64,000 nt of DNA from an uncultured Chloroflexia bacterium (GCA_963746845.1 CAVVCZ010000002.1:64001-128000); one strand, 5' to 3'; shown: positions 1 through 64,000, numbered from the stretch's first letter. The notes: generated from the letters alone by a model not told the origin. Translations and numbers: made by a program.

Positions 1-503
1 TCGCCGACGACCGCGCCGGCGCTGATCGCGAACGTCTGGACGACGATGATCGCCAGGTAGAAGGTCCAGGCGGCCGGCGTCTGCGGGAAGCCGGCGATCA
101 GGGTGTTCACGAGGATGGACGAGGCGGCGACGCCGAGGACGGCCAACGGCAATGGTCGGAGGACCGTCGCGTAGAAGAAGCCGGTGATCATGAAGATGAA
201 GTAGAGCGGGTGCCGGAGCATCAGGACCGACGCGAAGACGAGCAGGCCCACGAAGAAGACGTCGATCCGGAGGCGGTGCTCGCTGTTCGGCTGCGGTCGC
301 CGTGTGTAGAGCAGGTAGATCCACGCGGCGGCGCCGAGCGCGATCGCCGCCGTCGTGGGACGCCAGGCCGGGTCCGGCGGGCCGTCGCTCGGGTCGCCGG
401 CGCTGAGGACGAGGGCGGTCGCGAAGCCGAGCAGGACGTAACCGCCCCAGTCGAGCATCGCGTCGCCGAACCGCTCCCAGGCCGGCTTCGTCGTTGCGCT
501 CAT
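1..503 (-). CDS. Membrane sensor histidine kinase (DesK/NarX-like), N-terminal part; runs off the window
   Basis: Translated by hand from ATG at 503: MSATTKPAWERFGDAMLDWGGYVLLGFATALVL..., several TM helices; lies downstream of an ABC exporter pair. The kinase domain is not in the window. Confidence 0.6.
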   Translation of the reverse strand, partial: MSATTKPAWERFGDAMLDWGGYVLLGFATALVLSAGDPSDGPPDPAWRPTTAAIALGAAAWIYLLYTRRPQPNSEHRLRIDVFFVGLLVFASVLMLRHPLYFIFMITGFFYATVLRPLPLAVLGVAASSILVNTLIAGFPQTPAAWTFYLAIIVVQTFAISAGAVVG

Positions 504-555
504 GCCCGAACGCTACTCCAGACCGTGCCCCCGGATTGGGGGTGCCACGGGGAGG

Positions 556-1291
556 TCACTCCCACCGGAACAGCCGGACCGCGAGCGACCCCGCGACCAC
601 CGTGACGATCGCCATGCCGAGCAGCGGGGCCAGCTGCGGCGCCGTGCCCAGCCAGGCGTCCTGGAGGCTCTGGACGCTCGGCGGGGTGAAGTCGCCGATC
701 CGACGGAGGATCTCGGGCAGGAACACCCGCGGCAGGTAGACCCCGCCGAGGAACATCACGGCGAAGAACATCGGGATCGCGATCGCGGTCGCCGACCGGG
801 ACGACGGCGCGACCGACGCCACGAGCAGCCCGATCGAGAACAGCGACGTCATCCCGAGGACGAAGGCGGCGAGATAGGCGACCGGCTGACCCGGCAGCGG
901 GACCTCGAAGATGACGTTCGCGACCACGATGAGCGGGACGAGGGCGATGACCGCGATCACCGTGTAGACGAGGAGCTGCGCCAGGAGGAGCCGAAGCGGA
1001 TGGGCCGGCGTCGTCGAGAGGCGCCGCAGGATGCCCTTCTCGCGGTACGTCGCGAGGCGGATCGGGATGGTCTGGATGCCGAGCGTCCCGACCGTGATCA
1101 CGACGAGCGACGGCACGAAGACGTCGATGAAGCGGAGGCCGCCGAGGGCCGGGTCCGGCTCCGACGGCCCGAAGATCGAGCCGAAGATCAGGAGGATGAC
1201 CGTCGGCAGCGCGATCGCCGCGAGCCAGGTGATGGGTTCACGCAACATCAGGCGTGGCCTCGGTCGCGATGAGCGACCGCATCTCGTTCAT
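556..1291 (-). CDS. ABC-2 type transporter permease (1-bp frameshift near 1255)
   Basis: ORF 556-1248 has six TM segments and YREKGILRRL..TP; the likely start MNEMRSLIATEA at 1291 is in another frame and overlaps the ATPase stop. Confidence 0.85.
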
Positions 1292-2214
1292 GACAGCTCC
1301 TTGGCGGTGAGGCCGGACGACCGGCGGGTGAGGGCGAGGTATGCGTCGTCGAGGTTCGCCTGATCGACCCGGAGGTCGTTGGCGATGATCTGGCGGCCGG
1401 CGAGGACCGAGGTGACCGCCTGGACGAGGTTGCCGGAGCCGGTCACCACGACCGTCGGCCCGGCCCGTTCGACCCGCCGAACCTCGGGCAGATCGGTGAG
1501 GAGCCGGTCGTCGATCGGCGCGGACGGTCGGAACCGGAGCCGTTGCTCGGGGTCGACCATCGAGACGATGCCGGCCGGGGTGTCGAGGGCGATCACGCGC
1601 CCTTCGCCGAAGACCGCGACGCGGTCGGCGAGGCGCTCCGCCTCCTCCATCAGGTGGGTCACGAGCACGATGGTCACGCCGCGGTCGCGGATGGACTCGA
1701 TGAGCTGCCACGTCTCGCGGCGTGCCTGCGGGTCGAGACCGGTCGAGAGCTCGTCGAGGATGGCGATCCGCGGCCGGCCGATGAGAGCGAGGGCGATCGA
1801 CAGGCGCTGCTTCTGGCCGCCCGACAAGGTCTTGTAGGCCGCGTTCCGTTTGTCGCCGAGCCCGAGGTCGTCGAGCAGGGCGCGCGGGTCGGCCGGGTCC
1901 TCGTAGAACGAGGCGAACAGCGAGAGCGCCTCGCCGGCGGTCATCCGGTCGGGCAGCTCGCTCTCCTGGAGCTGGACACCGACGACCGCCCGGAGGCGCT
2001 CGCGGTCGCGCTGCGGATCGAGGCCCAGGACCCGGATGGTCCCTGAATCGGGCCTTCGCAGCCCGACGATCGACTCGACCGTGGTTGTCTTGCCGGCGCC
2101 GTTCGGGCCGAGGATCCCGAAGATCTCGCCCTCCTCGACGGAGAAGGACACGCCGTCGACCGCCGCGCGGCCGCCGTACTGCTTGGTGAGGTCGGAGACT
2201 TCGATGACGTTCAT
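1288..2214 (-). CDS. ABC transporter ATP-binding protein
   Basis: Walker A GPNGAGKTT, signature LSGGQ, Walker B ILDE, H-loop VTH; start MNVIEV. Confidence 0.95.
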   Translation of the reverse strand: MNVIEVSDLTKQYGGRAAVDGVSFSVEEGEIFGILGPNGAGKTTTVESIVGLRRPDSGTIRVLGLDPQRDRERLRAVVGVQLQESELPDRMTAGEALSLFASFYEDPADPRALLDDLGLGDKRNAAYKTLSGGQKQRLSIALALIGRPRIAILDELSTGLDPQARRETWQLIESIRDRGVTIVLVTHLMEEAERLADRVAVFGEGRVIALDTPAGIVSMVDPEQRLRFRPSAPIDDRLLTDLPEVRRVERAGPTVVVTGSGNLVQAVTSVLAGRQIIANDLRVDQANLDDAYLALTRRSSGLTAKELS

Positions 2215-2405
2215 GGCCCGAGCATCGGCCCGGGCGCGACGAACGGCATCGGCGGGACGGCCGGATCTCGCGGCGCGGTCGGTCGATGGCCGGATCAACC
2301 GAACGGTTGATGCGCGGTCCCTTTCGACAATGACGGAGCGGCTCGGACAGGATTGAACCGTCCGGGTCCGAAGCTCGCCTATATGGCGATCACCCGCGAG
2401 GATGA

Positions 2406-2984
2406 GTGATCCTCACGCACACGAGGGACCCGGTGACGACCGTCGAGCTGGTCCGGCAGGCGCAGGGCGGGGCATGGGATGCGTACGACGTCCTCGTGTC
2501 CGAGCGCATCGATGGGCTCTACCGGATCGCGAGCCTCATCCTCCAGGACTTCGACCGCGCCGAGGACGCCGTCCAGGAGGCGCTCGTCCGATGCTGGCGC
2601 GACCTGCCGCGACTCCGGAACCCGGACCGATTCGACGCGTGGCTGCGGCGGGTCCTCTACCACGCCATCACCGACGAGGCGCGCGATCGAACGCGCATGC
2701 GCTCGACGGTCGCCCGGCTGCACATCGACGCGGCAGAGGCCGACACCACGGCTGCGTTCGCCGACCGAGACCAGATCGCCCGCGTGTTCGGTCGACTTTC
2801 GATCGAGCATCGCACGATCGTCGTTCTCCGCTACTACCTCGGTCTCACGCTCGACGAGGCCGCGTCGACCGTCGGGATCCCCCTCGGGACGGCGAAGTCA
2901 CGGCTCCACCACGCGACGAGCGCGCTGCGCGCGGCGCTGGAGGCTGACGCACGTGCCGCTGCGGCGGGAAAGGTCCTGGCATGA
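2406..2984 (+). CDS. ECF RNA polymerase sigma factor
   Basis: AEDAVQEA, FDAWLRR, GIPLGTAKSRLH; the start may instead be the GTG at 2433. Confidence 0.92.
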   Translation: MILTHTRDPVTTVELVRQAQGGAWDAYDVLVSERIDGLYRIASLILQDFDRAEDAVQEALVRCWRDLPRLRNPDRFDAWLRRVLYHAITDEARDRTRMRSTVARLHIDAAEADTTAAFADRDQIARVFGRLSIEHRTIVVLRYYLGLTLDEAASTVGIPLGTAKSRLHHATSALRAALEADARAAAAGKVLA

Positions 2985-4147
2985 GCGTGCCGTTCGACCC
3001 GGATCGATCGATCGCGGCCTGGCTGGAGTCCCGGGCTCCGGAGCGGGCTCCCGAGCGTCTGCTTGCGGCGGTCCGGGAGCGAACGGAGCGCATGCCGCAG
3101 CCGCGCCCGGTCCGGCCCCGCGGGGTCCCGATCGCCATCCGGATCGGCCGGCCCCTGGCGTTCATCGCGGCGACGTCGGTGGTGGTCGCGATCGTCGGCG
3201 TCGCCGTGCTGCTCCCGCTCTCCAATCGCCTCGGCGGGACCACGCCCGCGCCTGCGTCACCGTCGACCGCGCCGTCGCTGGCTCCGTCAGACGCTCCGTC
3301 AGTTCCGCCGCGTCCCGCCCTCGCCGGTCTGCCACCCGCGGGAACCGCCCCTCGTGACCAGGTCCCGGGCGAGCTCGTCCTGGCCTATGTGGAGAGCACG
3401 TTCTCGACGCCGAGCTCCGTCTGGGTGTACAGCGACGGTCGCCTCGTGTTCCAGAGCTTCGGTACGGCCGCGCTGAGCCAGTTCGCCAACATTCCGGGCC
3501 TCTTCGAGCAGCGCCTCACGCCGGCCGGCGTCGAGTTCCTCCGATCGGCGGCGATCTCGACCGGCCTGTTCGAACACGACCTGGGCCTCGCCAAGGACGG
3601 GATCATGATCGAAATCCGGGTACGCAACCGCGAACGATTGGTCCGGGTGACCTGGGCGGTTCACGAGAACTACAAGGTCGGACCAACCGCTCCGACCGCT
3701 GCGCCGGAGCAGGCGACGGCGATCACGGCGCTGAGCGATCTCTACACCGATCCGAGCTCGTGGCCGGCCGGCACGTGGGCCGACGCCACCGTCCGGGCCT
3801 ATCTGCCCGCCCGATATGCGGTCTGTCTTCGGCGGGTGCCGGACGCCCTCCCACCTGCGGCGCTGTGGGCGATGTTGCCGGGTTCAGCTCGGGACCGCCT
3901 CCGCGCCGCAGACCTGACACGCCACGATGGCGCCCCCGCCGATCCGAGCTGCGTGCTCGTGGCGACCGACGACGTCCGGACGCTGATCTCCGTCATCGAG
4001 GGAGCCGGCATCCCCCAGGCCGGCGGGCCGTCGTCCAGGTGGCTGCGGTGGCAGTTCGCCGATCCGTCCGCTCCCGCCAACGACATCTGGATCTCCTTCA
4101 GCCAGGTCTTGCCGGACGGCGAGCAGGTCTACTTCGGGCCGGGCTGA
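2981..4147 (+). CDS. Membrane-anchored anti-sigma-like protein
   Basis: ATGA overlap with the ECF gene; short N-terminal domain (DRSIAAWLESRAPERAPERLL), one TM helix, Pro/Ser linker, extracellular domain. Confidence 0.7.
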   Translation: MSVPFDPDRSIAAWLESRAPERAPERLLAAVRERTERMPQPRPVRPRGVPIAIRIGRPLAFIAATSVVVAIVGVAVLLPLSNRLGGTTPAPASPSTAPSLAPSDAPSVPPRPALAGLPPAGTAPRDQVPGELVLAYVESTFSTPSSVWVYSDGRLVFQSFGTAALSQFANIPGLFEQRLTPAGVEFLRSAAISTGLFEHDLGLAKDGIMIEIRVRNRERLVRVTWAVHENYKVGPTAPTAAPEQATAITALSDLYTDPSSWPAGTWADATVRAYLPARYAVCLRRVPDALPPAALWAMLPGSARDRLRAADLTRHDGAPADPSCVLVATDDVRTLISVIEGAGIPQAGGPSSRWLRWQFADPSAPANDIWISFSQVLPDGEQVYFGPG

Positions 4148-4212
4148 GCTGGCGCAAGACGCTGAGCGAACGAGGCGCTGCGATGATGGGTCGCCGCTCC
4201 AGAGGATGAAGA

Positions 4213-5559
4213 ATGGCCTCAGGCATCCCGCGTGCCTCGCCCCTCGAGAACGTCCGCTTCTCGCTGACGGTCTTGCTTCCCAACCTGCTCCGGGGGATCG
4301 CGATCCCGTTGCCGTTCTGGACCGAGGTGGCGACCCGGCTCGACACAGGGCGCAGTGCGGCGACGGTGGAGCATCTGACCGAGCGCTACTCCGGCCGGCC
4401 GGTGATGCTTCGAAGCGTCCTTGGGCGGACGCTTCTGGTCCTGGCGGCCGGCGATGTCCGCCGGGTCCTCGAGTCACCCGTGTCCGTCTACGGCATGAAC
4501 GCCACGGAGAAGCAGCGGCTGTTCTCGCCGTTCGCACCCGATGCCCTCAACGGCTCACCGCCGGAGCTCCATGCCGAGCGCCGCCCGTTCAACGAGGCCG
4601 TGCTCGACTACGGACACGAGCACCATCGCTTCGCGGAGCAATTCCTGAGCGTCGTCCACGAGGAGGTCGCGGCGATGCTGGCGGACGCCGGCGTCCTCGA
4701 CTACGAGCGATCGCTCCGGGCCTTTCGAAGGATCTCGCGGCGCTGCGCGTTCGGCGATGCCGCCGCGGACGACACGGAGCTGAGCGAGCTGCACGGCCGG
4801 TTGCGCGCGGACGCCGACTGGCTGGGGCTCAAGGTCTGGAGCCGACTCCGGGACGCACGGCTCCGGGCGTCCATGGACGAACGGATCCAGCGCTACGTCG
4901 CTGCCGCAGAGCCCGGCACGCTGGTCAGTCTGTTCGCGTCCGCGCCCACCGAGGCGGAGACCCGGCCGAACGGCCAGGTGCCGTTCTGGCTGATGGCGCT
5001 CGACGCGATTCGCACCGCGGTCTTCAACGCCATGGCGCTGCTGACGACCGATCCTGCCGCGCACGAGCGCGCCGTCACCGAGGTTCGCGACGCGGACCGG
5101 GCCCATGGGCAGGGCACGGTCGCTGCCCTCGCCGATCTGGCCTTCGTCCGCGCCTGCCTGCTCGACACAGTTCGGCTGTATCCCGCGGCGGCCATGCTCG
5201 TACGTGTCACAGCCGCCGAGACGGAGTGGGACGGCGTGACGCTGCCGATCGGCTCGAGGGTCCTCATCCCCGTCGCCGCCCAGCATCGGGCGCGTCGGCT
5301 GCCGCACGCGAACCGGTTCGCACCGGACCGCTGGCTCGACGGGTCGGCCGATGCCGACTGGCAGATGAACGTGTTCTCGCGCGGCGGCGCGCAGTGTGCC
5401 GGCCGGAATCTCGCTCTCATGCTCGGAACCGCCAGTCTCGCGGAGCTGCTCCGCCAGGGCGAGTTCGAGCTCCTGAGGCCGAAGCTGGGCTCGGACCGTC
5501 CGCTCCCGTACGGAATCAACCCGTTGAACGTCCGATTTGCCGTTCGCGGAGCCCATTGA
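4213..5559 (+). CDS. Cytochrome P450
   Basis: DTVRLYP (ExxR variant), FAPDRW, heme ligand motif FSRGGAQCAG. Confidence 0.9.
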   Translation: MASGIPRASPLENVRFSLTVLLPNLLRGIAIPLPFWTEVATRLDTGRSAATVEHLTERYSGRPVMLRSVLGRTLLVLAAGDVRRVLESPVSVYGMNATEKQRLFSPFAPDALNGSPPELHAERRPFNEAVLDYGHEHHRFAEQFLSVVHEEVAAMLADAGVLDYERSLRAFRRISRRCAFGDAAADDTELSELHGRLRADADWLGLKVWSRLRDARLRASMDERIQRYVAAAEPGTLVSLFASAPTEAETRPNGQVPFWLMALDAIRTAVFNAMALLTTDPAAHERAVTEVRDADRAHGQGTVAALADLAFVRACLLDTVRLYPAAAMLVRVTAAETEWDGVTLPIGSRVLIPVAAQHRARRLPHANRFAPDRWLDGSADADWQMNVFSRGGAQCAGRNLALMLGTASLAELLRQGEFELLRPKLGSDRPLPYGINPLNVRFAVRGAH

Positions 5560-5635
5560 CACCGCCGGTCACAGGCTGCTCTTCATCACGAGCCCTGGCC
5601 GCCCGGTCAACCGGTCTTCATCGTGTCCCCGGTGC

Positions 5636-5995
5636 TTATTCGTGCAGCCGGCTCACCCAGTCCTCGGGGACGCGACCGACTGGTCCCGGTGCGGGCTGAT
5701 CCCGCGGATGACTGCGGGGCGGCGCGAGCGGCGGGATGCCGACCACCTGGCCGTCGCGCGCGTAGTCATAGAACCAGTTCTCGCCCGGCTCGAAGCTCTG
5801 CGCGATCGGGTGGCCGGCATCGTCGGCGTGGTGATGGGCGTGCTGCGACGGAGATGAGTCGCAGCACCCGACGTGACCGCAGGCCGCGCACCGCCGGAGG
5901 TGGAACCACCAGCCATCCGGTGTGCCGAGGCATTCGACGCAGCCCGGACCGCTCGGAGGGACTGCCTGGTCGATGGGCGGATCAGCCATGGTCAC
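5636..5995 (-). CDS. UBP-type zinc finger protein
   Basis: CVEC...WFHLRRCAACGHVGCCDSSPSQHAHHH...SFEPGENWFY. Confidence 0.9.
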   Translation of the reverse strand: MTMADPPIDQAVPPSGPGCVECLGTPDGWWFHLRRCAACGHVGCCDSSPSQHAHHHADDAGHPIAQSFEPGENWFYDYARDGQVVGIPPLAPPRSHPRDQPAPGPVGRVPEDWVSRLHE

Positions 5996-6122
5996 GCGGT
6001 CGCCTCACAGCAAACGGGCGGGGCAGTGCCAGTGTGGGCCTTGAGGTCCCATCCCCGCCAGGTCCCCGGCCGCGCGATCCGCCGTGCCGCGCTCGCTGAC
6101 TGCTGCGCCTCACGCACGTTGC

Positions 6123-6650
6123 TCACTCCCCGGGAGGGATTCCGCGAGGCAGGCCGTCGGTCGAAGGCCCGCTCCAGCGATGCGCTCCGACCGTGTGCCG
6201 TCGCGGCTCGATGCCGGAGAACCGACGAGCACGCGTCACCAGCTGGCGATCGGTCAGCGGCGGGGATGCTTCGGTGGCGACGTGGCGATGGCGGCCGTGA
6301 TGCTCGTCGCTCGCGGAGAGCTGCCGCGCCAGGCGTTCGTGGACCGGTCCGCCACCCAGGATCAGCAGGTCGTCGCCCGTGTCCAACCGGTCCACGATCT
6401 CGCCGACAAAGCGATTCAGGTGTTCGATGCGATGCGGCTCGCCCGCGGTCTGGGAGCCGCCGCCGCCACCACCACCGTGGCGGACGACGGGATCGTGGCG
6501 GACGTGGCCTGTCGACCGATGGTGAGCGGGCACCTCCGACTCCACTCGTTCGATGCGCGCCCGGGCGTTTTGGATCCGGACGATGACGGCCTCCCTCGAA
6601 TCGATCCAGACGAGCGTGCTGGAGCGACCGTCGTCGGGCATCCTGCTCAT
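6123..6650 (-). CDS. Hypothetical protein, eRF1/host-attachment (baeRF)-like fold
   Basis: VWIDSREAVIV, Gly-rich loop HGGGGGGSQ, LLILGGG, LTDRQLV; ATGA overlap with the YbaK gene. Confidence 0.55.
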   Translation of the reverse strand: MSRMPDDGRSSTLVWIDSREAVIVRIQNARARIERVESEVPAHHRSTGHVRHDPVVRHGGGGGGGSQTAGEPHRIEHLNRFVGEIVDRLDTGDDLLILGGGPVHERLARQLSASDEHHGRHRHVATEASPPLTDRQLVTRARRFSGIEPRRHTVGAHRWSGPSTDGLPRGIPPGE

Positions 6651-7168
6651 GAGTTCGCCCACGCCGGACCGGCGTCGGCATCGACGGCCAGATCCGCGTA
6701 GAGGACGGTGCAGGCCCGCTCCCAGCGCGCTCGCTCCACCCGAGCGCTGAAGCGATGGCTGCCCGCGTTGAAGCTGATCTCGGGGTCATCCCGAACGGCG
6801 TAGTCCGCGTACGTCGTCAGTCCGTAGAGCGCGCCGACGGCGGGGATGGCGCCGACATCGCAACCGGGCGCCAATGCGGTCAGCTCGGCCTCGCTCAGCA
6901 GTCGAACGTCGCTCGCGCCCATGGCGAGCCGGGCCTTGCGCAGGTCGAGCTGGTCGGTGGCGTCGAGAACGATGAGGGCAGTCCGCCCATCGTGTGACGC
7001 GACCGCCACGACCTTGGCGAAGGTCCGGGGATCGACGCCTTCGGCCGTGGCCGTGGCGCGGGCCGTGAAAGCCGCGGCGTGCTCGTGGATCTCGTACTCG
7101 ACGTTGTGGGCGGCGAACCAGTCCAGAAGGGGCTGATAGGGTCGCTCGAGGGTCGTCTCGGTATTCAT
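6647..7168 (-). CDS. YbaK/EbsC family aminoacyl-tRNA deacylase-like protein
   Basis: HAAAFTA..TA..EG, FAKVV, GCDVGAIP, FNAGSH; start MNTETT with a GGAGG RBS. Confidence 0.88.
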   Translation of the reverse strand: MNTETTLERPYQPLLDWFAAHNVEYEIHEHAAAFTARATATAEGVDPRTFAKVVAVASHDGRTALIVLDATDQLDLRKARLAMGASDVRLLSEAELTALAPGCDVGAIPAVGALYGLTTYADYAVRDDPEISFNAGSHRFSARVERARWERACTVLYADLAVDADAGPAWANS

Positions 7169-7444
7169 GGATCGTGACCTCCTGGCACCCTGTCCGGTTC
7201 CTGCAGGGTGGCCCGTGTCGAGCGCGGTGCGCATCGGCCATTCGACGTGGTGACGCAGGCCGAACGGATCGAACCAAGGTCCCGCGACGGCCGGGGTCCA
7301 TTTGGGTCCGACCGACTCCGCGTGTTCGTGTCCGACGGCTCTCGCCGGGGTCGGGCAGCCCGCCGAGACTGGACTCCTGGACGGGTCGACATGGCCGCGT
7401 GCAACCGATGGCAGCGATCCGCCCGCAAGCACGGAGGTCATCTG

Positions 7445-7891
7445 ATGACACTCATCCGGCGTCCCACGCCGTTCGTGGATCTCGTCTCGTTCCAGGACAT
7501 GATGGAGCGACTCTTCGACGATCGACTCTTCAAGCCGATGTGGATTTGCGATGGCGAGCGGCAGGTCGCTCCCTCGCTGGATCTGTACACGACTCAAGAG
7601 GCGGTGATCGCCAGGATCGCGCTGCCCGGCGTCAAGCCGGAGGACGTCGACGTCGCCATCGCCGACGACCTCGTCACCATCAGCGGTACGTTCAAGGGCG
7701 AGACGGAGACAAGCGACGCGGGCTACATCCACAAGGAGCTCAGCCACGGCACGTTCAGCCGAACCTTCTCGGTGCCGATCGCCATCAAGGCCGACGCCGC
7801 CAAGGCGGAGTTCACGAACGGGCTGCTCACGCTCACCCTCCCCAAGACCGAGGAAGTCAAGCCGACGCACCTCAAGGTCCAGGTTTCCTGA
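7445..7891 (+). CDS. Hsp20/alpha-crystallin small heat shock protein
   Basis: LPGVKPEDVDV, GTFSRTF, AEFTNGLLTLTLPK; GGAGG RBS. Confidence 0.93.
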   Translation: MTLIRRPTPFVDLVSFQDMMERLFDDRLFKPMWICDGERQVAPSLDLYTTQEAVIARIALPGVKPEDVDVAIADDLVTISGTFKGETETSDAGYIHKELSHGTFSRTFSVPIAIKADAAKAEFTNGLLTLTLPKTEEVKPTHLKVQVS

Positions 7892-7924
7892 GGCCTCGAT
7901 GTCGCCGTTCGCCTTCCGACACCA

Positions 7925-7961
7925 GGCGGAGGTCCCACCAGCGGCGGGACCTCCGCCCTTC
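7925..7961 (+). terminator. Hairpin terminator after hsp20
   Basis: GGCGGAGGTCCC...GGGACCTCCGCC inverted repeat followed by CTTCT. Confidence 0.7.
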
Positions 7962-8057
7962 TGACTCCCCGCGCCGGGTAGCGGATCGACCCGGCCGTCC
8001 GATGACCGGGGCACCGCGGCGAGCGGCGGCGTGAAACCGGGTCCGTCCGACGCAGCC

Positions 8058-8622
8058 TCAGGCGCGGACCGGCGACGTTGCCACGGCCATGGCCGCGTCG
8101 TAACCGGCGCCGAACGCCGCGAGGTTCGCCTCGATCAACGCCGGCCGGTCGACGCCCACGACTTCGGCAAGCGCCTGCCGGATCGACTCCAGGCGGACCA
8201 CCGAAGTTCGCGCAATCAGGCCGCCAAGGGCAACGACGCTGACCAGCCGGTCGTCGCCGGCGGTCCGCGCCAGCCTCGAGCACGGCACCGCCACGACGTC
8301 GACGTCCCTCCGCCGAGGCTCGGCCTCGATCAGCGACGCGTTGACGATGAGAAGCCCGCCGGGGACGAGCAGGGGCTCGTACTTCGCGAGTGATGGCGGG
8401 TTCAAGGCGACGACGCTGTCGGCGTCGTCGACGATCGGCGAGCCGATCGCGTGGTCGGCGACGATGACCGTGCAGGACGCCGTCCCGCCGCGCATCTCGG
8501 GCCCGTAGGAGGGCATCCATGACACCGTCCGGCCTTCGATGACCGCGGCCTGGGTGAGGACGTGACCGGCGAACAGCAGGCCTTGCCCGCCGAAACCCAC
8601 CGAAGATCGTCGCGTGGCGCAT
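8058..8622 (-). CDS. 2-oxoacid:acceptor oxidoreductase gamma subunit (frameshift near 8596)
   Basis: [10 protein letters not shown] joins GGQGLLFAG; [14 protein letters not shown]. Confidence 0.88.
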
Positions 8623-8624
8623 GG

Positions 8625-9412
8625 TCAGTCCTTTCGAGGCCCGGGAGATCCTTCGTCCGGTCGACCAGGACGCCGAGCGGATACGTCTGGACGACGTCCT
8701 CGGCCAGGTGCGCCATCGACTCGGTCGGGGTCATCCCCCAGCCGACCGGGCACGTCGAGAGGACCTCCACGATCGACAGCCCGCCACCGGCCAGCTGCAC
8801 CTCGAACGCCCGGCGAAGCATCGCCTTCGTCCGACCGATCCACTGCGGGTCGGCGATCGAGCCGCGTGCGGCGTACGAGACGCCTGGGAGCAGCGCGAGC
8901 ATCTCCGTGATCGGGATCGGGTAGCCGGTGGTCGTTGCCTCCCGCCCGCCCGGGCTCGAGGTCGTGCGCTGGCCGAGCAGCGTCGTCGGGGCCATCTGGC
9001 CACCGGTCATGCCGTAGATACCGTTGTTGACGAAGATGACGCTGATCCGCTCGCCACGCGCGGCGGCGTGGACGATCTCGGCCGTCCCGATCGCGGCCAG
9101 GTCACCGTCGCCCTGATAGGTGAAGACGAACGCGTCGGGGCGGACCCGTCGAATCCCGCTCGCGACGGCCGGGGCGCGACCGTGTGGGGCCTCGACGAAG
9201 TCGACCGTCAGATAGTCGTACGCGAAGACGCTGCAGCCGACCGAGGCGACCGCGATGGTCGTCGGGCCCAGGTGCATTTCGTCGAGCAGCTCCGCGACGA
9301 GGCGATGGATGATGCCGTGGCCGCAGCCCGGGCAGTAGTGCGTCGACGTGTCCGCGAGCGCGTCCGGTCGGTGGTAGATGACGCGTCTCGGATCGGCTGT
9401 CTGGATGGCCAT
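8625..9412 (-). CDS. 2-oxoacid:ferredoxin oxidoreductase beta (TPP-binding) subunit
   Basis: [33 protein letters not shown]. The 3' end is uncertain: the ORF reads on to 8402 unless an indel hides the TGA at 8625. Confidence 0.9.
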
Positions 9413-9416
9413 CGCG

Positions 9417-10579
9417 TCACCGTCCCTTCGGCTGGGTCGGGCTCGGCGCTCCGAGCTCAGCCCAGGCACCGAGCTCGATCAGGCCGAACGGGTCAGCCTC
9501 GTCGTCGCCGGCGATCCGGTCGTCAGCCAAGCTCGGTCGGACCGGCTCCGTCAGCGCCCAGGCGCGGTTCAAGGTCTTGACGACTGCTCCCGGCGTGGGG
9601 ACGATGCCGCCCATCCGGCCATGGAAGAAGACCGGCGCGGATCCCTCGACCGCCAAACGCACGTCCTCGACCATCTGACCCGCGGACATCTCCACGACGA
9701 CGATGGCCCGCACGCTCTGGCGATTCGCGCAGCTCGGTCGAGGGGAACGGCCAGAGGCTGATCGGTCGGAAGAGCCCGGCGCGAAGGCCGAGATCGCGCG
9801 CCCGCTCGATGGCGGTTCGCGCGACGCGCGCCGACGTCCCGTAGGCCACGATGACGATCTCGGCGTCGTCGAGCAACTCACCCGCCCAGCGGACCTCGCG
9901 CTCGCGGATCGTGGTGAACTTCGCCTGCAACAGCTCGTTGTGCGCCTCGAGCTCCTCGGGCCGGAGATGGAGCGAGCGGACAACCCGGGCCGGCCGACCG
10001 GCGGCCCCGGTGAGCTCCCAGCCGGCCGGCTCCCGGACCGGCATCCGGTAGACGGGCAGGACCGCCTCCATGGCCTGACCCATGACACCGTCGGCGACGA
10101 TCATCACGGGCGTCCGGTAGCGCTCGGCGATCTCGAAGGCGTCGGCCACGAGGCCGACCCCCTCGGCGATCGAGGACGGGGCGAGCACCGGAACGTGGTA
10201 GTCGCCATGGCCGTGGCCCTTCGTCGCTGGAAGTAGTCCGACTGCGAGGGTCCGATGCTGCCGAGCCCGGGTCCACCCCGCATGACGTTGATGAGGACCA
10301 TCGGCAGCTCGGAGCCCGCCAGGTAGCTCATCCCCTCGGCCATCAGGCTGATGCCGGGGCTCGAGGAGGAGACGAGGACCCGGGCGCCGGTCGCCGCGGC
10401 CCCAAGCGCCATGTTGATCGCCGCCAGCTCGCTCTCCGCCTGGACGAAGACGCGCCCCAGCTCCGGCATGCGCCGGGCCATCCACTCCAGCAGCTCGGCC
10501 TGCGGCGTGATCGGGTAGCCGAAGTACGCGTCGCAGCCCGCCGGATGGCGGCCTCGGCCATCGCTTCGTCGCCCTTCAT
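9417..10579 (-). CDS. 2-oxoacid:ferredoxin oxidoreductase alpha subunit (VorB-like), several frameshifts
   Basis: [38 protein letters not shown] and VVEMSAGQM are spread over different frames. Confidence 0.88.
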
Positions 10580-10645
10580 CAGGATCGGGCGGACGACGTC
10601 GTCCTCGCGACCGGTGCCACAGGGACCTCGGCGATGGCGACCACG

Positions 10646-10918
10646 TCAGGTCAGCCTGGGCCGAGCGAACACGGCGAACACCGTGTCGGGGCAGATCCGC
10701 GCACACAACGCACAGCTCGTGCATGCGGCGGCATCGGTCAGTCGAACCGGGTGGTAGCCGAGGGCGTTCACCAGCGAGTCATCGAGCGCGAGGACGCTCT
10801 TCGGGCAGATGTCAACGCAGAGGCCGCAGCCCTTGCACCGGTCGGCCGCGATGTCGAGCGGCTCGAAGGTGTCGAGTGCCCACGGCCCCGACTCGATTGA
10901 CTGGACGGCGATCGCCAT
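10646..10918 (-). CDS. 2x[4Fe-4S] ferredoxin (delta subunit)
   Basis: [12 protein letters not shown] and [12 protein letters not shown]. Confidence 0.93.
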
Positions 10919-11286
10919 CGGCTACCTCCACTCGAACCGTAGGCTCGACACCCGGGCTCGGCGAGGGCTGAACGGCGTCTTCGAGAGGGCCGAACGGCCG
11001 GTGTTGACGACGACCGCTCCGGAGCGTCGGCTCCCCGCGCCCTCAGAGTGAGAGGAGCGAGGGGGCGGTCCGCCTCGGAGAAGCCCGGCCGGCGAGGCCG
11101 CCCGAGAACCGCTGGACATCCTCGCCGCGGAGCATCAGCGAGCGAAGGAGTCCTGCACGCAGCCTCCGGTTGCGCACAAACCGACGCGCGTCAGAAGTCG
11201 TGGCGGTCGGTCGCCAGGACGGCCATGGTCAGCGCAACTTCATCAGCTCGGCTGCGCACCGTCGCGCCAGTCCCCGAAACCCGTGA

Positions 11287-11400
11287 TCAGTCCGGCGGGA
11301 CGTTGTGGTTGAGCCGGAACAGGTTCTCCGGGTCGTACGTGCGTTTGAGGGCGATCAACCGCTCGAGCTTCTCCTGGCCGTAGACGAGCTCGGCCAGCTG
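11287..11400 (-). pseudogene. C-terminal remnant of a BBE-domain FAD-linked oxidase
   Basis: Hand translation AELVYGQEKLERLIALKRTYDPENLFRLNHNVPPD*; no FAD-binding N-terminal part upstream. Confidence 0.75.
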
Positions 11401-11508
11401 TCGCGAGTCGGGACGGCCGGCGCCCTGGGTGAGTACGGCCCGCAGGCGACCCACCGATGCCTCCTGACGAGTCGCGAGGCCGCCTCGAAACCCGTCTCCA
11501 ACGGAGAT

Positions 11509-12331
11509 CTACTTCTTTGGCTTGGACGGCTTGCCGGTATCCCTGCCGGGCTGGAGCCCGGGTTGCCGCCTTTGGCGGAACGGCGGGCCGCCGCGGCTTT
11601 GCCGGGAAGGCCTTCATCGGCCTGGCCGGCGCCGGCGATGGGCTCGGCGCTGTCGTACGCCAGAGCCTGCGCCATCCCGCCCATCGCCGCCGCGGCAGCG
11701 AGTTCAGCGGCTCCTGCGGCCGCCGATCGCACGGCCGCCGCCGCCATTTCGGCACTTCGCGGCCCCAAACGCATCGGAGCTCGCGTATTCGTCGCGCCCC
11801 TCGCCCATCTCGGTCCGTCCGAGCGCCGCGAGCTCACCCGCGAGGTGCTCCGCTCCGTGGGCCACGAGAGCGCCCTCGGTGGCTCGGCGGAGCGCGTCGG
11901 TTGCCAGGACGCGCAGCCGGCGGCCCGTCCGGCCGAGAAAGGCCGCGAGCGTCGGCTGCCCGAACGGGCCCCGGACGAGCTCCGCGGCCACCTGGACCTG
12001 GCCGGCGATGCCTGCAGGTCCATGCCGCGGCGGAACTCGTCGGTGCTGAGCGCGGCGGCGAGTGCTCCGCCGGCGGCGACTTCGTCGGCCATGTCGAGGG
12101 TCGCAGCGCCCTCGGCGGCGTCGCGCGCACCTCGCCGGGCGGCCGCATCGCTCAGGGTCGAATAGGTCGCTGCGACGGCCGCCTCGTCCTCGCCGCGGGT
12201 CACATCGGCAGCCCGGGCCGCGGCTTGACTCAGCGCGGCCGCGGATGCCGCGTCGGCGGCGGCCTTCGCCGCGGCGCGGGGCTCGGTTCGGGTACCGAAC
12301 CCGACCTTCCCCCTGGTTTCCGAGCCGGCAT
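11509..12331 (-). CDS. Ala-rich hypothetical protein (frameshifted; boundaries approximate)
   Basis: Coding-like segments DMADEVAAGG.., AGIAGQVQVAAEL..LAAFLGRTG.. and a basic tail GKPSKPKK* across several frames. Confidence 0.5.
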
Positions 12332-12756
12332 CTCGCCTCCCGCCACCAGGGCCCTCGGCAACTCATGTGCCCGGCATCGGCCTCCGGTTGGCGCGATCTG
12401 ACCAAACCCCAAGGGATCGTCGTCGACGTGCGGAGCGGGGGCCGCACCTATCCTAGTCCTCCGGCCAAACACGCCCGCATGTGTTCGTCGCGATGCGCAA
12501 CACGGTTGCTGAGTTGGCCGGAGATCCAGACACCGGTACTGCGGGGACTGGTCATCGCAGCCCCTCCCTCCCTGAGGGCGGTCGTCGAGTCGCCGCCGGC
12601 CGTTCCACTCGTTGCGGCCCCGGAGACGACCTGCTGCCTGGGACGAGGGACAGCGGGGGCCCGTCGACGACCGCCGAGCCAGCGGGTGCTTGATCGGCCT
12701 CCAGCGTGGGACGCAAAAGGGCCTCCTCGCGCTGATCTGATGGCTCTGCGGCCGGA

Positions 12757-12981
12757 TCAGCGTCGCGGTTTCGTCGGCTCGACCTTCTTCGTGGGATGGA
12801 CGACATGAGCGATTCCGCCCGCCGGCCGGATCGTCGACTCGTGCCCGTCGTCCCAGGCGACGCGGTAGCGGGTCCCGTACTCGGCCTCGATCACCTCGAG
12901 AATCTCGCCTTCGCGAGCCGGTTCGCCGGCCTTGTCGGAGTCGATCAGGATGCGGTCCCGTTGCTTGACCACCATGGCCAC
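12757..12981 (-). CDS. DUF1918 family protein
   Basis: DRILIDS..GEPAREGEILEV...YRVAWDDGHESTIRP; GGAGGAGG RBS. Confidence 0.85.
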   Translation of the reverse strand: MAMVVKQRDRILIDSDKAGEPAREGEILEVIEAEYGTRYRVAWDDGHESTIRPAGGIAHVVHPTKKVEPTKPRR

Positions 12982-13102
12982 CTCCTCCGTTGCGTGGTCG
13001 GGTGGCCCCGAGGGTCGCCCTGTAGGTGGCCCTCATGATCGTGCGAAGGACGCGCCCCGGCCAGTGCCAACTGTCCCGACATCGCTACCCTCGACGGTCG
13101 TC

Positions 13103-13933
13103 TCAGCCGAGCTTGGTCGACAACTTGATGCTGTCGACGACCGGCTGCGCGACCGGGGCGAACGTCGTCGCGTCGACGACGTTGTAGACGACGTACAGCA
13201 TGTGGGGTCCGTCGCCGATCTGCGCGAGGTACAGCCGGGTCTTCATGTCGCTGGCGATCGCCCACGGTTCAGGGAACTCCGGGAACGTGAAGATCGCCGC
13301 GCAGGCGCGCGTGGGGCAGCCCGGGTCACCGTTTGGCGCGTCTTCTGAGACGGCGATATCCATCACGAGGGCAGGGAGCTTGTCCTGACCGATGGTCGTC
13401 TGCCTGGCCGGCGAGACCGTCAGCTCGCGGACACCATGGAGCCAGTCGCTGACGGCGCTCGGAGTGTTGGCGACCCCTGTGACCGGTTTGCCGTCCCAGG
13501 TGACCGGGCTCATGTCGAGCCAGAACACGATCGAGTCGCCTTCCCCATGGGTGCCGGCGACGTCCAGGGCGAACTCCCCCGTGCTGTCCTCATGGCTGGA
13601 CCATCTGTCGTTCAGCGTGACCGTCAGTCCACCTGGGTAGAAGTTCACCGTCGTGTACGTCCCGGCAGGGAGCGGGCCAGGCTGGCTCAGCGCAGGTGGC
13701 TGCATCTGCATGAGCAGGCAGGCGGGATCGCACGAGGGCGTCGGCTGCGAGACGGATGGGCTGGCGTCCGCAAGCGCCGTCGTGGAGGCTGACGGTCGCG
13801 CGACCGGGGTCGGCACCGCGCTGGCGGCCGCAGGTGACGAGGGCGCCGGAAGGCTGGCGCCGGGACCGGAACAGGCCGCGGTCAGCAGGGCGATGAGCGT
13901 GGCCAAGAGCCAGCGCGACTCGAGATGACGCAT
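13103..13933 (-). CDS. Lipoprotein of unknown function
   Basis: Lipobox LTAAC, Pro/Ser linker, GPLPAGTY domain ending VVDSI. Confidence 0.8.
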   Translation of the reverse strand: MRHLESRWLLATLIALLTAACSGPGASLPAPSSPAAASAVPTPVARPSASTTALADASPSVSQPTPSCDPACLLMQMQPPALSQPGPLPAGTYTTVNFYPGGLTVTLNDRWSSHEDSTGEFALDVAGTHGEGDSIVFWLDMSPVTWDGKPVTGVANTPSAVSDWLHGVRELTVSPARQTTIGQDKLPALVMDIAVSEDAPNGDPGCPTRACAAIFTFPEFPEPWAIASDMKTRLYLAQIGDGPHMLYVVYNVVDATTFAPVAQPVVDSIKLSTKLG

Positions 13934-14094
13934 GGCGATCTGCTACCTCGTGCACTCAGATCCTGGTAGCAATGTAACCGTCGTCATCGCGCGAACAGCA
14001 GTGATCGATCGCCAGCAGCGCTTCGTCCAGCGCACCTTGCAGACGCACGCGACAGGGCATGCCAGTCCGAACGCTGGTCGCCATTCAAGGAACG

Positions 14095-14139
14095 TGGAGC
14101 CGACGCTCGGATTTGAACCGAGGACCTGCTGCCTACGAA
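14095..14139 (-). repeat. Displaced 3' half of tRNA-Thr(CGT) (att-like site)
   Basis: 42/45 identical to 19629-19673; runs from the CCA end to the anticodon loop. Confidence 0.92.
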
Positions 14140-14351
14140 GTCGTTCGGCCTAAGCGTTGTGGCCGAGCGTGGAATCGCCGCGTCGAGCCGGGGTCGAGAT
14201 CACCATCGGTTGTTTCCGATCTGCGCAGTCCGGGATCGTCGCGTTGCGCCGCTTGCATCCCCATGTCGTGCTGCGTCTGTGCGCGTAAGCCAGCGAGGGC
14301 GCCTCGCCATGGGACCCGGATTCTGGCCGGACTCGGACGTAGACTGCGCCG

Positions 14352-17300
14352 ATGCCGAGCTGTCCGCAGGTGGCCGTGAGCGACCGGGGCAATTCCCCCG
14401 CTGCGGCTACTGCGGCGAGCGGTTCGCCGATGTCGCCCCGATGCCGGATGTCAGCCGCACGGTCACCTTCCTCACTTCCGATCTGCAGGGCTCAACGGCG
14501 CTCGCCGAGCGGCTCGATCCGGAGACCCTGCGGGAGGTCCTCGACCTCTACTTCGACGACATGCGAGCCGTCTTCGAATTGCGCGGCGCGATCATCGAGA
14601 AGATCATCGGCGATGCCATCCTGGCCGTCTTCGGGCTGAGCGGCTCGCGCGGGGATCACGCCCTTCAGGCCGTCCGAGCGGCGGCCGAAGGCCAGGCGGC
14701 CCAGCAGGCCTTGAACGCGCGACTCGAGGCCCGCTGGGGGGTCCAGCTCGTGGTTCGGACCGGGATCGCCACCGGCCCGCTGGTCGTCAGAGCAGCCAGC
14801 GCCGACGAGCATATCCTGACCGGCGACGTCATTCAGCGCTCTGGCCGGCTCGAGCAGTCGGCGCCGCCCCACGAGGTGCTCCTGGACGAGCCCACGCATG
14901 CGGCCGCCACCGCGCTCGCGACCATCGCGGCCGAGCCGTTCGTCGCGAGACCGAAGACCGCCGCGGCCTCGTCACACGATGCGGCCTTGCCAATCTCGGC
15001 GTTCCGGCTTGTCTCGGTCGATCCGGAACGTGCAGGTCCACCCGGCTCCGCGCCGACCGAGGCAGTCGGCGTCCAGACCTGCCGGAACTGCGGAACGGCG
15101 AACCCCGACGACTTCCGCCTGTGCGGTGGGTGCGGCGGCCAGCTCGGCGTCGCGCATGTCGCGGAGATGAGGAAGACGGTGACCATCGTTTTCGCCTTTC
15201 TGGACGCCCGCGACCTGGCCGGTGAGCCGCTGACCGCAGACGTCCAGCGCGACGTCATGGCGCGTGCATTCGACGCGTCACGCATCGCTCTCGCCCGTCA
15301 CGGCGGCACGATCGAGAAGTTCATCGGCGATGCCGTGATGGCCGTCTTCGGCCTGCCCGTCCGCCACGAGGACGATGCGTTGCGCGCCGTCCGCGCCGCC
15401 CTGGACATGCGCGCGGGCCTGTCGGTCCTGGCCACCGAGCTGGCGCAGGAATCGGCGATCGACTTCGAAGTTGCGATCGGCGTCAACACCGGTGAGGTCA
15501 TCACGGGCGAAGCGAGCCTCGGCCAGCGCCTCGTGACCGGTGACGCCGTCAACGTCGCGGCGCGCCTCGAACAGGCCGCCGCCCCCGGGGAGATTCTCAT
15601 CGGCGACCTGACCGCGAGGCTGGTACGCGAGACCGCGAGACTCGAACAGGTCGAATTGCTCACGCTCAAGGGCAAATCGCAACCCGTCCCCGCTCATCGA
15701 CTCATGGGCGTCCTGGGCGCATCGATCGCCGCCATTCGACCCGCGACTGCCATGGTCGGACGCGAGACCGAGATGCGGCTCCTGACGGATGCGCTCGATG
15801 GGGCCATCGAAACACGTGGCTGTCGCATCGTCACCCTCATCGGTGACGCCGGCGTCGGCAAGACGCGCCTCTCGAAGGAGTTCCTCGAATCTGCCCGAGC
15901 TCATGCCACGATCGTGAGCGGGCGCTGCCTTCCGTATGGCGACGGCATCACCTTCTGGCCCGTCGTCGAGGTCGTCCAGGGCGCCGCGGGCCTGCTCGAT
16001 TCGGACACGCCGGCCAAGGCCATCCGGAAGCTTCGGCGCATCCTCGGTGACAAAGAGGTGGTCGATCGGATCGCGGCGGCCGTCGGCTTGCGCGATGCGC
16101 CGTTCCAGGTCGGCGAGCTCTTCTGGGGGATCCGCCGGTTTCTGGAGATCCTCGCCGCCGGCAAACCGCTGGTGGTTCTGTTCGACGACATCCAGTGGGC
16201 CGAACCGACGTTTCTCGACCTGCTTGGCCACCTGACCGCGAACGTGCGCGACGAGCCGATCCTGCTCTTGTGCATGGCCCGCCATGCGCTTCTGGAGAAG
16301 CAGCCGACGTGGGGCCAGGGGCCGGACGAACGAACCATCGTCCTGTCGCCGCTGTCAGACGCGGATGCTGCGCGCGTGACGGCGAACCTCCTCGGCAAGG
16401 TCGGACTGGCGGATGCGGTTCAGGACCGGGTCGTCGCCGCTGCCGAGGGCAACCCGCTGTTCGTCGAGCAGCTCGTCTCGATGCTCCAGGAAACCGGCAT
16501 GCTGCGGCTCATCGAGGGTCGGTGGGAGCCAGCCGGCGACCTGTCCACGCTGGCCATCCCACCGACCATCCACGCGCTGCTGGCAGCCCGCCTCGACCAG
16601 CTGCCGGAGGGCGAGCGGGCAACCGTCGATCCCGCCTCGGTCATCGGCCTGGTCTTCCCGCAGGTCGCGCTGCAGGCGATCGTCGATGACGACGTCCGCG
16701 ACCAGGTCCCGGAGCGCCTCGACGAGCTCACCACGCGGCAGCTGGTGCGCCCGACGGACCCGGCCGACAGCGAGAACGACGAGTACCGCTTCACCCATTT
16801 GATGATCCGGGACGCGACCTACGCAGGACTCCTGAAGCGCACGAGGGCGCGCCTCCACGAGCGGTTCGTGGCGTGGGCCGACGAGGCCAATCGGGCGACC
16901 GAGCGCGTGACCGAGTTCGAGGAGATCCTCGGCTACCACCTCGAGCAGGCGCATCGCTACCTCTTCGAGCTTGGCCCGCTCGACGAGCACGGGTCGGCCA
17001 TCGGCATCGACGCGTCCGGGCGCCTGGCCTCCGCCGGCCAGCGGGCCTTCGTGCGTGGTGACATGCCGGCCACCGCGAATCTCGTCCGCCGCGCGGTCGA
17101 CCTGCTGCCGGACGATCACGCGGCGAGGCCGAATCTGTTGTTCCAGCTCGGGCTGGCGCTCTGGGAAGTCGGCGAGGGCGAGGCAGCGGACGCCGCCTGC
17201 GCCGGGGCGATCGAGGGCGCGTCGCGGCTGGGAGACGTGGGGCTCGAGACGACCGCCCGGCTGGAGCGCGTCATGAACCAGTACTACGCCGATCCTTCCA

Positions 17301-18277
17301 AAGTCGAGGGCGACATCGAGGCGCAGATCCGCCAGAGCATCGCCATCCTCGAGCGCCTGGGCGACGACGCCGGTCTCGCGCGGGCCTGGCTGTCGATGAG
17401 CGGGGTGCGTATCGTCGGCACCCGCTGGGGCGAGGCCGCAGAGGCAGTCGAGCGGGTCATCGGACACGCGCAGAAGGCGGGCGACCGCGTGCTCGAGATC
17501 CGGGCCGGCCCGAACCTGGCGATGTGCGCGCAGTTCGGTCCGACGCCCGTCCCGGAAGCGATCCGGCTGTGCGAGGAGATCATCGCTCGCTCGACCGGCG
17601 ACCAGAAGGCCGAGGCGGTGACGCTGCGCAGCCTCGCCCACCTCCACGCCAAGCGCGGCGAGTTCGACATTGCCCGCGACGAATATCGGCGGGCGCGTCG
17701 AACGCTCGAGGAGCTCGGCTGGAAGTTCCATGCCGCCCTCACCTCGATCGACTCAGGCCCCATCGAGATGCTGGCCGGCGATCCGGTTGCGGCCGAGGCG
17801 GAGTTGCGACACGACTACGAGGCGCTCGATCGGCTCGGCGACCGCAACTACATCTCGACGGTGGCCGCCTACCTCGCCGAGGCCCTCTGCCAGCAGGGCC
17901 GGTTCGACGACGCGTCCACGATGGCGTCGTTCAGCGCCGATGTCGCAGCGCCCGACGACGTGTATACACAGGTCGCGCTTCGGCGTGTTCGGGGCAAAGT
18001 GCACTCCTGGCTCCGTCGGCACGATGCGGCTGAAGCCGCGTGTCGCGAAGCCGTCGACCTGAGCCGGACCGAGGATGATCCGACGGACCAGGCCAATGCG
18101 CTGTCGGACCTCGCGCTCGTCCTGCGCGCCGCCGGCCGGGATGCAGAGGCGATTGCAGCCGGGACCGAGGCACTGGCGCTGTATGAGCGCAAGGGCAACG
18201 TCGTTTCAGCGGCCCGAACCCGGCAATCCCTCGCAGCCGCCGTCGAGGAGACGGCGCTGACGAGCGACCGTCGCTGA
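14352..18277 (+). CDS. Tandem class III adenylate/guanylate cyclase with zinc ribbons, AAA/STAND-like ATPase and TPR-like C-terminus
   Basis: MPSCPQ[C]GRERPGQFPRCGYCG needs a 1-bp fix near 14369; SDLQGST, EKIIGDA, CRNCG..CGGCG, EKFIGDA, GDAVNVAARL, Walker A GDAGVGKT, FDDIQWA, GNPLF. Confidence 0.92.
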
Positions 18278-18283
18278 CATGAG

Positions 18284-18311
18284 ACAGCGCGCCCGTGGCC
18301 GGGCGCGCTGT
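18284..18311. terminator. Hairpin between convergent genes
   Basis: ACAGCGCGCCCG / CGGGCGCGCTGT perfect 12-bp stem. Confidence 0.7.
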
Positions 18312-18352
18312 GTCTGATGAAGATGGATCCCGCGCGGGGCGGGAAGCAGCAC

Positions 18353-19298
18353 CTACCGCGGATAGCCGGCCGGGTCGAACGTGCCCGGAGGGGCCAGGAC
18401 CCCGAAGAACCCGACGTTGTGCTGGCCGGACTTCTTGAAGAGCACGCACGGCCCGGTCGCGTTCTTGCCGCAGGCCGGGAGCAGCCCGGTGAAGGGAGTC
18501 CCGTCAGCCAGGAAACCGTCCCAGCAGACGTTGAACTGCCCGATGCCCTTGTTCACGAGATTGGACGCGAGCGCAAAGATGATCGTCTTCGGACCGGAGG
18601 CAGTGGTGTTGTGGAACGTCAACACGCCGTTCGAATCGAGCGGAGGGCCTCCGCAGGCGGTCGTCATGGCCGGAATGGCGGGCCCGAAGCCAACACCTGT
18701 GAACGTTCCATCGTCAGAGAACAGGGTCGCGGCTGTAGAGGAACCGTTGAAGACCTGCGTGCACACCACATTGTCCGGACAAGGGGCGATGGGTTGCGTC
18801 TGCGGGATGAAGTCGGCCGTGAAGAAAGTCTCGCCGTCTTCGTAGCTGCACGTTGCGGTGGACGGGGCGCTGGCTTCCAGCTTGTAGAAGCTTGGCGTCC
18901 GTGACGCTGATGTTGAACGTCGCGATGCTCTTCGACGCCTTGGCCGTGTAGGAAGCGCAGGATCGAGGACTCCTCACCGTCGCTCCTGAAGACGTCGAGC
19001 GTCACCGTGGTCCGCGAACACGGATCGGAGCTCGGCAGGATCGTGTTTCCTTCACCACCGCTATGATGGCGACCTGGACGGAGAACGTCTGAAAGGTCAT
19101 CACCGTGTCCGGCGCTGTGATGACCAGGTTGCACTCGGCCGGGCCCTCGCCCTCGCCCTCGCCTACGTAAGCAAGACACGCCGAGGACGCCGAAGCGGCG
19201 TTGGCGATACCGCCGATCGGGATGAGCACGGTTGCGGCCAATGCAAGGGTCACCGCCGCAGCGGACATGCCGCGGCGAACGCGCGAGACTGTGTGCAT
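18353..19298 (-). CDS. Secreted Cys-containing hypothetical protein (several frameshifts)
   Basis: GAGGAGG RBS, signal peptide MHTVSRVRRGMSAAAVTLALAATVLIPIGGIANA; the C-terminal frame ends ..DPAGYPR*. Confidence 0.6.
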
Positions 19299-19628
19299 CG
19301 ACACCCTCCTCGATACCGATCCATGGCGGCCTGCCACCGCGAACACAACAGCCAAACCGTCGGACCCAGGGGTTCCGGTATCAGGCCCCAAGGTACTGCG
19401 AATGTGTTGACAGCTGTCACGCCCGCAACAATGGGCGGTGTGTCCACGCACCACATCGAGGAACCGCCGGTGCCGGCCTGATCAAGCGGGACTGCGCAAG
19501 CAGAATGTGTCGCGAGCTCGGATCCGGTCTCCCGTGCGACTTCCTCGGAGAGACCTCAACTCTGCGCTGCGCCAATTCCGATGAACCAGTTCGGTGCGCG
19601 CCCCCGCGGACCAGGTCGCACCGATTCG

Positions 19629-19703
19629 TGGAGCCGACACTCGGATTTGAACCGAGGACCTGCTGTTTACGAAACAGCTGCTCTACCGCTGAGCTATGTC
19701 GGC
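19629..19703 (-). tRNA. tRNA-Thr(CGT)
   Basis: GCCGACATAGCTCAGCGGTAGAGCAGCTGTTTCGTAAACAGCAGGTCCTCGGTTCAAATCCGAGTGTCGGCTCCA folds as a cloverleaf; anticodon loop TTCGTAA, encoded CCA, TACTCT -10-like box upstream. Confidence 0.97.
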
Positions 19704-21737
19704 GCCGATCAAGAGTAGCCGATGCTGAGAGGACAGCAGGTGTTTGGCTTCGCCGGAACATGCTCGGGTCGTGCTCAGAGCGGTAGCAGAGCGCTCGAAC
19801 AGCTGATGACCGGCTTCGAAGCGCCGAAGCAGCCGGACATGCTCATTACCCTCGGCTCGCTCGACTCACACCCGCCTTTCAAACGGACGAGTCATGCAGA
19901 TGGCCAGGAGGCGCCGGTGCTCGCGCGGTCGAGGGCGATTTCGGCGGTCCAAGCCGGAAAGGAAGGACTCTACCCTAACCGTCTTCGCGTCCGGGTTTAG
20001 GACCACTCAATTGACGGTGGGATCGATGATGGAGGCACGCCACGCGTAGCGCCGCGGCCCGCCACCCGCCAGTGACTCCGGGCCACGAGGGAGTTTCGAT
20101 GACCGACGAGGCGCAACTGACGAGTCCGCGAATCCAACGGCTGCGGCGCGAGATGGAGAGTCGAGGCCCGGCAGCCGTCGATTCGTTCTGGGACGAGGTC
20201 GAAGCCGCGACGACGCCGCTTGTCGAAGCCATCCCCGACGACGACACGGACGTCCTTGTGACTTTCGTTTGGCGCGGAGATTCGGACACGAAGTCCGTTC
20301 GCGTCTGGCATGACGACATGCTCGGGACTACTCCGGCCGAGGCCGCGATGCTCCGGCTCGGCGAGACCAACGTATGGCACAAGACGTTCCGCCTCGCGTC
20401 CGCCCTCCGGTTCGAATACGTCTTCTATCCAAACGATCCTGAGCTGGATGACGAGCCGCTGCCGAGCCCGGAGACGTACGAGGTCGCCCTCCGGCTGGAT
20501 CCGCTTAACCCGAAGCGGTATCTCCTCCCGGACGACGGTGAGCATCCCGAGTGGAACGACTTTTTCGGCGGTTGGTCCAGCTGGGTGAAGCGCGAGCAGT
20601 CGCTCGCGGAGCTGCCGGCGGCGCTTCCCCAGCCCTGGGTGGCAGAGCGCGCCGACGTGGCGAAGGGAATCGTCGACAAGCATCGCTTCGAGAGCGCGAC
20701 TCTCGGCAACACGCGGGCGGTCTACGTCTACACGTCGCCGGGATACGACGCGACCAGCGAATCCACATGGCTCCTCATTCTCTTCGACGCCTGGAGCTAC
20801 CGCGCGATCATCCCGATGCCGACGATCCTCGACAACCTCGTCGCCGATGGTGACATCCCGCCGCTCGCCGCCGTGCTCGTCGACCATCCATCGTTCGACG
20901 AACGGATGCGGGAGCTGTCGTTCGAGGAGCCCGGTCCCGCCTTCGAAACGGCCGTAGCAGACGAGGTCATGCCCTGGATCGGGGAGCGGTACCGCGTTGC
21001 CTCGGACGCGCGACGGGTCATCATCGGTGGTGCCAGCAACGGCGCCGATGCGGCCGCACGGATCGCCGTGGCTCACCCCGAGCTGTTTGGCAACGTGCTC
21101 TCGCAATCGGGGACCTACGGGCGGTCGCCCTCCGGTGACACCGAACCGGAGTGGCTAGCTCGGTGGATTGCCAAATCGCCGCGGCTACCGATCCGGTTCC
21201 ACCTGGAGGCCGGGACGATGGAGAGCGACCCCGGCAGGAGTGGAGTCAGCATTCTCCAGTCGAACCGGCATCTTCGGACGGTCCTCCGCGCTCGCGACTA
21301 CGACGTCCACCTGGTCGAGTTCAGTGGCGGACACCAAATGCTGTGCTGGCAAGGAACCATCCGCGACGCCCTAATGTGGCTCATGTCCGCAGGCACATGA
21401 CGCGCCCATCGGGCTCGCTTCGGAGTGAGGTACGGTGGGGGTCCTCGGTATTCGGTGGTCCGCGTAGCACCGAATTCGCCGGCGACTGTGTCGCGGCCTG
21501 CATTCCCGGATGACAGCGTTGCGGCGATGGCATCGGTATGCGACCGCGCGCGCACACGCCTCACGAACACGGGCGTTTAGTGAGCGGTCTCGGTTGTCCA
21601 GGGCCCGGGGTTAGCGCCAGCGGGCCGCAGCGTCGATCCTAGACGGGCACCCCTCGAAACGAACAGCTGATAAGTGTGCCCGTTTCTATCGACCCGGAAC
21701 GCTTGTAGCACTGCGCAGGGGGCGGGAGACTTACGAA
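19667..21737. mobile_element. Putative integrase-free cassette 1 bounded by TTACGAA cores
   Basis: Direct repeat of the tRNA 5' half at both ends; both ends are homologous to those of 25214-27955. Confidence 0.65.
20099..21400 (+). CDS. Enterochelin esterase (Fes)-like alpha/beta hydrolase
   Basis: VLVTFVWRG, DPLNP, R.VYVYTSPGY, nucleophile GASNG, FGNVLSQSG, FSGGH. Confidence 0.88.
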   Translation: MTDEAQLTSPRIQRLRREMESRGPAAVDSFWDEVEAATTPLVEAIPDDDTDVLVTFVWRGDSDTKSVRVWHDDMLGTTPAEAAMLRLGETNVWHKTFRLASALRFEYVFYPNDPELDDEPLPSPETYEVALRLDPLNPKRYLLPDDGEHPEWNDFFGGWSSWVKREQSLAELPAALPQPWVAERADVAKGIVDKHRFESATLGNTRAVYVYTSPGYDATSESTWLLILFDAWSYRAIIPMPTILDNLVADGDIPPLAAVLVDHPSFDERMRELSFEEPGPAFETAVADEVMPWIGERYRVASDARRVIIGGASNGADAAARIAVAHPELFGNVLSQSGTYGRSPSGDTEPEWLARWIAKSPRLPIRFHLEAGTMESDPGRSGVSILQSNRHLRTVLRARDYDVHLVEFSGGHQMLCWQGTIRDALMWLMSAGT

Positions 21738-21767
21738 ACAGCTGCTCTACCGCTGAGCTATGTCGGC
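21731..21767 (-). repeat. 5' half of tRNA-Thr(CGT), copy B
   Basis: 37/37 identical to 19667-19703; begins exactly at the anticodon loop. Confidence 0.95.
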
Positions 21768-21770
21768 GCC

Positions 21771-22214
21771 GACAAGGAGGAGAGGCCCGTCCCGCAGGTC
21801 ATCCACACTGAGCCCGACTTCGCCGCCGCGCTCGAGCCATCGGAGTCGTGGATGCTGGACACGCTCGTCGTCCAGACGCACGCGGTTCTCGAGCGGACAC
21901 GCGAGATCTTCGAGCATTCGATGCCGGCGGACACTGCTGTCGAACCACGTCTGGCGGGCAAGCCGTTCACGTTCGACCCAGCCGTGGCGGAACCGTGCCC
22001 CGCGCCGACCCTGTTCGTCATGGGTCGGCAGGACCGTTACGTCGGATACAAGAGGGCCTGGTCGATCCTGGACGACTTCCCGCGCGCGACGTACGCGGTG
22101 CTGGATCGGGCCGGCCACCTGCTCGATGTCGAGCAGTTCACGCTCCAGCACGCGCTGGTGAACGAGTGGCTCGATCGGGTCGAGGAGTCCGTCGCGGAGG
22201 CTATTCCGGCCTAG
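21771..22214 (+). pseudogene. 5'-truncated alpha/beta hydrolase
   Basis: PTLFVMGRQD, LDRAGH; the frame stays open back to the tRNA-half junction with no start codon or nucleophile motif. Confidence 0.7.
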
Positions 22215-22263
22215 GCGATCCGATCCGGCGTCATCGTCCCGTCGGTGACCCTGAGCCGTCCGG

Positions 22264-24694
22264 TCAGTCCAGCCCGGCGTTGCGGGCCATTACGGCGATC
22301 TCGACGCGCGTTCGCGCGCCGAGCTTCGACTTGATGTTGGCGACGTGGGTCGACGCCGTCTTCTTGCTGATGACGAATGACTCCGCGATCTCGCCGTCCG
22401 ACATCCCGGAGGCAACGAGCGCGATGACCTCGACCTCGCGCGGCGTGAGGTCGAATCGACCGATCGAGGGCCTCGCCACGGGCGGTCGGTCTTCGAGATC
22501 GACAGAATCGACCTCGGTCATGGCGAGATCAAGAGCCTCTTCGAGGCCCCGCGCCTCTCCGATCACCCAGTGCCGATGAAACCGGACCGGACCGAGCGCC
22601 TTCTGGGCGCTCGCGTAACCGGGCTCGATCTTGTCCTTCGCGAAGGGCGGCGACATGTGCGCTCGAGCTCGCTCAATGGCCGCCCAGCTTTCGACCGCCA
22701 CGTGCATCTGCCCGGCGGGCTCAAGCCATTCCGCTGCCGTCGATCAGCGCAAGAACGCGCTCCCGATTGTTGCCTGATGTGGCCGACGATGTCGACGCCA
22801 TCGCGAAGATGCATTCGCGCCACCGCCAGGTCGCCCGCCTGGGCCATCGTCCGAGCCATGGCGAACGTCGACCATGAAACGAGGGCCTTATCGCCTGTCT
22901 CGCTGAAGATCCTCTCGCTTTCGGTGAGTGATTTCATCGCCGCGCCATAGTCGCCGAGGGAACGGTCCAGGAATCCCAGCTGGAGCAGCGCGTACGCCAA
23001 CGCCCACGCGTCCTCCGCCGTCGCGCGCGACGCGGATGGCGTCGTCGAAGCACGTCCGGGCCAGCACAAGCTCGCCGCGGCGGCGGGCGATCTCCCCTTG
23101 CGTGACGCGGATAGCGACCAGCGGCCCCGCAACGCCGGCCCGGAGCGCATGCACCTTCGCCTCATCCAGCCGGGCCGCGATCTGGTCGAAGTCCACAGTC
23201 GCGTCGTCGAGGGCGACGCGGACGAGCCAATGCATCGCCTCGGCCATCCCGAGCTCGTCCAGACACTCGGTTGCTGCGAGCCAGGCTCGCCTCGAACATG
23301 GCGAGGCTGCGCTCCCGGAGCCCCAGCTCTCTGGCCATACAACCCGCCCGACTGAGCAGCCGGGCCCGAATTGCTGGCCGCGCTTTGGGTCCAACATCAC
23401 GCGCCGTCTCGAGCCAAGACAGGCCTTCGCGGATCCCGCCTGCGCTGTACCAGAATCGGTCCTCGAGCGCCGCAGCGAGCCGGGCAAGGGAGTCGGCGTC
23501 TCCCGTCCCGTGGGCCCAGGCAAGGGCCGCTCGCAGGTTCGCCTGATCGGCGACGAGCTGGCGCATTCGCGGGATCTGCTCCGCCGCGCGCGTCGATCGA
23601 TCCGCGTCCTCCGCCATCGCCAGGAAGTACGCGAGGTGACGGTCGCGAACGACCTTCGTCCTCACCGGGCTCAACCGGTCGAGGGCGAACTCCCGGATGG
23701 TTTCGAGCAACCCGAATCGCGGTTCCCCATCGGGACCGGGCCGGACGGTCACGAGGCTGTGGTCGACCATGCGCTCGAGCATCGACATCGGCGTCGGCGC
23801 CCCGTGTGTCCGCCGGCCATCGGCAACGACCGCCTCGCAGGCCGCGAGGGTGAATCCACCGACGAAGACGCCGAGGGCCGCAAAGAACTGCTGCTCCAGG
23901 CTGCCGAGGAGCTTGACGCTCCACTCGATCGTGGCGCGGACGGTCTGTTGTCGGAGCGGGACGTCGAGCGGCCCATCGCTCAGCAGCGGAAGCAGCGGCT
24001 GGAGCTGGACAAGCAGGGAGGCCGGCGACCGGGACCGGGTGCGCGCGGCCGCGAGCTCGATGGCGAGCGGAAGACCGTCGAGGCGGACGCAGATCTCGGA
24101 GATCGCGCGGGCGTTCTCGTCAGTGAATGCGAAGCGCGGATCCATCGACCGCGCTCGCTCCACGAACAGGCGGACGGCGTCGACCTGTTCCAGCCGGCCG
24201 AGCGATCCCAGGTCCTCATCGCGCGGTAGCGCCATCGAACCGAGTCGGTACAGCTGCTCACCCTGGACGTGGAGAGCCGCACGGCTCGTCGCGAGGACGA
24301 TCAGGGTCGGCCAGCGCGTCATCAGTCGGGCGATGATCGGGGCTGCCGCCGGAAGCTGCTCGAGGTTGTCGAGAATCAGGCGAATCCGTCGGTGACCAAA
24401 CTGCTCGGGAAGCGTTTCGCTCAGGTCGCCCTCAACCGGCTCCCCGACACCCAGAGCCGTCGCGATCGTCGCCAGAATCAAGTCTGGGTCTGTGATTGGG
24501 GCGAGGTCAACGAAGACGAACCCAGCGTCGTCGTCGGACTGGTTCGCGGCGAGTTCGATCGCCAGGCGTGTCTTGCCGCTGCCACCGGGCCCGGTCACCG
24601 TGACGAGACGACCGGTATTGAGCAGTCCGGCCAGGGCGACGAGATCCAGGTCGCGTCCGATGAAGGACGACACGGGCGAGGGGAGGCCGTTCAT
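22264..24694 (-). CDS. ATPase-TPR-LuxR transcriptional regulator (several frameshifts)
   Basis: LPSPVSSFIGR, GPGGSGKTRLA, LDNLE, LDGLPLAIELAA and C-terminal LTPREVEV..TASTHVANIKSKLG, split over four ORFs. Confidence 0.85.
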
Positions 24695-24965
24695 CCTGAC
24701 CAGGCTGGCCCAGTGCTCGGTCCTGGCTCGATCGTTCCAACCCGCATTGCTCCGTCCACTGCGTTTGGAGTCTACGCTCGCCTGCGGTCGGCCTCCGGAG
24801 CCGAAGTTCGCAGGTCCGAATCGAGTCGGGCACGCCATGCTGCGTCGGCTCCGAGGTCCAACGACGAGCGAGGTACCGCGACACCCCGGTTCGTCAACAT
24901 GACGGAGCATTGCTGCCATCGATGCGATGTACGCGAGGCGGTGACACCCACACGGGGACGGCCAC

Positions 24966-25182
24966 TTCCCCAACCGGGCCAGCCTCATCCGACTTGTCGG
25001 AATGGTCCTCGCCGAGCAGGACGATGAGTGGCAGGACGGCCGGCGCTACTTCCGGCCCGAGACGATGGCCCTCATCGACGGCGCCATCGATCACGAGGAG
25101 GTGAGCCCAGGGTTGCTGATGGCGAGCTGATCGACCAGGCTCGAGGGTGACGCCCTGTTACACCACGTCCCGGGACTTGACC
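24966..25182 (+). mobile_element. IS256-family remnant (transposase C-terminus plus right end)
   Basis: Hand translation FPNRASLIRLVGMVLAEQDDEWQDGRRYF...* (stop at 25130), followed by TTACACCACGTCCCGGGACTTGAC, resembling IS256-family termini. Confidence 0.8.
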
Positions 25183-25217
25183 CATAGTCATCAGCTCTAC
25201 CGAGCATGCGAACGTCG

Positions 25218-25250
25218 GAAACAGCTGCTCTACCGCTGAGCTATGTCGGC
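25218..25250 (-). repeat. 5' half of tRNA-Thr(CGT), copy C, with about 110 bp flank homologous to 19704-19807
   Basis: 33/33 identical to 19671-19703; flank GCCGATCAAG..TAGCCGATGCT...GTGCTCAGAGCGGTAGCA..CTCGAACAGCTGAT is shared. Confidence 0.93.
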
Positions 25251-25431
25251 GCCGATCAAGGATAGCCGATGCTCAACGCACAGCGGCTGTTCGCCCTCAC
25301 GGGAGCATGCCGGCGATCGTGCTCAGAGCGGTAGCACAGCTGCTCGAACAGCTGATAAGTGTGTCTACGCCGATGACTGTCGGGCACCCTTGAGAGGTCC
25401 CGAACCGCACGACCGTTCGATCTAGGCGCAA

Positions 25432-25827
25432 TCAGCGCGGGGCGACGGCGGCCAGCCCGATGAGCGCCGCCCCCTCGATCATCCGATCGTCGTAGGTCAC
25501 GATCGTGTCGAGGTCGTCACCTAGCGTCAGAGCGGTCGCGAGATGGATGGCATCGAGCGTGCGCAGTATTCGAGGCTCGAGGATGCCGGCCGCATCGAGG
25601 ATCCGATCGTCGATGGCGATCAGGTCGACACGCCGAAGGCCCTCGCGGGCGATGGCGAGAGCGTCAGGCCCCAGGTGGCGGACCGCTCGGAGGGCTTCGG
25701 CCCGGAGGAGGGAAGACGACACGCGGCGAGCCTCGTGCGTCGCGAGGAATGCTCGGAGCTCGGTCGACTGCGCCTCGGTGACGACCAGCTTGACGAACGC
25801 CGAGCTATCGAGATAGACGGCCTTCAA
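25432..25827 (-). CDS. vapC: VapC PIN-domain toxin
   Basis: YLDSSAFVKL, LRTLDAIHLATA, VTYDDR. Confidence 0.92.
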   Translation of the reverse strand: MKAVYLDSSAFVKLVVTEAQSTELRAFLATHEARRVSSSLLRAEALRAVRHLGPDALAIAREGLRRVDLIAIDDRILDAAGILEPRILRTLDAIHLATALTLGDDLDTIVTYDDRMIEGAALIGLAAVAPR

Positions 25828-26087
25828 TCCGTCCGCGCCTTCGACACGAGGTCGGACGGAGCGGGTGAATCGGCCGGCAGCTGGACCGTGGGGAGGTCGA
25901 GCAGGTCAGCCTCGGCGCGACGCAGCAGTCCTTCGCGCTCGAGCTTGGCCAGACCGGTTGGCATCGATCGCAGCAGGACCGCGACCGGACGTCCTCGATC
26001 AGTGACCTCGATCGTCTCGCCCGCGGCGACTCTTCGCAGGATGGCACTGGCCTGACGCCGAAGCTCGCGCACACCGACACGTTCCAT
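25824..26087 (-). CDS. vapB: Phd/YefM-family antitoxin
   Basis: MERVGVRELR..AS.ILRRV..GETIEVTDRGRPVA; overlaps vapC by 4 nt. Confidence 0.9.
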   Translation of the reverse strand: MERVGVRELRRQASAILRRVAAGETIEVTDRGRPVAVLLRSMPTGLAKLEREGLLRRAEADLLDLPTVQLPADSPAPSDLVSKARTD

Positions 26088-26104
26088 GTGCGACATAGTA
26101 GCAC
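26088..26104. promoter_or_regulatory. Probable TA autoregulatory operator
   Basis: Imperfect palindrome GTGCGAC-ATA-GTAGCAC directly next to the antitoxin start. Confidence 0.55.
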
Positions 26105-26213
26105 TTGTCAGGACGACGTGGCGTAAGCGGGTGTCACTCCGGAGACCCCAATCCTTCCGGGGGGAGCACGGGCTCCCCCTCGGATTGAAGCGTGCCTTGC
26201 GTCGTGTGGCCGA

Positions 26214-27176
26214 TCAGGGAGACGGGGACGCGCCCGATGGGGACGGACTGGTTGCCGGCGGTTCGATCTTGATGGAAGCGACGATGGCCTCGAGCTCGGC
26301 CAGCTCCTCGGCAGAGCTGCTCGCCTGATGCCTGGCAACGACGGCGAAGCGATCGCCGGCGACGTCGACGACATAGACGACATCGGTCGAACCGACGGCA
26401 CTGCAGCACAGGCCGCCGGACTCATCCGGGCCCGGGTCCGGCCAGAACCTGATGATTCCCCCGTCGCATTTCGTGACATCGAGGTCGGCCGGGACGGTCA
26501 ACTCGATCCGCTTGGCCGGGAAGCCCCCCAGGGTGACGTCGGTGGCGGCCGACGCGACCCGGCCCTTCTGCGCCACCAGCAAGCTCGCAAGCTCATCGAT
26601 CGTCGTTCCGGCGTCGACCAGCGTCGCATCGTGATGGCAGGCGTCGGTGTAGACATGAGTGACGGTCCAGATAGCGAGTAGGACCTCGCCAGATCCAGTG
26701 AACGGCGGCATGCTCGCCGCAGCGGCCACGCGATTCCTATAGACGAATACTCCTCCCTCAGCCGTCGCCCATCCCTCGGGTACGGTGACGGTGAACCGCG
26801 CTCCCCCCACGGGCGTGTAGTACGCAATCCAATCATACGTCCCCGGTTCGAGGGCGCCAGCCGCGGGGAGGAGCGACGGTGACGGGCTCGGCGCGAGAGT
26901 GGCCGACGGCGCCGGCGTCGGGCCGGAGCCGGGGCCGGTGCCCGGTGTGAAGACGGTCAGGGCCGCGAAGCCGACGATCGCGACGACCGCGATCCCGGCG
27001 GCGAGCCGCAGCGGAACGGACATTGGTGGGGTCCTCCACGGGATCCGGAGATCCCGCGATTGTGGTGTCGTCTTGATGGCCAGGAAGACGGCGTCGACCA
27101 CCGGCCGAGGGGTCCGGTCGGACCCGTCTGCCAGCCAGTCGTCCACGGCGCGTTCGAAGGCTCGGTCGTCGCTCAT
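26214..27176 (-). CDS. Membrane-anchored anti-sigma-like protein
   Basis: ATGA overlap with the ECF gene; MSDDRAFERAVDDWLADG, TM helix, Pro linker, LEPGTY...IVASI domain. Confidence 0.75.
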   Translation of the reverse strand: MSDDRAFERAVDDWLADGSDRTPRPVVDAVFLAIKTTPQSRDLRIPWRTPPMSVPLRLAAGIAVVAIVGFAALTVFTPGTGPGSGPTPAPSATLAPSPSPSLLPAAGALEPGTYDWIAYYTPVGGARFTVTVPEGWATAEGGVFVYRNRVAAAASMPPFTGSGEVLLAIWTVTHVYTDACHHDATLVDAGTTIDELASLLVAQKGRVASAATDVTLGGFPAKRIELTVPADLDVTKCDGGIIRFWPDPGPDESGGLCCSAVGSTDVVYVVDVAGDRFAVVARHQASSSAEELAELEAIVASIKIEPPATSPSPSGASPSP

Positions 27177-27727
27177 GACAGTCGCCCTTCCTGGACCTTG
27201 ATCGGCGCCCGGCCCGCCTCGAAAGCGGACCGAAGTGCGCGGGTGGCGTAGTGCAGTCGCGAGCGGGCGGTTCCGTCGGGGATGCCGAGCGTCTCGGCCA
27301 CTGCCACGAGGGGCAGGCCCACGTGGTGGTGGAGGACGAACACCGCCCGCTGGTCGAGCGGTAGCCGGCGGAAAGCCTGCTCCAACTCGTCGCGATTGGA
27401 GATCGATTGGTAAGGGTCCACGTCGTCCGCCCGATCGATTGGGAGAACGCGCACGGTCGATGCCCATCTCCGGTTGTGCGGAGCAACCGCGTAGCAAGCG
27501 TTGACGAGGATCCGGTAGGCCCATGCCTCGAAGCGGTCTGGCTCCCGCAGATTCGGCAGCTTCCGCCAAATGGTCACAAGGGCGTTCTGCAGAACGTCCT
27601 CGGCGAGGCCGGGATCGCGCAGGATGCGTCGAGCGATCCCGAACAGCGTGTCGCTGACCTGGTGCACCAGATCCTCGAATGCCGCCTGGTCGCCCGAGCG
27701 CGCCCGCTCGACGAGGTCTCGGTCCAT
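27173..27727 (-). CDS. ECF RNA polymerase sigma factor
   Basis: LVERARSGD..AF, AEDVLQ, FEAWAYRI, GIPDGTARSRLH. Confidence 0.93.
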   Translation of the reverse strand: MDRDLVERARSGDQAAFEDLVHQVSDTLFGIARRILRDPGLAEDVLQNALVTIWRKLPNLREPDRFEAWAYRILVNACYAVAPHNRRWASTVRVLPIDRADDVDPYQSISNRDELEQAFRRLPLDQRAVFVLHHHVGLPLVAVAETLGIPDGTARSRLHYATRALRSAFEAGRAPIKVQEGRLS

Positions 27728-27948
27728 GGGTCTCCGGCGATCAGCCGTGGTCGAGACGACCGCGGTCTATCGAGCATGAGGGTACGGAGCGCCGGAATCG
27801 TTCAGTGCGGGTAGTCAGGGTCGGCTCGGACGCTAGCGGCCCGGAGCGTCGATCCTGGGCGGACCACCCCAAGAATCGAATAGCTGATAAGTGTGCCCGT
27901 GTGTATCGGGCCGCCACTCGGGGTAGCACTGCGCACAGGGCGGGAGAC

Positions 27949-27985
27949 TTACGAAACAGCTGCTCTACCGCTGAGCTATGTCGGC
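27949..27985 (-). repeat. 5' half of tRNA-Thr(CGT), copy D
   Basis: 37/37 identical to 19667-19703; preceded by about 130 bp homologous to the sequence before copy B. Confidence 0.95.
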
Positions 27986-28080
27986 GCCGCCCACGAATAG
28001 CCGATGGTCACAGACATCCGCCCGACACCGCCCGGTCGCTCGACGCCGGGTGTCGTGCGTCGTTGCCGTCGAGGACGGGC

Positions 28081-28125
28081 TTGACACGGCCCCGACAACG
28101 TCGTATATATCGACCATCGATATAT
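28081..28125 (+). promoter_or_regulatory. Sigma70 promoter with overlapping palindromic (PadR) operator
   Basis: TTGACA (28081)-17 bp-TATATA (28104); perfect inverted repeat ATATATCGA-CCA-TCGATATAT at 28105-28125. Confidence 0.8.
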
Positions 28126-28150
28126 CGACGATCGTAAGAGTGGCAACCCG

Positions 28151-28474
28151 ATGGAAGCCAGGATCCCCGAATTCGGACGGTTCACCGAACCGTCCCTGCT
28201 CATCCTCGTCAGCCTGAGTGACGGGCCGAAGCACGGCTACGCCATCATGCAGGACGTCGAGCGGGGCACCGGCCGGCCCATGGGCCCCGGGACGCTGTAC
28301 GCGGCCCTCGTGCGCCTCGAGGAACAGGGCCTGATCGAGGCCTTGACGCCGGAAGAACGACGCCGGCCCTACCGACTGACCGCGGTCGGGGCGACGAACC
28401 TCGCGCAGCAGCTCAGGGATCTCTCGGCCTTCGCCCAACGGGGTCTCAGCCAGCTCGGCGAGCCCGAGCCATGA
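28151..28474 (+). CDS. PadR family transcriptional regulator
   Basis: LILVSL..GPKHGYAI, GPGTLY.AL.RLE..GLI, RRRPYRLT. Confidence 0.93.
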   Translation: MEARIPEFGRFTEPSLLILVSLSDGPKHGYAIMQDVERGTGRPMGPGTLYAALVRLEEQGLIEALTPEERRRPYRLTAVGATNLAQQLRDLSAFAQRGLSQLGEPEP

Positions 28475-29229
28475 GTTCCCTCCTCATCCGTCTCTACCCG
28501 GCCCGCTGGCGCGCCCGGTACGGCGACGAATTCGAGGTCCTCCTCGAAGAGCGGCCGCTCGGACCGTACGACGTGGCGGACATCCTCCTCGGCGCCCTCG
28601 ACGCGCACCTCCGGCTGCGTGGACAGGGAGCCGGCGTTCGTGAAGGAAGGAGTTTCTCCATGTCGCTCCGGATCGGTGGCATCGCCGCAATCGTCGGCGC
28701 TTCTCTGATCGTCATCGTCATCGCCTTGACCGGCGGCCACGCCGAAGCCTCCGAGAATGCCCCCTCGATCGCGCTGCTCGTCGCGTTGGCCGCTTTCCTG
28801 GTGGCGCTCACCGGGATGAGCGCGTTCCAGGCTCGTTCGAATCCGTGGCTTGTCTGGACCGCGTTCGGGTTGACGGCCGTCGGGACGCTTGTCATCTTCA
28901 TCGCGGGCCTCAGGGATCTCGCCGGCCTCGGCCCAACGGATTGGCGGGACGGCCTTCTCCCCATCGGAGCAGTCACTGCGGCCCTTGGCTCGGCGACGTT
29001 CGGGATCGCGACGTACCGCGTATCCGTTCTCTCGCGCAAGGGGGCATTGGCCCTCGCGATCGGCCCGTTGGTCGGGCTCATTGGCGCCATCGCCGTGGGT
29101 CAGGATCTGTGGGGGCTCGGCATGCTCCTCCTCCTCGTCGGGATCGTCGGCTTCCTGGCCGGTTGGTTCACGCTCGGCGTGGCGGCGATTCGTCTGGATC
29201 GAGGATCGTCGGCGCTCAGGTCCGCCTGA
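28471..29229 (+). CDS. PadR-associated membrane protein
   Basis: LIRLYPARWRARYGDEF N-terminus followed by about six TM helices. Confidence 0.8.
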   Translation: MSSLLIRLYPARWRARYGDEFEVLLEERPLGPYDVADILLGALDAHLRLRGQGAGVREGRSFSMSLRIGGIAAIVGASLIVIVIALTGGHAEASENAPSIALLVALAAFLVALTGMSAFQARSNPWLVWTAFGLTAVGTLVIFIAGLRDLAGLGPTDWRDGLLPIGAVTAALGSATFGIATYRVSVLSRKGALALAIGPLVGLIGAIAVGQDLWGLGMLLLLVGIVGFLAGWFTLGVAAIRLDRGSSALRSA

Positions 29230-29302
29230 GGCGCGAAGCTCGAGAAATCCGTAGCCGATCTGAAGGTCGCCGTCAGCCGGCGGGTTCGAACTTGAATGCC
29301 GC

Positions 29303-30625
29303 TCAGCAGGCGCCGGGCTCTTCGCTCTCGGGCGGCGCGCTGTACCCCGGAACTGCATAGTCGTTCCCACTCGAGTCCTGCCAGACGCAGACTTCGTCGA
29401 CGGTTCCGTTCCGCCGCACGTGGAGCTTGGCGGCCACGTGGCTGGCGCTACCGTCCGGGGAGTCACCGCACGCGTAGGTGATGTCCCAGCCGTCGCCCCG
29501 CGCCTTGGGTTCGATCCACGCCAACGCGCCCGGCCCCTGCGTGTCGCTTGCCTGGAACCCACTCAGATACGGATGGGTCTCTGCGACCGCGGCGAGCGCC
29601 TCATCGAGCGAGTCGATCGGCGGTGTGACCTCGTCCTCGATCGGCGGCCGTCCCTTCGACGAAGGATGAAGCCACCCCACATCCGGGGCATAGTCGGTCG
29701 CCACGACCCGGCCGTCGACGATCACGGATGCCCATGCGTAGTAGCGCGCAGGCAGGCGCGCGAGCGTGCGCGCAAGCACTTCTGCGCGACTGGGGCTGCT
29801 ACCCGCAACGTCGCCTCCGCCGCCGAACTCGAGCTGCGCCCCCGCCAGGCCCCGCATCCAGGTCGGTGGGTTGCCGTACGGATGACTTGGGCCCGAGTGA
29901 TGGGACGGTGAACAGGACGGGCCCTTGCTGGCCTCGTTCTGCGCGGCCGGAAAGAGGGCGCCGAAGAAGGTATCGCCGACCATCGGCGTCTTGACGATCC
30001 CCTGCGGGGACTCGAAGTAGTCAAGCGAGTTCAGGACCGATGACTCCGTTCGACCGGTGTGGAGGTCGGTGATCCACGCACGGTGTGGCAACTCCTCGGC
30101 GGGTCCTGGGATGTTGTCCATTCCGAACCGCCGGTCCCCAATACCGTCGCCGTCGTCGTCGACGACGAGTCCGTACGCGATCCACTGCTCGGTCGGATCC
30201 ACCTTCGGCGCCCCGGGGACGGAGACCACCACGGCGTTGTTGTGCCCGAACCCCACCCGGCGGATGTCGACCCACGGGAACGCACCGGACTCGGTGTCGC
30301 CCGTTGGATCCGCGTAGTCCTCGCCTTCAACGGAGATCGGCACGATGGTCGCGGGTTCGGCGGGCTCGGTCCGGACCGGCGCCGGCCAATCCTCCTTCAG
30401 GCTTGCCTGGGTCCAGATCACCGGGGCCGCCGTCGGGCTCGGGCGGGTCGACGCAGCGGCGGACGGCCGGACCACGCTCGGCGCGGCCGCGGTCGAGGCC
30501 TGCGCCTTCGAGGCGGGGTTTGGGGTCTCCGCTTCCTGCCCGGCTGTGCACGCGGTTGTCAGGATCGCGGCAACCACGACCGCAGCGGCCATCGGCGACA
30601 CAGATCGGCTGAACGAGCGCTTCAT
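29303..30625 (-). CDS. Lipoprotein of unknown function
   Basis: Lipobox LTTAC, Pro/Ala linker, DPTGD and DDDGDGIGD motifs; GGAAGGA RBS. Confidence 0.75.
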   Translation of the reverse strand: MKRSFSRSVSPMAAAVVVAAILTTACTAGQEAETPNPASKAQASTAAAPSVVRPSAAASTRPSPTAAPVIWTQASLKEDWPAPVRTEPAEPATIVPISVEGEDYADPTGDTESGAFPWVDIRRVGFGHNNAVVVSVPGAPKVDPTEQWIAYGLVVDDDGDGIGDRRFGMDNIPGPAEELPHRAWITDLHTGRTESSVLNSLDYFESPQGIVKTPMVGDTFFGALFPAAQNEASKGPSCSPSHHSGPSHPYGNPPTWMRGLAGAQLEFGGGGDVAGSSPSRAEVLARTLARLPARYYAWASVIVDGRVVATDYAPDVGWLHPSSKGRPPIEDEVTPPIDSLDEALAAVAETHPYLSGFQASDTQGPGALAWIEPKARGDGWDITYACGDSPDGSASHVAAKLHVRRNGTVDEVCVWQDSSGNDYAVPGYSAPPESEEPGAC

Positions 30626-30648
30626 GTCCTTCCTTCCACGTGCGGCGG

Positions 30649-31707
30649 TCATGGGTTAGCCGATGGGCCGCTGCCCGGAGCACGGAGATTGGTCTCTTGG
30701 GTCTGCTCCGGACGCGCACTGGGTGGCGTTGCCGAACAGATCGGATCACGGGCACACCGGTACGCCTCGAGCTCCTCGATCGGAACGGACGCGACGCCCA
30801 CGGGTGCTGTCAGGTCGAAGAGCGCCGCCGGCTGCTCGCCGAACGTGATCTCCGTGACCTCGATGGTTTGGAACTGGCCCGGGATGGGCTGATCGGCATC
30901 GTCGACCAGCGGCGCCCGGGCGCGGAGGATCAGCCGCGTCTCGACATCGAGCCAGAGGTCGCCGCCGCCACACGTGAACTGGTGGGCGGGGCGCCCGGCA
31001 ACGGATTCGACGCCGACGTACCGCCAGCCCGTCGCGGCAGTCCCGCTGCCGGCTTCGTCGGGGTCGCGAGTCAGCTCGCAGCCCGGCAGCCGGTCGAACG
31101 TGATCCCGCCGAGCCCGAGCCCGGAGTGGATGTACCCCCGGGGGTCCTCGCCGATGGCCTCGGGGTTCACGACCCAGACCTTCTCCGACCCGACGGTCTC
31201 CAGTGAGCCGACGCTCATGCCGCTGAGGATGCGGTACGTCTCAGGCTTCGTCGCATCGGCCGACGCGAACCGCTCGAAGCGGACCGCACCCGACCGATCC
31301 ACATACATGCGGCTCTTGACTGAACCGTTGTCGATCCGCGTCATCGCGAGCGGCGGCAGCTCCGGCAGCCGATCGTAGCTGGAGAGGACGAACGCCTGGA
31401 CGTCAGCTGGCGGCTCGATGCTCAGCTCGGTGATTGCATCCCGTTGGAGGAGGCGCAGCGCCCCGACCGCCGCGGCACTCGCGAACGCCAGCGCGACCAG
31501 CAGTGCGGCAGCGATGAGGACCATCCGCCGCTGGGCGATCGGGTCCGCGTCGCTGAGCGCGCCGAGGAACGAAGGCATGGCCCGCTGCCGGGTGGTGGTC
31601 CCGGCTGCCACGAGAACCCGCTCGCGCAGGCCGGCCTGGGCGCGTTCCGGAACGTGGGCACGAAGCGCCCTGGAGATCTGGGCGTCGGTCAGGCGTGGAG
31701 CGTTCAT
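30649..31707 (-). CDS. Membrane-anchored anti-sigma-like protein
   Basis: ATGA overlap with the ECF gene; DAQISRALRAHVPERA, TM helix, extracellular domain with LWLDVETRLILR (LolA/RseB-like pattern). Confidence 0.7.
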   Translation of the reverse strand: MNAPRLTDAQISRALRAHVPERAQAGLRERVLVAAGTTTRQRAMPSFLGALSDADPIAQRRMVLIAAALLVALAFASAAAVGALRLLQRDAITELSIEPPADVQAFVLSSYDRLPELPPLAMTRIDNGSVKSRMYVDRSGAVRFERFASADATKPETYRILSGMSVGSLETVGSEKVWVVNPEAIGEDPRGYIHSGLGLGGITFDRLPGCELTRDPDEAGSGTAATGWRYVGVESVAGRPAHQFTCGGGDLWLDVETRLILRARAPLVDDADQPIPGQFQTIEVTEITFGEQPAALFDLTAPVGVASVPIEELEAYRCARDPICSATPPSARPEQTQETNLRAPGSGPSANP

Positions 31708-32297
31708 GCCTCGGCCTCCATCGCCTTCTCGAGCGCGTTGCGGGCGGCATGCAGGCGCCACTTGGCCGTTCCGAGCGGGATGCCGAGCGACCGTGCGATC
31801 TCCGCTACCGGCCGCTCCTCGACGTGGTGGAGGATGAGGATCATCCGGTCCTTCGGCCGCAGGCGGTCGAAGGCACGCCCGATCGCATCGTTGTCGACCA
31901 TCTCGTCCATCTGCGTTCGGCCATGGACGTCCTGCGGCGGCTCCGGCTGTGAGCTCTCCGCGCCGGCGTCGGCCGGCCGAACCCGGACCTCGCGGAGCCG
32001 GACCCGATGCCGGCGCGCCGACACCGCGGTGTTCGCCACGATCCGGTTGAGCCAGCCGTCGAAGGCTGCCGAATCGCGCAGGCGGGGAAGCTGTCGCCAC
32101 GCGGCGACGAGCGCGTCCTGGGTCGCGTCGGCCGCGTCGGCGTCGTTGGACAGGATCGACCAGGCAAGCCGGTAGCAGCGATCGATCCGGGTATCGACGA
32201 GCATCGCGAATGCCGCTTCGTCGCCGGCGCGAGCGCGACGAACGAGCGCGTCATCAACCGACGTCGCTGCAATCGCCGCTGTCGTCACCGCATCCAC
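31704..32297 (-). CDS. ECF RNA polymerase sigma factor
   Basis: LVRRARAGDEAAF, AADATQD, FDGWL, GIPLGTAKWRLH. Confidence 0.93.
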   Translation of the reverse strand: MDAVTTAAIAATSVDDALVRRARAGDEAAFAMLVDTRIDRCYRLAWSILSNDADAADATQDALVAAWRQLPRLRDSAAFDGWLNRIVANTAVSARRHRVRLREVRVRPADAGAESSQPEPPQDVHGRTQMDEMVDNDAIGRAFDRLRPKDRMILILHHVEERPVAEIARSLGIPLGTAKWRLHAARNALEKAMEAEA

Positions 32298-32631
32298 GTC
32301 ACCCTCGGATCATGACCGGCGCGCGTGTCGATCGCGTTGTCGCCGGTCGATCGCTGCTGTCAGGTGTCCAGACGCCACCGATCGCGTGACGGTTGGGTCG
32401 TGACCGAGAACCGACTCCGCACGACCTCGTCATGCGGGCATCTGGGCCTGTAACCCGACCGATCCGTATGAACGTGCCAAGGCCAGCGCGCGATCCGTGT
32501 GGACGGGCTGCACCGGACATCTGGTCCAATCGTCCGCTGGCACTTCCGTACTGGTTGAAGGCTGATGTACCCTCCGGGCCCGGCGGCGGGGACTGCTGTC
32601 TGCGCCCGCCGCCATCGTCGGGGGCATCGCC

Positions 32632-33468
32632 GTGCGGACCATCGCCGTGGTCAATCGCAAGGGGGGAAGCGGCAAGACCACGACCGCGGTCAGTCTCGCC
32701 GCCGTCCTCGCTGAGCGAGGCTTGCCGACGCTGCTGATCGACCTCGATCCGCAGGGCAGCGCGTCCGCGTGGCTCGCGGATGGGCGCGACGATCGGCGGG
32801 ACCTCGCGGCATTCATCGCACCCCAGGACGCTTGGGCGATCGCCCGGCGGACGACGGTCACCGGCCTCGAGATCGTCCGCTCCTCGGCCGGACTGCTCGC
32901 GGCCGAACAGACCCAGAAGGGCGAGTGCAGCCTTCGGGTCGTCCGAGGCATCCAGGGATTGAGCCCGGACTGGGGATTCGTGATCATCGATTGCCCGCCG
33001 TCCCTCTCGTACCTCTCCGTCGGAGCCCTCATGGCCGTCCAGGAGGTGATCATTCCCGTCGAAGCTCATGCGATGGCATTGCCCGGCGTCGCGGCGGTCA
33101 TCCGTGAGATGGGACGGATCCAGTCCACGTTCAATCCGGGCCTCAGGAGCCCCCTGATCGTCGCCTGTCGAGTGAACCGGACGCTCCATGCGAGAGCAGT
33201 CGTCAACGACCTGGAACGCACCTACGGGTGGCGTGTGGCCCGAACGGCCATCCGGGAAAGCATTCGACTCGCCGAGGCCGCGGCGGTCCGTCTTCCGATC
33301 ACTGCCTACGCCCCCGAGAGCGGTGCGTCCGTCGACTATCGGATGCTCGCCGACGAGCTGATCGCGCGCGCCGAGTTCTCGGAGCCGGTCCGCCGGCCGC
33401 AGTCGCGCTGGCGCCGGTTGTTCACGCGTTCGACGCACGTGGCCGCCGCAATCCATCGCACGGGCTGA
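32632..33468 (+). CDS. ParA/Soj family ATPase
   Basis: NRKGGSGKTT, IDLDPQG, IIDCPPSL, IRESIRLAEA. Confidence 0.92.
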   Translation: MRTIAVVNRKGGSGKTTTAVSLAAVLAERGLPTLLIDLDPQGSASAWLADGRDDRRDLAAFIAPQDAWAIARRTTVTGLEIVRSSAGLLAAEQTQKGECSLRVVRGIQGLSPDWGFVIIDCPPSLSYLSVGALMAVQEVIIPVEAHAMALPGVAAVIREMGRIQSTFNPGLRSPLIVACRVNRTLHARAVVNDLERTYGWRVARTAIRESIRLAEAAAVRLPITAYAPESGASVDYRMLADELIARAEFSEPVRRPQSRWRRLFTRSTHVAAAIHRTG

Positions 33469-33472
33469 CGCG

Positions 33473-34258
33473 GTGACGCAGGACCAGGTCGTCCTCGTGA
33501 TCCTGGGCGCTCTCATCGTCCTGAACGTCAGTGTCGCGATCTGGGTCGCGCTCCGGGCTCGTCGCCGGCGACGGACCACGCCTGCGGCCGCCACCGAGGG
33601 CGGGCCCATCGCGGCCGCGGACGTCGAGGCCTTCGTCGCCGGTGTGCTGCCAGACCCGCCCGCTCCGGCTCGTCAGCCGGCGGACGCGAGTGCGGACGGG
33701 GACGGGGAGGAGGTCGTGGCTCCCGTGACCGGAAACCCGATCATGCGCGAGTCCGGTTCTGGCCCGACCCCTCCGGAATGGTCCGCCAGACTCGTGGACC
33801 CTGCGACGTGGTCCCAAACGATCCGTGAGGAATCGGCACGCCTCGCCCGGTTCGGGCATCCCGTGACGGTGGTCATGGCCGAAGTGCCGCACCTGGACGC
33901 GCTGGCCGACTGGTTCGGTCGCGACATGGCCGACCGTGTCGCCCGGGAGACGGCTCGCCTGCTCGTCGCGCAGGGTCGCAAGGCCGATCGGATCGCCCGG
34001 TTCCCTGGCGCGCGATTCGGGGTCCTGTTGGTCGAGACGGAGGAGAAGGCCGCCGGCGGCTACGTGAAGCGCGTCCGTGCAGCCGCCGATGGCTGGCTCG
34101 AGTCGGCGGGCCTCTCCACCCGGCTGTCGGTCGGTTGGGCGAGCCCAGCGGACGGAGCGGACGTCATGGCCGCAGCAGCGACTGCCGAACAACGGATGCG
34201 CGATGCCGATCGCGGCCCGGCGCTCGATGGCAACCCGGACGGGGTGGGCTGGCCGTAG
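33473..34258 (+). CDS. Membrane-anchored degenerate GGDEF-domain protein
   Basis: N-terminal TM helix; E.ARLARFGHPVTVV, R.ADRIARFPGARFGVLL.ET, LSVGWA. Confidence 0.75.
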   Translation: MTQDQVVLVILGALIVLNVSVAIWVALRARRRRRTTPAAATEGGPIAAADVEAFVAGVLPDPPAPARQPADASADGDGEEVVAPVTGNPIMRESGSGPTPPEWSARLVDPATWSQTIREESARLARFGHPVTVVMAEVPHLDALADWFGRDMADRVARETARLLVAQGRKADRIARFPGARFGVLLVETEEKAAGGYVKRVRAAADGWLESAGLSTRLSVGWASPADGADVMAAAATAEQRMRDADRGPALDGNPDGVGWP

Positions 34259-34432
34259 ACGCGGAGCCATGCTCGGACTCCTGCCTGACCGGGATCCGAC
34301 GCGACGCGGTGGAGCTGGGCGACCGTCGGCCCCTGCCGACGGGTCGGATGGCCCTTCCGTCGACGCTTGGTCAGGTCCGACGATCGGGACCCGCGAGGCG
34401 CTCGCTGCCGCGCGGACCTGGAGGCTTCGGCC

Positions 34433-34903
34433 ATGGTCACCAACTCGATCGCCCATCAGCATGCCATCGATGCCATCCCGAGGCCCGAGCTGCGCGGGTT
34501 CGGCCTGATCACGATCGCCCTGCTCGTCCTGCTCGGGTTCGGGGCCCTCGCCGGGGGGATTGCCCTGGTGATGCGACCGGACGGCAGCGTCATGGGGTTC
34601 AATGTGACGCTTCTCGCGGGCAGCCCGTTCGCCGACTTCACCGGTCCGGGTCTGATCCTCGGCGGCCTGTTCGGCATCGGCGCGTTCGCCGTCGCAGCGA
34701 TGGGGATCGTCCGCCTCCGCGTGGCGCCCTTCCTCGCGTTCGCGATCGGCTGCGGTCAGATGATCTGGATCGTCGTCGAGCTCGCGATCATCCGCGAGCT
34801 GAGCTTCCTGCACCCGACGTTCTTCGGCATCGGACTGCTGATCGCGGCGACCGCGGTGCCGTGGGGCTGGCCGACCCTCCGCGCCTGGCGCGCCACTCGC
34901 TAG
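34433..34903 (+). CDS. Four-TM membrane protein
   Basis: GALAGG..L...PDG, SPFADF..PGLIL, WIVVE. Confidence 0.75.
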   Translation: MVTNSIAHQHAIDAIPRPELRGFGLITIALLVLLGFGALAGGIALVMRPDGSVMGFNVTLLAGSPFADFTGPGLILGGLFGIGAFAVAAMGIVRLRVAPFLAFAIGCGQMIWIVVELAIIRELSFLHPTFFGIGLLIAATAVPWGWPTLRAWRATR

Positions 34904-34934
34904 CGACGGCCGACGACCGACCGTCGCCACCTGC

Positions 34935-36083
34935 TCACAGCCAGCCGCGGGCCCTGAAGATCAACCACAGCGTGACGCTCGTCAGCAGCATCAGGCCCAG
35001 GGCGTAGAGATAGCCGTACTGCCAGTCGAGCTCGGGCATGTTGGCGAAGTTCATGCCGTAGACCGTCCCGACGAGCGTTGGTGCGAACAGGATCGCCGCC
35101 CACGCCGAGACCCGCTTGACCTCCTCGTTCTGGTCGAAGCTGGCCTCGGTCAGCCGCTTGATTTCCTCGTTCTGGGCCTGGTTCACGAGGGTTGCATTGA
35201 CGGTCAGGATGTCGCTGAGCGACTGGCGGAAGGCGGCGACCCGCTCGGTGACCGTCGTGGCATGGTCGCCGACGTCACGCAGGTAGCGCTGGAGCTCCTC
35301 GTCCGTCCCGTACTTGTCGAAGCCGGCGGCAAGCGCGTCCAGCATCGGCTGGAGGGACCGCGTCGCCCGCTGGAACTCGATCACCTCCTGCGACAGCTCG
35401 TAGATCCGTCGTGACACCTTCGGGTCGCCCTGGAACACCTGGCCTTCGATCTCGTCGATGTCCTTCTGCAGTCCGGCGACGACCGGCGCGTAGCCGTCGA
35501 CGACACTATCGAAGATCGCGTACAGCACGGCCTCGGGGCCACGGGCGAGGAGCTCCGGGTCGTCCTCCATCCGGTGGCGGACGACGCCGAGGTCCGGCGT
35601 CCGGCTGTGGCGGACCGTCAGGACGAAGTTCGACCCGACGAAGACGTGGATCTCGCCGAACTCGACCTCCTCGACGTCGTCGAGATAGGTGGCCGCCCGG
35701 AGCACGACGAACAGCGTGTCGCCATATCGTTCGAGCTTGGGTCGCTGGTGAGCGACGATGGCGTCCTCGACGGCAAGCTCGTGCAGCCCGAACTCCTCGG
35801 CGACAGGGAGCAGCTGTGCCTCCGCCGGCCGGAACAGCCCGATCCAGCCCATCGTCCCGGGTTGGTCGCGCAGTCGCCGCGCGGTTTCGGCAACGGTCGT
35901 CGGCGTGTCGATGCGGCGGCCGTCGCGGTAGATGGCGGTGTCGACGAGGCTCTGCTCGACCGGCGCCGCGACATCCTCCGGGCGGGCCTCCATGGCCACC
36001 TCGGGGGCCGCCTCATGCGTTCGATGGTCGTGGGCGCGCGGGCGTCGCGTTGGGAGCTGGAAGCGCGGGCGTCGCTCCGTCAT
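34935..36083 (-). CDS. corA: CorA family Mg/Co transporter
   Basis: HQRPKLE, YLRDV.DH, PTLVGTVYGMNF..MPEL.W.YGY. Confidence 0.95.
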   Translation of the reverse strand: MTERRPRFQLPTRRPRAHDHRTHEAAPEVAMEARPEDVAAPVEQSLVDTAIYRDGRRIDTPTTVAETARRLRDQPGTMGWIGLFRPAEAQLLPVAEEFGLHELAVEDAIVAHQRPKLERYGDTLFVVLRAATYLDDVEEVEFGEIHVFVGSNFVLTVRHSRTPDLGVVRHRMEDDPELLARGPEAVLYAIFDSVVDGYAPVVAGLQKDIDEIEGQVFQGDPKVSRRIYELSQEVIEFQRATRSLQPMLDALAAGFDKYGTDEELQRYLRDVGDHATTVTERVAAFRQSLSDILTVNATLVNQAQNEEIKRLTEASFDQNEEVKRVSAWAAILFAPTLVGTVYGMNFANMPELDWQYGYLYALGLMLLTSVTLWLIFRARGWL

Positions 36084-36276
36084 GTGACACTCCCTCCCGA
36101 GGTCCCCATGGACCTGTCTTCTCTTCCTTGCAAGCCCCGTGGTGGACCCGTTGGCGAGGGAAGAGACCCTACCATCGGTCTGACCGCTTCGAACCCGGTC
36201 GACGCGGAGCAGCCGGCGCCTGCGAACGGGCGGCCCAGCTCCTGGCCAGAGGAGGCCTGGACACCTTCGGTAGTGG

Positions 36277-36326
36277 TTGACGCAACCCAACGGTTGCTAT
36301 ATTGTCAGTAGCAACCGAATGGTTGC
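36277..36326 (+). promoter_or_regulatory. Promoter with two palindromic operators (probably for the ArsR regulator)
   Basis: TTGACG at 36277; GCAACC-N4-GGTTGC at 36282-36297 and again at 36311-36326. Confidence 0.8.
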
Positions 36327-36346
36327 GATGCACCCCGGAGGCTGTC

Positions 36347-36784
36347 ATGGGTTTTCCAGATCGAATCGAGCGGACCGTCGAGATCGCGCATCCGCCGGCC
36401 ATTGTGTGGGCGGCGTTGACCACGGCCGAGGGCCTCGGCACCTGGTTCGGCGACGCGGCGACGGTCGATCTGCGGCCCGGCGGCGCGGCCGAGATGACCT
36501 GGACAAGCGGCGACACGGCGTCGCTGCGCATCGAACGCGTCGAAGAGCCGAGGGTCTTCGGGTTCACCTGGGGCATCTACGGCCTGCCCGACGACGATCC
36601 GCGCCACACCTACGTCGAGTTCACGCTCGAGCCGACCAGCGCGGGCACTCGCTTGACCGTCATCGAATCGGGCTTCGCGCAACTGCCGGACGACAGCTAT
36701 CGCACGGCGTTCGAAGCCAACACCGACGGCTGGGCCAGTGAGCTGGGCGAGCTGGTCGAGTACCTCGATGCCGTCGCGGCCTGA
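36347..36784 (+). CDS. SRPBCC/AHSA1 domain protein
   Basis: IERTVEI..P...VWAALT, DLRPGG, TRLTVIESGF, GW..EL. Confidence 0.9.
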   Translation: MGFPDRIERTVEIAHPPAIVWAALTTAEGLGTWFGDAATVDLRPGGAAEMTWTSGDTASLRIERVEEPRVFGFTWGIYGLPDDDPRHTYVEFTLEPTSAGTRLTVIESGFAQLPDDSYRTAFEANTDGWASELGELVEYLDAVAA

Positions 36785-37151
36785 CATCGAGGCCGTTGCC
36801 GAGGAGGTCTTCACCGCCCTGGCCGACCCGAGCCGGCGGGCGATCCTGGCCGCACTCGCGGCCGGCGGGCCCGCCACAGCCACGGATCTGGCCGCTCGCC
36901 TGCCCATCACCCGTCAGGCCATCGCCAAGCACCTGGCACTGCTGGCCGAGGCGGGGCTGGTGGCTGCCGAACCGGGAGAGCGGCGCCGGGTGCGCTACCG
37001 GCTTCGCTCCGCTCCGATGCAGGTGGCGCAACAGTTCCTGGCCGCCCTGGCCCGGGATTGGGACCAGCAGCTGGAAGCGCTCCAGGACCACCTCGACGCC
37101 GTCGTGACCGTTCAGCCCACGCGAAGGAACAAGGGAAAGAAGCAGTCATGA
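36768..37151 (+). CDS. ArsR/SmtB family regulator
   Basis: VFTALADPSRRAIL, ITRQAIAKHL..L.EAGLV. Confidence 0.92.
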   Translation: MPSRPDIEAVAEEVFTALADPSRRAILAALAAGGPATATDLAARLPITRQAIAKHLALLAEAGLVAAEPGERRRVRYRLRSAPMQVAQQFLAALARDWDQQLEALQDHLDAVVTVQPTRRNKGKKQS

Positions 37152-37954
37152 ACAACGACGCCTCAACTGCCTGGATCCGCCCCCCGGAGTGGCTTCCAGA
37201 TCGACAATCCGTGGCTGGTCACCGGTACGGAACGCGAGAAGAGTGGGCGGCCGCGCGCGAGGACTTGCTTGCCCGCGAGAAGGAGCACACGAGACTGGGC
37301 GACGAGTTGGCGCGCCAGCGACGCGCGCTACCGTGGGTCCGCGTCGAGAAGGACTACTGCCTCGACACCGACGACGGCCCGCGGGGGCTTGCAGAGCTCT
37401 TCGATGGCCGCAGTCAGCTCCTCATCTACCACTTCATGTTCGGCCCGAGCTACCAGGACGGCTGCCCGATCAACTCGTCGATCGCCGACAGTGTCAATGG
37501 CCTCATCCCGCACCTGAACGGGCGCGACGTGACGATGCTCCTCGTTTCGGGGGCTCCGCTCGAGCAGCTGCAGGCGTACAAGCGGCGCATGGGCTGGAGC
37601 GTCCCCTGGGCGTCATCGGCCAATAGCGAGTTCAACCTCGACCTCGGCTACTCGATCAGCGAGGAACAGGCCAGCGCATGGGTTGCGAACAACCTCGGGT
37701 CCCTGCCGCCGATCGTCGACCGCAATGCCGGCGCGAGCGGCACCGACGTCGCCGGGTACCTGACGGAGAGCCCGGGGTTCAGCGCCTTCGCCCTGGAAGA
37801 CGGGGTCGTCTATCAGACCTATCAGACCTGGTGGCGTGGGCTCGAGTTCCTGATGGGCTACTACCCGATCCTCGACCGGGCGCCGAAGGGCCGTGACGAG
37901 GACGCCGGGTGGCAGCTCTGGATCCGCCGCCACGACGAATACGACAGCCAGTGA
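37148..37954 (+). CDS. DUF899 family thioredoxin-like protein
   Basis: RRALPWV, LFDGRSQLLIYHFM, YKRRMGW, LDRAPKGRDE, RRHDEY. Confidence 0.92.
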   Translation: MNNDASTAWIRPPEWLPDRQSVAGHRYGTREEWAAAREDLLAREKEHTRLGDELARQRRALPWVRVEKDYCLDTDDGPRGLAELFDGRSQLLIYHFMFGPSYQDGCPINSSIADSVNGLIPHLNGRDVTMLLVSGAPLEQLQAYKRRMGWSVPWASSANSEFNLDLGYSISEEQASAWVANNLGSLPPIVDRNAGASGTDVAGYLTESPGFSAFALEDGVVYQTYQTWWRGLEFLMGYYPILDRAPKGRDEDAGWQLWIRRHDEYDSQ

Positions 37955-38013
37955 AACCACGAAGGAGACGCCACGGAAAGGAGGATCGTCTCGGTGTGCG
38001 CCGAGAACCGAGC

Positions 38014-38072
38014 GTGGAGCCCGATGAAACGCACCAGATTCACGAGCTGCTCGACCGCTGAGTGATGTCGGC
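38014..38072 (-). repeat. Decayed copy E of tRNA-Thr(CGT)
   Basis: AGCTGCTCgACCGCTGAGtgATGTCGGC (38045-38072) plus flank GCCGCTCAAGAAGAGCCGATG; TGGAGCC at 38014 matches the tRNA 3' end. Confidence 0.75.
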
Positions 38073-38095
38073 GCCGCTCAAGAAGAGCCGATGGG

Positions 38096-38890
38096 TCAGG
38101 GCTTGATTCGGATCGAGTCCACGATCGCCTTGAGCTCCGAGCGGTGTTTCGCCGACGTGCCCGGGTAGTCCGTGCTCTGGACCACGAAGCGGAGGCCATC
38201 CACGTCGAGGATCCAGAGATGCCACTGGTGGCTCGGCCCCTGGGCGAAGATGCCGGGGTCCCAGGGACGGTAGACCTCGCACTTGGAGAGATCGGCCGGC
38301 ACCTGCAGGTCGATGTACTTGCCGGCGTATCCGGCCAGGGTGACGTCGACAGGATCCGATGCATCCAGCAGTGGATGACCCGCGATGGCGTTGGCCAAGT
38401 CGTCGACGCTCGGCCCGACCTCGATGTCCGGCGGGATCGCGTGCTCGGCCTTCGTGCACGGATCACTCAGCAGCCAGGCGCCCCTGCCGACGAGCAGACC
38501 GGCCCCGTCGGGCGCCCCATTCCCCTTCTCGGCCAACCAGATCGTGCCCGCGATCCCCTCCCAGCCGTCGGGCACGGTGAGGGTCACGCGGGCGGCGTCA
38601 TGCGCGGGCGATTGGCTGCACCCTGGCTGGTGTTCGCTGCAGCCCGTGTCCCACTGCGGAATCCTGTAGGTGCCGGCCGGGAGCGGGCCATCGGGGATCG
38701 AGGCCACTCCGGGGCTGGCTGCCGGGCTGGGTGGGCTTGTCGGGGTCGACGCGGGGACGGACGCCATGCTCGGCACAGCCAGGGTCGGCGAAGCGGACCC
38801 GCTCCCAGGCGGTTGCCCGGTCGTACAGCCGGCGATGACAAGCAGAGCGACCACGACGACGGGTGCGAACCTGCGGTTCACATCGATCAA
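38096..38890 (-). CDS. Lipoprotein of unknown function
   Basis: Lipobox IAGC, GPLPAGTY, LTVPDGW, DPC, VTLAG..GK, WILDVDG, IVDSI. Confidence 0.82.
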   Translation of the reverse strand: MIDVNRRFAPVVVVALLVIAGCTTGQPPGSGSASPTLAVPSMASVPASTPTSPPSPAASPGVASIPDGPLPAGTYRIPQWDTGCSEHQPGCSQSPAHDAARVTLTVPDGWEGIAGTIWLAEKGNGAPDGAGLLVGRGAWLLSDPCTKAEHAIPPDIEVGPSVDDLANAIAGHPLLDASDPVDVTLAGYAGKYIDLQVPADLSKCEVYRPWDPGIFAQGPSHQWHLWILDVDGLRFVVQSTDYPGTSAKHRSELKAIVDSIRIKP

Positions 38891-41675
38891 CTCTCGCCCA
38901 TCCAGCCGGACAGCCCTTCCTCATTGATGTGGATCGAGCCCGAGGGCGGAAAGACGGTCCACCCGATCACCCCTCCGGTGTCGGTGCCTGGTCGCGGGTT
39001 CACGAAGATCGACCATCCACCCGCGTCCGTCGCGGGCACGTGAAAGGTCACATCCACGGTGGTGCCGGGTAGCACGACACTCGGGGTCGCGGACCCGACG
39101 ACCTTTCCCATGAGGCCCTGATCGCTTTCCTCGGCGACGACCAACGTCGCGGGTCGAGAACTGCTGTTGCTGACCCGGATCTTCCAGGGCCGTCCGCCAG
39201 GCCCCGCCGAGGTAGGACCGGAGTCGGGCTCGGAGTCGCGGTCGGGATCGGGGTCTGGGTCGGGATCGGGAGGGCTGCCACGGCGGGTGGCGGCGACACG
39301 CCGCGAGGCACATACAGCTCCGCCATGCCCGACGCAACACACGCCCCGTTCAGGCAGTCCCGGCCGCCTGCCACGAAGACGGTCCCATCGAGCAGCAGCG
39401 TTGGACGAGAGTCGTGCCCCCGGAGCGGGTACCCGGTTGTGGTCCAGGACCCGGTGTCCGGGTCGTACAGCTCGGCACCGTAGTCATCCGCCACCAGCAC
39501 CATGCCATCGGACAACAGCGTGGCCGAACCGTAGTACGCGCTCGGTCTGGCGAAGCCCTCAGTGGGGGTCCAGGTCCCGCTCGCCGGGTCGTACACCTCG
39601 GCCGTCATCACATACCCGGACTCGGTCACCCAGTCGTTGCCCATCACGAGCACCTTGCCGTCGCGTAGCAGCGTGGCTCTGGCCCCTGCCTTGGGACTGT
39701 GCATGCTCCCCGTCGCGGCCCACGTCCCCGTGTCCGGATCGTAGAGCTCGGCCGTGTCGAATCGTTGATTGTCGGTGCCGCCACCCGCGACGAGGACACG
39801 GCCATCGGACAGCAGGACGGCCGCGCCGCCGCGGCGCCGCAGGAAGCCCTTCGGCGGAGCGATCATGCTCCCGGTGGCGGCCCAGGTCCCGCTGTCGGGG
39901 TCGTACAGCTGGGCGCCCTCGCGACCCGCCACCAGCACCCTCCCGTCGAGCAGTCGCGTCGCCGAGAGCCAGCAATCATCCCTGATTGCCACCTTTCCGG
40001 TGGCGGACCATGTCCCAGTGGCCGGGTCGTACACCTCTGCGCCAAGGGTCAGGCTGTCGGCGTCAGGGTCGTCGACGACCCCCACGAGCACCTTGCCGTC
40101 GCGCAGCAACGTGGCCGCGAAGCATCGCGGGGGCTTGGCCATGCTCCCGGTGGCGGCCCAGGTCCCGGTGTCCGGGTCGTACAACTCCGCGGAGGTGTCG
40201 TTCTCGTCGCCGTTGCCGCCGCCCACCACGAGCACCCGGCCATCAAGCAGCCGAACCGACATGTGGCCGGAGCGAGGCGTACCCATCGTCCCGGTGGCGA
40301 TCCAGGCGCCGGTCGCAGGGGTAGCCGCCAACGCAGGTGGTGGCGAGGCGCCGGCCGGGATGTACAACTCGGCTGAGCCCCCGCTTCCCGCCACGAGGAC
40401 CGTGCCATCGAGCAACAACGTGGCGGAGCCCTCGGTGGGCATGACCATCTTCTCGGTGAACGTCCAGGTCCCGCGGTCGGGGTCGTAGATCTCGGCGCCA
40501 CTGGCATCCCCGACGAGCACCTTGCCGTCGTCCAGCACAGTGGCCGGGAAGCGAGTGTGTGTGTTGAGCATGCTTCCGGTGGCGGACCAGGTCCCCGTGG
40601 CCGGGTCGTACACCTCCGCGGACGTGTCGTCTTGATCGTCGTTGGCGCCGCCCACCACGAGCACCCGGCCATCGAGCAGCGGCACCGCGAGGTGTTCCAC
40701 GCGAGGCGTCCCCATCGTTCCGGTGGCGACCCACGTGCCCGTGCCCGGATCGTAGAGAGCCGCCCGGTCCCCGTCCCGAGTCGTGTCCTCGCCGCCTGCC
40801 ACGAGCACCTTGCCATCGAGCAGCGTGATCGGCGTCGGGATGTCCACGGGCGGTGTCAGCTGCCCCGTGGCGGTCCAGGTCCCGCTGTCGGGGTCGTAGA
40901 CCTCGGACCTGCCGCCGTCGTGGACGACGAGCACCCTGCCGTCGCGCAGCAACGTGGCCTTGCCCCAGTGACTCGATCCGTCTTCGTCGATCACGGCCAT
41001 CTTTCCGGTGACGGTCCAGGCCCCGGCGTCCGGGTCGTACACCTCGGCGCCCTTCTCATCCCCCACGAGCACCTTGCCGTCGCGCAGCAACGTGGCCCCG
41101 AACGGGCCGCCTCCCGGGTGCCTGACCAGGCTTCCCGTCGCGGACCAGGTCCCGGTGTTCGGGTCGTACAACTCGGCGGAGGTGGCGCCCTTCTCGTCGT
41201 CGGCGCCGCCCACGACGAGCACCCGGCCATCTAGCAGTCGGACCGCGGTGTGGCCGGAGCGAGGCGTTCCCATCGCCCCGGTGGCGATCCAGACCCCTCC
41301 CGGAGCCGCGACCGTGGACGAGGTCGGCGCCGTCGCGCTGGGCGACGAACTTGGCGGCACGACGGCAGGTAGGCTGGGGCTGGGATGCACGCTCGGTGCC
41401 GGGCTCGGACCCCCGATCACCGCGAACACACCACCGAGTGCGACCGCCGCGACGATCGCCGCCGCGGCCAGTGTGGTTCTGAAGATGCGCCGCTGACGGC
41501 CGCGATGAATGTCGTCCAGGAGCCGACGCCGAGCCGGCCCGGTGACGGCTCTCTTGGGATGGCCGACCGCCACGGCTCGCGCAATGGCCGCAGAGTCCAC
41601 CGACTGCACGCCGCTCGTGGCGAACACCCGGACGCGCTCTCCGAACCGGTCCTCGAACGCGGTCATCTCATCCAT
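38887..41675 (-). CDS. Membrane-anchored kelch-repeat anti-sigma-like protein (frameshift near 39212)
   Basis: About 12 repeats of LLDGRVLVVGG...AELYDP.TGTW.ATG; the C-terminal domain continues in ORF 38887-39342. Confidence 0.88.
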
Positions 41676-42222
41676 CGCCAAGCTCCGATCGAAGACGGCC
41701 AAGCAATCGGGCCAGTCGAGCCCGGGTGCCGGAGGGGCTCATGTGCAGAGCGCGTGCCAGCTCTGTGGAATCGAATCCGGCGACATAACGCAGCGCAATC
41801 AGGGCGCGGTCCTCGGGACTCATTCCGGCGAGGGCATTGCGGAGGTCGATGTCGCCGACGCGGGAGCCGGGATCCGAGGGGGTTGTCGCTGATGGATCGC
41901 GGGCGACCGAGATCTCGAGCACCCGACCCCGCCGCCGGCGACGCGCCAGCTGTCGGGCTTCGTTGACGGCGATCGAGATGAGCCAGGGCCGAAGACGCTC
42001 GGGATCACGGATCGTGTCCAGCTTTCGCCAGGCGATCGGCCAGGCGGACTGGACCGCCTCCTCGGTGAGCTCGGCATCGCCGCCCGTGACCACGAAGCAG
42101 ACGCTGCTCATGTCCGCGTGATGCGCGTCAACGAGCCCAGCGAAGGCGAGCTCGTCGCCGTCCGCGGCGAGGCGCATCAGCCCGGCCAAGGTCTCGGTCG
42201 CGCTTCCGGTCATGGTCACCAT
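41668..42222 (-). CDS. ECF RNA polymerase sigma factor
   Basis: AADGDELAF, EEAVQSAW, RPWLISIAVNEAR, SGTRARLAR. Confidence 0.92.
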   Translation of the reverse strand: MVTMTGSATETLAGLMRLAADGDELAFAGLVDAHHADMSSVCFVVTGGDAELTEEAVQSAWPIAWRKLDTIRDPERLRPWLISIAVNEARQLARRRRRGRVLEISVARDPSATTPSDPGSRVGDIDLRNALAGMSPEDRALIALRYVAGFDSTELARALHMSPSGTRARLARLLGRLRSELGDG

Positions 42223-42389
42223 CGCCCGATAGATGCACGAGACCGCCGGGGTGATTCATGCGTTGCCATGCCGGGGCGATCGTGCGCGGCCGGGACCACG
42301 GTGTCGATTCCTGCCCTCTTGCGCTCCGTCCGCATATGCGTATACTGCTACGTATAGTTACTCCGCTCGATGAGAGTTACGATGCTGAC

Positions 42390-42908
42390 GTGCCGAACAA
42401 GACGATCTATGTCTCCGACGGGGACCTCAAGCTCTACCAGCGCGCGCAGGAGCTCGCCGGTGGCAACCTCTCGGCCGCCATCGTCGCGGCGCTCCGTCGC
42501 TATGTCGACGTCGAGGAGGGCCGCCGGGAAGGCTTCGACGAGATCACCGTTCGGCTCGAGTCGAAGCCTCGTCGGAAGGTCCGGTTCACCGGCGTCCTTC
42601 TCGGCGAGTGGGCCAACACGTCACCCAGTCGCGTGGAACACTTCCGGGTCTACCGGGGTCGGTCGGGCAAGTACGTGCTCCACATCGAACGCGGCCCGAC
42701 CTACACGATGGTCGATGCCGCGGGCAAACCCGCCGGCTGGCGGGGCTACCTCGGGATCGGGAACATCAGCTACGGGTCGGCGCCCGGCGAATCGACCATC
42801 GAGGTTGTCGACACCCTCGAGGAGCTTCGCGAGCGGATCCCGCCGCAGCTCTTCGACATGGTCTCCGGCTTCGCCCAGCAGCCCGCCGTGGTCGACCTGG
42901 ACATCTGA
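42390..42908 (+). CDS. EXLDI family protein
   Basis: MPNKTIYVS.....LYQRAQELAGGNLSAAI and C-terminal VDLDI; precedes a DrrAB-type ABC pair, as is usual for this family. Confidence 0.85.
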   Translation: MPNKTIYVSDGDLKLYQRAQELAGGNLSAAIVAALRRYVDVEEGRREGFDEITVRLESKPRRKVRFTGVLLGEWANTSPSRVEHFRVYRGRSGKYVLHIERGPTYTMVDAAGKPAGWRGYLGIGNISYGSAPGESTIEVVDTLEELRERIPPQLFDMVSGFAQQPAVVDLDI

Positions 42909-42947
42909 CCCGGGGCTCCGCCTCTCCCACCAGGCGGGAGGTGCGGC

Positions 42948-43908
42948 ATGACGGCCACCGGGACCCGATCGGCGATCCATGCGTCCGGCCTTCGCAAGTC
43001 GTACGACACGCAGGTCGTCCTCGACGCCATCGACCTGGACGTCGCCGAGGGTACGGTCTACGCGCTGCTCGGGCCGAACGGCGCGGGCAAGACGACGATG
43101 GTCCGGATCCTGTCGACGCTCATCACCGCGGACGGCGGCACCGCGCGAGATCGCAGGCCACTCCATCGCGCACGACCCCGACGCGGTTCGGGCGGTCATC
43201 GGCGTCACCGGCCAGTTCTCCGCGGTCGACGGGCTGTTCACCGGCGAGGAGAACCTCCGGCTGATGGCCGACCTCCGGCATCTCGACAAGGGCGAGGGCC
43301 GCCGCCGCGTCGACGAGCTGCTCGAGCGGTTCGACCTGGTCGAAGCCGCGAAGAAGCCCGCCCAGACCTACTCCGGTGGCATGAAGCGCCGATTGGATCT
43401 GGCGATGACCTTGATCGGCGATCCGCGGATCATCTTCCTCGACGAGCCGACCGCGGGCCTCGATCCCCGCAGTCGTCGCGTGATGTGGCAGATCGTTCGG
43501 GAGCTCGTCGCCGGCGGCGTGACCGTCTTCCTGACGACGCAGGACCTCGACGAGGCGGACCGACTCGCCCATCGGATCGGCGTCCTCGACCGAGGCGTGC
43601 TCGTCGCCGAAGGCACGCCGGACGAGCTCAAGCGGCTCGTTCCCGGCGGTCACATCCGGCTCGCGTTCGCCGACGCGACCGAGCTCGAACGGGCCGCGCG
43701 GACCTTCGACGACGCGTCCCGCGACGACGAGTCGCTGACCCTGCAGGTCCCGAGCGACGGTGGGATCGAGGCGCTGCGCCATCTGCTCGACCGGCTCGAC
43801 GCCGGCGCGATCACGGTCGACGAGGTCTCGATGCAGACTCCCGACCTCGACGACGTCTTCCTGTCCCTGACCGACGAATCCCATGCAGCACCGGTGACCG
43901 TCCGATGA
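42948..43908 (+). CDS. DrrA-like ABC ATP-binding protein (frameshift near 43145)
   Basis: GPNGAGKTT in one frame; YSGGMKRRLDLA and FLDEPTAGLDP in the next. Confidence 0.92.
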
Positions 43909-44696
43909 TCGCGAACACGTACGTCCTGACCGACTCCGCCACGATGCTCCGGCGGAATCTCCGCCGAATGCGCCGCTACCCTTCGCTCACCCTCTTCATC
44001 GCCGGCATCCCCGTCGTCCTCCTGCTGCTGTTCGTGTACGTCCTCGGCGGCACGCTCGGCGCCGGGCTCGGGATCCCGACCGGCGGCCGCGACGACTACC
44101 TGGCCTACGTGATCCCGGGCATCCTCGTGATCACCGTCGCCGGCGCCGGACAGGGGACCGCGATCTCCGTGGCGATGGACATGACCGAGGGGATCATCGC
44201 CCGCTTCCGGACCATGGCCATTGCCCGTGTGTCCGTCCTGACCGGCCACGTCGTCGGCAGCGTCATCCAGACGATGTTGGCCCTGGTGATCGTCACCGCC
44301 GTCGCCCTGCTCATCGGCTTCCGGCCGACGACGGGCCCGCTCGAGTGGCTGGCGGCGGCGGGCCTGCTCGCCCTCACTGCGCTTGCCATCAGCTGGCTCT
44401 GCGTCGCGCTGGGCATGGCCGCGGGCAGCGTCGAGACCGCGAGCAACAGCCCGATGTTCCTCATCCTCCTGCCGTTCCTGAGCAGCGGCTTCGTCCCGAC
44501 CGATTCGATGCCGGATGCCGTGGCCTGGTTCGCCGAGCACCAGCCGTTCACGCCGATCATCGAGACGGTTCGCGGTCTCCTGTTCGGGACGGCGATCGGC
44601 AGCGACGGCGCGGTCGCGGTCGGCTGGTGCCTCGCGATCTCGGTCGCGGGCTATCTCTGGTCGAGACGACTCTACGATCGCCGCTCGGCCGTCTAG
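43905..44696 (+). CDS. DrrB-like ABC-2 permease
   Basis: GIIARFRTM, LSSGFVP..SMP, QPFTPIIE. Confidence 0.92.
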   Translation: MIANTYVLTDSATMLRRNLRRMRRYPSLTLFIAGIPVVLLLLFVYVLGGTLGAGLGIPTGGRDDYLAYVIPGILVITVAGAGQGTAISVAMDMTEGIIARFRTMAIARVSVLTGHVVGSVIQTMLALVIVTAVALLIGFRPTTGPLEWLAAAGLLALTALAISWLCVALGMAAGSVETASNSPMFLILLPFLSSGFVPTDSMPDAVAWFAEHQPFTPIIETVRGLLFGTAIGSDGAVAVGWCLAISVAGYLWSRRLYDRRSAV

Positions 44697-44703
44697 GTCC
44701 GCG

Positions 44704-45069
44704 TCAGGTCTTGCCGTTACCGCCGCGCTTCGAGCGTTTCCGCGCTCGATACCACGCCAGATACTCGAGCAGCTCGTCCCGTTCATCGTCGGTGAGGTCG
44801 GCGAACAGCGCCTCCCCGACGGTGCTCGTGGTGGACGGATCCGATTCGTTGGGCAGCGGGTAGCCGCTCAGGCGGAGCAGCTCTCCGTACGGCACCCTCA
44901 GCGCCTCGCTCAGCTGGTGGAGGACGTGTGGAGATGGCCGCTTGACCGCGTCGTTCTCGAGCCGGTTCAGGTAGGCCGTCGAGATCCCGGCCGCGCGTGA
45001 CGCGTCACCAGCCGACAGTTGGCGAACCTCTCTGGCCTGCCTGAGGACCGCTCCGATCGTCGGTGACAC
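44704..45069 (-). CDS. XRE family HTH regulator
   Basis: IG..LR..RE, AGISTAYLNRLE, PSPHVL; AGGAGAGG RBS. Confidence 0.9.
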   Translation of the reverse strand: MSPTIGAVLRQAREVRQLSAGDASRAAGISTAYLNRLENDAVKRPSPHVLHQLSEALRVPYGELLRLSGYPLPNESDPSTTSTVGEALFADLTDDERDELLEYLAWYRARKRSKRGGNGKT

Positions 45070-45080
45070 GGCGCACCTCT

Positions 45081-45112
45081 CCTACAGTTGGTGACGGAAC
45101 CTACAGTTGACA
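45081..45112. promoter_or_regulatory. Direct-repeat operator CCTACAGTTG-N9-CCTACAGTTG
   Basis: Sits just upstream of the XRE gene; a 30/32-identical inverted copy lies at 56718-56749. Confidence 0.75.
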
Positions 45113-45223
45113 ATAGCACCCCGTGATGATTGAATGCAATGAACGGTATTGGCCGGTGTGTCGCACGGCGTGGCCCTTGTTGCCTCGCTTCCCCGGATGC
45201 CTCGCGCATTGAAGGAGGAAGCC

Positions 45224-45637
45224 TTGGCCATCGATCAGGTCGACCAGACGGTCGTCACCCAGGAGCCAATCACGCCGACCGGTCAACAGACTGTGCGGAC
45301 GGATCACCGGCAGACGGCCGTGAGCGGCCCAGGCGGTTCGGAGATGAGCCGCCGGGTCATCATCCTGGTGTTCGGGCTCATCCAGATCGTCATCGGAGCA
45401 CGGATCGTCCTGCTCCTGCTCGACGCCCGGGAGTCCAACGCCCTCGTCGCCGCCATCCTGAACGTGAGCCAGGTATTCGTGGCCCCGTTCAACGGGATCC
45501 TCCGCACGGACTCTCTCCACGCCGCGGGCTCGGTCCTCGACATCACCGCGATCGTGGCGCTCGTCGGCTGGACGGTCCTCGAGCTGATCGCGCTCTGGGC
45601 GGTCGGCATCTTCCGGCGCGAGCCCGCATCCGCCTGA
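45224..45637 (+). CDS. YggT-like membrane protein
   Basis: GGAGG RBS plus TTG; FGLIQ..IG.R..LLLL.A...N, FVAPF.GI. Confidence 0.75.
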   Translation: MAIDQVDQTVVTQEPITPTGQQTVRTDHRQTAVSGPGGSEMSRRVIILVFGLIQIVIGARIVLLLLDARESNALVAAILNVSQVFVAPFNGILRTDSLHAAGSVLDITAIVALVGWTVLELIALWAVGIFRREPASA

Positions 45638-45747
45638 CCCTCGCCTGACGACCGCCTCTCGCGGTCCCGGTGCGGGCAGGGCTTCGCCCGCAAGACTCCA
45701 GCCGACCCCCGCCCGGGACCGCGGCACACTCGAAAGGAATCAGTTCG

Positions 45748-46014
45748 ATGGGCTTCATCGCATGGATCGTCGTCGGCGCCATCGCCGGCTTCCTTGCCAA
45801 TCAGGTCATGGGCTCGCGTGAGGGCCTGTTGATGATGGTCGTGCTCGGCATCGTCGGCGGTCTGGTCGGCGGCTTCGTTGCCGCGAGCGTCCTCAAGATC
45901 GGATCCGTCAACGGCATCAACATCGAGAGCATCCTGATCGCCACGCTCGGGGCGATCGCCGTGGTCTTTCTGGCGCGGTTCGCCAGCGGATCGCGTCGAA
46001 TGTCGCGCGGCTGA
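45748..46014 (+). CDS. GlsB/YeaQ/YmgE family membrane protein
   Basis: MGFIAWIVVGAIAGFLA...LGIVGGLVGG...ATLGAI. Confidence 0.92.
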   Translation: MGFIAWIVVGAIAGFLANQVMGSREGLLMMVVLGIVGGLVGGFVAASVLKIGSVNGINIESILIATLGAIAVVFLARFASGSRRMSRG

Positions 46015-46101
46015 GCGACTCAACCAGCCATCACCGGGCCGACCCGTCCAGGGTCGGCCCTGCCCGTCATCTGCGGATCGGGTACCCAGTTGGAGCCGAA
46101 C

Positions 46102-46482
46102 ATGAACCAGAATCCCGAGACCCAATCAGCGTCCTCGCCGGCCGTCGCTCCCGACGGGCAGAGCCGACCGGGGGTGGTTGCGGTGCGGGCGTCGCAGGCC
46201 GTCGGTCTCGCTCGTGCGACGGTCCGGACGACGGTCACCCGTCTGCCCGGGACCATGCATGCGACGCGGGCCGGTGCGTCAGCGACCACCAGTGCCCTGC
46301 AGCACTTGCCCGACTCGACCCTTCAGGGGCTCGCCGCGGGCTCGGTCGGCCTCGGTGCCGGGTTCTACCTGGCGGGGTTGCCGCGGTTCGTGGCGGCGGT
46401 CGCCGTCGCGCCGGCGATGATCCTCGGCGCGGCGATCGCGCTGCGTCCGGCCCATCGCCTGGCGGAGGCCGACGGGGCCTGA
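46102..46482 (+). CDS. Hypothetical membrane protein
   Basis: ORF with two C-terminal hydrophobic helices. Confidence 0.6.
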   Translation: MNQNPETQSASSPAVAPDGQSRPGVVAVRASQAVGLARATVRTTVTRLPGTMHATRAGASATTSALQHLPDSTLQGLAAGSVGLGAGFYLAGLPRFVAAVAVAPAMILGAAIALRPAHRLAEADGA

Positions 46483-46495
46483 GTGCGTGGGCCCG

Positions 46496-47428
46496 TCAGG
46501 ACGGGTTCTCCATCAACGCCTGCACGGTCGCGATCGCCTCATCGAGCGAACCGGGTAGCAGGATGCGATCGGCGGCCTTCTCCAGCTCGTGAGCGCGTGG
46601 CCCACCGATCGCCACCTTGAGCGGGCGTGACCCCCGGCCCAACGCCGCAACGACCTCGGCCGTGGCAGCGACATCCGGAGCCGCCACCACGCCGAGGACC
46701 GCGACGGCAGCCGAGGTGGACGCGGCGGCGGTGAGCCAGCCGGTCAGAGGCACGTCGGCGCCCAGGTAGAGAACGCTCACGCCACGCCGCCGCGCGGCGA
46801 CCGCAAACGCGAGCGCACCCAGCTCGTGATGACTGCCCGGTGGCAGGCCGACGATCAGGTCGGGTTCGTCCGTGGACGAGACGGCCTCGTAGAACCGGGC
46901 GAGCCGGCGGCGAACGGTCTCGCTCGCCGCATGCTCCATCGCGACGTCGATCGAGCCCTCTGCCCAGGCGTCACCGACCGCGCGCATGGCCGGGAACACG
47001 ACGCGTTCCATCGTCGACTCGAACCGCTCCGAGGCAAACGCCTCGTCGAGGATGCGCTCCATGGCGGGGATGTCGAGGGCCCGGGTGGCGACGACGAATG
47101 CGTCGATGGCCGCACCGGCTCGGGGTGGGGCGGCGACGACCTCGGAAGGACGGCTCTCGGCCACCGCGTCCGAACGCCTGGCCTGTCGGACGAGCTCGTC
47201 GAGGTCCGTGTCCGCCGCCATCACCCGGGCCGCCGCCTGCCGCGGCCGCATCCCGCCGTGCTCCACGAGGTGGCGCATCGCGATCAGGCGCTCGATCGAC
47301 GCGTCGTCGTACAGGCGATAGCCGCTCTCGGTCCGCGCCGGGTGGACGACCCCGTAGCGCTGCTCCCAGACCCGGACCGTCGGGACCCGCAAGCCGCTGC
47401 GCGCTGCAGCCTGGGCGATCGTGTACAT
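46496..47428 (-). CDS. CarH/LitR-type MerR regulator with B12-binding domain
   Basis: MerR HTH (TVRVWEQRYG, RTESGYRLY), W-x9-EH (WAEGSIDVAMEH), HELG, YLGADVP. Confidence 0.9.
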   Translation of the reverse strand: MYTIAQAAARSGLRVPTVRVWEQRYGVVHPARTESGYRLYDDASIERLIAMRHLVEHGGMRPRQAAARVMAADTDLDELVRQARRSDAVAESRPSEVVAAPPRAGAAIDAFVVATRALDIPAMERILDEAFASERFESTMERVVFPAMRAVGDAWAEGSIDVAMEHAASETVRRRLARFYEAVSSTDEPDLIVGLPPGSHHELGALAFAVAARRRGVSVLYLGADVPLTGWLTAAASTSAAVAVLGVVAAPDVAATAEVVAALGRGSRPLKVAIGGPRAHELEKAADRILLPGSLDEAIATVQALMENPS

Positions 47429-47459
47429 GGTTTGTTGACAGTATCAGCGCGTGGCGCAC

Positions 47460-47487
47460 TTGACAAGGCTTGAACAAACGCAATACA
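47460..47487 (+). promoter_or_regulatory. Probable CarH operator over the divergent promoter
   Basis: TTGACA (47460), TGAACA (47471) and AATACA (47482) at 11-bp periodicity, as in CarH TnnACA direct repeats. Confidence 0.65.
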
Positions 47488-47532
47488 GTCCGCTCATACC
47501 CTCAACAAAGAGTCAACAACCAAGCGGACGAC

Positions 47533-48501
47533 ATGACCATCCAGGACCTCATCGACGACGCGCTCGAGATCGCCGTCATCCCGAGCTTCTCGCGGATCGG
47601 CTACGCGGTCCGGCGACGGCTGTACGACTGGGACCCGACCGCGCCTGGCGCCCTCGAGGGTCGAACGGCTCTCGTCACCGGCCCGACCTCGGGCCTCGGC
47701 CGGGCGGCGGCGGACGAACTCGCCGCGGCCGGCGCGCGGCTGATCCTCGTCGGGCGATCCGAGGAGCGCCTGGTCGCCGTTCGCGATGACCTCGTCCGCA
47801 CCCACGGCGAGGACCGCTTCCGGACCGTCGTCGCCGACCTGGCGTCGCTCGCAGCCGTTCGAAGCGCGGCCGCCCGGATCCTGGCGACCGAACCCCGGCT
47901 CGATGTCGTCATCGACAACGCCGGCGCGATCTTCGCCGGCCGTTCGGAGAGCGTCGATGGCATCGAGTCGACGCTCGCGACGATGGTCGTCGGACCGTTC
48001 GCGCTGATCACGGCAGTGCTGCCGCTGCTCCGTTCGACGGGCGGAGCCCGCGTCGTCGCGGTGACCTCGGGCGGCATGTACGTCCAACCCCTCGATCTCG
48101 ACGACCTCCAGTGGGAGGACCGCCCCTACCAGGGCACGCGCGCGTACGCGGGAGCGAAGCGGGCGCAGGTCTGCCTGACCCGCGAGTGGGCGCGGAGGAT
48201 CCCCGCGGCGGAGGTGACCTTCAACGCGATGCACCCGGGCTGGGCGGACACGCCCGGGATCTCGGCCTCGCTGCCCGGCTTCGCCGACCTGATGCGGCCG
48301 ATCCTGCGGAGCCCGGCCGAGGGCGTGAATACGGCGGTCTGGCTCGCCACCGATCCCGCCGTCGCGACCGTGACCGGCGGCCTCTTCCTCGATCGACGCC
48401 CCCGGCCGTTCGACCGGTGGCCCGGGACCCGTGTCTCCGCCACCGATCGGCGGGCGCTCTGGGACGTCGTCACGCATCTCAGCATCGGAGCTCCTGCATG
48501 A
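47533..48501 (+). CDS. SDR family oxidoreductase
   Basis: TGPTSGLG, NAG, YAGAK, MHPGWADTPG. Confidence 0.92.
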   Translation: MTIQDLIDDALEIAVIPSFSRIGYAVRRRLYDWDPTAPGALEGRTALVTGPTSGLGRAAADELAAAGARLILVGRSEERLVAVRDDLVRTHGEDRFRTVVADLASLAAVRSAAARILATEPRLDVVIDNAGAIFAGRSESVDGIESTLATMVVGPFALITAVLPLLRSTGGARVVAVTSGGMYVQPLDLDDLQWEDRPYQGTRAYAGAKRAQVCLTREWARRIPAAEVTFNAMHPGWADTPGISASLPGFADLMRPILRSPAEGVNTAVWLATDPAVATVTGGLFLDRRPRPFDRWPGTRVSATDRRALWDVVTHLSIGAPA

Positions 48502-48959
48502 CCCGCATCCACGAGCGGATCGAGACGGCCCTGCCCGTCGACGACGCCTTCGACTTCATCGCCGACTTCGCCAACACGGCGGTCTGGGACCCGGGAACCG
48601 TCTCCTCCCGGCCGCACGGCGACGAGCCGCCGGGACCCGGCGCGCGCTACGACCTCGAGGTGCGGATGGGCGGCCGAGTCGCGCCGATGGAGTATCGCGT
48701 CCGCGAGTACCAGCGTCCCCATCGCGTCGTCCTCGTCGGCCGGGGCGCCAACGTCGAAGCCGTCGACGACATCCGGTTCGGGCGCGTCGGTGACCGGACC
48801 GTCGTCGACTACTCCGCCGACATCCGTCTGGGTGGCTGGCTCCGGCTCGTGCAGCCGTTCCTGGGTCGCACGTTCCGGACGATCGGGCGCGATGCCGCGG
48901 CGGGGATGGCCCGAACGCTGGACGCCCGAGCGGCCGCCCCTGAAGCGGCGCCCCGCTGA
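48498..48959 (+). CDS. SRPBCC family protein
   Basis: [28 protein letters not shown]. Confidence 0.85.
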
Positions 48960-50252
48960 TGCGCATCGCGGTGATCGGCGGCGGGATCAGCGGGCTGAGC
49001 GCCGCCTGGGCGTTGCACCGAGAGCACGAGGTCCGGCTGTACGACGCGGAGTCGCCGGTCGGCGGCCACGTCAAGACCGTGACGGTCGACACGCCCGAAG
49101 GTCCGCTTGCCGTCGACATGGGATTCATCGTCCACAACGACGTCACGTACCCGCGGTTCCTGGAACTGATGGCGGAGCTTGGCGTGAAGACGCAGGCCAG
49201 CGACATGTCGTTCGGCCTGACGTGCCGCCGGTGTGACCTGGAGTTCAGCTCCCGCGGTCGCGGTGGCTGGCTGGCCACGCCGGGAGCGGCGTTTCGACCC
49301 GGCTACTGGCGCATGTTCGCGGACGTGCTGCGCTTCTACCGCGACGCGCGGCAGCGGCTCGACACGGGAGCCACGTCCCGGGCGACGCTCGGCGACTACC
49401 TCGACGACCTCGGGTTCGGGCCGGGCTTCCGCGACCACTTCCTCGTCCCGATCACCTCGGCCGTCTGGTCGACGGCGTCGGCACGGGTCCTCGACTTCCC
49501 GATCGACTACCTCCTGCGGTTCCTCGACCACCACGGACTCATCGGCGTTGGTCGCGCACTGCGAGTGGCGGACGATCACCGGCGGGTCGATGACCTACGT
49601 CGAGCGGATCGTCGAGCGCCTCGGGCCGGATGCCGTGCGGGCGGGCGACCCGGTCGTGGACGTCGTCCGGACGGAGGCCGACGTCACGGTTCGGACCGCG
49701 CGCGGCACGAGCGACCGGTTCGACGCCGTCGTGATCGCCGCCCACGCGGACGACGCGTTCCGGATGCTGCGCGACGCGGATGGTCGCGAGCGGGCCGCCC
49801 TGGGAGCGTTCGAGTACTCGAGCAACCGGGTGGTCCTGCACACGGACGCGAGCCTCCTGCCGCGGCGACGGGCCGCGTGGGCCTCGTGGAACGTGGACCA
49901 GGCGGACTGCCGCCGGCCGGGCGACGTCCTGACGATGACCTATCACCAGAACCGCCTGCAGACGCTGCCCGGACCCGCCCAGTACTGCGTCTCGGTCAAC
50001 CCGGATGCCCGTCTGAACCCGGCGACGATCCTCGCGGACCGGACGATGCGCCACCCGCTGTACACGTTCGCGACCCTCGATGCGCAGGCCCGGGTCGGGG
50101 CGCTCCAGGGCTGGCGTCGGACGTTCTATGCCGGCGCCCACCTCGGCTACGGGTTCCACGAGGACGGCTGCCGCTCCGGGTTCGAGGCCGCGGCGTTGGT
50201 CGCGGCCCTCCCGCGCGGCTCCCGTGATGCCGCCGAGGAGCGTGCCGCATGA
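48959..50252 (+). CDS. FAD-dependent amine oxidase/desaturase (UfaD-like; frameshift near 49560)
   Basis: [33 protein letters not shown]. Confidence 0.9.
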
Positions 50253-50990
50253 GGTCGCACCTGCTGGAAGGCGTCGTCCGGCATCGGCGGGCTACGCCGT
50301 TCGTCTACGCGCTGGAGCACCGCGTCGCGTATGTCGCCCTCGACCTCGATGAGCTCGACGCAGTCGAGCGATCGTCGCGGCTGCTGCGTCGCAACCGGCG
50401 CGGGATCGTCGAGGTGCGCGATCGCGACCATCTCGATCCGCCCGCGGACGACCTGCGCGGGGGCGTTCCTCGACCATCTGCGCTCCGAGGGACACGACCC
50501 GACCGGCTGGCGGGTGACCCTCGTCACGAACCCGCGGATCCTCGGCTACGTCTTCAACCCGGCCAGCTTCTTCCTGTGTCGGGATGCGGCGGGCGAGCTC
50601 CAGGTGGTCGTCGTCGAGGTCCACAACACGCACGGCGAGCGCCATTGCTACACGCTCCGCCGGCAGGCCGGGACCTCGACCTTCGCGGCGTCGATGCGCA
50701 AGGAGTTCGACGTCTCGCCGTTCATCGAGATCCGCGGCGGCTACTCCGTCCGCGTCCGCGATGAGGACCGGCGCCTCCGGATCACGATCAACCAGGAGCA
50801 GCCGGAAGGCCTGCTGCTCCACGCGAGCCTGGACCTGGTGCGGCGGCCGCTGACGGACCGAACGCTCCTGCAGATGCTGGTGCGTCACCCCTTCGTGACC
50901 CACCGAACGATCCTGCTGATCCACTGGCACGCGCTCCAGCTGTGGCTGCGCGGCGCCCGATTCCATCGACATCGGGAGGTGGTGCGATGA
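50249..50990 (+). CDS. DUF1365 family protein (UfaO-like; frameshift in the G-run near 50460)
   Basis: HRR..P....EH, LDLDEL, LGYVFNP, EVHNT.GE, VSPF, IHWHAL.LW..G. Confidence 0.9.
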
Positions 50991-52249
50991 CCTCGACCAC
51001 GATCACGGCGCAGCGACCGCCGCTGCTGGGCTCCATCCTCGAACGAGCCGCCTGGCGCGTCGGGCTGGCGGCCGCCGAGCGGATCCGCGTCGGGCGGTTG
51101 ACCGTGGTCCTGCCGGACGGCTCGTCGCGCGCGTTCGGGGACGCCGCCTCCGCCGAGATCGCCGAGATCCGGATCCACAACCTGCAGGCCCTCGTCCGGA
51201 TGCTGCTCCGCGGGGAGCCCGGCGCCGGCGAGGCGTACATGGACGGCCTGTGGTCCAGCCCGGACCTGGCGGCGCTGCTCCGGCTCGCGGCGCGCAACCG
51301 CGACGCCCTGGCCCTGTCGGCAGGCTGGTTCCGCGTCCCGGCCCACCTCGCCCGGACGGCGGCCCACCGGCTGCGACGGAACACGCGCTCCGGCAGCCGG
51401 CGCAACATCGCGGCCCACTACGACCTGGGCAACGACTTCTACCGGCTGTTCCTCGACGAGACGATGACCTATTCGAGCGCGGTGTTCGCGCGCCCGGACC
51501 AGGACCTCGCGGATGCGCAGCGACACAAGTACGCGGTGATGGCCGCCAACGCCGGGCTGGAGCGCGGCCGGCACGTCCTCGAGATCGGCACCGGCTGGGG
51601 CGGCTTCGCCCTGTACGCCGCCGGCGAGCTGGGCTGCCGGGTCACCTCGGTCACGATCTCGCGCGAGCAGCACGAGCTGGCGCGCGAGCGCGTGCGGGCC
51701 GCGGGTCTCGACGACCTCGTCGACATCCAGCTGCGCGATTACCGCGACATCGAGGGCACGTACGACGCGATCGTCTCGATCGAGATGCTCGAGGCGGTCG
51801 GGTCCGAGTACTTCGAGACGTTCTTCGCGGTCTGCGATCGGGCGCTCCGGCCGGGTGGGCGGATGAGCCTCCAATCGATCACGTTCCCCGACGCGGCCTA
51901 CGAGCGGCAGCGTCGCGGCGCGAACTGGATCCAGACGTACATCTTCCCGGGCGGGCTCTGCCCGTCGCTCTCGGTCATCGAGCGCTCGACCCGCGACACG
52001 CGCCTCCTGATCACCGCCGTGACCGACGTCGCCGCCTCGTACGTGCTGACGCTCCGGGCGTGGCGCGAGCGGTTCCTCGCGCGGCTCGACGACGTCCGCG
52101 GGCTGGGCTTCGACGATCGCTTCATCCGGATGTGGGAGTACTACCTCGCGCTCAGCGAGGCGGGCTTCGCGACCGGGATCAGCCAGGACCTCCAGATCGC
52201 GCTGGAGAAGGAGCGCGGCAGCGGCGACGGACGGAAGGCTGGGCGGTGA
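50987..52249 (+). CDS. cfa: Cyclopropane-fatty-acyl-phospholipid synthase family methyltransferase
   Basis: NIAAHYDLGNDFY, LEIGTGWG, SIEMLEAVG, YIFPGG, RMWEYYL. Confidence 0.93.
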   Translation: MTSTTITAQRPPLLGSILERAAWRVGLAAAERIRVGRLTVVLPDGSSRAFGDAASAEIAEIRIHNLQALVRMLLRGEPGAGEAYMDGLWSSPDLAALLRLAARNRDALALSAGWFRVPAHLARTAAHRLRRNTRSGSRRNIAAHYDLGNDFYRLFLDETMTYSSAVFARPDQDLADAQRHKYAVMAANAGLERGRHVLEIGTGWGGFALYAAGELGCRVTSVTISREQHELARERVRAAGLDDLVDIQLRDYRDIEGTYDAIVSIEMLEAVGSEYFETFFAVCDRALRPGGRMSLQSITFPDAAYERQRRGANWIQTYIFPGGLCPSLSVIERSTRDTRLLITAVTDVAASYVLTLRAWRERFLARLDDVRGLGFDDRFIRMWEYYLALSEAGFATGISQDLQIALEKERGSGDGRKAGR

Positions 52250-53234
52250 TCAGACGGCGGACGGATGCCCGTGGTCGAGCGGCCGCTGCGACCCGATCGC
52301 CGGCGACGCGCAGACCCGCGCGAGCGTCTCGCTGAAGCTGGCCGTCGCGAGGGCGATCACCGTGTCCGCGGCGCCGTAGTACAGGTGCAGACGGTCGTGC
52401 TCCACGTCGTGGACCCAGCCGCACGGGAAGACGACCCGGCCGACGTCGCCGGTGATCTCGTATGGCGCCTCGGGACCGAACACCCAGCTCTCCGTTCGGC
52501 GGATCAGCAGCCCGGGGTCGTCGAGGTCGAGCAGGCCCAGCCCGACCCGGTAGATCGGACCGTCCGACGTCGTCCGGACGCCGTGGTACATCACGAGCCA
52601 GCCCTCGGGCGTCTCGAGCGGCGGCGGGCCGAGGCCCACCTTGCCCGCATCCCACCACGCACCGTCGCGTGCCTCGAGCAGCAGTCGGTGGTCGCCCCAG
52701 TGGCGAAGGTCGGGCGAGTACGACAGCCAGATGTGGGCACCGCCGCGGAGGGGCGAGGGGCGATGGATCATCGCCCAGCGACCCGAAGCGACGCGGGAAC
52801 AGGGCCGCGTCCTTGTCCTCGGGCGGCATGACCGGCCCGAGCCGGGTGACGCTCCGGAAGTCGCGCGTCGTCGCGAGCCCGACGAGGGGGCCGCGCCGGC
52901 TGTACGCGGTGAAGGCGATCGCCCATTCATCGCGCTCCGGCAACCACGTGAGCCGCGGATCCTCGCAGCCCCAGGTCTCCTCGGGATCGTGGTCGACGTC
53001 GGCCTGGAGCAGCGGCTCGGGGTCGAACCGCCAGTCCGACACGCCATCCCGGCTGCGCGCGACGTGGAGCAGGGAGATCCCGCGGAGGTCCTCGACCCGG
53101 ACGAGGAGGATCGTCTCGTCCCCCACGCGGACGGCGCCCGGATTGAAGACCGAGTTCGCCGGATACGGGACGTCGGCGGCGGTCAGGATCGGGTTCGCGG
53201 CATTGCGCCGGAACAGCGGCTCCGGCTGGGTCAT
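52250..53234 (-). CDS. GH130-like glycosidase/phosphorylase (frameshift near 52785)
   Basis: NPIL, VFNPGA, CEDPR, EDKDAALFP, IHRP, YHGV, VVFPCG, YYGAAD. Confidence 0.88.
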
Positions 53235-54326
53235 CGGGAGACGGCCATGACCGGCTCGGCGGCCGCCATGGACCCGGATCGTGGATCGCGGATGTCCCGG
53301 ATGTGCTCGACGGCGATCAACCACATCAGCGTCGACTCCGCTCCTTCATTGAGGTTGACCCCCGTCCGTGTGAGGCCGTCGCGACACGCCCCTCGCGCGG
53401 GGACGGCGACGTCCTCGGAGAGGTCATTGCCACCCAGGAACCACGCATAGCACCGTTCCATCGCGGCGAGCCAGGACGCATCGCCGGTTGCGCCGTAAGC
53501 GGCCTCGGCGGCGAGGAGCAGGGCCGTCGGCTCGATCGGCTGCTGGTCGAACTGCGACATCGTGCCGCCACGTGGCCACCACCCGTTCCCGACCGGTGTG
53601 AGGTGCCCATCGGTCGCGGTCTGCGCGTCGATGAGCCAGTCGAGGACCCGGAGGCCCGCCTCGAGCATCGAGTCGGACGCGAGCGCCCCTCCGGCGACGA
53701 TCATTGCACGTGGGAGCAGCGCATTCTCGTAGGTCACGGAGGACTCCGGCCACGGCCAGGCTCCGCCGACCCGACGCCGGAACCGTGCGTGCATCCGCGC
53801 CGCCAGCAGCTCGAGCATCGCGGCCGAGGAGCCGCCGAGGCGGGACTCCAGCGTGGCGGCACACCCGAGCATCACCGACGCCTGGGCCCGAGGGAACGTG
53901 AGCTCCTTCGCCGCGGGCAGGGCCGCGAGGAAGAGCGTCACGGCCTCGTCGACCAGTCGCGGATCCGGGGCGGCCGCGATCACGTCGCCCAGGGCGAGCA
54001 TCGCCCGCCCATAGCTGTCATCCGAGCCCACGCCGCCGATCCACGATCCATCGATCGACCGGAAGTTGCGGAAGCGGCCGCTGGCGGGATCCGCGGCGTC
54101 GTGGAGGAACCGCAGGCCCCGCGACGCGCTCTGCGGCCACGGCGGCCCAGCCGAGCCGGTTCGCGTGCAGCAGATCCACCTGGAGCGCGCGGGCCACGTC
54201 GTCGACGCAGTACCCGTGGGCCGGATCGGGCCGGGACCCGATCGCATGCTGGTGGATCCCGACGTCGTCCGTCAGGACGTCGAGGTGGTGCCGGTTGACG
54301 GGATGGAGCGGTGCCCGGTCAGACAC
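53231..54326 (-). CDS. Glycosyltransferase-associated protein, probable (alpha/alpha) barrel (frameshift near 54135)
   Basis: LTDDVGIHQHA, GYCVDD.ARAL, FRNF, YENA, FDQQPIE, DGL....N.NEGAES. Confidence 0.82.
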
Positions 54327-55482
54327 CCGCGGCCGCCAGGACGGCCGGCCGCGCGAAGGTTCGCATCGGGGCGGCCACCCGGGCGAACAGGTCGCCGTAC
54401 TCGGCCCCGATCGCGGACCAGACCATCCGGCGACTATAGGCATACGCGCGGCGACCGATGGCCGATCGCAGCCCGGCGTCGCCGAGCACCTCGTTCAGCC
54501 CGGCGGCCATGCTCGCGGGCGATCCCGGCTGCACGAGGACCCCGCGTCCGTCCGCCAGGAGCTCGCGGGCGTAGGCGTACGGCGTCGAGACGATGGCTCG
54601 CCCGGCGCCCATGGCGTAGGAGAGGGTCCCGGACACGATCTGGTCGAGATTGGGATAGGGCGTGACGAAGACGTCCGCCGCCTCGAGCCACTGGGTCAGC
54701 TCGATCCGACCGACGAAGCGATCGACGAACCGGACGTGCCCCTCGAGGCCCAGCCGACTGACGGTGTCGAGCAGGCTCCGCCGATAGGACTCGCCCTGGC
54801 TGCGGATCAGGTCGGGGTGGGTCGCGCCGACCACGACGTACAGGGCGGTGGGATGGGCCGCGACGACGGCGGGCAGGGCGGCGAGCGCGAGCTCGTAGCC
54901 CTTGCCGGGGCCAAGCAATCCGAAGCTCAGGATGACCTTCCGTCCGTCGACGCCGAGACCGGGCTTGACCGTTTCCGAGTCGACGAGCGGCAGATCCGGG
55001 ACGCCGTGCGGGATCACGTGCAGGCGGTCGCGGTCGACCCCGTACGCGCTCGTCATGAGCGCCGCCGCCGACTGCGACATGACCACGGTCGCCGCCGTCC
55101 GGGCAACGAGGTCCGTGAGCAGCGCCCGCTGACGTGTCGTCGGGTGCTCCAGGACCGTGTGCAGCGTGGCGACGGCCGGGACGTCGAGCGCGCCGACGAA
55201 GTCGATCACGTGAGAGCCGTCGTCCCCGCCCCAGATGCCGTATTCGTGCTGGACCGAGACGACATCGACGCAGGCGGCCAGCTCACGGGCCGTCCGCACA
55301 TGGTCGTCCTGCTCGTGCTTGCGAATCCGGTGATGAACTTCGAGCGGATAGGCGGCCGACGCCTGCTCCGGCGGGTGCAGGGCCACGATCTCGCGATTGG
55401 TCGTGCTCGCGGCAAGGTCGTGGGTGAATGCGGCGATCCCGCAGTGGCGTGGCGGATACGTGGAAACAAACGCGGTGCGCAC
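54319..55482 (-). CDS. GT4 family glycosyltransferase
   Basis: STYPPRHCGIA.F, QHEYGIWGG, IPHG, FGLL.PGKG.E, SGTLSYA. Confidence 0.92.
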   Translation of the reverse strand: MRTAFVSTYPPRHCGIAAFTHDLAASTTNREIVALHPPEQASAAYPLEVHHRIRKHEQDDHVRTARELAACVDVVSVQHEYGIWGGDDGSHVIDFVGALDVPAVATLHTVLEHPTTRQRALLTDLVARTAATVVMSQSAAALMTSAYGVDRDRLHVIPHGVPDLPLVDSETVKPGLGVDGRKVILSFGLLGPGKGYELALAALPAVVAAHPTALYVVVGATHPDLIRSQGESYRRSLLDTVSRLGLEGHVRFVDRFVGRIELTQWLEAADVFVTPYPNLDQIVSGTLSYAMGAGRAIVSTPYAYARELLADGRGVLVQPGSPASMAAGLNEVLGDAGLRSAIGRRAYAYSRRMVWSAIGAEYGDLFARVAAPMRTFARPAVLAAAGV

Positions 55483-55559
55483 GATGGCGTGGCTCCTTTC
55501 GGGGCCCCCGACTCGCTGCGCGGATTGATCCCGGACCCGGACGCGCGGTGCAGAGGGCG

Positions 55560-55584
55560 TGGCCCGCCGCGAGGCGGCGGGCCA
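55560..55584 (-). terminator. Hairpin downstream of the cold-shock gene
   Basis: TGGCCCGCCGC-GAG-GCGGCGGGCCA. Confidence 0.6.
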
Positions 55585-55591
55585 TCGGGCG

Positions 55592-55795
55592 CTAGGCGGA
55601 TCGCACCTGGGTCGCGCGCGGGCCCTTCGGGCTCGCCTCGATCTCGAACTGGACGTGCTCGCCGCCGACGAGGCGGTCGAAATCGAGAGAGGCGTCGAGG
55701 CCACCACGATGGAAGAAGTATTCCTTCGAGTCCTCGGCGGCGATGAAGCCGAAGCCGCGGTCGGCGACGATCTTCTTGATGGTTCCGGCGGTCAT
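55592..55795 (-). CDS. csp: Cold shock domain protein
   Basis: GTIKK..ADRGFGFI, FFH, KGPRA..V; GGAGG RBS. Confidence 0.93.
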   Translation of the reverse strand: MTAGTIKKIVADRGFGFIAAEDSKEYFFHRGGLDASLDFDRLVGGEHVQFEIEASPKGPRATQVRSA

Positions 55796-55936
55796 GGTGA
55801 CCTCCCAGGACTTCCCGAACACCGATTGCAGATCGCACGGCCCGTTCGAAAAGGGGTCGACCACGCGGAGCCGTCGCACAGACGCAACGGCACCAAGCCT
55901 AGCACAAATGTTCGATCATGGGCGTCCGGGCCCGGG

Positions 55937-56550
55937 TCATCCCGCCGCCCAGGCCTGTCCGTCGCCGAGCGCCAGCGCCCGAAGCGCGTCCAGACGCGTC
56001 CGGGCGTCCCATGCGGTGACCCTCGCCACCTCCGCGACACCGAGGCCCAGGCCGCGGTCTTCCGAGATCCGACCTTCGAGCGTCCGGGTGGCGCCGTCGA
56101 GGGCCTCCCAATCGTCTCGGAAGCTCGCCCGCGCGATCTGGGCGGGAAACGCCGGGCCCCGAGGGAACGCCGCGTTGGCGGCGTCGACGATGCTGACGCT
56201 CTCGGCAAGCGTCGTGGTCATCGGTGGGTTGGACGGCATGTCGTGCGGGTCGCCCGCGTTCCCGATCAACCCGATCCGGACCAGCCGCCCGGACCGGCCG
56301 TGCGTGAACTGCCGGAAGACCATGGCGACCGTCCACATCAGGACGTCGAGCGCGGCCAGGATCGCGACATAGATTGGCACGTAGACCAACCCTCGGAACC
56401 GGCCGGCATCGGCGGGCATGGTCAGCGCGGCGAAGACGATGGGTGGCAGGAGCACGAACAGGACCAGGAAGACTTGCCGGCCTCGGCCATCGGGAAGCGG
56501 CGTTCGACCGAGGTGGAGCCGGATCAGCCGCATGGCCACCAGCCCGGTCA
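55937..56550 (-). CDS. Hypothetical membrane protein (start uncertain, possibly up to 56704)
   Basis: Three TM helices followed by a helical soluble tail. Confidence 0.6.
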
Positions 56551-56717
56551 TGGCGACAACCCCGAGAAGGACCAACTGCGGAAGCGGCACGGCGAGCAAC
56601 CTTTCGCCCGGGCGAGCGTTCGGGTCGTCACTCTTGCAAGCGGGGTCCACGAGACCACCGCCGGGAGACGCATCGGGTCCACCTCGGTGCCTCCAGTGAA
56701 CCACGTGGACACTCTGG

Positions 56718-56749
56718 TGTCAACTGTAGGTTCCATCATCAACTGTAGG
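56718..56749. promoter_or_regulatory. Second copy of the XRE-associated direct-repeat motif
   Basis: TGTCAACTGTAGGTTCCATCATCAACTGTAGG is the reverse complement of 45081-45112 with 2 mismatches. Confidence 0.75.
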
Positions 56750-56834
56750 CGACACGGATCGCGGGGACGTCCGCACCCGACACGATGCCCCGGACCGGGT
56801 GGGACACTTCGGCATCGAGGGGCATCTACCTCGC

Positions 56835-57395
56835 ATGTCGGACATCGCCGTGCAGGACGGGACAGCTCGAAGCGCGACCGCTCTCGACGCGACCGTGCGG
56901 CTTGCCGCCCGCGGCGACGAGGCTGCCTTCGATCGGCTCGTCTCCGAGCACCACGCGGCGATGTCTCGCGTCGCCTTCGTGATCTGCGGCGACGCCGAGG
57001 TCACGCGTGACGTCGTCCAGACCGCCTGGTCGACTGCCTGGCGTCGCCTGCACACGTTGCGCGACCCCGAGCAGGTCCACGCCTGGCTGATCGCGATCGC
57101 GGCGAACGAGGCGCGCCAGTCGCTCCGCCGCCAGCGCCGGCGTCCGGTCGTCGACATCTCCGACGCCCTGGACCACGGCGCCGGCGGCGATCCCGCCGAC
57201 ACGATCGATCTCGTCGACCTGCAACGGGCGCTCAGCCGCGTGAGCCCGGACGACCGACGGCTCCTGGCCCTCCGGTTCGTCGCGGGGTTCGATTCGACCG
57301 AGATCGCCCGCCAGATCGGCGGCTCGGCCTCCGGCGTCCGGAGCCGCCTCGCGCGGCTCATCGATCGACTGCGAACGGACATCGACCATGGATGA
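56835..57395 (+). CDS. ECF RNA polymerase sigma factor
   Basis: AARGDEAAF, DVVQTAW, WLIAIAANEAR, SGVRSRLAR; close paralog of 41668-42222. Confidence 0.92.
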   Translation: MSDIAVQDGTARSATALDATVRLAARGDEAAFDRLVSEHHAAMSRVAFVICGDAEVTRDVVQTAWSTAWRRLHTLRDPEQVHAWLIAIAANEARQSLRRQRRRPVVDISDALDHGAGGDPADTIDLVDLQRALSRVSPDDRRLLALRFVAGFDSTEIARQIGGSASGVRSRLARLIDRLRTDIDHG

Positions 57396-59793
57396 GCGGA
57401 TGAGCTTCGAAGCGCGCCTCGCCGACGCATTCGCCCGGTACGCCGACCTGGCGCCGGTCGCGGTCGACGGCTCGATCGCCGCAACCGCGATCGCGGCCGG
57501 CGGACGGCGCGGGTTCACGATGCCGTGGCCGCGAACTCGACGAGCGGTCGTCTGGGCGACCCTTGCCCTGCTCCTCGTGGCGCTCCTCGCCGCGCTCGCG
57601 GTCGGGGCGCTCGTGAGCCGGCACGACCGGCTGCCGGGTGCCTTCAGCCAGGCCGGTCCGAGCCAGATCCAGTTCGTCTCGGCGACCGCCCTCCTCGGCG
57701 ACGGCCGGGTTCTCGTCCTTGGAGAGAACGGCTACGCGGCGGACAATTCGTCGATCCCCGCCCGCGTGGAGCTGTTCGACCCTCGTACGTCGACGTTCGC
57801 GCCAACCGGCTCGATGGCCGCCCCGCGGTACAACGTCACGGCGACGACGCTCCGCGACGGGCGTGTCCTGGTCGCGGGCGGCGCCTGGACACCGCCTGGC
57901 GCGGGCGAGACCTCCGTCGCGACGGCCGAGCTCTACGACCCCCGAACCGGGTCATTCACGCCGACCGGGAGCATGGGTACCCGGCGCAGCCAGCACACCG
58001 CCACGCTGCTGGCCGACGGACGCGTCCTCGTGCTTGGCGGGATGACGTCGACGAACTCCGAGACGGCCTACATCTACACCGCGGAGATCTACGACCCCGC
58101 GACCGGGGTCTGGACCGCGGTCGGCTCGATGCGGGAGCACCGGTTCCTGTACTCGGCGACGCTCCTCCTCGATGGCCGCGTGCTCGTGGCAGGTGGCTGG
58201 GACGAGAACGGCAACGACCTGCGGTCGGTCGAGCTGTTCGATTCGTCCAGCGGCACCTTCCGGGACGGCGGGGAGATGACCGGCAACCGGCGCAACCAAG
58301 GCGCCGCCCTCCTGCCCGATGGCCGCGTGCTGCTCGTCGGCGGCGCGACCGGGAACTTCGACAGCTCCTCGGCGGAGCTGTACGACCCGGCGACGGGCCG
58401 CTCTGTTCTGACGGGCTCCCTGATCACCGGCAGGAGCGACGAATCGGCCACGATGCTCGCGGATGGTCGCGTCCTGATCGCGGGCGGCTGGAACGCGATC
58501 GGCAACCCCTTGAGCAGCGAGATCTATGACCCGGCCGCCGGCACGTTCCTGCGGGCGGCATCGGCAGCCAGCGATCACAGCCGGGTCGCGGTCCGTCTCA
58601 ACGATGGTCGCGTCCTGGTCCCGGGCTCGCGCAACGAGATCTTCGATCCGCTCGCCTCCACAGACGTGGCACCGGTCGCGCCTCGCCGGGACCGGACGTT
58701 CGTCCCGACGGGTCGCGCGCTCTACGACCGCACCGGCCATGTGGCGATGAGGCTGGCCGACGGCCGGGTGCTGCTCGTGGGCGGCCGCGAGTCGCGCGAC
58801 GGGGCCTTCGAGGACAACCGAGGGGGACCGAGCGCGGACGTCTTCGATCCGAGCGCCGGCTCGTTCAAGTGGATCGGCCCATTCGCATCCGGGGGCCAGC
58901 CCCAGGTCAGCAGCACCGTCCAGCTCCCCGACGGCCGCGTGCTGGCGCTGGCCCAGCAGCACGTCCATCGCCAGGGTCCCATCTGGGAGATCTACTCGTT
59001 CGATCCGGCGACCGGACACGTCTCGTTCGATGGCCAGATCGCCTCGGAGGCCGAGGTGGAGCGGTCCGTCCGCATGGTCGAGCTGTCGGACGCACGCGTC
59101 CTCGTCCTTGGCGCACCTCTGACGCCGCAGGCGATCCCGAACGAAGACATGGTCGTGTATCGGCTCGATCGGTCGCCAGAGCCTTCGACGATCGTCCACT
59201 CGGCCGACAGTCTCACGAAGATCGGCGACCTCCCGGGCTGCGGCAACATCACGGACGTCGTGGTCGGCGCGGGGGACCGGGTCGCCGTCGCCTGCCTCGC
59301 TCCCGATGCCGCCATCTCGTCGCTCTTCCTGTTCGACCCGTCGACGGGTGCCACGACGCGGCTTGACGCTCCACTCGGTGTGGGCCCCGCGGTCCTTGCT
59401 CGCCTCGCGGACGGTCGCGTTCTGGCAGCGGCGGGCTCCGGGACGACCAGCCTCCTGATCGTCGACGTTTCGACGGGCGCCTCGACGATGGTCGGCTCGA
59501 CGGTGATTGCCGCGCGCGATCCGTCCGCGTCGCCGACGGCGCCGGGGATGACCTTGACGCTCCTGGCAGACGGCCGTGTCCTGATCCTCAGCGGCATCGA
59601 CGCGAGCGTCTTCGATCCCGCCACGAACGACGTCCGTCAGGTGCCCGGACCTACGGCGTTGCGGATGGGCCAGACCGCGACGCTCCTCGACGACGGTCGG
59701 GTCCTCGTGTTCGGCGGGACGACCTGGCCGGCCGACACCGGCGTGCCCACGCCCCCGAGCGCAGAGATCTTCGATCCCGCCGCGATCCCCTGA
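57388..59793 (+). CDS. Membrane-anchored kelch-repeat anti-sigma-like protein
   Basis: FEARLADAF, TM helix, many HTATLL.DGRVLV.GG...AE.YDP repeats. Confidence 0.9.
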   Translation: MDERMSFEARLADAFARYADLAPVAVDGSIAATAIAAGGRRGFTMPWPRTRRAVVWATLALLLVALLAALAVGALVSRHDRLPGAFSQAGPSQIQFVSATALLGDGRVLVLGENGYAADNSSIPARVELFDPRTSTFAPTGSMAAPRYNVTATTLRDGRVLVAGGAWTPPGAGETSVATAELYDPRTGSFTPTGSMGTRRSQHTATLLADGRVLVLGGMTSTNSETAYIYTAEIYDPATGVWTAVGSMREHRFLYSATLLLDGRVLVAGGWDENGNDLRSVELFDSSSGTFRDGGEMTGNRRNQGAALLPDGRVLLVGGATGNFDSSSAELYDPATGRSVLTGSLITGRSDESATMLADGRVLIAGGWNAIGNPLSSEIYDPAAGTFLRAASAASDHSRVAVRLNDGRVLVPGSRNEIFDPLASTDVAPVAPRRDRTFVPTGRALYDRTGHVAMRLADGRVLLVGGRESRDGAFEDNRGGPSADVFDPSAGSFKWIGPFASGGQPQVSSTVQLPDGRVLALAQQHVHRQGPIWEIYSFDPATGHVSFDGQIASEAEVERSVRMVELSDARVLVLGAPLTPQAIPNEDMVVYRLDRSPEPSTIVHSADSLTKIGDLPGCGNITDVVVGAGDRVAVACLAPDAAISSLFLFDPSTGATTRLDAPLGVGPAVLARLADGRVLAAAGSGTTSLLIVDVSTGASTMVGSTVIAARDPSASPTAPGMTLTLLADGRVLILSGIDASVFDPATNDVRQVPGPTALRMGQTATLLDDGRVLVFGGTTWPADTGVPTPPSAEIFDPAAIP

Positions 59794-59930
59794 GGCCGCT
59801 CGCCGAGGCCCGGGTCAGCCCGCAGGCGGTCTCGCTGTCCGATGGCCGAGTCCTCGTGGTGGCCGGTTCGACCGACGCCAACGGAAAGCTGTCGTTCGCG
59901 ACCGCCGAGCTGTTCGACCCCGGATCCTGA
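59794..59930 (+). pseudogene. Orphan kelch-repeat C-terminal fragment
   Basis: Out-of-frame PLAEARVSPQAVSLSDGRVLVVAGSTDANGKLSFATAELFDPGS* directly after the stop codon. Confidence 0.65.
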
Positions 59931-60015
59931 TCGCCGCATGGGCGGTCGCCGAGGCCCGTCGGGTAGGCTGATGCGACCGCCGAACCGTTGCGGACCCGCG
60001 GATGCCGGAGACCCG

Positions 60016-60399
60016 ATGCCGAACCTCGTGGAGCTCGCCGAGATCACCCCGATCCAGGTCTGGGAGGACGTCGTCGCCCGTCGCGTCGAGGGCGAGAAGG
60101 TGACCCTCGCCGTCGTCGAGCTCGCGCCGGACTCCGTCGTGCCGGAACATCGCCACCCGAACGAGCAGTGCGGCATCGTCATCGAGGGCGAGTTGACGTT
60201 CCGGATCGGTGGGGAGGTCCGGCAGCTCGGACCCGGCGGAACCTGGCGGATCCTCTCCGACGTGCCGCACGAGGTCCACACGGGTCCAGCCGGCGCCGTC
60301 GTCATCGACGTGTTCGCGCCCGCGCGCGAGGACTGGGACGACCGGCCGACCGTCGGCACGGCGGAATCGCCGGCGGTCCCGGTCTGGCCGCGCGGTTGA
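60016..60399 (+). CDS. Cupin domain protein
   Basis: VPEHRHPNEQ.G.V.EG, VPH.V, DVFAP.REDW. Confidence 0.92.
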   Translation: MPNLVELAEITPIQVWEDVVARRVEGEKVTLAVVELAPDSVVPEHRHPNEQCGIVIEGELTFRIGGEVRQLGPGGTWRILSDVPHEVHTGPAGAVVIDVFAPAREDWDDRPTVGTAESPAVPVWPRG

Positions 60400-60457
60400 T
60401 CAGGATGGTGGCACCGCGGCCGGGGAACAGATCTCGTGCCATGATCGTCGCGGCGTC

Positions 60458-60901
60458 ATGAACCGAACTACGCAACCCATCGCTCTCGCCGCCGCCGTCC
60501 TGATGGCATCGATCCTCGTCGCCTGCTCCGGCGCGGCCGCACCGACCGCCGCTCCGTCGGGCGCCGGCCCGACGACACCGAGCCGAGGCGCCGCATCGCC
60601 GAGCGGACCCACCGGTGCGATCACGACCGCAGACGCCGCCGTCGCCGCCGTCCAGGCGCTCGACCCGCGGTTCGCCCTGGTCGAGCCGTACAACCCGGAC
60701 ATGATCGGTCAGTGCTGCTTCTCCAAGGTCGCGACCACCGCCGATGGCTGGACCGTGACGATCGAGATCGGCTGGGGGGACTGCCAGGCCGGCTGTATCG
60801 CCCGGCACCAGTGGGTCTTTGCCGTCACGCGCGACGGCGTGGTGACGCAGACGGGTGAGACGGGGCCGCCCGTCCCGTCCGGCGTCCCCGCCGGCGCCTG
60901 A
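60458..60901 (+). CDS. Small Cys-rich lipoprotein
   Basis: Lipobox LVAC; GQCC, GWGDCQAGCI.RH.W. Confidence 0.8.
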   Translation: MNRTTQPIALAAAVLMASILVACSGAAAPTAAPSGAGPTTPSRGAASPSGPTGAITTADAAVAAVQALDPRFALVEPYNPDMIGQCCFSKVATTADGWTVTIEIGWGDCQAGCIARHQWVFAVTRDGVVTQTGETGPPVPSGVPAGA

Positions 60902-60990
60902 CGGACTCCTCCGCGGGGAGCGAACGGCTTCCCGTCCGAGGTACGAATGGGCGATGGCTTCCCGGGCCCTGACCGCTCAACCTTCACGCC

Positions 60991-61218
60991 ATGAAGAAGC
61001 GCCTGCTCGTGTCGGCCCTGTGGTTCTTCGCGATGTGGAACGTCGGTGCGCTCATCGCGGACCTCTTCGGCTTCTCGCAGGCCCTCGCGCCGATCCTCGG
61101 GGTCGCGGCCGCGCTGATCATCGGCGTCGACCCGCGCGGGATCCTGTGGAACGTCCCCGCGAAGGAGACCGCGAAGGCCCCGCAGGCCCGGATCGACACG
61201 ATCCAGACGCAGGTCTGA
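60991..61218 (+). CDS. Small two-TM membrane protein
   Basis: MKKR....LWFF..W...DP..I.W; paralog of the next gene. Confidence 0.7.
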   Translation: MKKRLLVSALWFFAMWNVGALIADLFGFSQALAPILGVAAALIIGVDPRGILWNVPAKETAKAPQARIDTIQTQV

Positions 61219-61239
61219 GCGAGCGAAGGAGCAGGGTCC

Positions 61240-61479
61240 ATGACGAAGCGAGCCGCCGCGGCGATCCTGTGGTTCTTCGCCGGCTGGTATGCGGTGGCCC
61301 TCGTGGCCATGCTGCTCGGTCTCTCGCCGTTCCTCGGACCCGTCGGCGGAACGATCGCTGCGGCGCTGGTCGCCGGTGACCCCTTCCACCTGATCTGGAA
61401 GCCGCGTCCGTCCCCACGCAGCGAGGCCGCGGGCACCGCCGCGGCAATCGGCGTCGAGTCCGCTCAGACGACTGTCTGA
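61240..61479 (+). CDS. Small two-TM membrane protein
   Basis: MTKR....LWFF..W...DP...IW; AAGGAG RBS. Confidence 0.7.
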   Translation: MTKRAAAAILWFFAGWYAVALVAMLLGLSPFLGPVGGTIAAALVAGDPFHLIWKPRPSPRSEAAGTAAAIGVESAQTTV

Positions 61480-61508
61480 GCCGGGTCACCGCTCGGCGGC
61501 GACCCCCT

Positions 61509-62651
61509 TCAGCGGACCAGCTGGATGGCGCCCGAGTAGGTGACGAGCAGGTTCGGGTCCGGCGAGTCGTACGGGTTGCCGGTCGCCGGATCGAGTCCGA
61601 GCCGAAGAACGCCCTCGATGTCCTTGCCTCCCTTGATGTGGACGATCTCGAACGCCGAGTAGCCGACGATGTGGTAATAGCCGTTGCTGCCGTTGCCGTT
61701 TGCGGTGTCCCAGATCGGAACCCAGACCCACAGGTTGTTCGTCTCGACGTAGTCCACGCCCGGCGTCCCGTCATTGACAGACGCCTTGTTGCCCGGAAGG
61801 CTCCCGATGTCATTGCCATTTCCGGCGGCCGCCGAGGCGCTGACGCTCGTGCAGCAGCCGTACGTGTTCGGCGGCGCCGGCGGCGTCCCCCACTCGGTAT
61901 CGAGGAACGGCTTGCTGTTGGAACAGCCGCCCGACGAGCCCTGGCCAAGACCGAACGGGTCGTTGTTGGCATCCGGTCCGCTGCAACCGAACTTCAGCCA
62001 GCCGAACCCACCCGGGAGGTTCAGGGCTCCGGGCGTCAGGTGCTGGGTTCCGCACGACTCGGCCGTCTGTCCGGCCGGGCAGGTGGGGAAGGCTCCGGCA
62101 CCCTTGACGGAAGCAAGCGACACGCCGATCGGGACGACTCCGCCGCCGCCGCCGGTTGACGGCGAGATGGCGACCGCATTGGCACTGGCGATCCAGTTGT
62201 TGACGCCGATGAGACCGAGGAAGAACGGCCGCCACGAGGTCTGGGCGACGAGGGAAACGCCCTGCGCGGTCACGGGAACCTTGCCCGCAAGGCCCGGGTC
62301 GCCCACGTACGTCAGTCGGGTACCTGAACGGTCGACGTACCGCGGGCCGGTCGCAGCGTCGAACGTGATGGGCTGGGCGTGGTTCGACGCGAGAACGGCG
62401 GTGATCGCGCCCTGGACATTCCCGTCTGCTCCATTGACGGTGTCACCGAGCCGGGCCAGGGCAACGACTCTCGCGCCGGCAGTCGCGGCGAAGTCTGCGG
62501 CGTTCTGCGCCGTGCGTCGCTGGGCGAACGCGAACCCTCCGTCGACCACGAGCCCGATGACGAGGACGAGTGCGATCAGCGCCAAGGCAAACAGGACGAT
62601 CATCTGGCCCCGAGCGCGGCGAGCGGGGATGGGCATGCTGTTGTTCCTCAC
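61509..62651 (-). CDS. TadG-like pilus assembly protein (Tad domain)
   Basis: RGQMIVLFAL...LVVDGG....QRR.AQNAAD.AA.AGA. Confidence 0.85.
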   Translation of the reverse strand: MRNNSMPIPARRARGQMIVLFALALIALVLVIGLVVDGGFAFAQRRTAQNAADFAATAGARVVALARLGDTVNGADGNVQGAITAVLASNHAQPITFDAATGPRYVDRSGTRLTYVGDPGLAGKVPVTAQGVSLVAQTSWRPFFLGLIGVNNWIASANAVAISPSTGGGGGVVPIGVSLASVKGAGAFPTCPAGQTAESCGTQHLTPGALNLPGGFGWLKFGCSGPDANNDPFGLGQGSSGGCSNSKPFLDTEWGTPPAPPNTYGCCTSVSASAAAGNGNDIGSLPGNKASVNDGTPGVDYVETNNLWVWVPIWDTANGNGSNGYYHIVGYSAFEIVHIKGGKDIEGVLRLGLDPATGNPYDSPDPNLLVTYSGAIQLVR

Positions 62652-63206
62652 CTAGTTGATCGCCATGGACGCTGACGCGGAGCGAGCGACGGAGCCGATG
62701 ATCACCGCGGCAATGGGCGTGATCGGTCGATAGGTGAACGAGATCCGCACGGACACGATATCGCCGGGCTTCTTCCGGAACACGTGGCGGGCGATGCTGC
62801 CCAATTGCCGGTCGGGGGGCTGCCCGCAGCGTCGCACCGTAGATCCACGCTGGCGATGGTCCCCACGCCAGCCGTTTCGCGGTTCACGGCGTTCGTCACG
62901 TCAGTCAGGAGGTTGGCCGGCGCGTTCGGGCAGACGTGAGCTCCAGGGGTTGATGGTTGGATTGATGGCTGCCGCGGTCGCGACGCAGCTCGGGTCATCG
63001 GCGACCGTCTTCCCGATCCAGCCGGCTTCAACGGCGCCGACTCGAGCACCCTCGCGAGCAGCCTGCGACAGCACGCTGTCGGTGAAGACAAAGCGGCCAC
63101 CGTCGATGAGCCCGAACAGGATCAGCAGGAACACGGGCAGGACCAGCGCGGTCTCGACCAGCGCTTGCCCGCGCCGCGAACTGGTACGCACTCGGTCAGG
63201 GACCAT
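62652..63206 (-). CDS. TadE family protein (frameshifted)
   Basis: RGQALVE.ALVLP.F.....G.ID.G, AAREGAR, V.V.I.FTY.PITP. Confidence 0.82.
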
Positions 63207-63219
63207 CGAGGCGTCAGGT

Positions 63220-64000
63220 CTACTTGCCAAGGGTCAGTACCGGCTGACTGAAGGTGTCCGAGGACCCACTTCGAGAGACCTTGAGCGTCACGGTGTACAA
63301 GTCGCCTGCGACGGAAAATCGTGACTGGGTGATGCTCGTTCGTTCGGGCCCGGTGCTGCCGTCGCCGAAGTCCCAGAGCCACGCGGTCACTGCGCACCCG
63401 GACGGCGGAGCGGGGGTCGAAGCGTCCGAGAACACCACCGGCTTGTTCTTCTTGGATTGGCTGAAGGTGAAGTCCGCAACGATGGCGCACGGGTCCGGTG
63501 TCGGCGTCGGGGCGGGTGTCGCCGCGGGAGTCGGGGCGGGGTTGTACACGGCCGAAGTCGCGGAGGCCGTCATGGTCAGCGTTCCGAACATGCCCCCGAT
63601 GATCGGCGTCAGGAAGGTGAATGGCCGGCTGACGGCAACGGTGACCTGGTTTCCCGTCCCGCTGCTGGTTGCCACCGCGGTCGAGCAGCTGATAACGACC
63701 GGCGGGGCCGCGGTGGTCTGACAGACTGGGGGATTGACGGTCAACGCACCCTCGCCGCCCTGGGTCTGGGTATTCGCCTCCTGGCCTGCACGCGACGCGA
63801 TGCTTGCCTGCGGCACCGTGGGGTCGATTGCCACATATGCCGCGGCCTCTCGCGCGGCATTCGTGACCTCGACATATGAGAAATAGAGCCGTCCAAAGTC
63901 GATCGCAACGAGCAGCAGCAGGATCATGATCGGCAGGATCAGCGCGAACTCCGCCAGGGCCTGCCCCCTCGTGGGAGTCTCGCTGGCGCGGGGCTGACGT
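63220..64000 (-). CDS. TadE family protein with C-terminal PKD domain (start outside the window)
   Basis: RGQALAEFALILP, IDFGR, NAAREAA, WLWDFGDG, YTVTLKV. Confidence 0.87.
   Translation of the reverse strand, partial: RQPRASETPTRGQALAEFALILPIMILLLLVAIDFGRLYFSYVEVTNAAREAAAYVAIDPTVPQASIASRAGQEANTQTQGGEGALTVNPPVCQTTAAPPVVISCSTAVATSSGTGNQVTVAVSRPFTFLTPIIGGMFGTLTMTASATSAVYNPAPTPAATPAPTPTPDPCAIVADFTFSQSKKNKPVVFSDASTPAPPSGCAVTAWLWDFGDGSTGPERTSITQSRFSVAGDLYTVTLKVSRSGSSDTFSQPVLTLGK

Follow-up and report, generated by a model that had tools for sequence, protein, structure and literature searches.

Mobile elements that integrate into tRNA genes usually supply the 3′ part of the gene and leave its native promoter in place. 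An anticodon-loop sublocation of tRNA-integrating elements with tyrosine integrases is said to have been recognized by Williams in 2002, and CIMEs and their tandem accretion were reportedly defined by Pavlovic and colleagues in 2004 for ICESt1-related elements of Streptococcus thermophilus. Integron cassettes are promoterless and lie in a single orientation, with intI, attI and the Pc promoter beside the array. Besides CIMEs and accretion, close precedents for the locus described here exist in the ssrA islands of Dehalococcoides, the tycheposons of Prochlorococcus and the pTN3-like integrases. According to the sections of the paper drawn on here, the ssrA islands are tandem islands bounded by t(m)RNA direct repeats and a conserved adjacent motif, 15 of them lack an integration module and are proposed by the authors to be CIMEs, and the system uses the serine recombinase DsiB, the 3′ end of ssrA and a 20-bp repeat (McMurdie et al. 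2011, PMC3146451). Tycheposons, as portrayed in the excerpted text of the preprint, measure 10–20 kb, carry tRNA-specific integrases and a replication module, and leave partial tRNAs between neighbours; newcomers push older elements outward, with island growth taking place at the tRNA-proximal side (Hackl et al., bioRxiv 10.1101/2020.12.28.424599). The pTN3-like integrases of the Thermococcales are, in the part of a review used here, archaeal plasmid or virus integrases (PMC8371274).

The window analyzed here is a 64,000-nucleotide stretch from a soil Limnocylindria (Chloroflexota) MAG. Its 14.1–38.1 kb region is, with a probability that we put at roughly 80%, an integration hotspot filled with integrase-less cassettes by serial anticodon-loop integration of elements carrying the 5′ half of a tRNA gene. 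Small gene packets are stacked before a threonine tRNA, each with a front half of the tRNA and what appears to be its own tRNA promoter, and without a mobility enzyme.

The single tRNA gene in the window was identified as tRNA-Thr(CGT), with the same limits, by ARAGORN and by Rfam, which matched nothing else within 13000–43000. A BLAST search of the whole 3.56-Mb genome for copies of its halves recovered the three 5′-half copies reported in the initial annotation (copies 2–4, Table 1), although the loop of copy 3 is partly lost, reading GTCGGAA in place of TTACGAA. The cassette left-arm motif is not present in the region upstream of copy 4. A further copy, copy 5, retains the native upstream sequence. 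Of the displaced copies it is probably the oldest, and the array, as far as it can be detected, probably ends there on its distal side; the most decayed 5′-half copies are distal both in the window (38045) and in G005 (10866). At the other end of the locus, a 3′-half fragment matches tRNA positions 1–45, counted on the plus strand, and its right flank aligns with the 3′-type junctions of G005 and G016, marking it as the outer boundary of a 3′-type unit. The array first noted is therefore real but larger, extending over 14095–38093 and including a mirror-image family on the 3′ side of the tRNA; copy 5, the 3′-half fragment and the status of the interval between copies 2 and 3 as a decayed unit had been missing from the earlier list.

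Table 1. Features of the tRNA-Thr(CGT) locus (positions in the window; minus-strand features marked −)
Feature	Position	Strand	Evidence or remark
Displaced 3′ half of tRNA-Thr(CGT), ends at anticodon loop	14095–14139	−	42/45, BLAST
Decayed 3′-type unit E0	14140–19628		Pfam
Intact tRNA-Thr(CGT)	19629–19703	−	Sole CGT isoacceptor gene found in genome
Anticodon loop TTACGAA, putative crossover site	19667–19673	plus-strand reading	Repeat boundaries
Left (P) arm, unit A	19704–19815		81% identical to left arm B
Unit A cargo, enterochelin-esterase-like hydrolase	20072–21400	+	PF00756 4e-17, PF11806 2.5e-11
Right (P′) arm, unit A	21600–21730		Arm alignment, BLAST
Displaced 5′-half copy 2 (loop + 5′ half)	21731–21767	−	37/37 identical, BLAST
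Decayed unit E3	21768–25217		Pfam; arms not recognisable
Displaced 5′-half copy 3	25218–25250	−	33/33 identical, BLAST
Left (P) arm, unit B	25251–25365		Motif GAACAGCTGATAAGTGT at 25346; BLAST
Unit B cargo block	25432–27727	−	Pfam
VapC-like PIN toxin, unit B	25432–25827	−	Pfam
Phd/YefM antitoxin, unit B	25824–26096	−	Pfam
Putative membrane anti-sigma, unit B	26214–27176	−	Position and ATGA overlap only
ECF sigma factor, unit B	27173–27727	−	Pfam
Right (P′) arm, unit B	27815–27948		BLAST; 97% identical to G016 copy
Displaced 5′-half copy 4	27949–27985	−	37/37 identical, BLAST
Unit E1, 10.1 kb	27986–38044		Pfam; junction HMM
Decayed 5′-half copy 5 + upstream box	38045–38093	−	25/28 BLAST; junction HMM E 3e-11

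The units thus have direct repeats of a portion of the tRNA gene at their borders, and the repeat boundary falls at the 7-nt anticodon loop, which is flanked by a dyad-symmetric stem. Repeat identity begins exactly at TTACGAA in the 5′-type junctions and ends exactly after TTACGAA in the 3′-type junctions, a limit which points to crossover within the loop, in agreement with the initial annotation. Instead of the 3′ part supplied in the usual arrangement, the part repeated in the array is the 5′ half with its upstream sequence; 3′-type elements occur at the opposite (3′) side of the same tRNA.

Units A and B share both ends, as had been proposed: their left arms (19704–19807 and 25251–25356) are 81.1% identical over 106 nt and their right arms (21615–21737 and 27831–27955) 81.6% identical over 125 nt, with BLAST E values of 1e-21 to 1e-27, and no further arm copies were found by BLAST anywhere else in the 3.56-Mb genome. 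Left arm A has TAGCCGATG, a conserved box close to the tRNA, as well as the motif GAACAGCTGATAA in degenerate form; right arm A carries GAACAGCTGATAAGTGT at 21661 and GTAGCACTGCGCA at 21705 and terminates in GGGAGAC. Pfam bore out most of the cargo predicted for the two units (esterase, PIN toxin, Phd/YefM antitoxin and ECF sigma factor), the exception being the presumed anti-sigma gene, which matched no Pfam family and is so designated from its position. Decayed unit E3 holds a broken LuxR-type regulator on the minus strand (GerE 22264–22707, TPR 22563–23342, AAA 23162–24988) and, on the plus strand, a C-terminal fragment of a Mutator-family transposase (24945–25127); only the start of its left flank is similar to other junctions. 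Unit E1, in which the junction HMM detected no internal junction, contains PadR and membrane protein genes, an ECF sigma factor, ParA-like, GGDEF, CorA, AHSA1, ArsR and DUF899 genes. On the 3′ side, E0 consists of a plus-strand gene (14159–18277) for a 1372-aa adenylate/guanylate cyclase–AAA_16–TPR regulator and 1.3 kb without any Pfam family match, and is considered degenerate because the arm motif CAGTTAGCAGGTCTTCG has no match in this genome at up to two mismatches. By Pfam, the array units have no recombination or transfer genes of their own.

The same junction, in the order right arm, TTACGAA, 5′ half and left arm, divides unrelated cargo in many Limnocylindria MAGs. G005 combines an intact tRNA with 10 or more copies of the junction spread over 82 kb, and copies are likewise found in G016, G012, G009 and G013. 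Exact-pattern scans yielded 58 stretches among genome contigs, mostly titled Chloroflexota or Limnocylindrales MAGs, at least 120 among metagenome contigs and none among viral contigs, and the junction HMM gave 117 matches on 80 metagenome loci, 52 of them spanning both arms. The intervals between junctions (n = 38) range from 0.4 to 30 kb, with 32 of the 38 no longer than 5.3 kb; their cargo is diverse, with 67 Pfam families across 70 proteins, foremost among them ECF sigma factors, PD40, GerE, TetR and PIN, and their predicted genes are evenly divided between the two directions (78 and 78). Perfect 5′-half copies spaced 1.6–3.1 kb apart also occur at this tRNA in a second family of the order, in which genomes measure 1.1 Mb and the arms have sequences of their own.

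No integrase had been seen in the window, which agrees with the Pfam searches: the genome has five PF00589 matches, none on the contig carrying the window, and no PF00239 or PF07508 match. A tblastn search with four integrases of the family described below found only two Xer-like genes, on contig C4. In the window and its contig, no tyrosine integrase lies inside an element next to an att site. In relatives, such an integrase is found intact in G189, truncated in L184, and at tRNA-Val and tRNA-Ala in G012. In G189, which has the only intact 5′-type Thr integrase, the gene and the 5′ end of tRNA-Thr(CGT) are 159 bp apart; the spacer between them is recognized by the cassette junction HMM (E 4e-18) and includes the left-arm motif GCACAACGCTCGAATAGCTGATGATTGT. 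The metagenome contig L184 carries a G189-type left arm and the first 97 aa of the integrase (91% identical) followed by no catalytic domain, with a canonical right arm and 5′ half 4.75 kb away. The cassettes are thus flanked by att sites like those of related autonomous elements, and the tyrosine recombinase that the initial annotation had suggested looking for is indeed linked to the same arms.

The integrases of this family have a PF00589 domain, a SAM-like N domain and the residues R-K-HxxR-W-Y. Of the 151 genomes of the family, 55 have homologues of the G017 integrase, which lies beside tRNA-Thr. A tRNA is found no more than 300 bp from the integrase N-terminus in 36 cases, and in 30 of these the integrase is on the 5′ side of that tRNA. 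Integrase-bearing elements measure 4.0–4.75 kb. Perfect 5′-half repeats flank both of those in G012 (tRNA-Val and tRNA-Ala, 4.0 and 4.4 kb), and attP in this family therefore carries the 5′ half, as had been supposed. Judged from sequence, the arms belong to small elements of this Xer-like family, so that the array would be made up of non-autonomous derivatives of integrative elements carrying the 5′ half.

We propose the following model. The 5′ side carries four units in tandem (A, E3, B and E1), which would be integrase-less derivatives of ~4–5 kb integrative elements. In the attP of these elements, a P′ arm of ~130 bp would be followed by the 7-bp anticodon loop, serving as overlap region, and then by the tRNA 5′ half and a P arm, likewise of ~130 bp. 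In autonomous relatives, the gene for a Xer-like tyrosine integrase of 311–332 aa begins directly after the P arm. The P arm presumably includes the tRNA promoter region, although a promoter scan of 19550–20150 found no sigma-70-type site. Strand exchange in the anticodon loop would rebuild the tRNA from the 5′ half and promoter of the incoming element, and each integration would displace the previous 5′ half and its unit outward, repetition giving rise to the array. A mirror-image family with the 3′ half would use the same loop from the opposite side and be the source of the 3′-half fragment. The integrase-less units would be moved by an integrase supplied in trans, none being encoded in this genome, and such mobilization is plausible.

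Several observations count against this model. No intact integrase of the family was found in G000 (92% complete) or in the array-bearing G005, G016, G009 and G013, making any present mobility of the units hypothetical; integrase remnants accompany Thr junctions in only 2 of the 80 loci from metagenomes and 1 of the roughly 58 from genomes; and G189 has no distal 5′-half copy within 19 kb. The one contig that joins 21730 to 19667 (run X2, record 9, 955 nt, depth 4.45) is non-discriminating and may be a graph artefact, since the repeat is 37 nt long and the contig holds no 31-mer beyond those of the linear array. Outward displacement fits the decay of the distal copies but does not by itself account for cassette order, which, like cassette content, differs between species. 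Cassette B (2.7 kb) is 98.9–99.2% identical among four species representatives (G000, G016, L037 and L052), where it occupies positions 1, 2, 3 and an internal position and where homologous flanks are 81–94% identical; in G016, parts of E1 are placed elsewhere relative to it, and tRNA-proximal accretion alone does not explain the order in the four. The near-identity of cassette B across species nevertheless speaks for the model and is indirect evidence of mobilization. An alternative, which we consider unlikely, is that the units were once inserted by integrases and are now fixed scars. Their present gain, loss, reordering and spread between species, as of cassette B, would then follow DNA uptake and depend on homologous recombination from one ~300-bp junction to another, no site-specific step being involved. 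Such permuted orders, the array-bearing genomes that lack an integrase, and the 37–75 nt of perfect identity and 80–97% identical arms that flank each unit would all suit it. However, the high-identity tract of cassette B runs from one junction to the next. In dozens of cassettes whose cargo is unrelated, moreover, the conservation of each arm extends over ~130 bp and stops at the arm ends, which argues for selection on att function rather than for neutral scars.

Every genome examined has two conserved Xer-like genes, and the dedicated integrases are themselves Xer-like and have no arm-binding domain, so it might be thought that the cassettes are moved, in the manner of IMEX elements at dif, by the XerC/XerD-like pair of the host, which are this genome's only intact tyrosine recombinases. 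We regard this as very improbable, because the arm motifs adjoin genes for dedicated integrases whose identity to the Xer pair is 27–30%, the target is the anticodon arm of a tRNA and not dif, and the integrase clades follow tRNA identity and docking side. Still less credible is an origin of the repeats as an assembly artefact or as IS or MITE ends, even though MAG assemblies may collapse or duplicate repeats and E3 contains a transposase fragment. The same architecture recurs in many independent assemblies, including contigs of 0.5–2 Mb, and four soil runs yielded Logan contigs that overlap units A, E3 and B in part. An IS or MITE would have terminal inverted repeats, target-site duplications and copies scattered through the genome; here the repeats are direct, have no inverted ends, are confined to one locus and are bounded at the anticodon loop, and in relatives the arms adjoin integrase genes. 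None of the outcomes named in the initial annotation as refuting its reading was encountered: the arms enclose other cargo in many relatives, the locus varies among species, and the arms are not those of an IS or MITE. That reading is thus supported, and serial integration of elements carrying the 5′ half remains our preferred one.

The likeness to integrons drawn in the initial annotation amounts to no more than an analogy. As in integrons, recombinase-less cassettes occupy one fixed site and share a recombination site at each boundary. Unlike integrons, the locus has no intI, attI or Pc platform and no tyrosine recombinase on its contig, the cassette genes run in both directions with their own regulators, and the site used for recombination is a duplex att of ~300 bp, not a folded attC. 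Scored with the integron-integrase model, the linked integrases reach 37 bits, the cut-off being 265. Like the tycheposons of the excerpted preprint, the system has tRNA-specific integrases, and its units are separated by partial tRNAs and presumably displaced outward. Among the 25 listed of the 67 Pfam families in the cargo proteins, none belongs to a replication module (primase, helicase or polymerase). Compared with the pTN3-like integrases as that part of the review presents them, 5′-side docking is here the rule for a bacterial integrase clade (30/36). The ssrA islands belong to the same phylum, but where the cited sections describe a serine recombinase, the present system has an Xer-like tyrosine integrase, the anticodon loop, a 37-nt 5′ half and ~130-bp arms. 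As in CIMEs, the units are flanked by att sites of a related autonomous element, have no recombination genes of their own and form tandem arrays by site-specific integration at a regenerated site. Unlike in CIMEs, the autonomous relatives are not ICEs but 4–5 kb elements with an integrase and little else, att carries the tRNA 5′ half and, presumably, its promoter, arrays reach at least 10 units, and mobilization in trans is here inferred. The array would accordingly be an unusual variant of a known route by which bacteria gather foreign genes.

The displaced copies of the 5' half of tRNA-Thr(CGT) that the initial annotation had placed in the window were all recovered as perfect matches in a BLAST search of the whole genome of the source soil Limnocylindria MAG (G000; 3.56 Mb in 12 contigs, with the window at G000:C2:64001-128000), two of them including the anticodon loop and everything up to the 5' end of the gene. 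Two additional copies were absent from that annotation: a decayed 5' half, whose upstream box runs on to position 38093, and a 3' half that stops at the anticodon loop. Outward from the tRNA on its 5' side, the copies are associated with units A, E3, B, and E1, while E0 is a decayed unit of the 3' type, that is, of a mirror-image family of elements that carry the 3' half of the tRNA gene instead of the 5' half. Units A and B share end arms, as had been claimed, with 81% identity over 106 nt on the left and 82% over 125 nt on the right, and neither arm is found elsewhere in G000. A junction, as we use the term, consists of a right (P') arm, the anticodon loop TTACGAA, the tRNA 5' half, and a left (P) arm. 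Candidate arm sites of the cassette junction are represented by GAACAGCTGATAA; the 17-nt motif GAACAGCTGATAAGTGT occurs ~70 nt before the loop in the right arms of both A and B, recurs ~130 nt after the loop in the left arm of B, and is degenerate in the left arm of A. Junction remnants were also sought in window positions 38000-64000 and 1-14200, where none was found beyond 38037-38094, and an RNA-family search of the arms returned no known family besides the tRNA. A promoter and terminator consensus scan of positions 19550-20150, which is uninformative for this phylum, gave no sites. The overall observation of the initial annotation is confirmed and extended.

Coordinates of the tRNA-Thr gene, its displaced copies, and associated features in the window
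Feature	Coordinates	Description	Basis
tRNA-Thr(CGT) gene	19629-19703	minus strand; sole tRNA gene in the window	
5'-half copy	21731-21767	perfect, 37 nt	BLAST, whole genome
5'-half copy	25218-25250	perfect, 33 nt	BLAST, whole genome
5'-half copy	27949-27985	perfect, 37 nt	BLAST, whole genome
Decayed 5'-half copy	38045-38072	25/28	
3'-half copy	14095-14139	42/45	
E3, decayed unit	21768-25217	broken AAA-TPR-GerE regulator and last residues of a Mutator-family transposase	Pfam
Transposase fragment, right end of E3	24945-25127 (+)	PF00872 (Mutator-family, IS256-like), last 26 profile positions, E 1.5e-5	Pfam
E1	27986-38044	10 kb; PadR, ECF sigma, ParA-like, GGDEF, CorA, AHSA1, ArsR, and DUF899 genes	Pfam
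AT-rich near-palindrome	28085-28135	TATATATCGACCATCGATATATCGACGATCG, operator-like in look, just upstream of the PadR gene (28151)	
E0	14140-19628	1372-aa cyclase-AAA-TPR protein	Pfam
1372-aa protein	14159-18277 (+)	zinc ribbon, adenylate/guanylate cyclase, AAA_16, and TPR; sole recognizable cargo of E0	

The cargo of unit A is an esterase, as proposed, according to Pfam. The PIN/Phd pair and the ECF sigma factor assigned to unit B also stand, but the gene previously described as an anti-sigma factor encodes a downstream membrane protein without a family match. The transposase fragment sits at the right end of E3, which lacks its right arm and has lost part of the loop; we ascribe the absent arm and the loop damage at 25214-25217 to the decayed state of this unit, with its broken regulator and transposase remnant.

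The same arms recur in related genomes. When the right arm of unit A plus the 5' half was searched against 41 relatives, full-length matches were obtained in G005, G016, G012, G009, and G013. G005 has an intact tRNA gene and at least 10 junction copies that reach 82 kb outward, as well as, opposite these on the tRNA's other flank, two 3'-half fragments. Aligning 23 junctions revealed ~130 nt of conserved sequence to either side of the 5' half, which ends where the arms end. The outermost copy in each genome keeps the tRNA-proximal box and lacks the cassette left-arm motif, as expected for a flank that represents the original upstream region of that genome. An exact-pattern scan of a one-genome-per-species collection returned 58 stretches, the titles of which are mostly those of Chloroflexota, Limnocylindria, or Limnocylindrales MAGs, with a few other labels. 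Metagenome contigs contain at least 120 stretches with the junction pattern, and a junction HMM gave 117 matches on 80 metagenome loci, 52 of them covering both arms; the pattern has no matches in the viral contigs of IMG/VR. The metagenome contigs L166 (1240 nt) and L242 (8025 nt) have the pattern at both ends, and are either single cassettes cut at the repeat by assembly breaks or circles.

The 38 intervals between junctions at genome loci, counted without the duplicate loci L046, L060, L061, and L078, range from 388 to 29,922 bp, with 32 of them no longer than 5.3 kb, and their predicted genes are evenly split by direction (78 versus 78). The cargo between the common arms is diverse: with cassette B counted once, Pfam assigned 67 families among 70 predicted proteins of the short intervals; the commonest among the best 25 of these 67 are PD40 (6), ECF sigma domains (5-6), GerE (4), TetR (4), PIN (3), and Cupin (3). 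In a second family of the order, with genomes of 1.0-1.4 Mb, three genomes were examined; in these, perfect 37-40-nt copies of the 5' half of the same tRNA are spaced 1.6-3.1 kb apart, and the arm sequences are the family's own. Its right arms at L163 (positions 2095 and 5040) and L164 (9111) contain a triple GTTGGG repeat; in addition, ACCTGCTGTTT of the tRNA recurs ~50 nt ahead of the loop and provides a further core half-site.

The 3'-type family is represented by the 3'-half fragment in the window and by fragments at positions 95797 and 98901 in G005 and 21348 in G016. A conserved arm follows each of these, and in G005 and G016 a conserved arm also precedes the fragment. As read off the alignments, the 3'-type arm motif, ACAGTTAGCAGGTCTTC, agrees in 14 of its 17 positions with the 5'-type motif in reverse complement. 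Relative to the loop, the motifs are located at about -135, -73, and +60 in the 3' type and at +130 and -70 in the 5' type, and the two attP designs are therefore approximately mirror images around the dyad-symmetric anticodon arm. Because the 7-nt loop is the sole sequence common to the 5' type, the 3' type, and attB, crossover would be expected to take place within it.

The window itself lacks an integrase, as originally noted: PF00589 matches five times in G000, in two full-length Xer-like genes on contig C4 and three fragments elsewhere, and not at all on the window's contig. A hidden integrase pseudogene in the window was rejected, as tblastn with four family integrases matched just the Xer-like genes on C4, and a serine recombinase was rejected as the mover after PF00239 and PF07508 gave no matches in G000, G005, G016, and G009. 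The 13-mer GTAGCACTGCGCA at G000:C6:43506, near weak PF00589 matches, belongs to a low-GC island that has no tRNA gene and was taken as a chance occurrence; the surrounding stretch (C6:43300-45627, outside the window), with its low GC content and weak integrase fragments, is probably an unrelated decayed island. ARAGORN also made some odd tRNA calls in G000, one with a four-letter anticodon (ccgg; C5:346543-346631) and several that are unusually long for their amino-acid type at ~80-100 nt (for example, Ala 94, Glu 97, and Arg 100 nt); false calls, introns, or long variable arms may account for these.

A custom tyrosine-recombinase HMM, applied to 7,734 ORFs of the window and an initial set of loci, gave one strong match near Thr sites, in G017, and one weak, degenerate match, in L031. 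The G017 integrase (311 aa) is encoded directly 3' of an intact tRNA gene, with two 3'-type motifs in between. Of 151 genomes sampled across the family, 55 have homologues of it; at the genus level, clear members (at least 47% identity over nearly the full length) are found in 6 of 43 genomes, and none was found in G000, G005, G016, G009, and G013 (completeness 92, 64, 92, 64, and 73%, respectively). The integrases consist of PF00589 and a SAM-like N domain with no extra arm-binding domain, keep the catalytic R, K, HxxR, W, and Y, and score far below the NCBIfam cut-offs for XerC, XerD, and XerA. After removal of four loci without a tRNA within 300 bp and one match that was too short, 36 of 41 integrase loci were counted; 30 of these dock on the 5' side of the tRNA and 6 on the 3' side (29 of 35 on the 5' side without L122, from the unpublished genome G121), the 5'-side loci being typed by gene position alone except for two G012 elements with a checked far end. 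The integrase N-terminus is always nearest the tRNA. In the two G012 elements, which both have the integrase inside, a perfect copy of nt 1-41 of tRNA-Val lies 4.0 kb upstream and a perfect 38-nt copy of the tRNA-Ala 5' half 4.4 kb upstream. Family integrases also adjoin tRNA-Pro and tRNA-Arg on the 5' side, and tRNA-Gly(tcc), like tRNA-Thr(CGT), is docked from both sides (L098 and L107 versus L108 and L109); the clade further uses tRNA-Lys and tRNA-Met. A quick IQ-TREE maximum-likelihood tree places 27 of the 30 5'-side integrases in a single clade (SH-aLRT 92), and the side label changes twice, compared to a mean of 5.7 in shuffles, none of which (0/500) was as low; as related sequences share labels, this statistic shows clustering and nothing more.

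A tyrosine recombinase tied to the cassette arms was found in another related genome, G189, where 159 bp separate the gene of a 332-aa integrase from the 5' end of tRNA-Thr(CGT). The cassette junction HMM recognizes this spacer (E 4e-18), in which the cassette left-arm motif forms the final conserved block and abuts the start codon. The encoded protein shares 57-59% identity with the 5'-side Val/Ala integrases but only 50% with the 3'-side Thr integrase, and it nests within the 5'-side clade; two integrase lineages therefore use tRNA-Thr(CGT) from opposite sides. The metagenome contig L184 has an intact tRNA, a G189-type left arm, and 97 aa of an integrase (91% identical) followed by unrelated sequence, with a canonical right arm and 5' half 4.75 kb from the loop. 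It shows an intermediate between the integrase-bearing and integrase-less forms and, together with G189, suggests that the integrase-less cassettes are elements from which the gene adjoining the inner end of the P arm has been lost.

The initial annotation further proposed that each insertion at the tRNA pushes older cassettes outward. Decay is indeed strongest in the most distal copies, which fits growth of the array from the tRNA side, but cassette order goes beyond what such accretion predicts. Cassette B (2,733-2,736 bp) is shared by four species representatives, with pairwise identities of 98.9-99.2%, whereas homologous flanks are less alike (G000 versus G016, 93-94% and 89%; G000 versus L037, 81%); it adjoins the intact tRNA in L052, is second in G016 and third in the window, and is internal in L037. 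A 4-kb block found in the window beyond the decayed fifth copy lies distal to B in G016 and proximal to it in L037, and is absent in L052, so the order is not explained by accretion at the tRNA end alone. Read evidence on circle junctions comes from Logan contigs of four soil metagenome runs, at low depth and with partial cover, and most listed joints have sides of ~21 nt and are probably from other organisms. One 955-nt contig from a single run (X2; depth 4.45) reads from 21294-21730 into 19667-20184, which is the layout predicted if unit A formed a circle or a tandem copy. With a repeat of 37 nt, however, all 31-mers of this contig are also contained in the linear array, and at this depth the joining contig may thus be an artefact of the k-mer graph.

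The structural parts of the originally proposed mechanism hold, and mobilization of the cassettes would presumably occur in trans. We give roughly one chance in three to a model in which the main mobile unit is the cassette without an integrase rather than the element that bears one, and rare 5'-docking "driver" integrases excise and insert any segment between junctions. If this is true, soil Limnocylindria would draw on a community pool of 1-5 kb cassettes, each supplying an essential tRNA gene with its 5' half and a functional promoter, which would amount to integron-like gene capture founded on tRNA genes. If the units still move, they would give the abundant, uncultured Chloroflexota of soil a cassette economy for regulators, toxin-antitoxin pairs, hydrolases, and transporters, and would explain gene exchange in genomes with almost no recognizable mobile elements. 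With one anticodon loop in use from both sides, nature provides a clean test of how a symmetric core site is read by tyrosine recombinases, and the conserved ~300-bp junction provides a practical metagenome marker for flexible gene content.

In the textbook case, an element that targets a tRNA gene replaces its 3' end and leaves the promoter in place. Here, a whole bacterial integrase clade runs opposite to this scheme, and the leftovers are mostly compact, cargo-only units with complete att sites. Among publications on integrases in Limnocylindria, judged by title or abstract, we found no work on these elements. According to a review of archaeal tyrosine recombinases (PMC8371274), bacterial tRNA genes that have been rebuilt retain their own promoter "with very few exceptions". 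The ssrA islands of Dehalococcoides, which lie in tandem and in part lack an integrase, are read as CIMEs moved by accretion (PMC3146451), and tycheposons are outlined in a preprint (bioRxiv 10.1101/2020.12.28.424599) as integrating at tRNA genes, leaving partial tRNAs, and pushing older elements outward. The principle is therefore already known. Compared to these systems, the present one differs in having a bacterial integrase clade that docks on the tRNA 5' side as a rule, in the use of one anticodon loop from both sides, and in small units with intact two-armed att sites that far outnumber the autonomous elements.
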